DNA from: Macrostomum hystrix | Lineage: Eukaryota > Animalia > Platyhelminthes | Assembly (NCBI GenBank): GCA_950097015.1 | Contig: CATNEN010000038.1 | Span: forward strand, 31,434,001 to 31,498,000 | Reading direction: 5' to 3' | Length of the DNA: 64,000 nt | The notes under the pieces: model-generated | The model's database searches: none | The model's input: only the letters and a program-made list of their open reading frames with translations | What the model was told of the DNA's origin: nothing | In this document: in pieces, positions 1-64,000 of the stretch | Position numbering within the stretch: the first letter of the stretch is position 1 | How the letters are laid out: the number at the start of each line of letters is the position of its first letter | Position numbers and translations under genes: made by a program

Positions 1-319
1 AATAATAGCCGAGATGGCTGCATGATGACATTTTGTGAGCAGAAAAATTAAGCCTACTAGTACGAGTATATTGGTGTTTTTGCCACCAGACACCCCGACG
101 AGAATCGTTGAATATCTCGACGATGCCGATATTTTGTGTTTCTGGAAGTTGTTTTTTATCGGATAGAGCAAAAAATTTCAGCCCTTGTTCTGCATTTTAA
201 TTGCGATTGGTTGAATAGTTTACAAGATGCAAAAAAGTTCTAATGTGGACATTTGAAATATCCCCGTGGTGTCTGTACTGTTCAGACGATACAAAGACTG
301 CAAACAGTTAACTAAGAGC

Positions 320-1898
320 TCAAAGAAATTGCGACACCTTTCTATTCTTCTCGCACAGGTGATAGATTACAATGTCGCCAAGCAGAGCCACACTAGCCAG
401 GCCCACACCGCTGAAGTACAGAATCAGCGGGCCGGAGAAGCTGCTGAGGGTGACAGGAATGCTGCCGCGGAACATTCTAGCCAGCACTTCGCCAACCTCG
501 GAGATCTGACTGCGGGCGGAGGCCTCCATCTTGGTGCCGCAGAGGCTGCCGGGTGAGCCGAAGTACTTTCTGTAGGTATCAAGGATGTAGCCTGATTCTT
601 TCAGGCGGAGAATCTCAAGATTGAATCGGCCCGTGAGGCTGGAATTCTCGGCGAATGCGAACGCGTAGCTTTTGTCGTTGGTGAGGTCGCCGAGGATTAT
701 AATCTCACACTCGGTTTTCTTCACATAATAGTCGGCCATCGGGGCCTCCATAACGCCTAGAATCTGCGTGTCCTTCAGCACCAGATCGATTAGATCTCGC
801 ATAGAATAGACTTCCAGTTCCGGCTGTTTCTTCAGCGCCGCCTGGTGCTTCCTGTTGAACTGCTGGAACAGCGCCTCGGTTGTGGTGCCAAAGAAGTGGT
901 CAGTACTGCCGCCCTTAATCCAGGCCGGCGTGAAATCCTTCAAATAGTCCGGATCCGAGCTGAATCGGTCGCGAATATTGATCATCGGCGCGTACATGTG
1001 CCGACTCTTGGAACCCTCCGTGGCCACCAGGGCGCAGAGGAAGCCTCCGGTGTACGTGGCTGCGAAGATGGCGACGAACAGCCACCAGACGGCGCTGATG
1101 CAACGGCCGGCCAGTGAGCGAGGCCACTTGCTGAAGCCTGGAAGACGGCAGAAGTCCTGGTATGGGATCTGGGACTTTTGGTCTATACAGACTTTCCCAA
1201 TAAATCTTTTATCCCAAGTTTGGGATAAAAGTCTAGTTTTGGGACCCGAATTCATGGTGTTTTAAAAAAATGGTGGAATAATTTTTGGGATTTCAATTCA
1301 ACTTTAACTTAAAATATCTAGCTTGTGCCGAGTAGCTTAAATCAAGGATTCAAGCTAATTAGATGAGAAGGTGAAATAACAGTTCAGGGGTGAGCGGCAG
1401 CACGGTTAACCCTTCTGCCTCTCGCACCAACGTCCCTCAGCTCGATTCCGCGGCGAGGCCACATTCATTTGTTGTGCAGCCGCGGAGAGCTTGGGGGGAC
1501 TCCATAGTGAGAGACGAGAATGTACAACTGCCTGACGATGAGAAAGTCAGGGCAGATGTACACACCTGTGTGAGTGTGTGCCTGCTTATGGAATCTGTTT
1601 GCGTGTGGAGTCAGCAGAATAGGCAGAATTGCCTCTTTGCTGGCTGCAAGTCTATTTCCTGTAATTATAGTTATTATTATAAGTACAGATAGATCACCGC
1701 ATTGTTAAATCTGGAGAATTAAAAATCCGAGGATATTAGCCCATCTCACCCTGATAGCATCCGGTGCTGACCACGTAGAATATGGTCTGCACAAATGAAG
1801 TCCTGCCGTTGGACCCTTGGCCGCCTACATCAATGTCCTCCTCAATGGTGTCGTTGCCAACAATGCCCAATGTTGATGGTCTAGATGGCTGCCGATGC

Positions 1899-1930
<32 letters not shown>

Positions 1931-4900
1931 ATGTTGACGCGAGTACTCGAGGCTGGTGTTTGACGCAACAGAGGCGTTCTCGCGTGGATTGTACCTGAAA
2001 TGCCGACCCGAATCTGGCAGTAAATAATAATACTTGCAGGAGGGTTGACGCAGCCAGCCAGCGAGGAGGCAATTCTGCCCATTTCGCTGACTCCTGAGCA
2101 CACACACACACAGATACCGTACGCAGGCACACGCTCACACACGTGTGTACATCTGTCCTGACTTTCTCATCGTCAAATGAATGTGGCCTCGCCGTGTAAT
2201 CGAGCTCAGGGACTAACTCTGATTCTACGAGCGTATTTGCTGGTTGAAATGTTTGAATAAAAGGAAACATTTTAGAAACCCATTTACCTGGCATTATAGT
2301 GCAGCAGCAGCGCGGTCAGCAGGAACACTCCACCCGAGGCCAGCCAGACGCCCAAGTCAAAGACGCGCAAGAAGAACTTCGCGTCGCGCACCACAGCCGT
2401 GTTTACCCACTTGGCGGGCTTAGCAACCACCTTAGCAACGGGTGCGAAATTCGTTTTTGTAATCGTTTCGTCAAGCTGAGAACACAAAAATATGATGACG
2501 CATTGTTTAACCTGAGGACCTGAAGCATGTCTGACCTGAGGACCTGAAGCATGTCTGTCCTGAGGACCTGAAGGATGTCTAACCTGTGGACCTGAAGGAT
2601 TCTGTCCTGAGGACCTGAAGGATGTCTAACCTGAGGACCTGAAGGATGTCTAACCTGTGGACCTGAAGGATGTCTAACCTGTGACCTAAAAACCTGAAGG
2701 ATTCTGTCCTGTGGACCTGAAGTATGTCTAATCTGAGGACCTGATGGATGTCTAACCTGTGGACCTAAAGGATTCTGTCCTGAGGACCTGAAGGATTCTG
2801 TCCTGAGGACCTGAAGGATGTCTAACCTGAGGAACTGAAGCATGTCTAACCTGAGGACCTGAAGCATGTCTGACCTGAGGACCTGAAGGATGTCTAATCT
2901 GAGGACCTGAAGGATGTCTTACCTGAGGACCTGAAGGATGTCTAACCTGTGGACCTGAAGGATTCTGTCCTGAGGACCTGAAGCATGTCTGACCTGAGGA
3001 CCTGAAGGATGTCTAACCTGAAGACCTGAAGGATGTCTAACCTGAGGACCTGAAGGATGTCTAACCTGAGGACCTGAAGGATGTCTAACCTGAGGACCTG
3101 AAGGATGTCTAACCTGTGGACCTGAAGGATGTCTAACCTGTGGACCTGAAGGATTCTGTCCTGAGGACCTGAAGGATGTCTAACCTGTGGACCTGAAGGA
3201 TGTCTAACCTGAGGACCTGAAGGATGTCTAACCTGTGGACCTGAAGGATTCTGTCCTGAGGACCTGAAGGATGTCTAACCTGTGGACCTGAAGGATGTCT
3301 AACCTGAGGACCTGAAGGATGTCTAACCTGTGGACCTAAAGGATTCTGTCCTGAGGACCTGAAGGATTCTGTCCTGAAGACCTGAAGGATGTCTAACCTG
3401 TGGACCTGAAGGATGTCTAACCTGTGGAGCTGAAGGATGTCTAACCTGTGGACCTGAAGGATGTCTAACCTGTGGACCTGAAGGATTCTGTCCTGAGGAC
3501 CTGAAGGATGTCTAACCTGAGGACCTGAAGGATGTCTAACCTGAGGACCTGAAGGATGTCTAACCTGAGGACCTGAAGGATGTCTAACCTGTGGACCTGA
3601 AGGATGTCTAACCTGTGGACCTGAAGGATTCTGTCCTGAGGACCTGAAGGATGTCTAACCTGTGGACCTGAAGGATGTCTAACCTGAGGACCTGAAGGAT
3701 GTCTAACCTGTGGACCTGAAGGATTCTGTCCTGAGGACCTGAAGGATGTCTAACCTGTGGACCTGAAGGATGTCTAACCTGAGGACCTGAAGGATGTCTA
3801 ACATGAGGACCTGAAGGATGTCTAACCTGAGGACCTGAAGGATGTCTAACCTGAGGACCTGAAGGATGTCTAACTTGAGGACCTGAAGCATGTCTAACCT
3901 GAGGACCTGAAGCATGTCTGTCCTGAGGACCTGAAGGATGTCTAACCTGAGGACCTGAAGGATGTCTAACCTGAGGACCTGAAGCATGTCTGTCCTGAGG
4001 ACCTGAAGGATGTCTAACCTGTGGACCTGAAGGATTCTGTCCTGAGGACCTGAAGGATGTCTAACCTGAGGACCTGAAGGATGTCTAACCTGTGGACCTA
4101 AAGGATTCTGTCCTGAGGACCTGAAGGATTCTGTCCTGAGGACCTGAAGGATGTCTAACCTGAGGACCTGAAGCATGTCTAACCTGTGGACCTGAAGGAT
4201 GTCTAACCTGTGGACCTGAAGGATGTCTAACCTGAGGACCTGAAGGATGTCTAACCTGAGGACCTGAAGCATGTCTAACATGAGGACCTGAAGGATGTCT
4301 AACCTGAGGACCTGAAGGATGTCTAACCTGAGGACCTGAAGGATGTCTAACTTGAGGACCTGAAGCATGACTAACCTGAGGACCTGAAGCATGTCTGTCC
4401 TGAGGACCTGAAGGATGTCTGTCCTGAGGACCTGAAGGATGTCTAACCTGAGGACCTGAAGGATGTCTAACCTGAGGACCTGAAGGATGTCTAACCTGAG
4501 GACCTGAAGGATGTCTAACCTGTGGACCTAAAGGATTCTGTCCTGAGGACCTGAAGGATTCTGTCCTGAGGACCTGAAGGATGTCTAACCTGAGGACCTG
4601 AAGCATGTCTGTCCTGAGGACCTGAAGGATGTCTGTCCTGAGGACCTGAAGGATGTCTAACCTGAGGACCTGAAGGATGTCTTACCTGAGGACCTGAAGG
4701 ATGTCTAACATGAGGACCTGAAGGATGTCTAACCTGAGGACCTGAAGGATGTCTAACCTGAGGACCTGAAGGATGTCTAACTTGAGGACCTGAAGGATGT
4801 CTAACCTGAGGACCTGAAGCATGTCTGACCTGAGGACCTGAAGGATGTCTAACCTGAGGACCTGAAGCGACTCACCACCAATCCAAAGTTGAGCAGGCCG

Positions 4901-5154
4901 TGCGAGAAGTCAACGAATTCTTCGCGAACAGCAGTCAGGGTAAGCGGGGCCGCAGCGAAATGAGCCGTGCCGCTGTGGACTTCGCCAACCAAGCCGTCCC
5001 ATCGGCCAGTGGCGTTGTCGTAGCTGCCGTAGCGACCGTCGCTGACGCGTTTGAATGTGGCGCGAAAATTTAAACGCTTAGACAGCTCGCTGACTATCTC
5101 AGGGTAGAAGCCGACCCAGCGACCGTTGATGTCTTGAGTAGAGAAACCCTCGGA
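320..5154 (-). CDS. Divergent ionotropic glutamate receptor / IR-like ligand-gated channel (5' end unresolved)
   Basis: GT-AG exons in consistent phase: 5154-4876 (S1: GFYPEIVSELSKRLNF..YG..WDGLVGEV..AAAPLTLTAVREEFVDFS), 2430-2288 (M1: FLRVFDLGVWL), 1994-1750 (polyQ loop, M2 ..CYQG), 1137-320 (PRSLAGR..WWLF M3, S2 GGST/MEAP/YAFAF/LRLKESG, M4, stop). Confidence 0.9.
1390..1650 (+). mobile_element. SINE family A, degenerate copy
   Basis: Shares GCTCGATTC B-box-like motif, TGACGATGAGAAAGTCAG and GGCAGAATTGCC with the copy at 31303-31660. Confidence 0.75.
2030..2240 (-). mobile_element. SINE family A, partial copy
   Basis: Reverse-complement match to the SINE A body (GAGAAAGTCAG..TGTACAC..GCAGAATTGCCTCCTCGCTGGC). 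Confidence 0.75.
2505..4868. repeat. 24-bp minisatellite (CCTGAGGACCTGAAGGATGTCTAA, with 23-bp variant) filling an iGluR intron
   Basis: About 100 tandem units are directly visible. Confidence 0.97.
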
Positions 5155-5189
5155 CTGCGACGAAGGAAATAATAGAAATCGTAACTCGT

Positions 5190-5640
5190 ACAGGCGAGAT
5201 TCCCGTCTAACAGGCGAGATTCCCGTCTAACAGGCGAGATTCCCGTCTAACAGGCGAGACTCCTGTCTAACAGGCGAGATTCCCGTCTAACAGGCGAGAT
5301 TCCTGTCTAACAGGTGAGATTCCTGTCTAACAGGCGAGATTCCCGTCTAACAGGTGAGATTCCTGTCTAACAGGTGAGATTCCTGTCTAACAGGTGAGAT
5401 TCCTGTCTAACAGTTGAGATTCCTGTCTAACAGGTGAGATTCACGTCTAAAAGTTAAGATTCCTGTGTAACTGATGAGATTCCTGTCTAACAGTTGAGAT
5501 TCCTGTCTAACTGATGAGATTCATGTTTAACAGGTGAGATTCCTGTCTAACAGGTTAGATTCCAGTCTAAGATATGAGATTCCAGTCTAACAGGTTAGAA
5601 TCTTGTTGAACAGGTGAGATTCCTGTCTAACAGTTGAGAT
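5190..5640. repeat. 20-bp minisatellite (CAGGYGAGATTCCYGTCTAA)
   Basis: Tandem units directly visible. Confidence 0.95.
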
Positions 5641-5819
5641 CCGAAAAAAGGATGTGTGCACCAACCATGATGGCAGTCACCAGGAGGTTGGGCTTCGCCA
5701 TATCTGCAGAGTCTAGCGCCGTTGCAACAACGCCCAGAGCTGAAGAAAACTGCGCCAGAACTTGAATGGATGATTGGTATAACAGACCTTATAAAAATTG
5801 CACTTATTCCTTGTATATC

Positions 5820-5962
5820 GCACCCCGACATTTACTGTAATATTAATGATAAAATTAATGATTGATTACACCTTCCCGAAATGTGCAGCGGAGAGCACAG
5901 CCGCAGCTATTGCGCGGCGCATTTTAAGGCTGCGTACGGCTGTTCAGTCCATGGACTGGGTT
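5820..5962 (-). mobile_element. SINE family B, 3' fragment
   Basis: Reverse complement of CCCAGTCCATGGACTGAACAGC..GCTGCG..TGTGCT..GTGTAATCAAT, as seen at 51477-51760. Confidence 0.7.
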
Positions 5963-6013
5963 AGGACTATGGATTTTAAAGTGCTCTGGTCACGAGTGCT
6001 CAGGACATCAATG

Positions 6014-6835
6014 ATTTGGAGTGCCCCACTGTAGATTTGGAGTGCCCCACTAGATTTGGGGTGCCCCACAATGGATTTGGAGTGCCCCACTGTGAATTTG
6101 GAGTGCCCCACTGTGAATTTGGAGTGCCCCACTGGATTTGGAGTGCCCCACAATGGATTCGGAGAGATCCATGGTGGATTTCGAGTGCCTACTATGGATT
6201 TGGAGTGCCCACTGTGGATCACTGTAGATTTGCAGTGATCCACAATGGATTTGGAGTGATCCACTATGGATTTGGAGAGATCCATGATGGATTTGGAGTG
6301 CCCAATGTGAATCACTGTGGATTTGGAGTGATCCATGATGGATTTGGAGTGATCCATGACGGATTTGGAGTGATCCACTATGGATTTGGAGTGATCCACT
6401 ATGGATTTGGAGTGATCCACTATGGATTTGGAGTGATCCACAATGGATTTGGAGAGATCCATGATGGATTTGGAGTGCCCAATGTGAATCACTGTGGATT
6501 TGGAGTGATCCACTATGGATTTGGAGGGATCCACAATGGATTTGGAGAGATCCATGATGGATTTGGAGTGCCCAATGTGAATCACTGTGGATTTGGAGTG
6601 ATCCACTATGGATTTGGAGTGATCCACTATGGATTTGGAGTGATCCACTATGGATTTGGAGTGATCCACTATGGATTTGGAGTGATCCACTATGGATTTG
6701 GAGTGATCCACTATGGATTTGGAGAGATCCATGATGGATTTGGAGTGATCCACTATGGATTTGGAGCGATCCATGATGGATTTGGAGTGCCCAATGTGAA
6801 TCACTGTGGATTTGGAGTGATCCACTGTGGATTCC
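6014..6835. repeat. ~21-bp minisatellite (TGGATTTGGAGTGATCCACTA)
   Basis: Tandem units with recurring variant blocks. Confidence 0.95.
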
Positions 6836-7804
6836 AACGATAAATTTTGGGGTTTCATAATGGATTTCTGGGACTGTGAATTGGCTTTTACTTCTGTAAG
6901 ATGAGACAAATAATTAGTTAGTTCATCAAATCAAAGCATTGCTAAAACTTACCAAAAACGCAGATAAAAGTTGCAGGCATAATAAATATTTAATTTTTTT
7001 AGACTAAATCAAAACCTGCAGATGTGTCTATGCTCCTTCATGTATTTTTATATCCCAAAGCCAGAGCTAAAAGGCCATGAGCTATAAAAAAAGCTGCTGT
7101 ATATATCCGAAAATGACCGCCAGCGGGGAGGCCAAGAACTATCTGACAGTGAGGACGCGGAGTCAAACTCCACACAGCGCTATAGAGATGGGGTTTAACT
7201 GTCGGCCCAAATTATCATCTCACTGCATGGCAGTGGCGGCCGCACTTAATAATTAATGTCGTTGAGCGCTTACTCCTGCGCCATTTTGGCCTAATAGTTT
7301 CCAGCGGCACTATAATAGTTAGTTGGGCCTCTCTCTCTGACCTACTGCAGTCGACCGTTTGTGTTCAGGAACGGGCGGTAAATGTATATTAATATTAATC
7401 TCGCTGTGCTCACAGCTTGGGTCATGTGTTTGTGTGCTGCTGTGTGTTCAGTTTATATATAAAAATATATCGATATGGTTAAAAGACCAACCAAAAATTG
7501 AGCCAATGGCGTGTCAGCTAACAGCGAAGGAATTGAGAAAAATGCAATCTATTATAAAAGAACCTATATAGGCGTCGATTGGTAGCAATAATGAGAAAGT
7601 GTAATATCGTAATAACGCATGCTTGCTTTCAATATTAGCATTGCATATATAATTCCCATGGGTAATGCGAGTGAGTGTCGTCAATTCGCATCGTTAACAA
7701 ACTCATCTTCAGAGTGTCGAATGGGAGAGAAAAACTAATATAGAACATTTTCACACTTGCATACAGCCAGTTACAGCCAGCTATGTGTATGTCTATGTGT
7801 ACAG

Positions 7805-10095
7805 CAGCCTGTGTATCACACTGCTACAGCCACTGTGTGTCACTATGTTACAGCCTCTGTGTATCACACTGCTACAGCCACTGTGTGTCACTATGTTACA
7901 GCCTCTGTGTATCACACTGCTACAGCCACTGTGTGTCACTATGTTACAGCCTCTGTGTATCACACTGCTACAGCCACTGTGTGTCACTATGTTACAGCCT
8001 CTGTGTATCACACTGCTACAGCCACTGTGTGTCACTATGTTACAGCCTCTGTGTATCACACTGCTACAGCCACTGTATATCACTATGTCACAGCCACTGT
8101 GTATCACGCTGCTACAGCCACTGTGTATCACACTGCTACAGCCAATGTGTATCACTCAGTTTCAGCCTCTGTGTATTAAACTGCTACAGTCACTGTGTAT
8201 CACACTGCTACAGCCACTGTGTATCACACTGCTGCAGCCACTGTGTATCACACTGCTACAGCCACTGTGTATCACACTGCTGCAGCCACTGTGTATCACA
8301 CTGCTACAGCCACTGTGTATCACACTGCTACAGCCACTGTGTATCACACTGCTACAGCCACTGTGTGTCACACTGCTGCAGCCACTGTGTATCACACTGC
8401 TACAGCCACTGTGTATCACACTGCTGCAGCCACTGTGTATCACACTGCTACAGCCACTGTGTATCACACTGCTGCAGCCACTGTGTATCACACTGCTACA
8501 GCCACTGTGTGTCACACTGCTACAGCCACTGTGTATCACACTGCTACAGCCACTGTGTGTCACACTGCTACAGCCACTGTGTATCACACTGCTACAGCCA
8601 CTGTGTATCACACTGCTAAAGCCACTGTGTATCACACTGCTACAGCCACTGTGTGTCACTATGTTACAGCCTCTGTGTATCACACTGCTACAGCCACTGT
8701 GTGTCACTATGTTACAGCCTCTGTGTATCACACTGCTACAGCCACTGTGTGTCACTATGTTACAGCCTCTGTGTATCACACTGCTACAGCCACTGTATAT
8801 CACTATGTCACAGCCACTGTGTATCACGCTGCTACAGCCACTGTGTATCACACTGCTACAGCCAATGTGTATCACTCAGTTTCAGCCTCTGTGTATTAAA
8901 CTGCTACAGTCACTGTGTATCACACTGCTACAGCCACTGTGTATCACACTGCTGCAGCCACTGTGTATCACACTGCTACAGCCACTGTGTATCACACTGC
9001 TGCAGCCACTGTGTATCACACTGCTACAGCCACTGTGTATCACACTGCTACAGCCACTGTGTGTCACACTGCTGCAGCCACTGTGTATCACACTGCTACA
9101 GCCACTGTGTATCACACTGCTACAGCCACTGTGTATCACACTGCTACAGCCACTGTGTATCACACTGCTGCAGCCACTGTGTATCACACTGCTACAGCCA
9201 CTGTGTGTCACACTGCTACAGCCACTGTGTATCACACTGCTACAGCCACTGTGTGTCACACTGCTACAGCCACTGTGTATCACACTGCTACAGCCACTGT
9301 GTATCACACTGCTAAAGCCACTGTGTATCACACTGCTACAGCCACTGTGTCACACTGCTACAGCCACTGTGTATCACACTGCTACAGCCACTGTGTATCA
9401 CACTGCTACAGCCACTGTGTGTCACACTGCTACAGCCACTGTGTATCACACTGCTACAGCCACTGTGTGTCACACTGCTACAGCCACTGTGTATCACACT
9501 GCTACAGCCACTGTGTGTCACACTGCTACAGCCACTGTGTATCACACTGCTACAGCCACTGTGTCACACTGCTACAGCCACTGTGTATCACACTGCTACA
9601 GCCACCGTGTATCACACTGCTACAGCCACTGTGTATCACACTGCTACAGCCACCGTGTATCACACTGCTACAGCCACTGTGTATCACACTGCTACAGCCA
9701 CTGTGTATCACACTGCTACAGCCACTGTGTATCACACTGCTACAGCCACTGTGTATCACACTGCTACAGCCACTGTGTATCACACTGCTACAGCCACTGT
9801 GTATCACACTGCTACAGCCACTGTGTATCACACTGCTACAGCCACTGTGTATCACACTGCTACAGCCACTGTGTGTCACACTGCTACAGCCACTGTGTGT
9901 CACACTGCTACAGCCACTGTGTATCACACTGCTACAGCCACTGTGTATCACACTGCTACAGCCACTGTGTATCACACTGCTACAGCCACTGTATCACACT
10001 GCTACAGCCACTGTGTGTCACACTGCTACAGCCACTGTGTGTCACACTGCTACAGCCACTGTGTATCACACTGCTACAGCCACCGTATAGCACAC
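7805..10095. repeat. 24-bp minisatellite (CACTGTGTATCACACTGCTACAGC) with higher-order duplication
   Basis: About 95 tandem units; a variant block recurs at a 720-bp offset. Confidence 0.97.
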
Positions 10096-10893
10096 CGCTA
10101 CAATCACTGCGTTAATGCATGCTGTATCAAGCATGTATATACACGTATTAGTACAAGTTACTAGGAAAATGGGGTGTTTGCGACCCGTCCGTCAAATCCA
10201 ACATTGAGCCTTATTTAACTGACAGATTTAAGCAGCCTTTAGGCAGGTAGGGCGTGATTTCTGATAATTTATTTCTTAATAAAAAATTGTGTTGAAGCCT
10301 AAACCCAACGAGGGTGAAAGGTAAGAGTTGGCCTCAAAAAAATTAAATTTGAGCTGTCCCTGGCTCTACTCAAGAGATGGCTGGCCGGTTGAGATTCTAG
10401 AAGCTTGAATTGCTGTCTGGAGAAGCCAGGGGAGGCCACTTCCGGAAGCCCCATTGTTTGGTTGGTTGGAGCTGCCAAGAAATGGGGATTTAGAATTTAG
10501 AAAATGGGAAAATATAGGAACACCCTGGAGGAATCAAGAAACGGCTCGTGATCGATGGACAGGTAGAGGAAAGAGATTCATGGTGGGAATGAAAAGAGGG
10601 TAAATTTGTGTCCAGTACGAATCAATTGTGTTAGGAGTCCGCATTTTTTCTAATTTTATGGCCTTTCAATGAACTTTCAATGGCTTTCTGCCACTTTCTG
10701 TAAACTTTGTATCTACGAGCGTGGTTTTAGTCTATGGCTTCAAATCCTAGGAACCGGATTAATGCGTTAAACGTAGTTTAATACAACAAATTTTATTATT
10801 GGTAAAACTCGAATCTCACCAAATCAAATAGATTTACGTCTCTAGAAATAAATTCTTCCTTTGACGAACCATCATTAACCAAAGCATCAACAA

Positions 10894-12702
10894 TCATGAG
10901 TTAAACAGTTTCTTTCTAACACCAGATTTGCGCCCACCGCCACGGCCGTCTGAAAAGTTCAGCTGGTCATTGTTCTCCGACACTGAAGCGCCGCCTAGAG
11001 CAGCCACTCGAGCGATCATCTGGTCCTTAACTGGCTTCAGCTTCGTATCTGCTTCGCTTCTAGCCCGCTGCAGTTTGGTTAAAAAGACGCGCCAAGCGGC
11101 GGCTCCTTCGGGTGCGGACCACGCGGCTCCAGACGGCTCCCGTGCCAGGAGGCAGTCCAGCTCCGCCTCCTGCGCCTCCAACTGTTTCATCAGTTCACTA
11201 GCTTCTTGAGCTTCAACGACTGCCAATTCGGCTTTAACTGACGCCAGAGAGGTGTCAACTTGGGCCAGGCTCCTTCTTAGCTGCTCCAATCGTCCTGTGG
11301 CAGAAGAATCCGACTTTCCATTGGCAGCTTCGAAAGCCGTCGCCTCGGCGCGCAGTCGCTCGATGGCCCTAATTTCCGCCGCCTGCCTATCAGACTCAGC
11401 TGCCAGAGCGGCGCGCCACTTTGCAGCGTCGGCCTCAACGGCGGCCGACTCTGCTGCGGCTGCCGCTTTGTCGGCTGCGGTCATCTTGGCATCCCAGACT
11501 GACTGAGCTGCGGCTATGGCCCGAGTTCTATTGGACGCCTACGAATTTATTAATACGAGACAGGCAGTTAATGATTTGTTTGTGAAGTGAGTCTCTAGTT
11601 TATCAACTTAGCTATGTCAATTTTGCAGCTAGGTGTAACCAACCTTTAAATCTGCACCCCCACTGACACTGACTAGGGATGCCAGTCGGTTTTAATTTAT
11701 GCCTAGGGATGGTTGACTGTTAGGGATGCCTGCATCACGTGATCCTTAAAGGTCACTACCTGTTTACTTGTACTTGTGACTCACGTCTATTTTTAGTAAC
11801 AAAGATTCTCCCCTACGTATATCATGCGTATACGATTTTATATTTTTAGCAACAGACCCCTTTTTTATTGATATGTCTGCTGCCTTGTTTATTGGACATC
11901 ACTTTATTTTAGTAGAAAGGCGTGATGCACATGCTACCCCTACCTTTTCTCCCCTAGACCAGAGGTTCCTTTTTTTTATTCTTTTAGTACTGTTTTTGTT
12001 AATTGCACGATAATTAAGCCACCAATTCGCAAGCATTAAATTCAAGCAAGCGAATTCAAGCTCAGGAACTTAAGGTGCGAGAGGCAAACTCATTAGACCG
12101 CTCTGCCAGTTTTGCTTCTTAAACTCTGAATTTTCTTATCAGGCGTTAATTTTCTTGACTTTTTTCATTGAGAAGAAAAACATTTTCGACTAAATAAAAA
12201 AACTCTCCTTTTCCAATAATCTATGACTGGTCAAGGGTTGAAACCTTTTGAATTGAGCGGTAGATTAAATGTCTGAATGAATGCGCCCAGGATGCAAAAG
12301 AAAGGGCGAAAATCTCTAAAGGATGCACCAGTTCGCACAGCCTCGTGGGAGTTAATGAAGATTATGTGTGATGCGGACCTCCTGCTTCAAGCGATCGATT
12401 TCATCCAACAGCTGAACATGCTGCCTGGCAATGGTCAATAACTCTCGGTGAGCGAGCATCTCTTTATCCTCCTCTGCTTCGTGTTTTGCTGCACTGTCCT
12501 GCTCCGCTGTCGCTTCAGCAGCAGATTTGATTTTTAACTTGTTGAGCTCGTTAAACTTTTTAGTCAATTGCTGCTTTAGGGATTGCATCTCTCTAGACTT
12601 ATTGCGGGTGCTCACTAGCAGCGCTAGAAGTTGTTGCTCAATCTGCATACTAATAGTAGTATCAGACTGGCAAGAATTTTCTACTGATGCTTCAGTATTC
12701 AT
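10894..12702 (-). CDS. Ala/Glu/Lys-rich coiled-coil protein, unknown function
   Basis: Exon 12718-12379 (ATG at 12702, donor GAG|gtccgc) joins in phase 0 to exon 11538-10894 (acceptor cgtag). Helical heptad-like composition; no recognised family. Confidence 0.65.
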
Positions 12703-14900
12703 GGCTTTCGACAAAGTACTGAAATTAAGTTTAAAATTTTGGGCAGGTGATATATTTGAAAACGAAGAATTATCAAAAAGGAAATATTTTTTTCTAAAAT
12801 ATCATAGAATCATAGAATATTCATATTATAAATAAATAATACTTACACAGAAACATAATACATTATGCATACATTACATTATAAATCAAAATGCAATACT
12901 AATGTTTTATTTTGTTCTTATATATATTGAAGCATAATAACTAGTATACTAAGGCCATGGTATTCCTTAAGGGCATTTAAGAGAAATCAGAGACCATAGA
13001 CTATAGGCACCCTCTGATTTGCTATAAACACCCACAGAGCTCAGGGATTAAATTTACTGTGTTAAATACAAATTTGCCTCAGTAAGCCAACACAATTAAA
13101 CAATTTCAATTGTTTGAGACCTTTTCATAGCAATAATGGCTTTCAACTATCAGGAAAAAACTGGCATTAATGAATTAATCTACAATAGAGAAATAGAGAT
13201 AGATAGATAGAGAAATAGAAATGAAATAGAGAAAATAATACAACTGATACTGACTAGGACTAACAAGATTGTCAGTAGAAATAAGTAAATGGGTACAATT
13301 ATATAAAATAACCTAAGAACCTAAAGTTTGTGATTTAATATGATTCAATGTGATTCAAACTAGCTATGTTAATAAAAATGAAAACTGATTGTAGAGTCTA
13401 TATCAATCCAAAAAGATCACATTTGTCATCATAGCTAACTAGAAAAAATAAATTGATATACTTAACTTAGTTTTTTTGTTCCATAGTGGATATCTACAAT
13501 TAATTTCTGATTATTAATGTGGTTTACCAAGAAATTTGAAACACAGCTAATTTTAGCACAAACTTTCAACTCTAAACACATGCTAAAAGCCTAATGCTAC
13601 CGAAGTAGTGCGATTAGCTAAGTCAGGTTAAATATTAATGATTAAAAAGTATTCCGTAATGGTAACACAAGAGAAAAAATCGACCTCACTTGAAGTATAT
13701 TTATGCATACATTTCCTAGCACTAACGTCAGCTATAAAAGAAATCAAAGAAATGTGATTAAAATATAAACAACATTCAGTACAACAAGCAGAGCAACTTA
13801 AAAGAAAATCTAGTGGAAAATGAATTTTTTTAATAATAAGATTCACAGTACAAAGCGATTCAAAGAAACGTCCTCGCGAAAAAAACAATGCCCATAACTT
13901 TGTCACGCACGTCAGGTGGCAAGTCCTAGTCGACATCAAATAAATTTAAACTAGTGCTACGGCAGCTTTGTTTAGGGTTAAAACAACGAAAATTGTTTAT
14001 CGGTATGGAAAAGGCATTTTATTTGTTTTATTTACTTTTGAAATCTTAGCTTTAATAAATAAATTTTATTCCTCAAAGTAAGAGAATATTTTTTGTTCTG
14101 CAATACAGCGGGGCATAAATTTAACATGAAATAACTAAAATATTTTATATTTTCGCCACGTGAAAAACTTCTTTTACTGCTGGACTGGACGGTATTGTAA
14201 ATACAAATGGACACTGAAAGTCTGCGAATCACATATGAACTTGTATTTAAATATTGTTAATCTAGAGATAAAAAGTATTTAGTTTTTATAGCGAATTGAA
14301 TAGTCTTATGGCATTTTTGGTAAATTGTGAGATTATATTTATCGAATTGTCAGAACGCATAACGCCATAGCGCCTGACACTTTGCTACAAAAGCTCTACA
14401 GTAGTCTTTTTTATATTAATTTACTATTGTTTGATGGTATATCAACTTCTCGTCGCCTGGCTGCCATTTATAACTATGCTTAGGTTTTTTGTAAAATTCC
14501 AGACCAATGATTTGTACAACATATTGCTTCTTCAATTATAAAGCTTTTTGTCTGCTTGAATGTTCAAATATAAATTAATGTTTATTTAAAAAGTAGTTCG
14601 TAAGTTTTCAGTATTGGCTGGATACAATATAGCCTAAAATATTATTTTCACAATAAATTTTATTACAGCTTACCTCTTTAGTGTCTTAGGCTTGCCTTTG
14701 CTACATTTCAAGTAAAACTTTTATTATTTAATTTGGATTATATAAACTTTCTATTCTAATGAAACCTTTTAAACCTGCAATGTTTATGTAGTTTTTAATT
14801 TACAAACTACTTTAAAAGTGCAAACAGGTTTTACCTTTGCTACACTAATTCTATGGTTTAAGTTCTAGATAATATTTAATCTAATTAATGTATAATTTAG

Positions 14901-16113
14901 AATACAACACACTACAGGACTGGGTGTTACAATCGAATCAAAGATTGCCAGGCCAGTTAAGTGATGTCTCGACTTACGCAGCTAGCGAGACTTCTCTCTG
15001 CTGGTGCAGCCCGTCTGATGGCCGTCTAAAAGTACACGCGCACTTACCTGACAGACCCAAAGTTAGCGGGCTTCAGCTGATTGGCCATCGACGCCCGATA
15101 GCCTGCTTGGCTCTGACCAATCGGGTTGCGCCACGTCTTCTAGCTAGCCAGGCCGAGGATCACGTGACCCTATGGAATCTGGACGCCTGCGCGGAGAATG
15201 ACGCCCGCGGCGATCCAGTGGAGGGCTATAAGCGACTTGCCGTCGGAGCCCGAGTTGCTGACAGTCTCGCCTTCCTAGCTGATGCCCAGTACCTGGCCCT
15301 GGTCTATTCCAGGCGCGTACTTCTCCTGCCTCTGGATGACCGCAGTCATCGTCAGGATGACCGTTGTCATCGTCAGGATGACCATTCTACGGAAGGCATC
15401 TGGCTAGAAGGACATTCTACTCAGGTATGAGTCTGTTATTGTCTTATTAAAGACCCAGACACTAAGTTCTTCAGGGGCCTGAAAGCAGGAGCGCTGAGCA
15501 TCGTTGCCAAAAAAGTCCGCCTAAGTTAGTCGTTACTTTTTTAATTCTTTAACTTACTGAGAGATGTGCTGAACTGTGATAACTGATTTTGATAACTGAA
15601 AGATATACGAATTTTAGTTTTGCATAAAAAATTATTGATCATATTTCATAATTCTGTTGTTGTTCTCTGAAGAAAAAAATCGACTTTATATATAAATTAT
15701 ACGACTTTCTCAGCATATATTGACTATCCTAGGTTAATTTCGTCGGCGACTTGCCCGAAGGTCGTCTACTAACAATCTCCGACGATCGCACCTTCCAAGT
15801 TTGGCCTTGCCCGTCGAACAGTGATGACAAAGCCCTCCGACCTTGCCACCGGTCGGCTGTGCTTGGGCCGACTGCTTTAACCGCCGCTGCGGTGTCCGAG
15901 ACTGAGAGCCTGCTGTTTCTCGGATCTGCTGCGGGTCGATTGACTGTCGTGAATTTGCAGGTCGGCGGCGACTATCGAGAATTGGCCCGGTGCAGCTTGG
16001 CGGGCTCTGGCGATACGGCCGCCTCCATCGGGCGGGGGCCAGCCATCAGCGCCGAGTCTGGGGCTGCCGTGGCTGCCCTTGGATTGGCGCAGGTCTGTCT
16101 GTCTGCCTGTCTA

Positions 16114-16202
<89 letters not shown>

Positions 16203-16287
16203 ATGTCTGTCTGTCTGTCTGCCTGTCTGTCTGTCTGTCTGTCTGTCTGTCTGCCTGTCTGTCTGTCTGTCTGTCTGTCTGCCTGCC

Positions 16288-16356
<69 letters not shown>

Positions 16357-16367
16357 GCCTGTCTGCC

Positions 16368-16408
<41 letters not shown>

Positions 16409-19400
16409 GCCTGTCTGCCTGTCTGCCTGTCTCTCTGTCTGTCTGTCTGCCTGTCTGTCTGTCCTTGTGTCTGTATGTCATTGTGTCTGTCTGTCATTGT
16501 GTCTGTCTGTCTTTTCTGTATGTCTGTCTGTCCATATTTTCTCTGTCTGTCTGTCAGACAACTACCTATCTATCTGTAACCACTTGTGCAGTCCTCAAGT
16601 GGCTTCGGTCTCACCTGGTGGTGTCTCCTGGCAGTGACAGCAACCGGTCTACATCTGGTAAACGCGGCCTCGCTTCAACGCTTAAGATTCATCGCATTCG
16701 CTGATGCTCTAAAAAACAGCGGCGTCGGCAGTTTGATCTGCGAACGCGCCATCATGACGTCCTGCCACCTGAGCAGCAGTCTCCCTGTTCGAAAACGTCC
16801 GAAAGGAGAAGTAGATGACGTCGACGATGTCGAAGAGGCCTTCAATATATTTGCAGCCGATGCGAATGTCGGAAGTTCGGAAAATGGCGGTAGAATTATC
16901 AGTTTACTGTGCAGACCAACTAGTCCAGACAATGACCTGCGTGCTGGCCACGGTAACATCTTGGAGGGCTTCTCGGCAACCGCGCCACTGAATCCGGAGT
17001 CGCCATTGGCAACGGTGATGTCCCATTCATCCAAGAATGAACCGACCAGCTCGAGTAGCTCGCCTGCTAGAGCTAGAGAGACAATATTTTCCAGTGAGTG
17101 TTTCTGCACCTTAAGCAGATAGATTTATGTTTTCGTTAGGCGTATGTAAGAATTCGTTAAAAACTCCATATTGAAAAGTTTGTATAAACTAAAGGCACTA
17201 CTATTCAGTAGTAAAAAAAGAAAAATGTGAGAAAAACGTTTTTAAATATGTATCAAATAGTAAGTATACTTTTCACAAAGGCTGGGAATCGAACTCACGA
17301 CCTCTAACCATTCGGCTACAAAATACCTCAGAAAATAACATTCACAGGAGGGCTGCGGGAAGTGGAAGTGGACTCAAAGCATGCAGAGCCATCTGTGAAG
17401 GAAGGACCCGCGTTTTTTTATCTTAGCTACCCCTGATTGCGAAAAATGTAGAATTTGTGAAACGGTGTCCAATAGCTCCAACGAGACATCGTTTTTCTTC
17501 TTTGTGGTTCCCAAAAAAATGCAAAGAAATTTTGTTGCCATGCCTTTAAATGGTAAGCGAGAGAGATTTAGGCTTAAAACCTCTTTTTTGATTTTTTTAA
17601 TAAAAGGACAGCAAGAATGAGATTGTTTTTCCAAAATTAGGATTTTGGGATAAAATAGTCTGGCAGAGAAAATTCCGATAAGAACAGATACAACTAGAGA
17701 TGAAGGAAATTACAGGAAATGAGTGAGAGGAAATGACAGGAAATAAGGGAGAAGAAATGACAGGAAATAAGGGAGAGGAAATGACAGGAAATAAGGGAGA
17801 GGAAATTACAGGAAATAAGGGAGAGGAAATGACAGGAAATAAAGGAGAGGAAATGACAGGAAATGACAGGAAATAAGGGAGAGGAAATGACAGGAAATAA
17901 GGGAGAGGAAATGACAGGAAATAGGGGAGAGGAAATTACAGGAAATAGGGGAGAGGAAATTACAGGAAATGACAGGAAGTCACTTCTATTCCTTATTTGC
18001 AAAACCGTTTACCAACGTAGGCAAAACCTACGGTGGATTGAACAAGCAGGGCAAGATTGAGGCCAGTCAACCTGTGACATTTCGTAGCAAAATCAAATCG
18101 TCAGGATACGGTGTCAGGTATGTTTTGTTTGTGATCCCAATCTAAATTATGTGATTAATGCTTGGATAACAAAAATCAAATGTTCCACAAAATTAGGACT
18201 TTGGTGACCGGTAAATCCCAAAGATCCTGACCTAGATCCCTGAAATCTAGAAAAGTCCCGACTCAGGTTTCTAGGAAATTCAAAGAATCCTGACAAAAAA
18301 TCCCGAGGAATGTCCTGAAAATCCCGACATTGGCTCTAAATAGATCCCAAATATCCCGGAATATGACCCAAAAAACGCAATAATCCCTATTCCGGTCCGT
18401 AGAAAATCCCAAAAGATAAAGACTTAGATCGCAAAAATTCCGAAATTAAAAAAAAAGTTATAAAAATCCCGACTTAGTTCCCCTAGAAATCCCAAAGATC
18501 TGGATATTTATCCCATTAAAACTTGAAATATCCCGGTTTGAATAAATCAGGAGCTCAAATCCAAAATTCAAAATCCAAAGTCGAAGTTCCGGTAAAATCC
18601 TAAAAAGGATTCCACAGTTACTATGTCCTGATCCCAATTTTCCATCTTGGTTTAGCTCCGCCGGCTCTGCAAAGCCGTCAAACTTCAAAAGGCAGGCGCC
18701 AATGAAGCCGCCTTCGATTACAACGTCGTCTTTGTCGTCAGCTTCGGCAACAAAAGTTGGCGCTCTTCACCAGCTTCTGCTACGACAGGCCGGCGCCAAC
18801 GCCGACTCCTCGATGCCACCGTCGCGCATCTCTGCGTCGATTCGTCCGACAGACGCCGGCGCCAGTCATTCGGTGTCGCGCCTGCGCGTCCTTCCCGCCT
18901 GCCGACCCGGCGGTCTCGTCCTCTGCGGCGCCGCCAACGGTGCGGCCTACCTACTGGAGGGAGCCAATCCTGGAGGGTCGGGCTTGGTCGAACGCCGCAA
19001 CGGGCCTCAGCTGGCTGCGGGCGGAGTTGGCGGTGGCGGCATCGGCGGCAGTCCGGTCGCCTGCGACTGCAGCCTCAATGGCGACCGTCTGCTGACTGCC
19101 AACGCTGATGGCACCTGTCGAATGTGGAATTTAGCCACCGGTCGGCAACTGTTTGAAGTGACCGAACAGTTAAAAGCTGTTGCGTCAAAGAAAACTGGGC
19201 ATTGTAAGCAGAGGTTGCAACCTCTATGAAAACAATCATAAAAATATTTGTGGGAGAGCTGCGGACATTGGCACATCATTTGGTGACAGTAGTCCAGCAG
19301 CCAGCGAGGAGGCAATTCTGCCCATTTCGCTGACTAAAGTTCTGTATACCTGCCCTGACTTTCTCATTGTCAGGCAAGGCAAACTTTCACTGTGCCATGA

Positions 19401-21527
19401 AGTTTGGGCCTTAAGGGCGTAAATTGTACGACAGGCCCCTAAGTCTTCAGTTGTGCTTCAGTTTTAGCTGAAGAATCAGAGGATTCAGGTAGTTGTGCTT
19501 CAGTTTCAGCTGAAGAATCGGAGGATTCAGGTAGTTGTGCTTCAGTTTCAGCTGAAGAATCGGAGGATTCAGGTAGTTGTGCTTCAGTTTCAGCTGAAGA
19601 ATCAGAGGATTCAGGTAGTTGTGCTTCAGTTTCAGCTGAAGAATCAGAGGATTCAGGTAGTTGTGTTTCAGTTTTAGCTGAAGAATCAGAGGATTCAGGT
19701 AGTTGTGCTTCAGTTTCAGCTGAAGAATCAGAGGATTCAGGTAGTTGTGTTTCAGTTTCAGCTGAAGAATCGGAGGATTCAGGTAGTTGTGTTTCAGTTT
19801 TAGCTGAAGAATCAGAGGATTCAGGTAGTTGTGTTTCAGTTTTAGATCAAGAATCGGAGGATTCAGGTAGTTGTGCTTCAGTTTCAGCTGAAGAATCAGA
19901 GGATTCAGGTAGTTGTGCTTCAGTTTCAGCTGAAGAATCAGAGGATTCAGGTAGTTGTGTTTCAGTTTTAGCTGAAGAATCAGAGGATTCAGGTAGTTGT
20001 GCTTCAGTTTCAGCTGAAGAATCAGAGGATTCAGGTAGTTGTGCTTCAGTTTCAGCTGAAGAATCAGAGGATTCAGGTAGTTGTGTTTCAGTTTCAGCTA
20101 AAGAATCAGAAGATTCAGGTAGTTGTGCTTCAGTTTCAGCTGAAGAATCAGAGGATTCAGGTAGTTGTGTTTCAGTTTCAGCTGAAGAATCAGAGGATTC
20201 AGGTAGTTGTGTTTCAGTTTCAGCTGAAGAATCAGAGGATTCAGGTAGTTTTGTTTCAGTTTTAGATGAAGAATCAGAGGATTCAGGTAGTTGTGCTTCA
20301 GTTTCAGCTGAAGAATCAGAGGATTCAGGTAGTTGTGCTTCAGTTTCAGCTGAAGAATCAGAGGATTCAGGTAGTTTTGTTTCAGTTTCAGCTGAAGAAT
20401 CAGAGGATTCAGGTAGTTGTGTTTCAGTTTCAGCTGAAGAATCGGAGGATTCAGCTAGTTATGCTCCAGCATCGTCACCTCCTCAACCCGCAGCATCGGC
20501 CAGTCAGCAGCTGCGGAATCGGCAGTCGGAGCTTACTCACGCGCAGTTCTACTTTCTGGACAAATTTATTATTCTAGCCCTGGGTAATAGGATTCGCCTG
20601 TGCGTCTATCGCCTCACCTCCGGCTCCGAGAAGCGAGACGACGTCAAGACCTACAACGCGACGGGTGGTCGATGCAAGCTGGCGCACTGCATCGAGGTCC
20701 CCGAGTGCCAGCAGGTGACAGCCTGCAGCGCGTTGAATTCCGCGCACTCCTATAGAATCCTGGCCGCCTGCTCTGATCGCGTTGTTCGATTGTTCGATTT
20801 GAATTCGCGCCAACCGAACTGCTTGGCAACCTACGCCGAGGCTGACGACTCCTCGACAACATCCTATGCGGCCCTCGCCGGTGCCGGGTGGACATTCTTG
20901 ACTGTGGCGAAGGGCGGCCCAGTGAAGCTGTGGGATCTGCGAGTTGGCACTGGGTGAGTCTGGTTGGGAGATAAATTCGGTATTTTTAATTAGAGGCGCG
21001 TGTGAAATCCCATGTCTTTCTCATGAGCCACTCTCATATATTTCTCATCAGCCACTCTCATATCTTTCTCATTAGCCACTCTCATATCTTTCTCATCAGC
21101 CACTCTCATATGTTTCTCATCAGCCACTCTCATATATTTCTCATCAGCCACTCTCATATCTTTCTCATGAGCCACTCTCATATGTTTCTCATCAGCCACT
21201 CTCATATGTTTCTCATCGGCCACTTCTTCATCCCGAACCGAAGTCTCCCCGCGCGGTTCCCGCAGTCCGGTATCAGCCACCCACCTCCGCGTCAGCGGCT
21301 CCGTCCGCTCCGGCCTCAGTCTTCGCGCCGGCTGCGGCGACGCCTCCGACGGCTTCGCCTGCGGCGCCGAAGATCGTCGGGCTCTATTCTACGATGCCAG
21401 AAATCTTAGCCGGCCAGTCGGCGAGGTGACCGGCTTCACCGACTGTGTAACAGCCATCGACTGTCGATCGGACACCGGCGTCTGCGTTGTCGGCACCAAT
21501 GACGGATCTGTCTGCCTGCTGGACTGA
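14901..21527 (+). CDS. WDR27: WD repeat-containing protein 27-like (start codon unresolved)
   Basis: Phase-consistent exons 14901-15424, 15733-16092, 16592-17093, 18021-18117, 18656-19203, 20470-20953, 21266-21527. WD motifs plus WDR27-type segments QPVTFRSKIKSSGY, AQFYFLDKFIIL..DDVKTY, FACGAEDR. Confidence 0.85.
16093..16560. repeat. (GTCT)n microsatellite filling a WDR27 intron
   Basis: Begins exactly at the donor CAG|GTCTGT. Confidence 0.97.
17700..17978. repeat. 24-bp purine-rich minisatellite (GGGAGAGGAAATGACAGGAAATAA)
   Basis: Tandem units visible. Confidence 0.93.
19245..19440 (-). mobile_element. SINE family A, partial copy
   Basis: Reverse-complement match to the SINE A 3' half. 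Confidence 0.75.
19445..20465. repeat. 39-bp minisatellite (CAGCTGAAGAATCAGAGGATTCAGGTAGTTGTGCTTCAGTTT-like)
   Basis: About 26 tandem units ending at the acceptor of a WDR27 exon. Confidence 0.96.
21015..21225. repeat. 27-bp minisatellite (TCTCATCAGCCACTCTCATAT..)
   Basis: Tandem units in the last WDR27 intron. Confidence 0.92.
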
Positions 21528-21569
21528 TCTTTCGGGACAGATTAGCTTCTCGGAGCATGTGAAGGCTTA

Positions 21570-21710
21570 GAATACGGCTGTTCAGTCCATGGACTGGGGG
21601 GACGCCACACCCACCCTCAATTACCCCACCAGATGCTGGTACTCATTTAACAGCAGGCTGAAATGAAGCAATGGATAGTAACTCTAACGTCTAACCACTA
21701 GGCTACAACC
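21570..21710 (-). mobile_element. SINE family B, partial copy
   Basis: Reverse complement of GTACCAGCATC..GGGTGTGGCGTC..CCCAGTCCATGGACTGAACAGC. Confidence 0.75.
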
Positions 21711-22511
21711 CTTTAAGTACAAACTGCAACAAATCTTTATTTAAACCTTCGATCAAGACAAAGGTTTTTTATTTCGAAAAAACATGAATACTTTCATGAT
21801 GCCATCTGAGTGCGCGTTCTCTGTTTGTAAGAAAAGAATAAAACGATTCGAGAAAATTTTTGCCTAATAGTTTAGCCTAAAAGAATAAAACTTTCAAAAG
21901 TCTAAGACTTTTAACAGAAGCAAGAATAGTGCAAATTTTATACCTTTAAATGTTTATAATGAACTTTCAGGGCACCCATTTTCGTACTAGTTTAAAAAAT
22001 CGTACAGTTAAAAAACTGCAAGTGTGATTAAACAAGAAATTTTTATTAATTGCTTTGCGAAACTTGCTTCAAAAAAGCAGTATATTGTTGCTTGCCTTGC
22101 CAATGAACTTTTTAAAGTAAAATAAAAAGAGGAATTATAACAAAAATAGAATTTAATTGCTCATTCCTGTGCTTTCTCTTTTGTTTTATCGCCATCAATT
22201 CAGCGTCATTTAAATCGTCTTATGAACTACTCGTAGATTGCACAAAATTTGTATAATATTTCTCTTGTAGTATTTTATTCGCGTGCGTAAAAAGAAGTTT
22301 TTTTATAAAATCACAAAGATTTTTTATATTAAATTTGAATCACGTTAAACCTAAATTTCTACGGACAAGCAAAAAATTTCCGGAAAAACGTTAGGGCAAG
22401 TAAAAGATTTCAGGTCTTATCTCTGCAGTTGGCAAATTTATTATTTGAACATTGCCCTTAATATTTACTCCAATTATCCTGTTTTCTCTGTTCAAAGTTT
22501 AATTTTCAGTT

Positions 22512-22873
22512 CTAGCCAAGCGGACATGCGCGATGGTCGTAGAGCCGGCATCTTTTGCTCATCAGAATCTCCATCGCGGCTTCAAACCATCTCGGCCCCT
22601 GCTGCACCGTCTGGTCGAGCCGAGGCGTTGTTGCTTCCGTTTGAGAAACCGTCTTTGACTTCGTAGCTAGAATTTCTGAAAGTTGAAAATGGAATGAAAC
22701 ATGAGTCTAATAATCTTAAACATTTTAGAAAGAATAAAACAAAAAAACGCACTGATTTGATTTTTTTTATCCAACAGCAGATCATTCTTGTTTCCGATAC
22801 TCATCGATCTAGTTGATAGTGGCAACAGCAGAATTGCAGCACTGAGTAGTAGGAAGCGAATTTTAATCGACAT
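22512..22873 (-). CDS. Neuropeptide-like prepropeptide B (91 aa; predicted mature CRLYDHRACPLG)
   Basis: Exon 22873-22753 (MSIKIRFLLLSAAILLLPLSTRS.. signal-like; donor A|gtgcgt), 86-bp phase-1 intron, exon 22666-22512 ending ..EILMSKR-CRLYDHRACPLG-stop. Confidence 0.88.
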
Positions 22874-22953
22874 ATTTAAACGCGATCTAGCCGAAAAGGC
22901 GAAAAATTCTTCCTCGATTCTCCACAGCTTATTTCCCGGTGTGTTGCGAATGA

Positions 22954-22960
22954 TTTTATA
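22954..22960 (-). promoter_or_regulatory. Candidate TATA box of prepropeptide B
   Basis: TATAAAA about 80 bp upstream of the ATG; the paralog has one at a similar position. Confidence 0.45.
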
Positions 22961-23572
22961 GACAAATTTTTCCGTTTTTTTGCTAATTTGAGAACACAAG
23001 CGGATTTTTCTGCTCATTGGCTGGAAAACATTTCTTAAATAACCTAGCTTCGTTGCTCCTTCATGTGGTTGGCAGTCTTCTCTTTTTGAGGCAATTTTTG
23101 TCTCCATTTTCAAACGCGCCAAATGAGGCGATGGGTCCGTGTGGACCCCTTAGAAATAGGAAGCCTAAAATTGTTTGTTCTGCTCACTCAATGTTAAAGA
23201 AATAAGAAACAGGATTGCTATTTTTCTTCCATTTGCGACTGCAGCTAACGAAAGTCACAATTATTTGGAAGTGAAATGAGTTTTGCTATTGTCACAAACC
23301 GAAACCGGTTTTCGCGAGTTAGCGTAAGTTATTTTAAATTAACAAAATTCAAATTTTTCAAACCAAAAAGTTGACGGAGCTTTGTTGACAGCACTTTGGT
23401 TAAGACTTAACAGAAGTTGGTAAAAGTACTATTTATGTACTAAAATCAATAAAATATAATTAATTTACTAGATGACGAAAAAATAAGATTTACTAAAATT
23501 AGATTTTGTAAGCGCGCTTAACATGGTGTTGGATGATATTTTTGTTAGCTTTTCGTTTTAAATGTTTCCAAT

Positions 23573-24145
23573 CTAGCCAACCGGACAGGCCCGGTGGTCG
23601 TACATGCGGCAGCGTTTATCGATGCTTTCTAGAAGTTCCGTGTCTGTCAGCTCCTGCAGTGTTTCATAACCATCACCTGCTGGCAAGGTTGAAAAGATTT
23701 CAAGATTTGAAAGGCGCCGTTTGCCTCCAGCTCAGCAACAAAGATCCTGAGCTCGATCCCGCGGCGAGGTCACTTTAATTTGGGGCGCAGCCGCGGAGAG
23801 AAGGCTTTGGGGGCTTATCGTGCAATTTACGCCCTTAAGGGTCAACCTTTATGGCACAGTGAGAGTGTACACTGACTGACGATGAGAAAGTCAGGGCAGA
23901 TGTCATGTCTTTATTGTGTGCTCAGGAAGTCAGCGGTTCCACTTCCACTGTTATGAATGTGCCATTGCCCACAGCCCTCCAGCAAATATTAAAACAAGCA
24001 TTTTTAGCAGCTCAATAAACGCATCTTCCTCACCTACAGCAGCAGTGTCTGGCAGGGCTTCTTCGTTGGCAGTCAACGGCAAGCCAGACAAAGTTGATGC
24101 CAGTAAAATGTTTAATAACACTGTTAGCAAGAGATGTTGATCCAT
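23573..24145 (-). CDS. Neuropeptide-like prepropeptide A (71-72 aa; predicted mature CRMYDHRACPVG)
   Basis: Exon 24145-24034 (MDQHLLLTVLLNILLASTLSG.. signal-like; donor G|gtgagg), phase-1 intron, exon 23679(or 23676)-23573: (A)GDGYETLQELTDTELLESIDKR-CRMYDHRACPVG-stop. Confidence 0.9.
23715..23990 (+). mobile_element. SINE family A copy inside the intron of prepropeptide A
   Basis: CCTGAGCTCGATCC..GGGGCGCAGCCGCGGAGAG..GAGAAAGTCAGGGCAG..CAGCCCTCC matches the copy at 31303-31660. Confidence 0.8.
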
Positions 24146-24207
24146 TCTTGAATCTTGTCGCTAAGAGAGTGTGTGCGAATCTGTCTTCTGCTTTCTATTT
24201 TCGCGCC

Positions 24208-24215
24208 TTTATATA
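24208..24215 (-). promoter_or_regulatory. Candidate TATA box of prepropeptide A
   Basis: TATATAAA about 63 bp upstream of the ATG. Confidence 0.5.
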
Positions 24216-24549
24216 GCCTAGTCAAGATTTTGTTTAACTTCAATCAGAAAAAAATGTCTGAGAGAAAAATGCAAAAAACATCAATGACTGGAGCCGAAGT
24301 ATTTCGATAAACAGGCCAATTTTCTTTTGAGGCAATTCAACGAACAATTACCTTTAGCTTCAAAATTCCAAACTAAAAGGCCTTATCCAAAATTGCTCAC
24401 ATTCTGACAACAGCAAATTTGGTCTTCTGTTGTGAGAACTGTGGGGTAATTAAAAAAACTTTGACCTCCAATAATGATTAGGACAACAACAGTCAACTCA
24501 AAATGAATTTCGATAGAAGAAAACGCATAGCCGGAGAAGAATCCTCGGG

Positions 24550-25056
24550 CAGACGACTCATTGGGAAGAAGACTCAATGGGAAGAAGACTGATTGGGAAG
24601 AATACTCATTGGACAGAAGACTCATTGGGAAGAAGACTGATTGGGAAGAAGACTCATTGGGAAGAAGACTCATTGGGAAGAAGACTCATTGGGAAGAAGA
24701 CAGACTCATTAAGAAGAAGACTCATTGGGAAGAAGACAGACTCATTAAGAAGAAGACTCATTGGGAAGAAGACAGACTCATTGGGAAGAAGACTCATTGG
24801 GAAGAAGACTCATTGGGAAGAAGACTCATTGGGAAGAAGACAGACTCATTGGGAAGAAGACTCATTGGGAAGAAGACAGACTCATTGGGAAGAAGACAGA
24901 CTCATTGGGAAGAAGACAGACTCATTGGGAAGAAGACAGACTCATCGGGAAGAAGACAGACTCATTGGGAAGAAGACAGACTCATTAAGAAGAAGACTCA
25001 TTGGGAAGAAAACTCATTGGGAAGAAGACAGACTCATTGGGAAGAAGACTCACTAG

Positions 25057-25058
<2 letters not shown>
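24550..25058. repeat. 16/20-bp minisatellite GACTCATTGGGAAGAA(GACA)
   Basis: Tandem units visible. Confidence 0.95.

Positions 25059-25140
<82 letters not shown>
25059..25140. repeat. (GATA)n microsatellite; a shorter tract lies at 27888-27907
   Basis: The two tracts flank the Penelope-like element. Confidence 0.95.
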
Positions 25141-27887
25141 CGAAGGCCTCTCAGAGGCAATCCACGCACACAGTACTAGATGTTTTGAGATACCTATTTT
25201 TTTATATATAGTACGATCGACCAAATTTTCGGCCAAAGCTGGGCCTTCTTCAGGGTCTGTAGATTTAGATAAATCAAACGAATAAATATTGTTAAAGCGA
25301 CCGTATTGATTTTAAAGTTGGAATTGTACTTAAAAAATTATAAACGAACACGGGCACGTTAAAAATAAAACTGTCAATGCCGCGTGCAGTCAGAGTCCTG
25401 TCAAAGGTTAAAGCGAATTAATTGTTATTTATGGGGGTAGCTTGGATGGACATAGAATGTCCTTCAGAGAGCGTGAGCGTGTGTACGCTGCCACTGTGCT
25501 CAAGTCACTGCATCATTGTTTGGACTATATTTTATTATGAAATCCATTTTTTTTTCAGTTTCAATGCTGGGAAAACCTGGAAAATAAAATTTAACTTAGC
25601 GCGGGCACACTGGCATGGTCAGCCATAACCGAACGGATTTCGTGTACAATGCGTCCAGAGTGGTCCATTACGGTTCATCGCACTACGGTTAGTGTCAATG
25701 GAGTTCAGGCCAGCTGGGGTCTGAGTTTTCAGGAGATTAGTGAGTCTGAGTTCCATGTCTCTTCTCCTGCGTTGAGTTGCCTCTCTGTGCGTCTCACATT
25801 CAGGGCTGAGGTACCAAAGACCCATGAACCGTAAGTCCAGCAGGCTGTGGTCTGTAGAGCGAAAATGTCTTGAGACCGGGTATCTTTTGCCAGTCTAATG
25901 TCGCTCAGGTGGGCTTGTAGTCGGACTTTAAGGTACCCTCCTGTCTCTCCAATGTAGACACAAAGGTCATTACAGCTCCTGCATAAGATTGAGTACACAA
26001 CGTTTCTAGAGTCGCAACAGACTTTCTGGCAGATCCTATATACCATGTTGGTAGAGTTGGATCCTGGACAGATCTGTCCAAAATGGCCATGTTGTCTACA
26101 CACCCGACAGGTTTCATTATTGCAGTTGTGGAAGCCAAAATCCCACTGGCGGTCGATGAAGAAACCCAGTTGGATGAGAGCGGAGTATTTGGCGTTCCGA
26201 ATAGAGCGAATAGAGCGGACAGAATGTCCGCTTGTTTCTTAAGGATGCCCATTAGGCTAGAGCTGGCTCGGTCAAAGTCTTGCTTGTGTGTACAGCGACG
26301 GGCATAGCGTAGAAATTGGGATTTTAAAGTACATTTAAAGGTGTGCTTCGGGTGGAAGGAGTCAGGATTAAGCAAGTGGCGAGAATCAGTCGGCTTAACT
26401 TGAAGTAGATGGAAGTCGTTAGAACCTTCATATTGCCCACTTCGGTGAGGGATACACAGCAGTCAAGGAAGTTGACACATTCTTTACTCGTTCAAATGTT
26501 GGTAGAGTTGCTTTAGTTGAGTTCTGTGCCCGAAGAAACCATGAAAATGTCGTCGATATAGCGTCTGTACAGACGTGGAGTGAAAGGGGCATTTGCCAAT
26601 GCCCTGGATTCCCAGTCGGACATGAAAATATTTGCATAGGAGGGAGCGAAAGTCTTCCCCATGCTGGTGCCCTTGATTTGCAAGAAGCGACAGTTATTAA
26701 AAACGAAATCATTCTGGTTAAGATTAATATCTTGAAAGGAGTCTGAGCAGTTGACGGTCCAGGGGAATGGCGCAGGGAAATTGTTGAACGCCTCACTGAA
26801 AACGGTCATCCCCTTGTCCGTTGGAATGTTGGTGTACAGGGATTCAACATCTAACGTGACCAGGAAGACGGACTCGTGAATGTTGAACGATAAGTCGTTG
26901 ATAATAGCTTGGAAATGGTCGGTCGGTGTCACGGATATAGGAATCCTGCTCTCTCGCAATAGGTTGTAGAAAATAATCAATGAATTTCGCGCTCATGTAG
27001 CTCTCCGAACTGCAGTCCGAGACAATGGGCCTGCGAGGCGGAATGCCGGGAACGGGCCAGGTAGCAGGGTCCTTGTGGACTTTAGGGAGCAGGTAGAAGA
27101 TCCTGTCCCTGGGTTCCAAGGGAGGAATTAACTGAGTAAACTGCTGGTTGCTGACTATCTTATCCCTACGGAGTTCTTGAAAGATTTCCCTAATCACAGA
27201 ACTTGTTCTACTTCTAGAGGCAGAATCGACAGGTCGGTAAAAGTCTGTGTTGGAGAATCAAGAACAACCATGTTGCTGCCTTTGTCCGCTGGTTTGATGA
27301 CAATGCTGCGGTTGTTTTTCGGCTGGTTGCATGTTGGTTCTGTTGAAAGCAGTACTAGGAACAGGAATGTTATCGAGAGCTGCAAACAAAGTCTGGTGTG
27401 AATGCCACTTTTCAAGGCCAATGTTCGGGACGTGAGTGCGGTTTGGAGTAAAGAAACGAGGTGCATAACTACAGGTGCGGCGTTGCATCAGCGAGTTCAA
27501 AGCAATCCTCTATTTGAGATTCGCAATGGAGTCTCAGAAGACGCTCGATCCCACACGAGTTGGGGCAGGAACAAAGTTTTTTCCTTTTTCCAAAACTCTA
27601 AGCTCGCTAACATTGAGGGTGCGGCTCGAAAGATTAATAACCAGACTGCCTTCGGCCATGATAGAGAGATCTAGCTTTTTTGGTGCTTTCTGAGAGCAAG
27701 CTGGAGGGCGCTCAGGCAGGATTCATCGGTCAACGAAACTAAGACGTTTTTCGGACGTTGTCAGGTGCATCGGCATGAGTGACAAAGTCAAGTGTATAAA
27801 CACTTGCGTTAGGGAATGCCTTGCGACAGTGGTTGACGATTGTCGTTAGCTGTTTGTCAAGAACACCTTCAAATTGTCTTGTCTTCA
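25141..27887 (-). mobile_element. Penelope-like retroelement (RT + GIY-YIG), frameshifted and probably 5'-truncated
   Basis: IVIKPADKG, FYLLPKVHK, RPIVS, LDVESLYTNIP, QIKGTSMG..APSYANIFM, YRRYIDDIF, S.HP, NVVYSILC..C..YIGET, spread over several frames. Confidence 0.93.
25219..25257 (-). ncRNA. Minimal type-I hammerhead ribozyme in the PLE 3' terminal region
   Basis: GACC-CUGAAGA-A-GGCC-cagcuuu-GGCC-GAAA-AUUU-GGUC: stem I GACC/GGUC, stem II GGCC/GGCC, palindromic AAAUUU in place of stem III. Confidence 0.8.
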
Positions 27888-28080
27888 GATAGATAGATAG
27901 ATAGATAGGAAGACACTAAAAACAGACACTAAATTGACTACTAGTGGGTCGAGTAGCACGTTGAGCATTCGTCACTTCGTTTTGCGTCAAATGGCGGATA
28001 TGCTTCTTAATTGTATACATTTAAACCCTAAAAAGTTCTGGCGAAACTAGATATTTTTATAAAACATAGCCAGCATAACA

Positions 28081-29812
28081 ATGCAACCACATCAGAACAA
28101 GTCCCTGTTAATTGCAGCCCTGTGCTTGGCAGTCGGTGCCATAGCAGCTGCCGCTGTTTTTCTGTTCATCTGGATGCTGCAGAAATGGCGAAACAGGAAG
28201 CAACAGCAGCAGGGGCAGGCTGAAGCGCAAAAGCTGAAGCCAATAGTTGTCCACACTGTCCAGTTTCCAAGACATCTGCCGACATTGAATTTAGTTCATT
28301 GTGAAGAACAGCAGCAGCAGGAGCAGCAGCAGCAGCAGCTAGATCTGAAGCCCCAACTAAATCCCTGCGACCAGGACAGCTACCAACTTTTGGAAGAATT
28401 CGGACTTGTTGAAGCATGCTGCGAGACTGAGAGAGTCTGGCTGACCCTGCGTGAGTTGCTCTTGGATTGAGCTTAAGCATCCTCTCCCGTGTCTCATCTC
28501 TCCCGTGTCTCATCACTCCCGTGTCTCAACTCTCCCGTGTCTCATCTCTCCCGTGTCTCATCTCTCCCGTGTCTTAACTATCCCGTGTCTCATCTCTCCC
28601 GTGTCTCATCTCTCCTGAGTCTCATCTCTCCTGTGTCTCATCTCTCCCGTGTCTCATCTCTGTCGTGTCTCATCTCTCCTGAGTCTCATCTCCCCTGAGT
28701 CTCATTTTCCCATGCCTCAACTCTCCCCTTTCTTACCTCACTCGCGTTCTTTCTTTCCTATTTTTATCTCGCCCAGACAGGGAATTAAGAGACTAAATCT
28801 AAAATAATTTTTTTGATTTATTTACTCGTTAATCACTCGTCGAGCATCTATTTGTTTAGGTTCAAATGGAGCCGCTACAACTTCGTCACGTGATCAGTCA
28901 GTTCAGCGGCGCCTCAGCCAATCAGCGAAGCCCTGCAAAACACCCAGAGCACTAATTGGCTTGTCATCCATAGATAACGGACGCGAACTTCGGTGTCACC
29001 TGCTGAGATTTGAAGCTCCGGTATCTGACAACAGCCCGACTGTTGACATTGAATTACATGCAAGTTGGTGGCAGCCGGCTCGCGACATGGCTCGGTGGAT
29101 TCTGGCATCGAGGCCCCAGACATCCTGCTTCCACGCAGATAGAAGAAACGGTTGCTGCTTTAGCTTGGTTCGACATGCGTCAAGCGTACAGGCAATCCCG
29201 GTAATTCTACTCCGAATCGAAGCTAAAGTGCCCGCTGCAGATCATAGCTGTGTACTTCTAGTACCTTGGTCCTGTCTGAACATTGATGGTAGCACCAGGT
29301 GGCAAAGGCTACAATGGCGCCATCTAATCACGACATTCTCGTCCAGTTTTGTCAATGACAATCCAATTTGCATTGTCAACTGTAGATTAGCATTGATTGC
29401 ATCGGCAAACATGATGATACTAGTGAGAGGCGCTGAACTATTCAAACCCCTCAGTAAGAAACAGAAGTCCCCCTGCCTGGTATTCCGGGTCGACTGGTCG
29501 AGAAATAGCAACTACGTTAAAAGCGATCAATTGCAAACGAATTATCGCAACTGTTGCAAGGTAACTTCGAATTTAAACAGTCAGTTTGAATTGCGGTTGA
29601 CGGAAAATCTGCAAGTTGATTGTAATAAAGTTAATTGGTTTGAATCAGTTAGCGTCGTATTGAGCCTTGTACTGAAATCGAATGCAACTTCAACCTTGAA
29701 GGCTGACCGAGTTCTGGCTGTGGTACAGTTGAATGGTAGTATTTGGCGCAGATGTCTAACTGAAGATGCCATCGAAGTCGCCCTGGTGATGATACACGCG
29801 GCGGCAGAATAA
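28081..29812 (+). CDS. Single-pass membrane protein of unknown function
   Basis: Exon 28081-28450 (N-terminal TM, basic residues, polyQ; donor C|gtgagt) joins in phase 1 to exon 28860-29812. AATAAA overlaps the stop. Confidence 0.65.
28483..28705. repeat. 16-bp minisatellite (TCTCTCCCGTGTCTCA)
   Basis: Tandem units within the intron. Confidence 0.92.
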
Positions 29813-30679
29813 AAATAACAACAGGTTTCAAAATAGATGCTGACACATATGTACATTACATTCAGGTCAGACAGGTAAGATAGATGAAAGAATGCAGTAT
29901 TAAACCACAGTACTCAGAATGAAAAGCTGCTATTTATAAATTTTAGAAATTATAACGTTAAAACAAAACCCGGATTTGTTAGGACACAATGCTTAAATCA
30001 AATCCTGGACATTTAATTAAAAAATAAGAGAAGTCGTTACATATCTTTTGAGTAACGAAATTAACTACCCTACATGCGTCTTTATCTGTCTTTTTATGTA
30101 CTCGTATAACTACTTACTGCTTAGTAGTGTAATATGCTTTTTGTATAATATCTGACTATGCTACAAGAAACTTCACTAGTAGTAAAAATCCAGTGATTAT
30201 TACACATTGATGCAGTTGCAACTACAGTTAGAGTGCAAGCGTGGCTAAATTATATTTTAGTTTAATTCCTTAGATCATGACAAAACAGACGATCTTAGTT
30301 GTTGATAAACTTATTATTATTTTATCTGACAACGAGGCATTTCCTTGGTCTCGAAGTCGTGACAACTTAATAAAATGTGTACTTTATTGGTCAATATAAA
30401 TATATAATTTATTCAGTCAATAAGAAATGTACATTTGTCAAGAGGGGAGGCGGCCCTCTGCGTACAAATGTACACTGTTTTCCTACCCCGCATGTCAAGC
30501 GGGTAGTCCGATTTTTTCATCCACCCACCCCACAAACTTTGCGTTCTCTCTCTCCCTACCTCTATTAGTTCAGCCAATCAGAATCGTCTCGTAAAATTCT
30601 ACGCCTTAAAAGTATTAGCAACACTAAAAGCTGTAAAATAGCCAATAGCCTATATAGCGAGATAATAAATACATCCGCC

Positions 30680-30760
30680 ATTGGGTAGGGTAGTTGAGGG
30701 TGGGTGTGGCGTCCCCCAGTCCATGGACTGAATTGGTGCGCACCGCAATAGTTTTGCCGT
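30680..30760 (+). mobile_element. SINE family B fragment
   Basis: GGGTGGGTGTGGCGTCCCCAGTCCATGGACTGAA. Confidence 0.65.
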
Positions 30761-30896
30761 CTGTTGCACAATATTAATAATATTATTGTTTTTATTATTA
30801 TTATAATAAGGTCGTAATAATGACGACATCTAAAACGAATGATTCAGGTCACCGAAAACAGACTCAGAATTCTCCAAAGGGCCATTGTGCCATCTC

Positions 30897-33775
30897 TCAG
30901 CGGAACAGTGCGCTGTAGTACTGGTTGAACAGGTTCTGCTCAGCGCCGGCAGAGGCGGAGCAGTCGACAGCGTCTCCGTTGGCCGGCTTGCAAAGTCGGC
31001 GATAGCCCAGCGCTCTCGGACCATAGAGCTCGGCAGCGCAGCACTGACTCGGTGGACAGTCGCCGTTCACCGTGCAGGCGTCACCATTCTGACCGCCGCC
31101 GCCGCCGCCGCTGCCGCTGCCGCCTCCGCCGATGACGACGTTCTTGATGCTGTACTCGTCTGGCTCAGTCAATAGGCGGGCCTTGGTTGGCGTACAGCGG
31201 CCGAAAGCGGCTAAAAATAAGATTCGGTTAGGTTGTGTGCCAAGAGGAATAGTGCGAATGCGATAAAGCAAACTGGTACTACTTATAGTAACGAGCATGT
31301 TGGGGGTCGGTGGCTAAGCGGTTAACGCGTTTGCCTCTCGCACCAAGGTCCCTGAGCTCGATTCTGTGGTGATGCCACATTCATTTGGGGCGCAGCCGCT
31401 GAGAGAAGGCTTGGAGGCTTGTCGTGCAATTGACGCCCATGAGGGCCAACCTCCAAGGCACAGTGAGAGTGTACACTGTCTGATGACGAGAAAGTCAGAG
31501 CAGATGTACACACCTGTGTGAGCGTGTGTCTGCGTTCGGTATCTGAGTGTGCTCAGGAGTCAGCAGAATAGGCAGAATTGCCTCCTCGCTGGCTGCGGGT
31601 CCAGTGTCACCAAATGGTGTGCCGTTTCCCGCAGCCCTCCTTCAAACATTATTAGTATTATTAACGAGCATATATTAATAAAAAAGCAAATTTCCTAATG
31701 TAAATTATCCGGAATTTCAATTTCCGAAATACACGAAATCTAAAATTTACTGTTCTGAAAATTCCCTATACAACTGAAATTTGTCTTTAAGGAAGAAAAC
31801 ATTTATATAGCAGAAAATTTGTGGTTAATTCAGGCTTAAAAAACAACAGTTTTCTTCCAACGCCAATAAGGATTGCCGCACAAACTCGTTCATGCGAGAA
31901 ACTCACTGCAGTTTTAGTTTTCCGTTTTGTTTAAATAATACAAGAAATTTTCAACTTTCGGCAATTTTTTAACCGCATCCTCTTAAATGCTTGGCTGGCG
32001 TGACAGTTGTAGGGCTTCGGTTATGCATTGAGCTACTCTCGCGTAACTTTTGTTTACCGACTGGTCTGCTTCATTCATCGCAAGGGGACGTCAGTGGCCT
32101 GTGGCCTGAGATTCAACAGAGAATGGAACGAGAGGCCGAGATGGAAAGAATGACGATGGAAACCCTGCCCGAGCTAGGAATGGAGGACGTGGATGAACTT
32201 CTGAAGGTATACGAAGACTCTGCCATTGAGAATTTGGTTCAGGAGATGGATAAAGATAGCAGTAAAAATATAATCGACAAGTGGAAAACTGTCTATCTGA
32301 CTATCTACCAATTGCGACGTTATTCTTGTTACTGTAATACATTTTCATGCCGAGAGCATCCGTAATTGTGGTCCTCATTTGCCGCCTATATTTGTCTGTG
32401 TTTATGCCATGTTTGTTACACAATCAATAGTGCAAATATATATGTCAGAAACGCGTGACTGCTTCCTCACGCAGAGAAAAGACAACTTTGTGCCATAGAC
32501 AAAACGTGAGTCGCAGAATTCATTAATGACCACTGAGAGCGGTTTTAAATTGCTATTAGAGGTCAAACTATTTAATTATTCGATTTCGATACTCATTTGT
32601 TATAATGATGAGTTTTTCGCGCTTAAATGTCACTTTAATTAGTTTTCGCTTCGTTACTCCGGCAACGTAGGTTTTTAAGTAGCTAAATTTGTGTGAGATG
32701 ATTATATTTGCGATGGAAAGGAACGATCTAAAAGAATCTAATAATCTGCTTCTGCATCATAAAACTTGCCATCCTCGTCTTCGTTATTACAACGACTACA
32801 TTTTTTTTGTTTTATCAGAGTTACCACTTTGAGGAATTCCCCAATATTCAGGGATTTACTACCCTGAGGAATTCCCCATTTTCAGAGAGTTACCACTCTG
32901 AGGGATTCCCCATTTTCAGAGAGTTACCACTTTGAGGGATTCCCCAATATTCAGGGATTTACTACCCTGAGGGATTCCCCATTTTCAGAGAGTTACCACT
33001 CTGAGGGATTCCCCATTTTCAGAGAGTTACCACTCTGAGGGATTCCCCATTTTCAGAGAGTTACCACCCTGAGGGATTCCCCATTTTCAGAGAGTTACCA
33101 CCCTGAGGGATTCCTCATTTTCAGAGAGTTACCACTCTGAGGGATTCCCCATTTTCAGAGAGTTACCACCCTGAGGGATTCCACAATTTTCAGAGAGTTA
33201 CCATTTTGAGGGATTCCCCATTTTCAGCTAGTTACCACTTTGAGGGATTCCCCATATTCAAGGAGTTACCACTCTGAGGGATTCCCCATTTTCTGAGAGT
33301 AACCACCCTGAGGAATTCCTTATTTTCTGAGAGTTACTACCCTGAGGAATTCCCCATTTTCAGAGAGTTACCACTTTGAGGGATTCCCCATATTCAAGGA
33401 GTTACCACTCTGAGGGATTCCCCATTTTCAGAGAGTTACCACTTTGAGGGATTCCCCATATTCAAGGAGTTACCACTCTGAGGGATTCCCCATTTTCAGA
33501 GAGTTACCACTCTGAGGGATCGCCCATATTTAGGGAATTATACCACTCTGTTGGATTTCCCATTCTTTTGGATTTCTCACCACAAGATTTTCTAGTCTTG
33601 AAATATTTTCTATTCTGCTCTAGACTGCTTCACACCTTAGGGATACATGACACAATGTTGGTCGCTAGTTCCACTTCAGAGACCGAGGCAAGAACTCACC
33701 CTGGCTAGCCTTCTGGCAGCTGTAATCAGCGCAACAGGCGTCTTCGGTGTAGCACAACCCGCCGTCTCGTTCGCA
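30897..33775 (-). CDS. Cys-rich, probably secreted protein (knottin-like + colipase/prokineticin-like Cys patterns); 5' end unresolved
   Basis: Exon 33775-33700 CERDGGLCYTEDACCADYSCQKASQ (donor G|gtgagt) joins in phase 1 to exon 31210-30897 AAFGRCTP..GQNGDACTVNGDCPPSQCC..RLCKP..DC. Confidence 0.7.
31303..31660 (+). mobile_element. SINE family A, most complete copy (tRNA-derived head)
   Basis: A-box-like TGGCTAAGCGG, B-box-like GAGCTCGATTC, structured body, ATT-rich tail; five copies in the window. Confidence 0.82.
32815..33560. repeat. 35-bp minisatellite (TCAGAGAGTTACCACTCTGAGGGATTCCCCATTTT)
   Basis: Tandem units visible. Confidence 0.95.
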
Positions 33776-34309
33776 CTGTGAAAAAAAACAGGAAAATAAT
33801 AAAATACGTTTTCTTTCTTTTCAGTAAAGCATTGCAAAACTGGAAAAAGTACAACTGCATTAGAGCTGCTTCTGACAATTTAAGAAGAAATAAAAATGAC
33901 GCCTCAGACCAGTTGGGCCAGATGTGCAAATATTTCTGTTGGGCTGAAAAATTCTACTATTCGATAATGATAATAAGCTACCTGTGCGTGTGTCTCCGTC
34001 GACAAATAGATGATTTTAGAGACGACAAGAGAATCATGTTAAGGTAACAGTCAATTAGTAGACTATGCGGAGATTATGCGGAGCGGAATAGATGATAAAT
34101 CATTTTCTGTCAACCTAGCTTTCCTTAAGGCCAATAGAAGCCATCAGGGCGTATAAACTCACTTACTGACGGTAAACAATTATCATTAAGTGACACTTGT
34201 AGATTATTTGTCGGTAAAAATGCTAATTGTAATTCCGGCTTCTTGTTTTCTTATGGCTTTAATGCGTTCATAGATTTAGATAAGTGAAACGCGCTGCGAT
34301 TCTAATTTT

Positions 34310-35430
34310 ATGTTTTTTGCCTCGTTTCTTAGAAAATTCAGGTTTCTTGCTTCGATTCTTAGATAAATCGGATTTATTGCTTCAATTCTTAGATAATTCG
34401 GGTTTCTTGCTTCGATTCTTAGGAAATTCGAGTTTCTTGCTTCGATTCTTAGGAAATTCAAGTTTCTTGCTTCGATTCTTAGGAAATTCGAGTTTCTTGC
34501 TTCGATTCTTAGGAAATTCGGGTTTCTTGCTTCGATTCTTAGGAAATTCGGGTTTCTTGCTTCGATTCTTAGGAAATTCGGGTTTCTTGCTTCGATTCTT
34601 AGATAATTCGGGTTTATTGCTTCGATTCTAAGATAATTCGGATTTATTGCTTCGATTCTTAGATAATTCGGATTTATTGCTTCGATTCTAAGATAATTCG
34701 GATTTATTGCTCCGATTCTAAGATAATTCGGATTTATTGCTTCGACTCATAAAAAATTCAGGTTTCGTGCTGGAAATTCTCGTTAATTCAGATCCCTTGC
34801 AGAGATTCCTAGTTGATTATGTTTTCTAGTTACGATTTCTATTTGATTAGGTAACATGCTGTGATTTCTAGATATTTAAAGGTTTCTTGCTGCGATTCCT
34901 AGTTTATTAGGTTACGTGCTGCGATTCCTAGTGATTTTCAAGTTTCTTGCTGCGATTCCTAGTGATTTTCAAGTTTCTTGCTGCGATTCCTAGTCATTTT
35001 CAAGTCTCTTGCTGCGATCCCTAGTCATTTTCAAGTCTCTTGATGCGATTCCTAGTCATTTTCAAGTTTCTTGCTGCGATTCCTAGTCATTTTCAAGTTT
35101 CTTGCTGTGATTCCTAATCATTTTCAAGTTTCTTGCTGTGATTCCTAATCATTTTCAAGTTTCTTGCTGTGATTCCTAGTCATTTTCAAGTTTCTTGCTG
35201 CGATTCCTAATCATTTTCAAGTTTCTTGCTGCGATTCCTAGTCATTTTCAAGTTTCTTGCTGCGATTCCTAGTCATTTTCAAGTTTCTTGCTGCGATTCC
35301 TAATCATTTTTAAGTTTCTTGCTGCGATTCCTAGCTATTTTCAAGTTTCTTGCTGTGATTCCTAGCTATTTTCAAGTTTCTTGCTGCGATTCCTAGCTAT
35401 TTTCAAGTTTCTTGCTGTGATTCCTAGTTC
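34310..35430. repeat. Two related adjacent minisatellites: 30 bp (34310-34760) and 31 bp (34880-35430)
   Basis: Both share the TTTCTTGCT.CGATTC.TAG core. Confidence 0.93.
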
Positions 35431-36826
35431 GTTTAAGGCTTCTTAAATTAAGAAAGGGCCATAGACTCCCTCTCGTGCCACACTGCAATGATTTTTCAAT
35501 CAAGCGAGATCGAATTGATATCGAAGTCTGTCAGCTGATTTCTGATCGCCGATCTGTCCAAAGCACTATCCTAGTCTAGATTTTTTAATATTAAGTTCTG
35601 CTGACAGGGGAAAAAAATCAGATGAGAATGAGTTGTAGGCGCAATATTTCAAATTAGAAATATATTGAAGGTCTCCGTCCGCTTTGTTAATCTCAAGAGC
35701 ATAAAAGACCGATATTTCATAAAGATCTACCAGCTCCCATTGAGTAAGTGACGGGAGTGAGAAATTATTGCTGGACGGAAGAATGGGTTTTTTAAATAAT
35801 ACTCTCATAATTTCTGTTCATGCCAGCGCCACTTGAGATTATCGACGGGTGAAGTCCTCAGTCGGCCATGTTATGAAATTGTCCCAAGCACATGTACACC
35901 ACACATTTCGCAATCAATTCTCAGAATCTTGTAATTCCCAAAATCTAGGAATTTTCAAAATCGATAAAGTCTCAAAAAATTGAATTCTTAAAATCGATAA
36001 ATTCTTACAGAAACTGTTTTATTTAAATCTACTAATTCTTGAAATCTTTGAACTAATAAAATCGGCGAATTCTAAGAAATCGGTGAATCCTAAGAAATCG
36101 GCGAATTCTACCCTAGTCCATGCTAACGTTAGGACTAACGTTTGCTTCTCGTTATTTATAAGATTTTTATGTAACGTTAATGCGGTAACTAAAAATTAAC
36201 AATAATTCCAAACTGTAAAATCAATTTTTAGTCTAATAACTTAATAGATAATAATTTAGTTATTATTTTAATTTGGAGATTTAGGCAGAAATAAAAAAAG
36301 TTGCAAAAGAAATATGAATTTTCTTATAATACAAAAATCAAGATGGCCGTCAATGAAATTTTAAATTAAATCCTTATTGAACTAGCGGAATATTCTATTA
36401 TATTCTATAATCTAGATATTCAGCTACAAAAACTAAAAATATAGACAGATAGTTTAAGAAAAATGTTTATGTTATCGTTATTTGTAAATGTAAATGTTAT
36501 TTTATAACATAATTTTATAAAATGTTATTTTTGTTTTAGGCAATGAAATAAAATCTGTTGAAATAATTATTTTGTCTAAATAACTGTTTGCCCTATTGTA
36601 GCCAGTGTCTATATAGTATGTTAATATCTATTATGTTAGTATTATTTTCTATCTATTATTTATATCTAAAGCAACTTTTTATATGTAGCTTATTCATATT
36701 ACTAAATAAATTTAACTTAGGCCTAACAGTTGGCACCTTAGTACAATCATCATAATATTTTTTCAATGTGATAGACATTGTAAGATTGATTTAAAACAAT
36801 TGACTAATTTTGAATTCCAGATGTAA

Positions 36827-38884
36827 ATGAACCAAAGGCAACTAAAGCGAAGTATTAATGAAATTGAAGCTAAAATAAAAGACCAAGAGAAACATATAGA
36901 AAATTCATTGTCTCAACAAATTTACTATTTATACCCACTTCAAGATGAATCATCTAGTGGCATTTGTTTGTCAGATATTGATATTGACATTGACAAGATT
37001 TTGAGCAACTTTGTCTTAGAAGAGTTTTCTAATAATGGTCTTCACCTTATTGAGGTGGAAGATACTTCTGATGTTGACCATTTTGAACATGAAGACACAT
37101 TGCTACAACATTTTGTAGACATTACAAAAGAATTTTTATCAGACTTATCAGAAAGGTCAGAGTCTTATGACAAAGTCCAAAGTAGCTTCAAAGATGACTT
37201 GGCTGCATGGGTTGTTGAAGCCAAAGTGAGTCAAGTACATATTACGTCTTTACTGCATCTACATGCTAAACATTTTCCAAATTTGGATCTTCCATTGACA
37301 GCATCAACATTGTTGGCTCATAGCACTAATGCAAAGTCATATTACTGTTCTAAAGATATCTATTATGTTGGTGTACAGTCTGCAATTGAATCTATAATAG
37401 ATAATTCTTTATCAAGCATACATACCAAATCTAATCAGTTGACTCTATTCCTAAATATTGATGGAATCAGTTTTTTCAAAAGTTCTGGCTACCAGTGCTG
37501 GCCTATTCTTGGTTTTGTTCCTGAATTACAATCTGAACCTTTTGTCATCCAGTTCTATTATTCAAGAGATAAGCCAAATCCCAAACAACTGTGTTCTGAA
37601 CTGATTAAAGAATTGAATCATCTAATTTCAAGTGGATTTGATTATTGTGGTCATCATTATGCAATTTTAACAAAGGCAATAATTTGTGATGCACCAGCTA
37701 GGTGCTTATTGAAGTGCACTAAGTATCCAACTGGTTATCATAGTTGTGACAAATGTAAAGTAGAAGGTACTCGATGTGAGGAAAGAAGTTGCATTGTCTT
37801 TGATGAAGTTAATGCTGATCTACGAACTGATCTTGAATTTCGACTGCAAATTGATGAGGATCACCATAATGAAGCCAATGGATTATCACCATTTCTTGAA
37901 TTAAATTCAATTGACATGGTTGCATCATTTCCACTTGATGTTCTTCATGTGGCATATCTTGGTGTTATGAGAAGGATGATGTATTTCTGGATAAAAGAGG
38001 GCCCATACAAGGTCCGAATGCCAAGTCAGGCTATTAAGACTTTATCTGCCAATTTAGTTTCATTAAAATCACATGTCCCATCAGAATTTTGCCGAAAGCC
38101 ACGAGGGCTTAATGAGCTTTGCTATTGGAAAGGAGCTGAATTCCGATCATTTATTCTCTATTATGGAATCATTGTTTTAAATGATGCTAGTATTCCAAAG
38201 GACATTTATCCTCATTTTCTATACTTTCACATTGCAATGCATCTTCTTTGTGGTAAATCTGCAATGCTAAGTGTAAATGTTGTTGCTGCAACCAATCTGC
38301 TAAAAGAATTTGTTACAAAGTCATCTGGATTGTATGGACGTGGATTTGTCTCAAACATAGTTCATTCTCTGATTCATTTGCCAAATGACTGTGAAAAATT
38401 TGGTGCAGTAGATGCATTTTCTGCTTTTCGATTTGAAAGTTTTTTGCAGATTCTAAAGAACAGACTATGCAGTGGTAATCAAGTGATTGCTCAACTGAGA
38501 AATCGGACTGGTGAATATTTGATGACAAAAAGGTCCAGGGCTGAGCTTGCCGTACCATCTCACAAGAGTACAATAAGAGTTAACAGCAGAGATTGTTTTA
38601 TTATCACAAGGACTCTTCAAGTCTGTCTTGTTACTGAAGTTTTGCCTGCTAAGTTCAAGGTGATGGAATTTACACAGAAAGAAGATTTTTATTCCTATCC
38701 AATAAAAAGTTCAGCTGTAGGAATATTTTTTGTCAAAGATGGCTGTTTTGGAGCACCATTCGATGTCACTGATGATTGCATATTGGACAAGGCTTGCGGT
38801 TTTCCTGTAAAGAAAGGATATGTTATCATTCCTCTTCGCCTTGACTTTCCAGATTCACATGGAGAAAAATTGGCTTGTTGTTAG
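36827..38884 (+). CDS. EnSpm/CACTA-like transposase (685 aa ORF)
   Basis: NIDG..KSS..WPIL, ICDAPAR..K..GY.SC.KC, FPLD.LH...LGV, RKPRGL..WK..EFR, H.LIHL..D..FG..SAF.FES motifs; no internal stops. Confidence 0.88.
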   Translation: MNQRQLKRSINEIEAKIKDQEKHIENSLSQQIYYLYPLQDESSSGICLSDIDIDIDKILSNFVLEEFSNNGLHLIEVEDTSDVDHFEHEDTLLQHFVDITKEFLSDLSERSESYDKVQSSFKDDLAAWVVEAKVSQVHITSLLHLHAKHFPNLDLPLTASTLLAHSTNAKSYYCSKDIYYVGVQSAIESIIDNSLSSIHTKSNQLTLFLNIDGISFFKSSGYQCWPILGFVPELQSEPFVIQFYYSRDKPNPKQLCSELIKELNHLISSGFDYCGHHYAILTKAIICDAPARCLLKCTKYPTGYHSCDKCKVEGTRCEERSCIVFDEVNADLRTDLEFRLQIDEDHHNEANGLSPFLELNSIDMVASFPLDVLHVAYLGVMRRMMYFWIKEGPYKVRMPSQAIKTLSANLVSLKSHVPSEFCRKPRGLNELCYWKGAEFRSFILYYGIIVLNDASIPKDIYPHFLYFHIAMHLLCGKSAMLSVNVVAATNLLKEFVTKSSGLYGRGFVSNIVHSLIHLPNDCEKFGAVDAFSAFRFESFLQILKNRLCSGNQVIAQLRNRTGEYLMTKRSRAELAVPSHKSTIRVNSRDCFIITRTLQVCLVTEVLPAKFKVMEFTQKEDFYSYPIKSSAVGIFFVKDGCFGAPFDVTDDCILDKACGFPVKKGYVIIPLRLDFPDSHGEKLACC

Positions 38885-40433
38885 CTTTGCTGAAGGAACC
38901 ATTGCTGTAATTCCTAGCACCTGGCTTGATTCCAATTCTAACACAGTTTACTTCCCACCTGCCAGTGATGACCATCGGAAAATGTATTCTAAGAGCCCAA
39001 TGGCTAACTGGGACGAATATCATGAATTCAAAATCGTATTTCGAAGTAGTAAGTGTAACTTTGCTTTTATTTTCAAGAAACAATTTTTTAGCTATCGTTT
39101 AAAGTGTTTAAACAATTCGTTTAACTTCAGATGAATATGCGACTGCTGTCGATAAGGAAAAGAAGTACCAATTTTCAAGTCTCTCTTGCAGCGACTCAGA
39201 TCATGAATTGGCTAGGAAAAGAAGACGTCCTGAAGGTATGTTTTCAGGTGGATATACTATAATGCATTTTTCCTAATGTATTGACTTGAAATTATTTTCC
39301 CGTGCTTATCAAATGCAGAATCCAGGTTAATCGACAAACATCCTGCGAATAAAAGAAGCAGTGACACGAGCATCTCAAGATATGAACAGACTAGTGATGA
39401 CGATGATCCAGTGCCGCCACCTCTTTATGTAAGAGTAATGACCGCTTACAATCAGAGTCTGCCACTGGGATCTGCAGCTGCCACTTTCATGGACGCGACT
39501 ACGACACCCAAGTCGGCTGCTGCGGTGACGCCTAGCAACGTTGCGACAACCGTGGCTGCTGCGGGGGTGACGCCTAGCAACGTTGCGACAACCGTGGCTG
39601 CTGCGGGGTTGACGCCTAGCAACGTTGCGACAACCGTGGCTGCTGCGGGGTTGACGCCTAGCAACGTTGCGACAACCGTGGCTGCTGCGGGGGTGACGCC
39701 TAGCAACGTTGCGACAACCGTGGCTGCTGCGGGGGTGACGCCTAGCAACGTTGCAACAACCGTGGCTACTGCTTCAACTCAACCGAAGCTCTTAGACTCT
39801 CTAGACGTGACATTAACGCCAAGAGGTGCAAGCGCCAGAAATTCCGCAGCCAGGAATGCTGATTTCGGCATCAGCAATGAGGCCTTTGAATCTATTGCCA
39901 CTGAGCTATTGGCAGAACGTGGAGCAAACAGAGACGCAACAACTGGTCCTAGTCACCTCCGTCTTCTTTGTGCGACGTTTGTCTTGGTTAGAGAAAACAA
40001 TCAAATGCTTCGCAATCTCATTTCAAAACAGCAGATAAGTTCTGCAAACGTGCTTCAGCAACTTCCTTGCCATTTACCAATTGGAACAATTGGTGATCTA
40101 AAATTGTTCGAAGAGCACCTAAATGAAAATGAAAATGTCGTTCTGAATTCAATCGGTCGGATCGGTGGTTCAGATGTGCGATCTGCCACGTACATGGCAT
40201 GTAAGACAACCATTTCAGTCAATGTGGCAAAGGTTCTGAATTGGGCTGGGACAAATCGGGCTTCGGAAAAAGCTTCACTAAGAGATGAATTTCCAAAAAC
40301 CTTTGACTACATTCTCAAACTGACTCGTTTAAGTCAACCTGATGCGAGTCGAGAAGCTGTTATCGATGCAGTTCAGCGTTGGTTGAAAAAAGCCCCGTTC
40401 GCAAAAAAAGACAGTGCTAATGCCGCAGAGTAG
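38859..40433 (+). CDS. Transposon accessory protein (DUF4806-like C-terminus)
   Basis: Exons 38859-39048 (MEKNWLVVSF..AVIPSTWL), 39131-39235, 39319-40433. Contains a 42-bp coding repeat (TPSNVATTVAAAG[V/L]) and C-terminal IGG..NWAG..K..VQRWLK. Confidence 0.72.
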
Positions 40434-41544
40434 GCCCAATTTTTTCCTTAAACATAGTTGACTTAATTATCATGCTTTGATTTTTATGCCATCAACATCC
40501 TAATAATTTTTTCTGTATTTTTTGTTCCAGTTCTATTCGCTTTTTCATTTATTTGCTCACATTTTTTCTGGGGTCGTTACTTCCCACAATGACAGCGCAA
40601 CCAAGACCGAATTTAGGGGGCGCCGCCCCGAAATGCTAACCAAACCACTGTCCTTGTTACATAAGGGCCCTCATACTTGTCGCCCCTAATAATATTTGAG
40701 AGCCTTATACTTAACGCCCCCTTTTTGCGGCACAACGACGCCCATTAGTTTGCCATCTTTTGTATTACTTGATGTAGGTCTTTTATGTGTTATGTGTCGA
40801 GAAAATAAGAATAAAAAACTGAGCTTATGTATTGTTGTATGTATTAAATGTATAGTTGGCCAGGAGGAACGAGGAGATAAGAGGTGGCTGGCCCCGCAGC
40901 CAATCAGAAAAATAAGAGAGAATGCGAGGAGACAGCCATATGGAGAAGTAAGCTGACAGAGGGACAAGAGTGCAGGTAAACTCAACAAAGATGAGAGGCG
41001 GTGAATTCAAGGAAAGATTGATAGTCGCAACACCCAAAAAATGGAGACATTTTTACATTCGAGTAAAACTGGGAAGTAGATTCGAGTGGCGGTGGGTTGA
41101 GGAAACTTACACTGTTTCTATTAGAAGTATTTTTTTATTACCGTATCTATTTAAATAGCTAAATATATTGCAATGTTTAAAGTAATTGTCACACTTTATT
41201 GGACAACTTAGTGGAATTACACATTTGAAAATATTTATTTGGTCAGTTTAATTGCATGATTTTGGTTCACTGTCTTATTCTTGCTCCAATTAATACTTTT
41301 GTTGCATTGGCAACGGTGCGTTATGAAAAATATATAGTATAAAATCAGCACGGAAAAAACCGTTAGGTTATAGTCAGTTATTGTGGAATAAAGTAACGTT
41401 AAAATTCTAACGGAAAACTAACATTAGTCTAACGACCGAACTAACGGAAAGACTAACGTTAAAGTCTAACGTAAACCTAACGGAAATTCGTTCGTCCTGT
41501 AACGTTTTTCTAACGTGCTTCTAACGTCAGACCTTGGACTAGGG

Positions 41545-41670
41545 TAAGAAATCGGTGAATTCTAAGAAAGTGGCGAATCCGAATAAATCGGTGAATTCTA
41601 AGAAATTGGCGAATCCGAATAAATCGGTGAATTCTAAGAAAGTGGCGAATTCTAAGAAATTAGCGAAATT
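41545..41670. repeat. ~18-bp minisatellite (TAAGAAATCGGTGAATTC) interrupted by the transposon; left part at 36060-36110
   Basis: Same unit on both sides of the element. Confidence 0.88.
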
Positions 41671-43485
41671 AAGAAATGAAAATGGATGGCATATTTAAAT
41701 CGAGGACGGTCGTAAAACAATTTGGGTGTCCATATGACAACTCTAAAATACTGACCGAATTGAAGGCATCTTATCAAGTCGAAGGCACTCACAGCTCCTC
41801 GGTCGCGGCCTCCCAGAATGCCGATAAAACTCATCGATGGGTGCGGCATCAGCAGGGCAATAAGTAGAAACGACAACTTAAGGACAATTAGCCGAGAACT
41901 TAATTTTGGACTTTTAGTATCCTGCATTCTACAATTTTCTGATTTAGTATATTTTATTAAACTACGCTTTTTTAATAAAGCGAGATAAAAATTATTTGAC
42001 TTGGACTGGGGAAGAAAATCTAGTAATTGTTGTGCGGTAATATATAGCATCTAGGTGCTCTTCCATCTGCATAGCTGCATTCTTATTGGCTAGTAGCAGT
42101 CTTGCCAATCGTGCTAATCGTGCACCTCTAAGAAGCGGCTAACGGACTCTAATAGAGAACTCAATATATGCGATGCAACAAAAATTAATTTAGTAAAGAG
42201 AATAATCAATCGATAAGTTATAGTAGCGACAAAGCCTATATTATACGTGTAAGTATGGCCTAGTTTTGTAATGACTATAAAATTCAGCACATCTCGATGG
42301 ATTATCATTGTATTATTGGGATGCCGATTTGAAATTTGATCCCAGAGCCATAAATGAGCACAAAGGAATCTTGGCATTCCTCACTTCTCTGACTAATATA
42401 ATACATGATTATATGCAGACATTTACATAGGTTTTTTATAGTAATACATCAATCCATTAAATTGCAGATATGTAAGTTTTTCAGAATAAACCATTTATGT
42501 TTCACAATATCCTATTATGCGTAAACAAAAAATTAAATTAAAACGCTTTATTATCCATTTATTTAACTTTAATTCTACTTTTGTTCTACTGGCACATACA
42601 CGTGCCTGATTTGTTTTACTGTAGAGGTTTTGTGCAGCCCTTACTAGGGCCGTTTTGCTCAACCGGTTTTTAGAGACCTACTACAGTTTTTTGTGGATCT
42701 CAACTTTTAAGCTCCATTTATAAGCAGTATGCAAGTTAAAAATCGAGCATTAAGAATTCATTATAATATAAACACAAGCAACTATTATATTAGAATTTCT
42801 TTCTTTCGAATTGTCAATTTTGCATTTTTAAATACGAGAATAAGTTATTCAGAAATTTATAAATGTGTAAGTTAAAAGTAACGCTTTGTATTAACCCCCA
42901 TTTTAACTTGCTTCTACATGGGTTAGATATGAAGAAATTCACAAAACAATGAAAACATTAAATGATGATAAGTACAGTAAAACTGTTTTTTTCATTAAAA
43001 ATGTGTTCAGTTTGTTTAAAACATAGAGGGACGGATTTAATTTTGTATATTAAGAAGAAATGAGAGAGTAAGAATAGAAATACATACTTAGGAAAAGCAT
43101 CAAACTAGAATAATTATGAATTCAGATAAATGGACACAGCCAACCTCTGACAAATATAGCAATAGTATATGCTTTGGGGCAAACACAACGACACAAAATT
43201 GTCTACTTCTGGATGAGAATCGAACTCAAGACCTCTCGCGGTCAGAAGTTCAATGCTTTAACCGAGTAACAATAACAAATCATATTTAAATAGGAAAATT
43301 CTGATTAAAAAAAGCGTCAAGATTGAGCTAGCTGAACATCTAGAAAAAAAAACAAAAACGGGCACAATTTTTTGAAAAAAAGTGCAAAGTTTAGTAAAAT
43401 CAGGCATGTAAAAAATATGTTTTACGTTTTGTTTAAACTGAATCAAAATTTTCAATGAAAATTATCGTAGTTATGATTATTTTCG

Positions 43486-45214
43486 TCACGTGTCCTCAAC
43501 GTCGCTATTTCTGATGACGTCATCGCCGTGAGCGACCAATAGAAGGCTGGCGATCTTGTTTAGCGCCAACTGTACTGTGTCCCGCTGCCTGGCGCTGCAC
43601 AATAGTACAAAAGTCTCACCGGTGCGACCTTCTGATTGGCCAGCAGAGAATTCCAGCTTCTCCATCAGCTGAGTTAGTTCGAAAGAAAGGGAAATGATTT
43701 TATCCAACTCATTATCAAATTATATTAATAGTGCACCTGACCGCCTACTGCCAATAGTCCCAACAGAATATAAACTGCTAATAAGACAATGACAGCTCAA
43801 ATCTGTTGCGCTGACGGATTTAATGTCGAATATCAGTGAGGTAGCTGATCAATTACCAAAACCTTTGAGATAAAAGGAAAAATATATTTGTTAAAAACTG
43901 ATTCATATCTTTAAATCTCGTAGAACTATTTTTTGGATAAATACTCGTATTTTCAAATCTCTATAAGATTTTATGAGAGTTCAATATTAAAAAATATGTT
44001 CAGATTAGAATAAAAATTCTCTTATAATCTCTGAAATTCTCACTGAGATTCGTTTTTTAAATCTCAGAAAACCTCTTTGATTTTGGATGATCAATCTCTA
44101 AAAATCTCATTTAGATGAAAACATCAATTTTTTGAAAAATATCTTGCGATTTGAAAACTAATCTCTGAAAATCTCACTGAGATTCTAGGATTGATTTCTG
44201 AAAATATCATTAATTTTTTATGATCAATCTTTAAAGAATCTCATTTAGATTAGAATATCAATCTCTGAAACTCTCACTGAGAATCGAAGGTCAATCTCTG
44301 AAAATCTCACTGAGAATCGAAGGTCAATCTCTGAAACTCTCACTGAGAATCGAAGGTCAATCTCTGAAAATCTCACTGAGAATCGAAGGTCAATCTCTGA
44401 AAATCTCACTGAGAATCGAAGGTCAATCTCTGAAAATCTCACTGAGAATCGAAAGTCAATCTCTGAAAATCTCACTGAGAATCGAAGGTCAATCTCTGAA
44501 AATCTCACTGAGAATCGAAGGTCAATCTCTGAAACTCTCACTGAGAATCGAAGGTCAATCTCTGAAAATCTCACTGAGAATCGAAGGTCAATCTCTGAAA
44601 ATCTCACTGAGAATCGAAGGTCAATCTCTGAAAATCTCACTGAGATTCGAAGGTCAATCTCTGAAAATCTCTATGAATTTAAAACTCGATTAGATTTGAA
44701 AAGCCCAGCTCAAGCCTTAGAAAACTGTCACCTCAACCTCGCCGCAAGCGCCGGGGCAGTCCTGGTGTGTTGCCAGCACAAACACTGGAGCCTCGGACAG
44801 GCGTTCCGAGTTGAGCACTGAGCGCAACTCCTGTCGGGCCTGGGCCCAGCGACTTTCGTCCTTCTCGTTGGCGTCCACGATGAACAAGACGCCATGCAGT
44901 TCAGGTCCATAATAGCGCGACCAGTAGGGACGAATTTGATGCGAGCCACCGAGCTCTTTGATGTGCAGATTTGCGCAATCCAGATGAATGTCCTGCAAAT
45001 GTAAAACAAATTTAAAACAGTGAAAATAATCAATTAGGATGTCATAAAAATATCACCCAATATTTACCTTTATGTTGAAGCCAGTTGTTGGACTAGTTTC
45101 CAATGTGTCCTGTAGAAAACTATTTAGCAAAGCAGTTTTGCCAGCCTTGTCAAGACCAAGACATAGTAAGTCGAATTCCTCTTTGGGTGGTGGGTCCTTT
45201 ATGCAGCAGGCCAT
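43486..45214 (-). CDS. ARL15: ADP-ribosylation factor-like GTPase 15
   Basis: Exons 45214-45068 (MACC..EFDLLCLGLDKAGKT..TTGFNIK), 44992-44732 (KELGG..IRPYWSRYY..GVLFIVD..HQD), 43668-43486. ELGG, YWSRYY and HQD are ARL15-type. Confidence 0.88.
44258..44670. repeat. 33-bp minisatellite in an ARL15 intron
   Basis: TCAATCTCTGAAAATCTCACTGAGAATCGAAGG tandem units. Confidence 0.95.
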
Positions 45215-46077
45215 TTTGTAGATCTGCATTCAATTAAAAAAATTAAATGCTACTGTTAGAGACTGCAACTGATGGTAAACATATTAAATGCAGGCTTGTA
45301 TGTACAGAGTGCCTTTTAAAATATTTTCTTGTGCATTGGGTTAATTATTTACAGTAGATAGAATATAGTAGATCTGAATTATTAAATTTCTGTGATTTTT
45401 AAGCCTCAGAACAAAACTTATAATAAATCCTAATGCTGCAAGACTTGCACAGACTATTTAATCAGTTATAGTTTCATTATGTTACAAACATAATGAAGTG
45501 TCATTGCATCAAAGGTTTATAGTTTAGTTTTGCTGGAATCCTTCTTTTAAAGAAATTACTGTTGTTATGTTCATTAATATAATATGAAAAAAATGTATAA
45601 TGTCAGATACTTATATTTTCAACATTATCTGAATGGCACTTATATTAGATAATACAATTTAATAATAATGAATGTTTCTACACATCACTATCTCACTGAG
45701 ATAATCTCAGTGATATGAATAACTACAATTCCAAAGCTAAGATTTTAAGAATGTTATCTGAAAATACAACTACAGCTGGATATGGAATTGCAAAGACAGA
45801 TTTTTAAATACATATATCGTAAATCGCTTGAAATACTTACATTGTAGCAACAAATCCGACTGATACTAAAGCACAGAGCAAGGTTTTGTGACATTATAAG
45901 AATTATGATTATAGCAAACTAAAATGCATTTCAGCTAACATGTGTGATAGTGTTAAGAGTTTTGTAATATATAATTAGGATAAGCGGGCTAAGAATGCAT
46001 ATGGAAATAAATTTTTTATTGTAAGCGCCATTTGTATTTATGACAATCTATAAATTCACCAAATCGACGATAAAAGC

Positions 46078-48176
46078 GGGTGTGTATAAAGCCAGGGCTC
46101 GGCTGGAGGTCAGTGGCATTAAAACAAAGTTTAAAGAATAGTCGGGCAGATAAGTCGGAACATGAAGAATAAAAGAAATTCATATGCGTGTATAAATTAT
46201 GATTGTTTCTATAAATTTTTTATTTATCTTTACATCACGAAGTTAGTTACATAGAATTTTTTTTATTTCTTTTTTACCGGCGGTAATTACGTCAAATATT
46301 AAGTCATATATTAATATAAATAAATTTAAGTCAAATAGAGGCTATTCGAATTTTAAAACGGCGAAAGCTTTCGTATAAATATATTATCGTAGGGGCTTAT
46401 AAACCGCTCATAAGCCCGTTATAAGCCGAAGTTTATTTTGAACGACCAGACCAAGTTATAAGTAACATCGCTGCTTGAAGCAGTTAGTGGCGAATAAGAG
46501 TTACATCAAGATCTAGTTGAAAAGTAGTTTTTCATTTGTGGCGAACGAGTTTAAAAAAAGTGGGTTTATAGCGAGTCGCTAGTGAAACGGTAGTGTAATC
46601 TTATCTAATCTTTCGCTTCCGCTTGAAATAATACGAAAGAGCCTTAGCAATACCAATGCTCGATTGTACACGCAATATTTTCTCAATATGCCTTTTCGTA
46701 ATTCAATATCGAGAATCTCATTGCAAAACGATATTCTCAAAATTACATATTATAAAATACAAAATGAAAAGAATTAAAAAATAAATGCCTTGATCAAGCC
46801 TTGTTTTGCAATAACATGGTGTTAAATTCTAGCAATTTTCGCAGTCTATAACTTCAACTGTGTATCTTAAAGATTTAAACTTAAAATGCAGCTGAAAGTA
46901 AAGTGTTAAAGCAGTTATAGTGACGTCCAGCTCGTTAATTTCCGATGGCCTTTTGTCTAAGACGCTTGATCGTCTAGGACGCGTACACGACATTTTGGTT
47001 CGAATCTGTCGGCAATACATTTTTGTCCGAGAGTGTTTTCGATCAAAGTTTTACACTGACCAACTGCAATGGTCTAACAACACCAATAGATGTTTTTTAT
47101 ATAACTTCTAACCATTTCTCTAAATAATTGAACTTTTTATACTCGTACTTATTAGCGTATGCTGTCTGAATTTATCACGGAAAAGGTATCCGATATGTTT
47201 AGAAAAACTGAAAATAAAATTTTAGGATCTTTGACATATGCGTCGATGGAATTTATTCTGATTGGATAGGTCAGCAAAGTTATAACAAAAAAAGCATTTG
47301 CTTTGGTAATAAATTATTATTTGCAAACCTCAATATGTTAATATGGCTCGGAAATTAACGAGCTGGACGTCACTATAACTGCTTTAACACTTTACTTTCA
47401 GCTGCATTTTAGGTTTAAATCTTTAAGATACACAGTTGAAGTTATAGACTGCGAAAATTGCTAGAATTTAACACCATGTTATTGCAAAACAAGGCTTGAT
47501 CAAGGCATTTATTTTTTAATTCTTTTTATTTTGTATTTTATAATATGTAATTTTGAGAATATCGTTTTGCAACTTTGCAAGTTTGCAACTTTTCAACTAG
47601 ATCTTGATGTAACTCTTATTCGCCACTAATTGCTTCAAGCAGCGATGTTACTTATAACTTGGTCTGGTCGTTCAAAATAAACTTCGGCTTATAACGGGTT
47701 TATGAGCGGTTTATAAGCCCCTACGATAATATATTTATACGAAAGCTTTCGCCGTTTTAAAATTCGAATATAGCCTCTATTGGACTTAATATTAATATTA
47801 ATATATTATTAATATTAATAATATTAACGGTATATTATATTATTATATACCTTGATTGATACCTATTATACCTATTATATCTTGATACCTATATTATATC
47901 TTGATACCTTGATACCTATTATATACCTTTATATACCTTGAATAATATGACTTAATATTTGACGTAATTACGGCCGGAAAAAAAGAAATTAAAAAATTCT
48001 ATGTAACTAACTTCGTGATGTAAAGAAAAATTAAAAATTTATAAAAACAATCATAATTAATACACGCATATGAATTTCTTTTATTCTTCATTTTTCGTCT
48101 TGATCTGCCCGACTATTCTTTAAACTTTGTTTTAATGCCACTGACCTCCAGCCGAGCCCTGGCTTTATACACACCC
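46078..48176. mobile_element. Non-autonomous foldback/Mutator-like element with ~850-bp TIRs
   Basis: Arm 46078-46945 is the reverse complement of 47348-48176; GGG..CCC ends; 9-bp TSD GATAAAAGC at 46069-46077 and 48177-48185. Confidence 0.92.
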
Positions 48177-49804
48177 GATAAAAGCATATCGATGTGAAAT
48201 GCGAGATTTTTCATACTAAAAATGTGCACAAACAAAAGTTTAGAACAAAGTAGTTGTGAATATTTATATGTTATAATCTCCTAAAAAAAGAATAAGCAAT
48301 GTTGTTAGCAATAACATGACATGACAGTTATTTTGCGGAAAATAATACTATTTTTCTTTATATCCAGTGCCAGCTTGAATAACACCGTTAAGTATCACGT
48401 CAGTGGTTAAAATTAATCGTAACTCCGTAGAAAGCGTGCCCCACCTATTTTCAGATGCTTTTATAGACTAAGGAAAATATTTTAATTGTTTGTAGTAACG
48501 CTAGAAGGTTTCCTAAATAAAGGCGGTGCAAGTCGTTAGCTTTTCCGCCGCTAATTATTAATCTTACATATTGATTTAATATTTAGCATGGTACGTTTTA
48601 TGGCCTATACAAGTACAAATAAATACCGCACCAATTTTTAGTCAAATTTTAAGAAATTAAACATTTAAAATAAGTCTGTGGGCTTTTAGCGTAGGTGCAT
48701 GTAACGTAATAAGTACACCTAAAAACAGAATTCGATGACAAAATGAATTTTCCTAAGCAATACAAATGTAATTTTTTTAGAGATTACGATGCAACTTTTC
48801 GGCGCTTTGTTGCGTATAGTAAAAACATTGATGACCACGGCCGAAACACAAAATAACTAATTTAACGAAATAAAAATAGTTTAGCAAATAAAAAAATCTT
48901 AAGTTGCTACTGACCTTGGCCAGAGGTAAGTAGAGAGATATGAATAGACGTCGGTTAGGCATGTTAAAATACAGTAAAGAAGCGTTAGCAATAAGACATG
49001 TCGGTGCAATTGATTACAGAAGTGACAAATATAATATGCGCATTTAGCTACGAGTATATGCTGATTGTTAACAAAGGCGAGGCGTTGCATTTAAGAAAAT
49101 GATATACATTATATGGAATATAGCGAATAAAACAAATATTTGGCAATCCGTCAGCATAAAAAACAGCAGGGTGACACATACGCGGAAATGATAAAACTGA
49201 CTAGTTAACTACAAAAATTGGATTTTTTCTTTTATATTTCCTTTCGCTAATCAATATCAATAATTAAAACTATACCTACACTCAACCCAATTGGTTACGG
49301 CAAAAAAACATTTGAAAACCTTTTATCGCTTTTATCGCGATAAACGATAAATTATAAAATACGCTTCGAAAATTATTTCGTAAAATAAAATAAATTTACG
49401 TACGAAACGAAAAAAGCTATATATATTTTCAATATTAATTCAAAAATTAATTTTATGTACACAAATTAATTAACAATCATTACAAACAAAAGAACATTCT
49501 GGCAGACGATCTTAATGTGTACAAAAGGAATTGGTAATACTTAAAAAGACGTGCCTCCGTCTATTCGTAGTAGGGTATTTGCATTTGTGTAGATTTTTAT
49601 TCACTTTTGAAATCAAATGAAAGGAAAGCAGTAACAAATAAATTATTAAATTAAACTTCGCCAATTTTGGTTTGGCCGAAGGACAACAGATGTACGACGC
49701 GTAGGAACAGACTAGACGGCCATAGTACACAGATCCTTCTTGGGCAAGGAGGAAGACACGCTAAAGTCAAGTGTTTAGTTATCAAGCAGCAATTTAAGTC
49801 ATTT

Positions 49805-50824
49805 TCAGAGTATCAGGCAGCATTGACAGCCACTCTCAGTCTGTTTCGAACTGTGTTGCTCATCTGAAAACGAAATAACAAAGCATGGAAGAGCTGCGAC
49901 TTTGTTTACAATTTTTAACCGGAATTTAATCGAATATAAATAATAGTGCAAAGAAATTTAAATAAAAAGATAGTAGTTGTAGAAATTAATATTTTCAGAT
50001 GCAGATAAGGTAAGTCATGACCCTACATTGCAAAAATAAAAACCAATGGAACGAATTACACTTTCCATTTAACTCCTCGACAGACAACTAATAAGACCCA
50101 CGCTACACCTGAATTATCATAAGGTAAGCATTACTTATTTCATGATCAATAGGCCACACAAAAACCTTCGACCCATTTACCTACTTAGATTCCGATGACC
50201 TATGAATCTACTCAAATGGCCATGACTAATCTGCTCAAATGCACAGGACCCATTAATCTGCTCAAATGGACAATGACCATGACCCGATAATTTACTTCGA
50301 TCCTAATGACCATTAATTTAGCCAAAAACCCACGAACTTTAATCTACAGAAATTTAAGCGACCTATAAATATACAAAAAATCGATTCATTAGTCCGCTCA
50401 ATCCACATGAGACATGCAGGTGGTATTTACCGTCAGCAGGCTGGGGTGGCATAGAATCGCGGCAGACAAGATGCATGACGGTAGTCTTGCCCAGTGGCAG
50501 ACGCAGAGCGGCCAGTGTGACATTGGGATGCAAGAATCTGCCATGGTAGATCAAACGCAAAATGTTCGAAGATGGCTTCTCGGCCGATGACCAATCTAGC
50601 AGTCAAGTTCAAAGGATAAAAAAGTTAGGGTGAATTTTTTAAACTATTCTAGATAGAGACACTTGCAGATTACCTTCTGGCCAATTGTGATAAATAAAGT
50701 CGGTAATCTCCTGGGCGCAGTCATCGGGACTAAATAGAAAACTGTGACTATTGCCAGAAACCAATAGTAAGCGCAGGTTGACCCGATCAGCTGGCACTGC
50801 TGTCATTGGACCACCACTCTCCAT
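49805..50824 (-). CDS. UBL3: Ubiquitin-like protein 3 (membrane-anchored ubiquitin fold)
   Basis: Exons 50824-50674 (VPADRVNLRLLLVSG..FLFSP..NWP), 50595-50431 (ILRLIYHGRFLH.NVTL..GKTTVMHLV), 49863-49805 ending in CCLIL (CAAX). Confidence 0.95.
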
Positions 50825-51476
50825 TGCTTAGCTGATGGCTTTAAGAAAAGTAAAATGATATTCTGTTGCATTATTCCTACTTTAATTAATTAGATGAGTA
50901 CTGTAGCCTTCACAAAACATAAAAAATAAGTAACCACAAAATATGGCTCTAGCAAAAAAAACTAAATATAAATAGAATTGGATAAGATTACAACTTTTGA
51001 ATTTAAAGAAAAGAAAATTTGAAAAAAAAACACTTTTATACAAATTGTAGAGTAAAATAAAAACTGAAATGTACATACAAATTATAGTTTATTACTATAG
51101 ATTAAATTGCATTTAAGGTTTTTGTAAGCATATTAGCATATTAGAAGATTAATTGTAAGATCCAAATTGAAAATTCTTGCATGCTATTGTTTTTGGGCAG
51201 ACATGGCATGGCATGTATCAGTGTATAAATTAATGGTTAGTTTGCACCTTGTCATGTATAGAATGTGTACATGCATTTAAATAGAGAACAAATGTGGTGC
51301 TTATCTATGAAACATCAATATCAGATAGTTGTGTGAATTGTACAATAAAATAGAAGGAACAGTATAAACCCTATAAAAACTATAATGTGCAGTATAATAA
51401 ACAATATACATAAACATATTACATTACTACGTTTACATATATTATTATAAGTGTTTATATTTTTTAATTAGACTAT

Positions 51477-51760
51477 ACGACTTGAAGGTCGGGGGTTCGA
51501 TTCCTGACTCCACTGGAACAATTTTCGTCCTTTAGCAAGACATTTAATTCTGCATTGCTTCAGTTCACCCAGCTGTTAAATTGGTACCAGCATCAGCTGG
51601 GATAATTGAAGGTGGGTGTGGCGTCTCCCCAGTCCATGGACTGAACAGCTATATGCAGCTTTTAGATGTGCCGCACATTAGCTGCGACTGTGCTGTCGGC
51701 TGCATATCTGACCCAATTGGGGCAGGTGTAATCAATTATCATTAATTATTAATTAATTTA
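51477..51760 (+). mobile_element. SINE family B (tRNA B box + CORE-like domain)
   Basis: GGTTCGATTCC B box followed by CCTTTAGCAAGACATTTAA..CTTCAGTTCACCCAGCTGTTAAATTGGTAC, resembling CORE-SINE consensus; four copies in the window. Confidence 0.75.
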
Positions 51761-54284
51761 TAATTATTAGACTATAAAAACTTATAGGCTAAAAAATAAT
51801 CATCACATGCTTTATTGCGTTTAGAAAACTACAACATGCAAACAACTTTTTTTATTGAGACATGTGTTATATCTTTTATAAATTACAATTATCAGTTCTT
51901 TATAATGTACATATTTCTACATACCATGCTAGCATAAGTTGCAAGCTCTGTGGCCAATTAACCATTAACAAATTACAAAAAATGTAAAAACTGAAATGGA
52001 GGGCAACAGGATAGCAATAGAACCACAAAGGACTACACTAGTATTAAAGCAAATATTTTATCTTTTATTTCTTAAATATGGCTTTATGAGCTGCTGATGT
52101 CTGGTTGATATTCTGAAATCTCAATAGTCAAACAATTTTGCAAACTATGTTTCATATTATAATTTATTTAGTGAAATATTTTGATGTAAAAGTCCAGATC
52201 TTATTTCTTATTTTTCATTTGAGGTAATAAAATTACCAATGCCAAATAACTGCCATAGAATTTTATCTCCGCCAAAATAAAAATCTTGATAAATAAATAT
52301 ATAGCCTAAAATATAGCTCAACTACTTATTAGATTTACAGCTACAACAATTTGTTCCTGTAACAATAATTCCAATTCTAAAAATGCACTCTTTATTTAAG
52401 TGTGATTGCGCAATGACAATGATAGGGACATGGAAACCACGTTGAAGCTTTTGGGCATCCATGCTCCTCAGTATAAAAAATCTGTGTGCACAGACATAAA
52501 AAATAAAAGCCTAAAAAGCCATTCATTTTTTCGGTAATATGAATTTAAATTTATGAATTGTGAAAGCATAACTTTTAAGTGCAGATGTATAAGAAGCTAC
52601 ATATCATAGTGGGTAACTGTTCATAGTTGACGCTTATTTGATAAAATGCAATTCAGATTGAAGTAGTATGCCTAAGCCAAGAAAAGTGTTCCAAGATCCA
52701 TCATCCAATCAATGGGAGCTCACCGCGCGCTTTGTTAACGATACGAAACCACTTGAATCGTGGAAAAACGCTTTAAAAATAAAGTATAAGCATTTTAAGT
52801 AAATTTATGTTCTTTGATAAAAATTATTGAAGGTTTCTGAACAACTATTTATAACTTTATTTATTTGTAAAAAGCAATTAAAAACTTTTGTTTATCTACA
52901 CTACCGTAATCTTCTCGGCTTTTTATTTTGATTTGTTCAGCAATACCACTCAATACTATGTGCCATAAAAACAATCACGACAGTAGAATGGTTGCTCTAA
53001 CGTGACTACCATGCGAAGGTGCAAATTTTAAACCCGCTTTAATGACAATAGTTTATTGTGCGGAGTCGCACACTAAAGTTGTACATTATGCCAGTAACCA
53101 GCAGAGTATTAGTAAAAGCTGACCAAATTATAAAAAATGCAAAATAAGTCCGTTCACATTTTAATATTAAAACTGTTTCACTTAATAATAAACTAGAACT
53201 GAGTAGCCGTGATTAACTCCAAATAATGGTCCAATTGGCTTCTATTTGGTATAGTTTAAATGTAATTGCAAATGCACACACATTTGCCTTACTCGAAAAG
53301 TCAAATACACACAAAGATAAGTTCGTTAAAGGACGAAAAAGTTCAGCTAGAATTTTTTTCTGTGTTATTGCTGGCTGAATCTTAATTAAGAGAAAATGAA
53401 GACAATAACATTATATTAAGAAAGAATTAACACAAATAGCCATTGGCTATATAGAAAAGCCATTTTATAATTACCGAAAACGTGTTTAAATGCTGCATTA
53501 GACCAAAAATTAGGCATTCAAAAGTTAGAAAAATTAAGGATAAAAAACATAGCAATCTAGTTATGTTGAGACCTAATTATACCTAGATTTAGCACAAGCT
53601 TAAGTAAAAAGCTTTCAAAAAATAATTGCTGATTGAATAATTCAATATTTTGCAATAGGTTTAAATGCGAAATTACAAATTGTTACGGTTTTACAAAATT
53701 TGTTAGTTTTACAAAAATACGAAAAGCACCATACGATCCAATTAAAAAAAATTACAATGCGAGATTAAAATGTACAAAAATTATGATGGACTACGGTATA
53801 ATGTTCAGATTTTTTGTCACATTTTCTTTAATCCCTGCTTGCGCGTGCAAAATATTGCGTTCTCTAAACTAGATAAACATTGAAGTTAAGCATTTAAATG
53901 ACTAACTCGAAAATTATATGGAGAAGTAGGACATGTGGGATAAAGATTGTTTACATTTTTAGACATATGGTTATAGAGAACAATTTTGTGAGCCAATCAA
54001 ACTTGAAAAACAACTTATATGGTTCTTGTTTGTCAAATAAAATTAGTAAAAATAACTTGCATGCATGACGACAAAGCATGATAAACCAATGGGGTGAGGT
54101 GGGACTTGGAGGACCTAGGGTGTCACAGGATTTAAGATATGTTTTCTATTCATAGAAATTACGAGTATTGCACAGCCAGGACTAGACGGTAAAGATTAAA
54201 CAACTATAAGGTGGATAAGATAGACTGTGATTGGGAGATAAGGGTAAATAGCAAACAAGATCAAAGGATTATACTGCTAAGTCA

Positions 54285-54520
54285 ATTGCCTAGGCGGCAA
54301 GATCAAAGGACTAGGCGGTAAGATAAAAGGACAAGGCGGTAAGACCGAAGGATTAGGCAGTAAGATCAAATGATTAGGCGGTAAGATCGAAGGATTACGC
54401 GGTAAGACCAAATGAGTAGGCGGTAAGATCAAAGGACTAGGCGGTGAGATCAAAGGACTAGGCGGTGAGATCAAAGTACTAGGCGGTAAGACCAAAGGAA
54501 TAGGCGGTGAGATCAAAGGA
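54285..54520. repeat. 21-bp minisatellite (GGCGGTAAGATCAAAGGACTA)
   Basis: Degenerate tandem units. Confidence 0.88.
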
Positions 54521-54605
54521 GAATAAACAGTAAGGCGGAAATGATCTTAGTTTAGTGTGACAATACTTATATAGGCTGTATAAAATCGTACGAGGGACAG
54601 GATCG

Positions 54606-57600
54606 TCAAAGGCTTAACCGGCGGTTCTGATGATGCCTCAGCTGCAGCGGCGGTGGTGGCGGCGGAATCGGCTGGGCTTTGCCGCAGCGGGCAAACGGTA
54701 ACTCGGAGCAAGCCTGAGGCACAGCAACTTCGTCAGCGTCAGCGGCTGGCGGATCGTTCTCCGTGTTGAAATCGTCATTTGGATCGAAGGCGGAAGCCGC
54801 CAACTGATCTTGAACTTCGCCGCTGCTGCCAGCCGCCATGTCGACATGGGAGGATTCCGATGTTGAAAACTCTTCGAGTTGTTCGTCGCTGCCCCAGGCA
54901 GCGTCGTCTTCGTCATCCTCGCAGATTCGCGACGCGCCAGACGAAGCCGTAGTTGTTGTAGTCGATGACAGATCGGCTAAAGGTCGCTTCTGGCGTAGGC
55001 TGCTGGCAAACGGAGCTGCCGGCATTGAAGCTCGACCTCTGGGAGCGCCGCCTGGACCGAGAGCCCACATCGGCACTGGAAACAGCGTCTGCCTCTGCTG
55101 CTGCTGCTGCTGAGGCACCGGTGGCATTGGAGGCGGCATCGGGCAAGGACTATTGATGCCAATCTTATCAACAACAGATTCGACTACGTCTGCGGCGGCC
55201 GCTTCGGCGGCAGCGTCCGGCGACGCTGCTTCGACAGCTGCGGCGGCGAAATACGGATGTCGCAGAGCCTCCGTGGCGGTGCACCGACTTGCTGGCGAGA
55301 ATCTCAGCAGGCGTTCGCCTAGCAAGCTGGCCAGGCTCCATCGGCCCATGGTGTAGCCGCAGTAGCCGCCGTCGAGACTGCCGCTGACCAAGCCGGTTGG
55401 CAACTTAGCCGCCAGCCTGGCTGACAGAGCCATCGGCGTCAGCTCGGCTGGAAATTCGTTGGCCAACTGTTGCCTAGCAACCCGAGTACGGGCCGGCCAG
55501 GCGTCAGCCGACGGAACGCCCAGTAGGGCGAGAATCTGACGCAGCATGGGCGCCTCATCTTGGGCGTTAAACAGAGGCCTGCCGCTAGTGGCCATTTCAA
55601 ACAGGATGCAGCCAGCGCTCCAAACGTCTGTTGGACTGGAGTAGCCGCAAGCCAGCAGCACTTCCGGACTGCGATACCACAGGGTGCTCACCACCGCTGT
55701 CATCTGGGCGGGGTTTGTGAGTCAGTTAGACAGCTCAGTTCTGCTTCCCTAAGCAGAGCCTAGTAACACGAATTGTCTTTCCTAATTAAATCCTGATCTT
55801 ATATTACGAGTACATTATTTTCTCCTTCTATATCCATTCAATTCCCACCATTAATCTGCTTAATTCCTTTCTTTAATCCATTAGTTACTCTTTTTAAAAA
55901 CATTATACTAACTTTCTAAATCCATTCTAATAACTTTCTTAATCCATTCAATTATATTTCTTGATAAATCTTATTCTCTTTCCTAATCCATTCCATTGTC
56001 GTTAATCAATTCTATCGTCCTTAATCCATTCTATTGTCGTTAATCAATTCTATAGTCTTTAATCCATTCTATAGTCGTTAATCCATTCTAGTCGTTAATC
56101 CATTCTATAGTCTTTAATCCATTCTATAGTCGTTAATCCATTCTATAGTCGTTAATCCATTCTATTGTCGTGAATCCATTCTGTTGTCGTCAATCTATTC
56201 CATTGTCGTGAATCCATTCTGTTGTCGTTAATCCATTCTATAGTAGTTAATCCATTCTATAGTAGTTAATCCATTCTATAGTAGTTAATCCATTCTATAG
56301 TAGTTAATCCATTCTATAGACGTTAATCCATTCTATTGTCGCTAATCCATTCTATAGTCGTTAATCCATTCTATAGTCGTTATTCCATTCTATAGACGTT
56401 AATCCATTCATTTATTTATTTGATGTCACAGCCCATTCTGTTCTGATGTTAAACTTTTTTATCCTTACCTAAAATCCATTATAAGGCTATTTACCTTCCT
56501 AAACCGAATACAATACCTCCATAAAACATGGATACGTACCTGTTTCTCCGACGAGCACACTCGCGCCATATTAAAGTCAGCAATTTTGAGCACAGTGCAC
56601 TGCTGATTTAGTAGGCAATTTTGCGGCTTCAAATCGCGGTGCAAGATCCTATGCCGATGCAGAAATTCCAGGCCCAGCATCAGCTGATGCCCCAGACTGC
56701 GCACCGCGGCCTGCGGAAATAAAACAGCGAGGAATCAAGATCCGGATTGAGAATCTGGGAGTGGCTGATCAATATGGGGATCTGGGAGAGTTGGCTGATC
56801 AATATGGGGATCTGGGAGAGTTGGCTGATCAATATGAGGGTCTGGGAGAGTTGGCTGATCAATATGGGGATCTGGGAGAGTTGGCTGATCATTGATCAAT
56901 ATGGGGATCTGGGAGAGTTGGCAGATCAATATGGGGATCTGGGAGAGTTGGCAGATCAATATGGGGATCTGGGAGAGTTGGCTGATCAATATGGGGATCT
57001 GGGAGAGTTGGCTGATCAATATGGGGATCTGGGAGAGTTGGCTGATCAATATGGGGATCTGGGAGAGTTGGCTGATCAATATGGGGATCTGGGAGAGTTG
57101 GCTGATCAATATGGGGATCTGGGAGAGTTGGCTGATCAATATGGGGATCTGGGAGAGTTGGCTGATCAATATGGGGATCTGGGAGAGTTGGCTGATCAAT
57201 ATGGGGATCTGGGAGAGTTGGCTGATCAATATGGGGATCTGGGAGAGTTGGCTGATCAATATGGGGATCTGGGAGAGTTGGCTGATCAATATGGGGATCT
57301 GGGGGAGTTGGCTGATCAATATGGGGATCTGGGGGAGTGGCTCATCAATATGGGATATGGGAGAGTGGCTGATTAACATGGGGATATGGGAGAGTGGCTT
57401 ATTAACATGGGGATATGGGAGAGTGGCTGATTAACCTGGGGATATGGGAGAGTGGCTGATTAACATGGGGATATGCGAGAGTGGCTGATCAATATGGGGA
57501 TCTGGGAGAGTTGGCTGATCAATCTGGGGATCTGGGAGAGTGGCTAATCATTCTAGGGATCTGGGTGAGTTGGCTGATTAATCTGGGGATCTGGCTGATG

Positions 57601-59144
57601 AATATGGGGATCTGGGAGAGTGGCTCATCAAATCCGGAGATATAGGATAATCTCTACAACCCCATCGCAATAGACTTACCTGACCCAACCGATGCCTGCT
57701 AAGATAGTCTTGCAGATCGCAATGCAACAATTCGAAGACCATAAACATGTAATAATCCTTTCCGTGCTTCTGCAGCATGACTTCAATGAGAGACACAATG
57801 TTCGGGTGACGCAATTTAGACAGAGGCTTCAGAATAACCAGCTCCCTGATTGTACTGTAGGGCAGGCCGCTACTGTTTGAGACACGAATCTGTTTGAGGG
57901 CCACCGGACCATCGGGTCCATGGCCAACTAACACCTTGCTGTAGCTGCCGACACCGATTTCTCGGCCAAGCACGTAGCTGAATCATGGAGTTTAGATGTT
58001 TCGTTTTCATTTACAAACACTTACGAGCGTGTTTATGACAGTCAAAAGTAATAATGATTTTTCCTTAAAAAAACTCTATCACATATAATAGATATATGAA
58101 AACACACTACTTAAAATTATGTAATGCATCAATAAACACACTACATAAACATTCCTAAACACACTACATAAACATTCCTAAACACACTACATAAACATTC
58201 CTAAACACACTACATAAACATTCCTAAACACACTACATAAACATTCCTAAACACACTACATAAACATTCCTAAACACACTACATAAACATTCCTAAACAC
58301 ACTACATAAACATTCCTAAACACACTACATAAACATTCCTAAACACACTACATAAACATTCCTAAACACACTACATAAACATTCCTAAACACACTACATA
58401 AACATTCCTAAACACACTACATAAACATTCCTAAACACACTACATAAACATTCCTAAACACACTACATAAACATTCCTTAAACACACTACATAAACATTC
58501 CTAAAACACACTAAAAACATTCCTAAACACACTACATAATAATAATAATAATAGTTACACTCCACGCCGACCACAGAAGTGGCCAAGAGGGGGGAGCGTC
58601 AAAACGCGCGTTTCAGTGCCAGGTCTCTGACGTGCTTCACGCCTGCCGCCTGGCTGGGTGCTCGGGCGTCTTCAAAAAGGCGGTCAATATAGCGGGCTGT
58701 ACGTCCCTGGCCGCGCCTGCGCGGTCCCTGCGAGGTCCACAGCAGGACATCCTGCAGCGGCTCTGGGCAGTAGGCTTCACTACATAAACATTCCTAAACA
58801 CACTACATAAACATTCCTAAACACACTACATAAACATTCCTAAACACACTACATGAACACAAGCAACTAATATTCTTAAACAAACTCATAAACGATAAAT
58901 AATGAACTATTTTTTACAGATAATTTTGCTATACATACCGATATATAGATTGCTGCTGTGGCTGTTGCTGCTGCTGCTGCTGCTGCTTTGGCAGCTCGAT
59001 ATCTGAAGTTGACGACCATCTGGCCAGTGCAGAGTCAGGAGCAGAAGTTGCAGCAGCAGCATTCAAGTCAGCTTCACTGTTGATGTGTTGTAGCGGTGGT
59101 TGCCAATAACAGTCATCATTGCCATTGCCACTGGATGATGCCAT
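54606..59144 (-). CDS. Cyclin-dependent kinase, CDK4/6-like
   Basis: Exons 59144-58939, 57977-57680 (EIGVGSYSKV, VALK, PYSTIRE, HPNIV, MVFE), 56710-56540 (HRDLKPQN, KIADFNMAR), 55703-54606 (VVSTLWYRSPEVLL, DVWSAGC, ALRHPYF, low-complexity tail). Confidence 0.9.
55985..56410. repeat. 19-bp minisatellite (GTTAATCCATTCTATAGTM)
   Basis: Tandem units in a CDK intron. Confidence 0.92.
56750..57630. repeat. 30-bp minisatellite (GGGAGAGTTGGCTGATCAATATGGGGATCT)
   Basis: Near-perfect tandem units filling a CDK intron. Confidence 0.96.
58130..58855. repeat. 23-bp minisatellite (ACACACTACATAAACATTCCTAA), interrupted by a LINE fragment
   Basis: Tandem units on both sides of 58539-58777. Confidence 0.95.
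58539..58777 (-). mobile_element. 5'-truncated non-LTR retrotransposon 3' end (RTE-like)
   Basis: GC-rich insert reading ..PLQDVLLWTSQGPRRRGQGRTARYIDRLFEDA..RAF*, then a short UTR and (ATT)n tail; CACTACATA on both sides. Confidence 0.7.
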
Positions 59145-61908
59145 TGCACTCTGGCTTCCACAGAGGCCTATTGTGAAATACAAAATCTAGTTAGCCCAAA
59201 TAATATAATGCCACTTATATTAGCATATGAGATATGACCAGTAGGCAGTGGTTTCTATATTGATTTTTATAGCAAAATAATGCTTTTCAACTTGTTTTGT
59301 ATGCCAATACTGCTGAAAAATAAAGAGATAAATTTACATAGATTTCAAAGCAAACATTTAAGAAAGAAATGATAGTTGTTATAATATAGACTCCAATAGG
59401 GTCTAAGACATTATTAAAACACTTTTTCTAGCTGACTAGCTACTAAACACTACACTATTTAAACAAGCAACAAAATAGATTATGGTTTTTTAAGAAATCC
59501 AATTTAATTTCAGACAATTCTCATGCCATTTAATTCCATTTTAATTAAATACTATCTAGGCTTGATTTGTGAATACTTTAAGAATACGGTTTAATGTAAA
59601 AGTTAAGCTAGAAACAAAAAGCTTAAACTATTAAGCTAAGCCTTTGTATGGTAATGGTTCTGTTAATGGTACTGTTAGTAAATTAAATTACTATTAAATT
59701 GCAATATGCAATAGGCCCATAAACAATGATATTTACATAAATTATTTGATAACATGTATACAAAAATAATTTAATTTTAGCTTGCAAACCAGTACTTTTA
59801 GTTTAGCCATAGTTGTTTTTTGAGAACAATCTAGGCACAAAAAAATTTACACAATAAACAATTTGATGTACTTGAAAATTTCAGTAAAACAGTAAGTTTC
59901 TGTCTACTTGTTTTCTTTTTTATTTCTAAACTCAACAGTTTATAAGTTTGAACAAATGCATGTTGTTGTAATTAAATAGATACTAGGTAGATTTTTAGCA
60001 CTAATCAATAATTAAAAAATGCACTTCTCAATCTTTTTTTGAAAGATTTGAAAGAACTTAGTGTCACTTTATTCAATTGACTTATTTATTAAAATCTATT
60101 CTCCTTTCTATAATTTAATTTGCTTACTCTCTTTATCCATTCCATCATCTTTCTTAATTCATTCTTATATATGTCATAATTATTTATAATCTCTTCTCAA
60201 TCCATTTTAGTTCATATCATAATCCATTCCATTCTTATGTTTGAACTATTTTAACTCCATCCAAAATCACTTTTGATTCACAAAATCATGTTCTGGAAAA
60301 AAGGTACAAAAGTGAAAAATTGCTTAGTCAGCCAACTGTATATAATTTAGGCCCTAACTATTTGTATGATAGAAGAAATTTCATACATTATTACAAGTAT
60401 TACAATCTTTCCTTATTTATTTATATAGGCCTATAGGGATAAAGCATTGATATAACTATAGGTTTGGTCAGGTTCAAATTGTCTGAATACCACACTAGAG
60501 AAGATATTCAGAATGGCCTTAATATAGATAGTCTGATTAAGTACAATTGCTTTGTAATAAATTCTATGAAAAGCTGTCTATCTTTAAGTTGGGTTTTGCA
60601 TTCAATACTTTTACTTTTATATATTCCTAATTAATTACATATTATTACATATAATTATTACTTCAACACTAATCTCTATGCATTGTTATAGTCTATAGAA
60701 AGGCCTATCTGCCCAAGCGAGGTAAATCTGTCAACATAGTTGACAAATAAAATTTTGATGAATTTTAATTTACCTAGAGTTTACCCATATATAGTAATGG
60801 GCTTACCAATAAAAACTAGGTTATCTAGCCTAGTTAGGACCTAGCAAATACAAAATTGCTGGGTTAAGCTAAAATGCTCTGGCTATTGGCAGAGAAAGAT
60901 AGCTAAAAGGTTGAATCTAATAAATTAGTATAACTTGCATAAAAGTAGTAAAATGCTTTTTACCCATTTTTTAAGTTGATCTAACTTCTAATTCTAATAA
61001 ACTCTAGCAGCTAGCTAGTTAAACCATATCTAGTTAAGTGAACAATACATATACATCTTTGCATAAAATTAAATTTAAAAAATTAGTCAATTTACATAAT
61101 TCACAAATTACACCAGTTTTTTAGCAGATAGTCAGATTATTTAGTCACAGGGGCTGAGTTGCATGGAACAAAAATAGGTAAATATATATTTGAACGATAA
61201 GAACGTCTGAATTAAAACGTATGTACTGGATACACGTCAATTCATACGTTGGACCTACAGAAGCACAGAAAATATTATATAAATAATAACTGTCCTTCAG
61301 CGCCGAGACTGAGCTGCGAATCCTTGCTGGTCGGGGGCATATTTTCCTAGAAAAAAGCTTGCTACAAAAAACACCGGAAGGCATTTATTATGGGTGCGTT
61401 CGAGTATCTTAAAATGACTTAAACTATACCTAATGCGAGATTTTGTGATGACTAAAATGACTTTTTATGTAAGACAAAGTGCTATAAAAAGGATTTCGTA
61501 TTAATTTAGTTTTTAGGTAGTCCTTGTGTGCAAGCTATGCCAATTATCATTCTAAAAGTAATGTGTTCCTGCTTGTAGTTAAAATATCCAATAAAAGGTA
61601 CCTAAAATCGATCGATGAGTGTATTCCACTGCACCCACGATACTGGGGCCTCTGTGCAGGATTGAGCAATTCAACAGTTAATAATCTGGGGTTCAACAAA
61701 AATTATAGATAATTTCCCTAAGTTAGAGCCGATGAACAAATATAAAAGTGTAAAAATAATATTGAAATGTGTAAAAATGTTAAAATATTTACCATCGGCA
61801 AATCGTTAAGCTAAAATATTTCTGTAGAAACTATAAAAATCTAGAAAACAATTGCATCATCCTTCAAGAATAACCAAACATATTACAACTAACTAAGTTA
61901 GCTAATAT

Positions 61909-63287
61909 GGGAGCACGACGTTTGCTTGCGGGAATTTTGCTTGCCGAGCTTTGCATGCCGAAGTTTGCTTGCGGAAGTTTGCTTGTCAAGGCTTGCTTGC
62001 CGAAGTTTGCTTGCAGGAAATTTGCTTGCAACACATTAGCTTGCCGAACTTTGCTTGCGGCACCTTAGCTTGCCGAACTTTGCTTGCGGCACCTTAGCAC
62101 CTTAGCACCTGCGGAACTTTGCTTGCGGCACCTTAGCTTGCCGAACTTTGCTTCCTGACTGTTTGCTTGCTTGCGAAGTTTGTGAGTCAATTATTGCTAC
62201 AGAATGTTTTAATTTGCAAGCGCTTATCAGCGGCAATGTCGTAAACTCACTCACAGTAAGCTTTCGAGCTAGCCTTGGGATTTGTAAACGAAGGATTTAG
62301 TATAATAAAAGGATATTAGCAGCATAAATTGTAGCAGTTCCTGATTTCAGCACGATCGAACAGATAATGAATATGATAGTGGTGGTAATAACAGGCAGAG
62401 CTATGAGCTAACTACAAGGCGAATTCGTCTAGATATATTAACTACCGTACAAATATATATATGAGCACAAAGAGAGGCTTCGTTAAGGTTCAGCAAGCAA
62501 ACTTCGGCAAGCAGACCTCTGCAAGCAAACCTCGGCAAGCAAACTTCGGCAAGCAAACTTCGGCAAGCAAGCCTTGACAAGCAAACTTCGGCAAGCAAAC
62601 TTCGGCAAGCAAACCTCGGCAAGCAAACCTCGGCAAGCAAACTTCGGCAAGCAAACTTCGTCAAGCAAGCCTTGACAAGCAAACTTCGGCAGGCAAACTT
62701 CGGCAAGCAAACTTCGGCAAGCAAACTTCGGCAAGCAAACTTCGGCAAGCAAACTTCGGCAAGCAAGCCTTGACAAGCAAATTTCGGCAAGCAAACTTCG
62801 GCAAGCAAACTTCCGCAAGCAAACTTCGGCAAGCAAGCCTTGACAAGCAAACTTCGGCAAGCAAACTTCGGCAAGCAAACTTCGGCAAGCAAACTTCGGC
62901 AAGCAAACTTCGGCAAGCAAGCCTTGACAAGCAAATTTCGGCAAGCAAACTTCGGCAAGCAAACTTCCGCAAGCAAACTTCGGCAAGCAAGCCTTGACAA
63001 GCAAACTTCGGCAAGCAAACTTTGGCAAGCAAACTTCCGCAAGCAAACTTCGGCAAGCAAGCCTTGACAAGCAAACTTCGGCAAGCAAACTTCGGCAAGC
63101 AAACTTCCGCAAGCAAACTTCGGCAAGCAAGCCTTGACAAGCAAACTTCGGCAAGCAAACTTCGGCAAGCAGACGTCCGCAAGCAGACGTCCGCAAGCAA
63201 ACTTCGGCAAGCAGACGTCCGCAAGCAAACTTCGGCAAGCAAACTTCGGCAAGCAAAATTCTTGCAAGCAAATTTCAATATAGACCC
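61909..63287. mobile_element. Foldback/Mutator-like element whose arms are arrays of a 14-bp subrepeat
   Basis: (TTTGCTTGCCGAAG)n at 61920-62180 versus (GCAAGCAAACTTCG)n at 62493-63272; GGG..CCC ends; 9-bp TSD AGCTAATAT at 61900-61908 and 63288-63296. Confidence 0.88.
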
Positions 63288-63605
63288 AGCTAATATCGAT
63301 ACACTTGTAAATTATGTGTCATGGTTTATTTCTGCACTTATCATATGTATTACTTTGCAGTTCAGTTCAGTTCACATATTCGATGCTTACAGACGGGTAT
63401 AATTATCAATTCAAATTTCATTTGTCTCGTATAGTATATAGCATAAGGAATTATTAACTATCGCTGTGAATACTTTCCTGAGGTTTTTATACTAAAAAAT
63501 ATGCATGTAGTAATTGTCTCGTGATCAAGACAGCCAGCGCGTAGACTAGTGTACCTATACCTATGCGTTGGTCTTTTTCCAGGGCTTTATCAGCCACTCT
63601 ATAGA

Positions 63606-63669
63606 TTAGTTCAACTGCTTTCCGTTGCAGCATCTGTTGATACTGGCTTCAGGTCCACACGTAGTCGGT

Positions 63670-63702
<33 letters not shown>

Positions 63703-63942
63703 AACTGACGATCTGTTATGCAAGTCATCTCTGACAGTACAGTATGCAGAGCGGTGAATGCGGCGATCATTGCGGTTGAGCCAAAGCCGTGTGTAATGAG
63801 GCTAAAGTTGTTTAACTGTTGTCGCAGTTTTGATTCAGCTGGCAACTGTTGCAAAATCGCACTGCTGGCATCTGACTGTTGAGCATTGGTAGCCAAACTG
63901 ACTTGAGTGTTCAACAGGTCGATCATGTTTTGCAGAAGAGAT
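63606..63942 (-). CDS. TFAP2: Transcription factor AP-2 family, last coding exon
   Basis: QLNNFSLITHGFGSTAMIAAFTALHTVLSE matches the AP-2 helix-span-helix FSLITHGFG motif; acceptor ttttacag before 63942. Confidence 0.88.
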
Positions 63943-64000
63943 CTGTAAAAAGGATGGAATACAATTTCAGACCATTTCTCTTTTCTTTCAGAATCATGCA

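Follow-up and report, generated by a model that had tools for sequence, protein, structure and literature searches.

Two adjacent genes on the minus strand of a 64,000-nt stretch of the Macrostomum hystrix genome (the window, by which we mean the whole stretch analysed) probably encode secreted prohormones, each releasing a disulfide-closed, likely amidated 11-residue neuropeptide or hormone. The two peptides would likely share a GPCR and would belong to a family so far undescribed; we give this reading a probability of roughly 0.6.

The pair, here called gene A and gene B, had been singled out in a first-pass annotation made from the sequence alone, and when all six frames of the window were scanned, both 12-residue peptides were found where that annotation had placed them, each directly after a Lys-Arg site (KR) and before a stop codon. 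Both peptides consist of a C-x7-C ring followed by a terminal P-[V/L]-G-stop, carry a net charge of +1 and are not amphipathic-cationic. They are the only two matches in the window to the generic pattern dibasic-C-x(4-10)-C-x(0-4)-G-stop, the mean over 40 local shuffles being 0.075 matches and the maximum below two. No third copy with at least five matching residues was found in the window. A dibasic site before a conserved mature peptide, together with a Gly as the putative amide donor, is a general feature of prohormones and is seen in both genes.

Structure of the Two Precursor Genes

Gene A would encode a precursor of 72 aa in which a hydrophobic N-terminus, a phase-1 intron, a spacer, KR, the two-cysteine 12-mer and the stop follow each other on the minus strand. 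Its features are as follows.

24208..24215, minus strand: putative TATA-like box, 70 nt before the gene A ATG, recognized from sequence only
24034..24145, minus strand: coding exon 1 of gene A, with the ATG at 24145, a signal-peptide-like hydrophobic segment, the start of the acidic spacer and a phase-1 donor
23680..24033, minus strand: predicted intron of gene A, 354 nt, GT..AG, phase 1, with an alternative end at 23677
23746..23991, no strand assigned: dispersed high-copy repeat inside the intron of gene A, with a contig depth of thousands and numerous diverged copies
23573..23679, minus strand: coding exon 2 of gene A, with the acidic spacer, KR at 23617-23612, the 12-residue peptide at 23611-23576 and the stop

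The TATA-like words of gene A lie at 24215 and 24213, and an in-frame stop lies five codons before the ATG at 24145. The acceptor is a tandem CAGCAG, use of 23679 giving the 72-residue precursor and use of 23676 a precursor of 71 residues; judged by the splice-site sequence, the shorter form is equally possible. There is one dibasic site in the precursor, and the net charge of the spacer is -10. Further copies of the intron repeat are present at 31351-31507, 19350-19442, 1435-1559 and 2149-2210 of the window, and the repeat had no match in Rfam.

Gene B, read from the ATG at 22873, has a precursor of 94 aa with the same order of elements from the hydrophobic N-terminus to the 12-mer and the stop.

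22874..23287, minus strand: covered region upstream of the gene B ATG, seen in contigs of runs X2, X3 and X4
22753..22873, minus strand: coding exon 1 of gene B, with the ATG at 22873, a basic n-region, a hydrophobic segment and a phase-1 donor confirmed by a spliced contig
22676..22752, minus strand: intron of gene B, 77 nt, GT..AG, phase 1, with the joint 22675/22753 in one X3 contig
22512..22675, minus strand: coding exon 2 of gene B, with the spacer, KR at 22556-22551, the 12-residue peptide at 22550-22515 and the stop
22423..22511, minus strand: 3' UTR of gene B, with AATAAA at 22442-22437, delimited by contig ends in four runs and by the motif

The gene B precursor has a KK at residue 36 and the KR at residue 81, and its spacer, with a net charge of +2, is not acidic. 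In both genes the signal peptide is judged by hydropathy and (-3,-1) residues alone: the hydropathy peak (2.8 in exon 1 of gene A, 3.0 in that of gene B, 11-residue window) falls within the first 17 residues, and small-residue (-3,-1) cleavage candidates follow the hydrophobic stretch. The picture is clear for gene A; gene B has further in-frame ATGs upstream, inside its transcribed region. The AlphaFold model of gene B exon 2 was uninformative (mean pLDDT 61, pTM 0.27).

Transcription and the 5' Region of Gene B

Transcript evidence comes from contigs of four public runs (X1-X4), out of five listed from two studies, no run being on record as RNA. Part of gene B is covered in all four, and the cover ends on either side of the gene, which fits RNA though the kind of runs is not on record. 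The exons of gene A have no contig cover in any of the four; as no run is on record as RNA and the kind of runs is thus not given, we do not count this as silence.

Splicing of gene B is seen in an X3 contig of 777 letters which, with 0 mismatches, omits positions 22676-22752, the shorter of its two sides being 242 letters long. Unspliced gene B is present in X2 and part of its intron in X4. The junction 22753/22666 that had been predicted for this gene is therefore right in its donor only, the acceptor really being 22675, 9 nt upstream and in the same frame. Splicing of the first exon of gene A onto the second exon of gene B, in a calcitonin/CGRP-like arrangement, was also considered, both exons being phase 1. 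It was rejected: no such joint is among the eight joints listed, and gene B is seen spliced from a first exon of its own.

The 3' ends of the gene B contigs in the four runs (22478, 22468, 22434 and 22423) group round the AATAAA at 22442, and gene B is apparently polyadenylated. One contig, from X1 (other organism label, depth 11), has two bases absent at 22646 in exon 2, a loss that would shift the frame, give a 70-residue product and remove the peptide; a null allele, a compensated change and an error are the possible explanations.

At the other end, the contigs begin at 23239 (X2), 23287 (X3) and 23243 (X4), all three from one study, approximately 0.4 kb upstream of the ATG at 22873. Within 22874..23287 there are three short uORFs, two in-frame ATGs (23107 and 23017), a TATA-like word (22960) and two polypyrimidine-AG sites (23150 and 22888). 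Since the transcribed region reaches that far upstream of the proposed ATG and contains in-frame ATGs, the N-terminus given for gene B is provisional. Of the shared architecture put forward in the first-pass annotation, the hydrophobic start, phase-1 intron, spacer, KR, 12-mer and stop hold for both gene models, but the promoter layout may not be common to the two, because the gene B contigs run through the TATA-like word at 22960 and the two upstream in-frame ATGs. The upstream frame is open for 92 codons, a length that 107 of 5000 shuffles with its own composition reached, against 20 of 5000 for the wider region, in a test that was post hoc, and the extension matched no Pfam family.

Three readings of the 5' region can be given. 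Gene B may have, further upstream, a second start followed by a long leader; or the upstream part may be an outron, removed when a spliced leader is trans-spliced to the polypyrimidine-AG that precedes the ATG by 14 nt; or the product may have 142 residues or, from the ATG at 23107, 172, with the hydrophobic stretch serving as a signal anchor. Trans-spliced genes are reported to make up 30% in M. lignano in the accessible part of PMC8629364. Under all three readings the peptide would reach the secretory lumen.

Conservation Confined to the Peptide

Over KR and the peptide (14 codons) gene A and gene B differ by five silent codon differences (6 bases) and by two residue changes, M/L and V/L (3 bases), exactly as had been counted in the first-pass annotation. 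With approximately 10 synonymous and 32 non-synonymous sites in these codons, the excess of silent change has a p of about 0.002 (Fisher p = 0.0025, or 0.00014 with one ATG/CTC base counted as silent). None of 2000 shuffles scored as well as the real pair over this part. The claim that signal and spacer regions are unalignable was borne out, their likeness being no better than chance: for the regions before KR 766 of 2000 shuffles scored as well, and for the signal regions 478 of 2000. At the DNA level the best local alignment of the two genes comprises the end of the peptide exon and a few bases of the 3' UTR (score 48, against 35 for the best of 200 shuffles). As the likeness is limited to the peptide end, the duplication would be old enough to have erased all but the peptide.

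These comparisons support gene A and gene B as real paralogous precursor genes in which selection appears focused on the KR-released two-cysteine peptide. Because no relative was found outside the window, the case for conservation depends on 14 codons compared between two paralogues.

Search for Relatives

The first-pass annotation had noted that a match to a described family would take away the novelty of the pair; none was found in the protein, Pfam, PDB and metagenome searches or in the flatworm lists compared. Exon 2 of gene B gave no candidate among proteins of 29-93 aa, and the two-exon alignment gave 41 candidates among proteins of 94-2000 aa, none at E<=10. A phmmer search of 1.84 billion representatives returned a single match, to a repeat protein on the spacer only, which was rejected. 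In the PDB, exon 2 of gene A had six matches by sequence (E 0.57-7.2), none over the motif, and the profile had none. No Pfam family was found for exons 2A, 2B and 1B, and exon 1A had one sub-threshold, signal-like match. The pattern scan of metagenomes gave 103 loci with 102 translated matches, which we read as chance because none was preceded by a dibasic site; the same scan of viral contigs gave no match, and neither did Rfam. The peptide words were not found in a literature text search.

McVeigh 2009 reportedly used Macrostomum data. That work, Koziol 2016 and the polyclad list of PMC10396302 stand outside the flatworm comparison, and these may list a relative. The comparison covered the supplement of PMC8557429 (3.9 million characters), the prohormones of S. 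mediterranea (PMC2953531 Table S5) and the peptides of S. mansoni (PMC10783048 Table S1, with primer tables decoded by eye). In the first of these the words YDHR, ACPLG and ACPVG do not occur, a control word occurs 54 times, and for HRAC one place is shown, among insulin entries; nothing resembling the pair is present among the 51 prohormones of the second or among the 46 readable of the 47 peptides listed in the third.

Motifs of only 12 residues are weak queries for searches of this kind, and the lack of a relative therefore does not mean that the pair is confined to one species; precursors this short are presumably omitted from gene sets frequently. Lineage-specific prohormones are common in flatworms. 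The pair is apparently a real, undescribed and lineage-restricted family of cyclic neuropeptide-like precursors. Elsewhere in the window, at 54.7-58.0 kb, lies a kinase gene whose three exon blocks match a UniRef protein labelled Macrostomum lignano at 83%, 80% and 59%. This points to the genus Macrostomum and probably to a species other than M. lignano, although the protein matched may be a paralogue in M. lignano.

Alternative Readings

The published families are compared here, and in the last section, on the basis of the accessible parts of the papers cited. The first alternative is that the genes make an exocrine peptide (a seminal-fluid signal, a pheromone or a defence peptide) in a prohormone-like precursor, acting on another worm or on microbes. 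The order of signal, acidic spacer, KR and small disulfide peptide is that of many gland peptides, such as frog skin peptides and conotoxins, and the spacer charge of gene A, the tandem duplication and the lack of a homologue elsewhere would suit it. Nevertheless, the conserved part here is the mature part, unlike in toxins, the peptide charge is only +1 and the spacer of gene B is not acidic, and we consider this reading unlikely. In a study of cone-snail prey peptides (bioRxiv 2022.08.05.502922), signalling precursors are described as keeping the mature part, whereas the mature part of toxins diverges fastest. Conservation of the mature part only, together with excess silent change, is thus the pattern of a signalling precursor as against a toxin. 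Two further possibilities were set aside: a Bowman-Birk loop, as there is no cis-Pro loop motif, and an antimicrobial peptide, given the low charge.

Somewhat less likely still is a strongly diverged member of the CCHamide/excitatory-peptide (EP) or elevenin group whose peptide now stands last in the precursor. From the first Cys onward, the order C-x-x-Y-x-H is that of the CCHamides, a ring of seven is present in 2 of 49 EP/CCHamide precursors (PMC6617912 Additional file 1, read by eye), none of these 49 is from a flatworm, and the receptors of elevenin and CCHamide are related (PMC5818035). Against it, EP/CCHamide adjoins the signal peptide or sits a few residues behind it, while the peptide here is terminal, and the second Cys is followed by GG or GA there and by P-[V/L] here, as far as the accessible text of PMC6617912 goes; the His lies three residues before the second Cys here and two in EP/CCHamide. 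Elevenin has eight ring residues and conserved D, F, P, R and G (PMC10175484, in part), which are absent or displaced here.

Membership in the somatostatin/allatostatin-C (AstC)/MCH group is improbable, although these peptides also end a short precursor. In the accessible part of PMC9048919, protostome AstC rings always have six residues, SSRP-like rings have four with WK, and both groups have a phase-0 intron in the pro-region, compared with a ring of seven, no WK and a phase-1 intron here. MCH has Met or Ile directly after the first Cys, where the present peptides have Arg, with Met/Leu one place later, and the invertebrate MCHs given in the accessible text of PMC4772807 are deuterostome.

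It had also been suggested that the genes are a rearranged vasopressin/oxytocin (VP/OT)-type system, with the neurophysin lost and the ring enlarged, or else a separate family, and the separate family is the better of the two options. The C-P-[L/V]-G ending does resemble VP/OT, divergent vasotocin paralogues are known in nemerteans, and M. lignano is reported to be without a clear VP/OT receptor orthologue, which makes its system unusual (PMC8896804, in part). In VP/OT precursors, as described in the accessible part of PMC4772807, the signal peptide is followed by a C-x4-C peptide that ends in P-x-G-G with a dibasic site, and neurophysin comes next. By comparison, the ring here has seven residues and not four, the peptide stands at the C-terminus of the precursor and not directly after the signal peptide, and neurophysin is absent, with no Pfam match for either second exon and a stop right after the peptide. 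The nemertean paralogues, as far as the source goes, still carry neurophysin. Furthermore, a separate vasopressin-like precursor of the ordinary kind, with neurophysin and a C-x4-C-P-P-G-G-K-K-R peptide, is present in M. lignano (PMC8557429 supplement), and four M. lignano accessions are given for a vasopressin-like precursor (PMC8896804). Even the CPxG likeness disappears on amidation, because C-P-x-G-G-K-R of VP/OT keeps the first Gly and C-P-x-G-stop does not. The suggestion thus fails on ring size, position, neurophysin and tail; a rearranged VP/OT gene is very improbable, and the pair is probably not an oxytocin relative.

The least probable reading is that one or both genes are decaying copies whose peptide is no longer made, to which the lack of cover of gene A in four runs, the repeat in its intron and the 2-nt loss in one gene B contig would point, but the frames of both genes are intact in the window, silent changes are in excess and gene B appears without the loss in three other runs.

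Proposed Function and Significance

For the prohormone reading, the steps can be proposed from established prohormone biochemistry. The hydrophobic segment would lead the precursor into the ER, a disulfide between Cys1 and Cys9 would close the ring, a PC2-type convertase would cut after KR, and PHM/PAL would turn the last Gly into the amide, giving C-R-[M/L]-Y-D-H-R-A-C-P-[V/L]-NH2. The predicted product has 11 residues, nine of them in the ring, and ends in a Pro-Val/Leu-amide tail. Its calculated [M+H]+ as the cyclic amide is 1347.587 for gene A and 1343.646 for gene B, compared with 1405.592 and 1401.651 for the cyclic 12-mers with a free acid. Release from neurons and action on a GPCR would probably follow, and genes A and B might provide one and the same signal in separate cells or at separate times: near-identical ligands with unalignable promoters would suggest that two cell populations serve one receptor. 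Endings of the type peptide-Gly-stop are present in 8 of 51 planarian prohormones (PMC2953531 Table S5), and being usual there this ending counts for the hormone reading.

A broader and rather speculative proposal, which we think unlikely, is that the two genes are founding members of a disulfide-ring hormone family spread across free-living flatworms or the wider Spiralia, missed because the precursors have fewer than 100 residues, whose peptide is the ligand of an orphan receptor of the MCH/somatostatin or CCHamide/elevenin clade, one paralogue being a classical prohormone and the other membrane-anchored. In its extreme form this would make the peptide the first MCH-like one from a protostome.

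Macrostomum, a tractable model for RNAi and transgenics, belongs to an early-branching flatworm group in which peptide systems persist that planarians and parasites have lost. The flatworm lists compared contain few small-ring cyclic peptides, with none among 51 planarian prohormones and, in the schistosome, one CCAP-like and one four-Cys peptide. A new cyclic ligand would give a direct handle on the orphan peptide receptors of flatworms; should its receptor belong to a bilaterian clade, a gap in neuropeptide evolution would be closed. If it occurs in a single genus only, the family adds another lineage-specific neuropeptide, mainly of interest to flatworm neurobiologists. The pair also shows that prohormones of fewer than 100 residues are still absent from protein collections.

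Comparison with Known Peptide Systems

Orthology of peptides is often visible only through their receptors (PMC5818035, in part), and a relationship to a known family may therefore be hidden. With VP/OT peptides, including the polyclad platytocin (PMC8896804), the pair shares a single disulfide ring starting at residue 1 and a Pro directly after the second Cys, whereas the amide is on Gly there and is predicted on Val/Leu here. With the CCHamide/EP (GGNG) peptides it shares the two Cys, an aromatic residue and a His in the ring (Tyr and His here) and the predicted amide, but the long C-terminal propeptide of that group has no counterpart here. Elevenin (PMC10175484) likewise has one disulfide, and its ring too carries Arg and an aromatic residue near the start; unlike elevenin, the present peptides have no D before the Cys, no F-x-P and no C-R-G, their ring has seven residues instead of eight, and their position in the precursor is another.

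In layout the nearest systems are those in which a single two-cysteine peptide ends a short precursor after a dibasic site, namely MCH, SSRP and AstC (PMC4772807, PMC9048919). MCH in addition resembles the pair in having a basic residue, Arg in the pair, two positions ahead of the second Cys; the predicted amidation sets the pair apart from all three. The starfish orphan precursor Arnp24 (PMC4772807, in part), compared by layout, is also short and has a C-terminal two-cysteine peptide with a terminal Gly, although that peptide has 14 residues and is followed by a second dibasic site. A C-terminal, single two-cysteine peptide after a dibasic site is thus a known layout, seen in somatostatin-like precursors, MCH and Arnp24, and this counts for reading gene A and gene B as hormone precursors.

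Frame upstream of gene B and its second exon in run X1

Upstream of the ATG at 22873 of gene B, one of the two tandem minus-strand peptide precursors, the reading frame stays open for 92 codons (22874-23152, minus strand). This open frame starts exactly at a polypyrimidine-AG site (23150-23149) in phase 1, which is also the phase of the gene A donor, and if the first exon of gene A were joined here, the reading frame would continue unbroken. Such a joint was found in none of the contigs. A contig of run X1, a public run labelled as another organism, has its 5' start at the gene B acceptor (22675). Within exon 2 it carries one silent change (22620) and lacks two bases at 22646, a loss that would shift the frame and abolish the peptide.

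Genomic surroundings

Features of the window around genes A and B
323-5226, minus: gene resembling an ionotropic glutamate receptor (Pfam Lig_chan, Lig_chan-Glu_bd); its minisatellite introns are long
14885-21000, plus: WD40-repeat gene of several exons, convergent with gene B and ending approximately 1.4 kb below it
25500-27720, minus: broken reverse-transcriptase element with frame shifts (Pfam RVT_1 at 26516-26992)
28063-28467, plus; 30900-31313 and 41655-42050, minus: unassigned short ORFs containing stretches that are hydrophobic or rich in cysteine
36827-40430, plus: long ORFs
44720-45052, minus: Arf-like GTPase exons
50366-50602, minus: exons of a UBL3-like ubiquitin-fold protein
54609-57982, minus: exons of a cyclin-dependent-kinase-like gene that has a long low-complexity tail
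63609-63998, minus: AP-2 transcription factor exons
1435-1559, 2149-2210, 19350-19442, 23746-23991, 31351-31507: dispersed high-copy short repeat

The short ORFs gave nothing above threshold against Pfam; they could represent exons from genes for secreted or membrane proteins. Copies of the dispersed repeat are 80-95% alike and had no match in Rfam; the repeat is possibly a SINE or MITE. The long ORFs, with weak matches to Plavaka-transposase/DUF4218 and DUF4806, are probably a DNA transposon. After the broken reverse-transcriptase element comes a GIY-YIG-like stretch, recognized by eye, which suggests a Penelope-type element.
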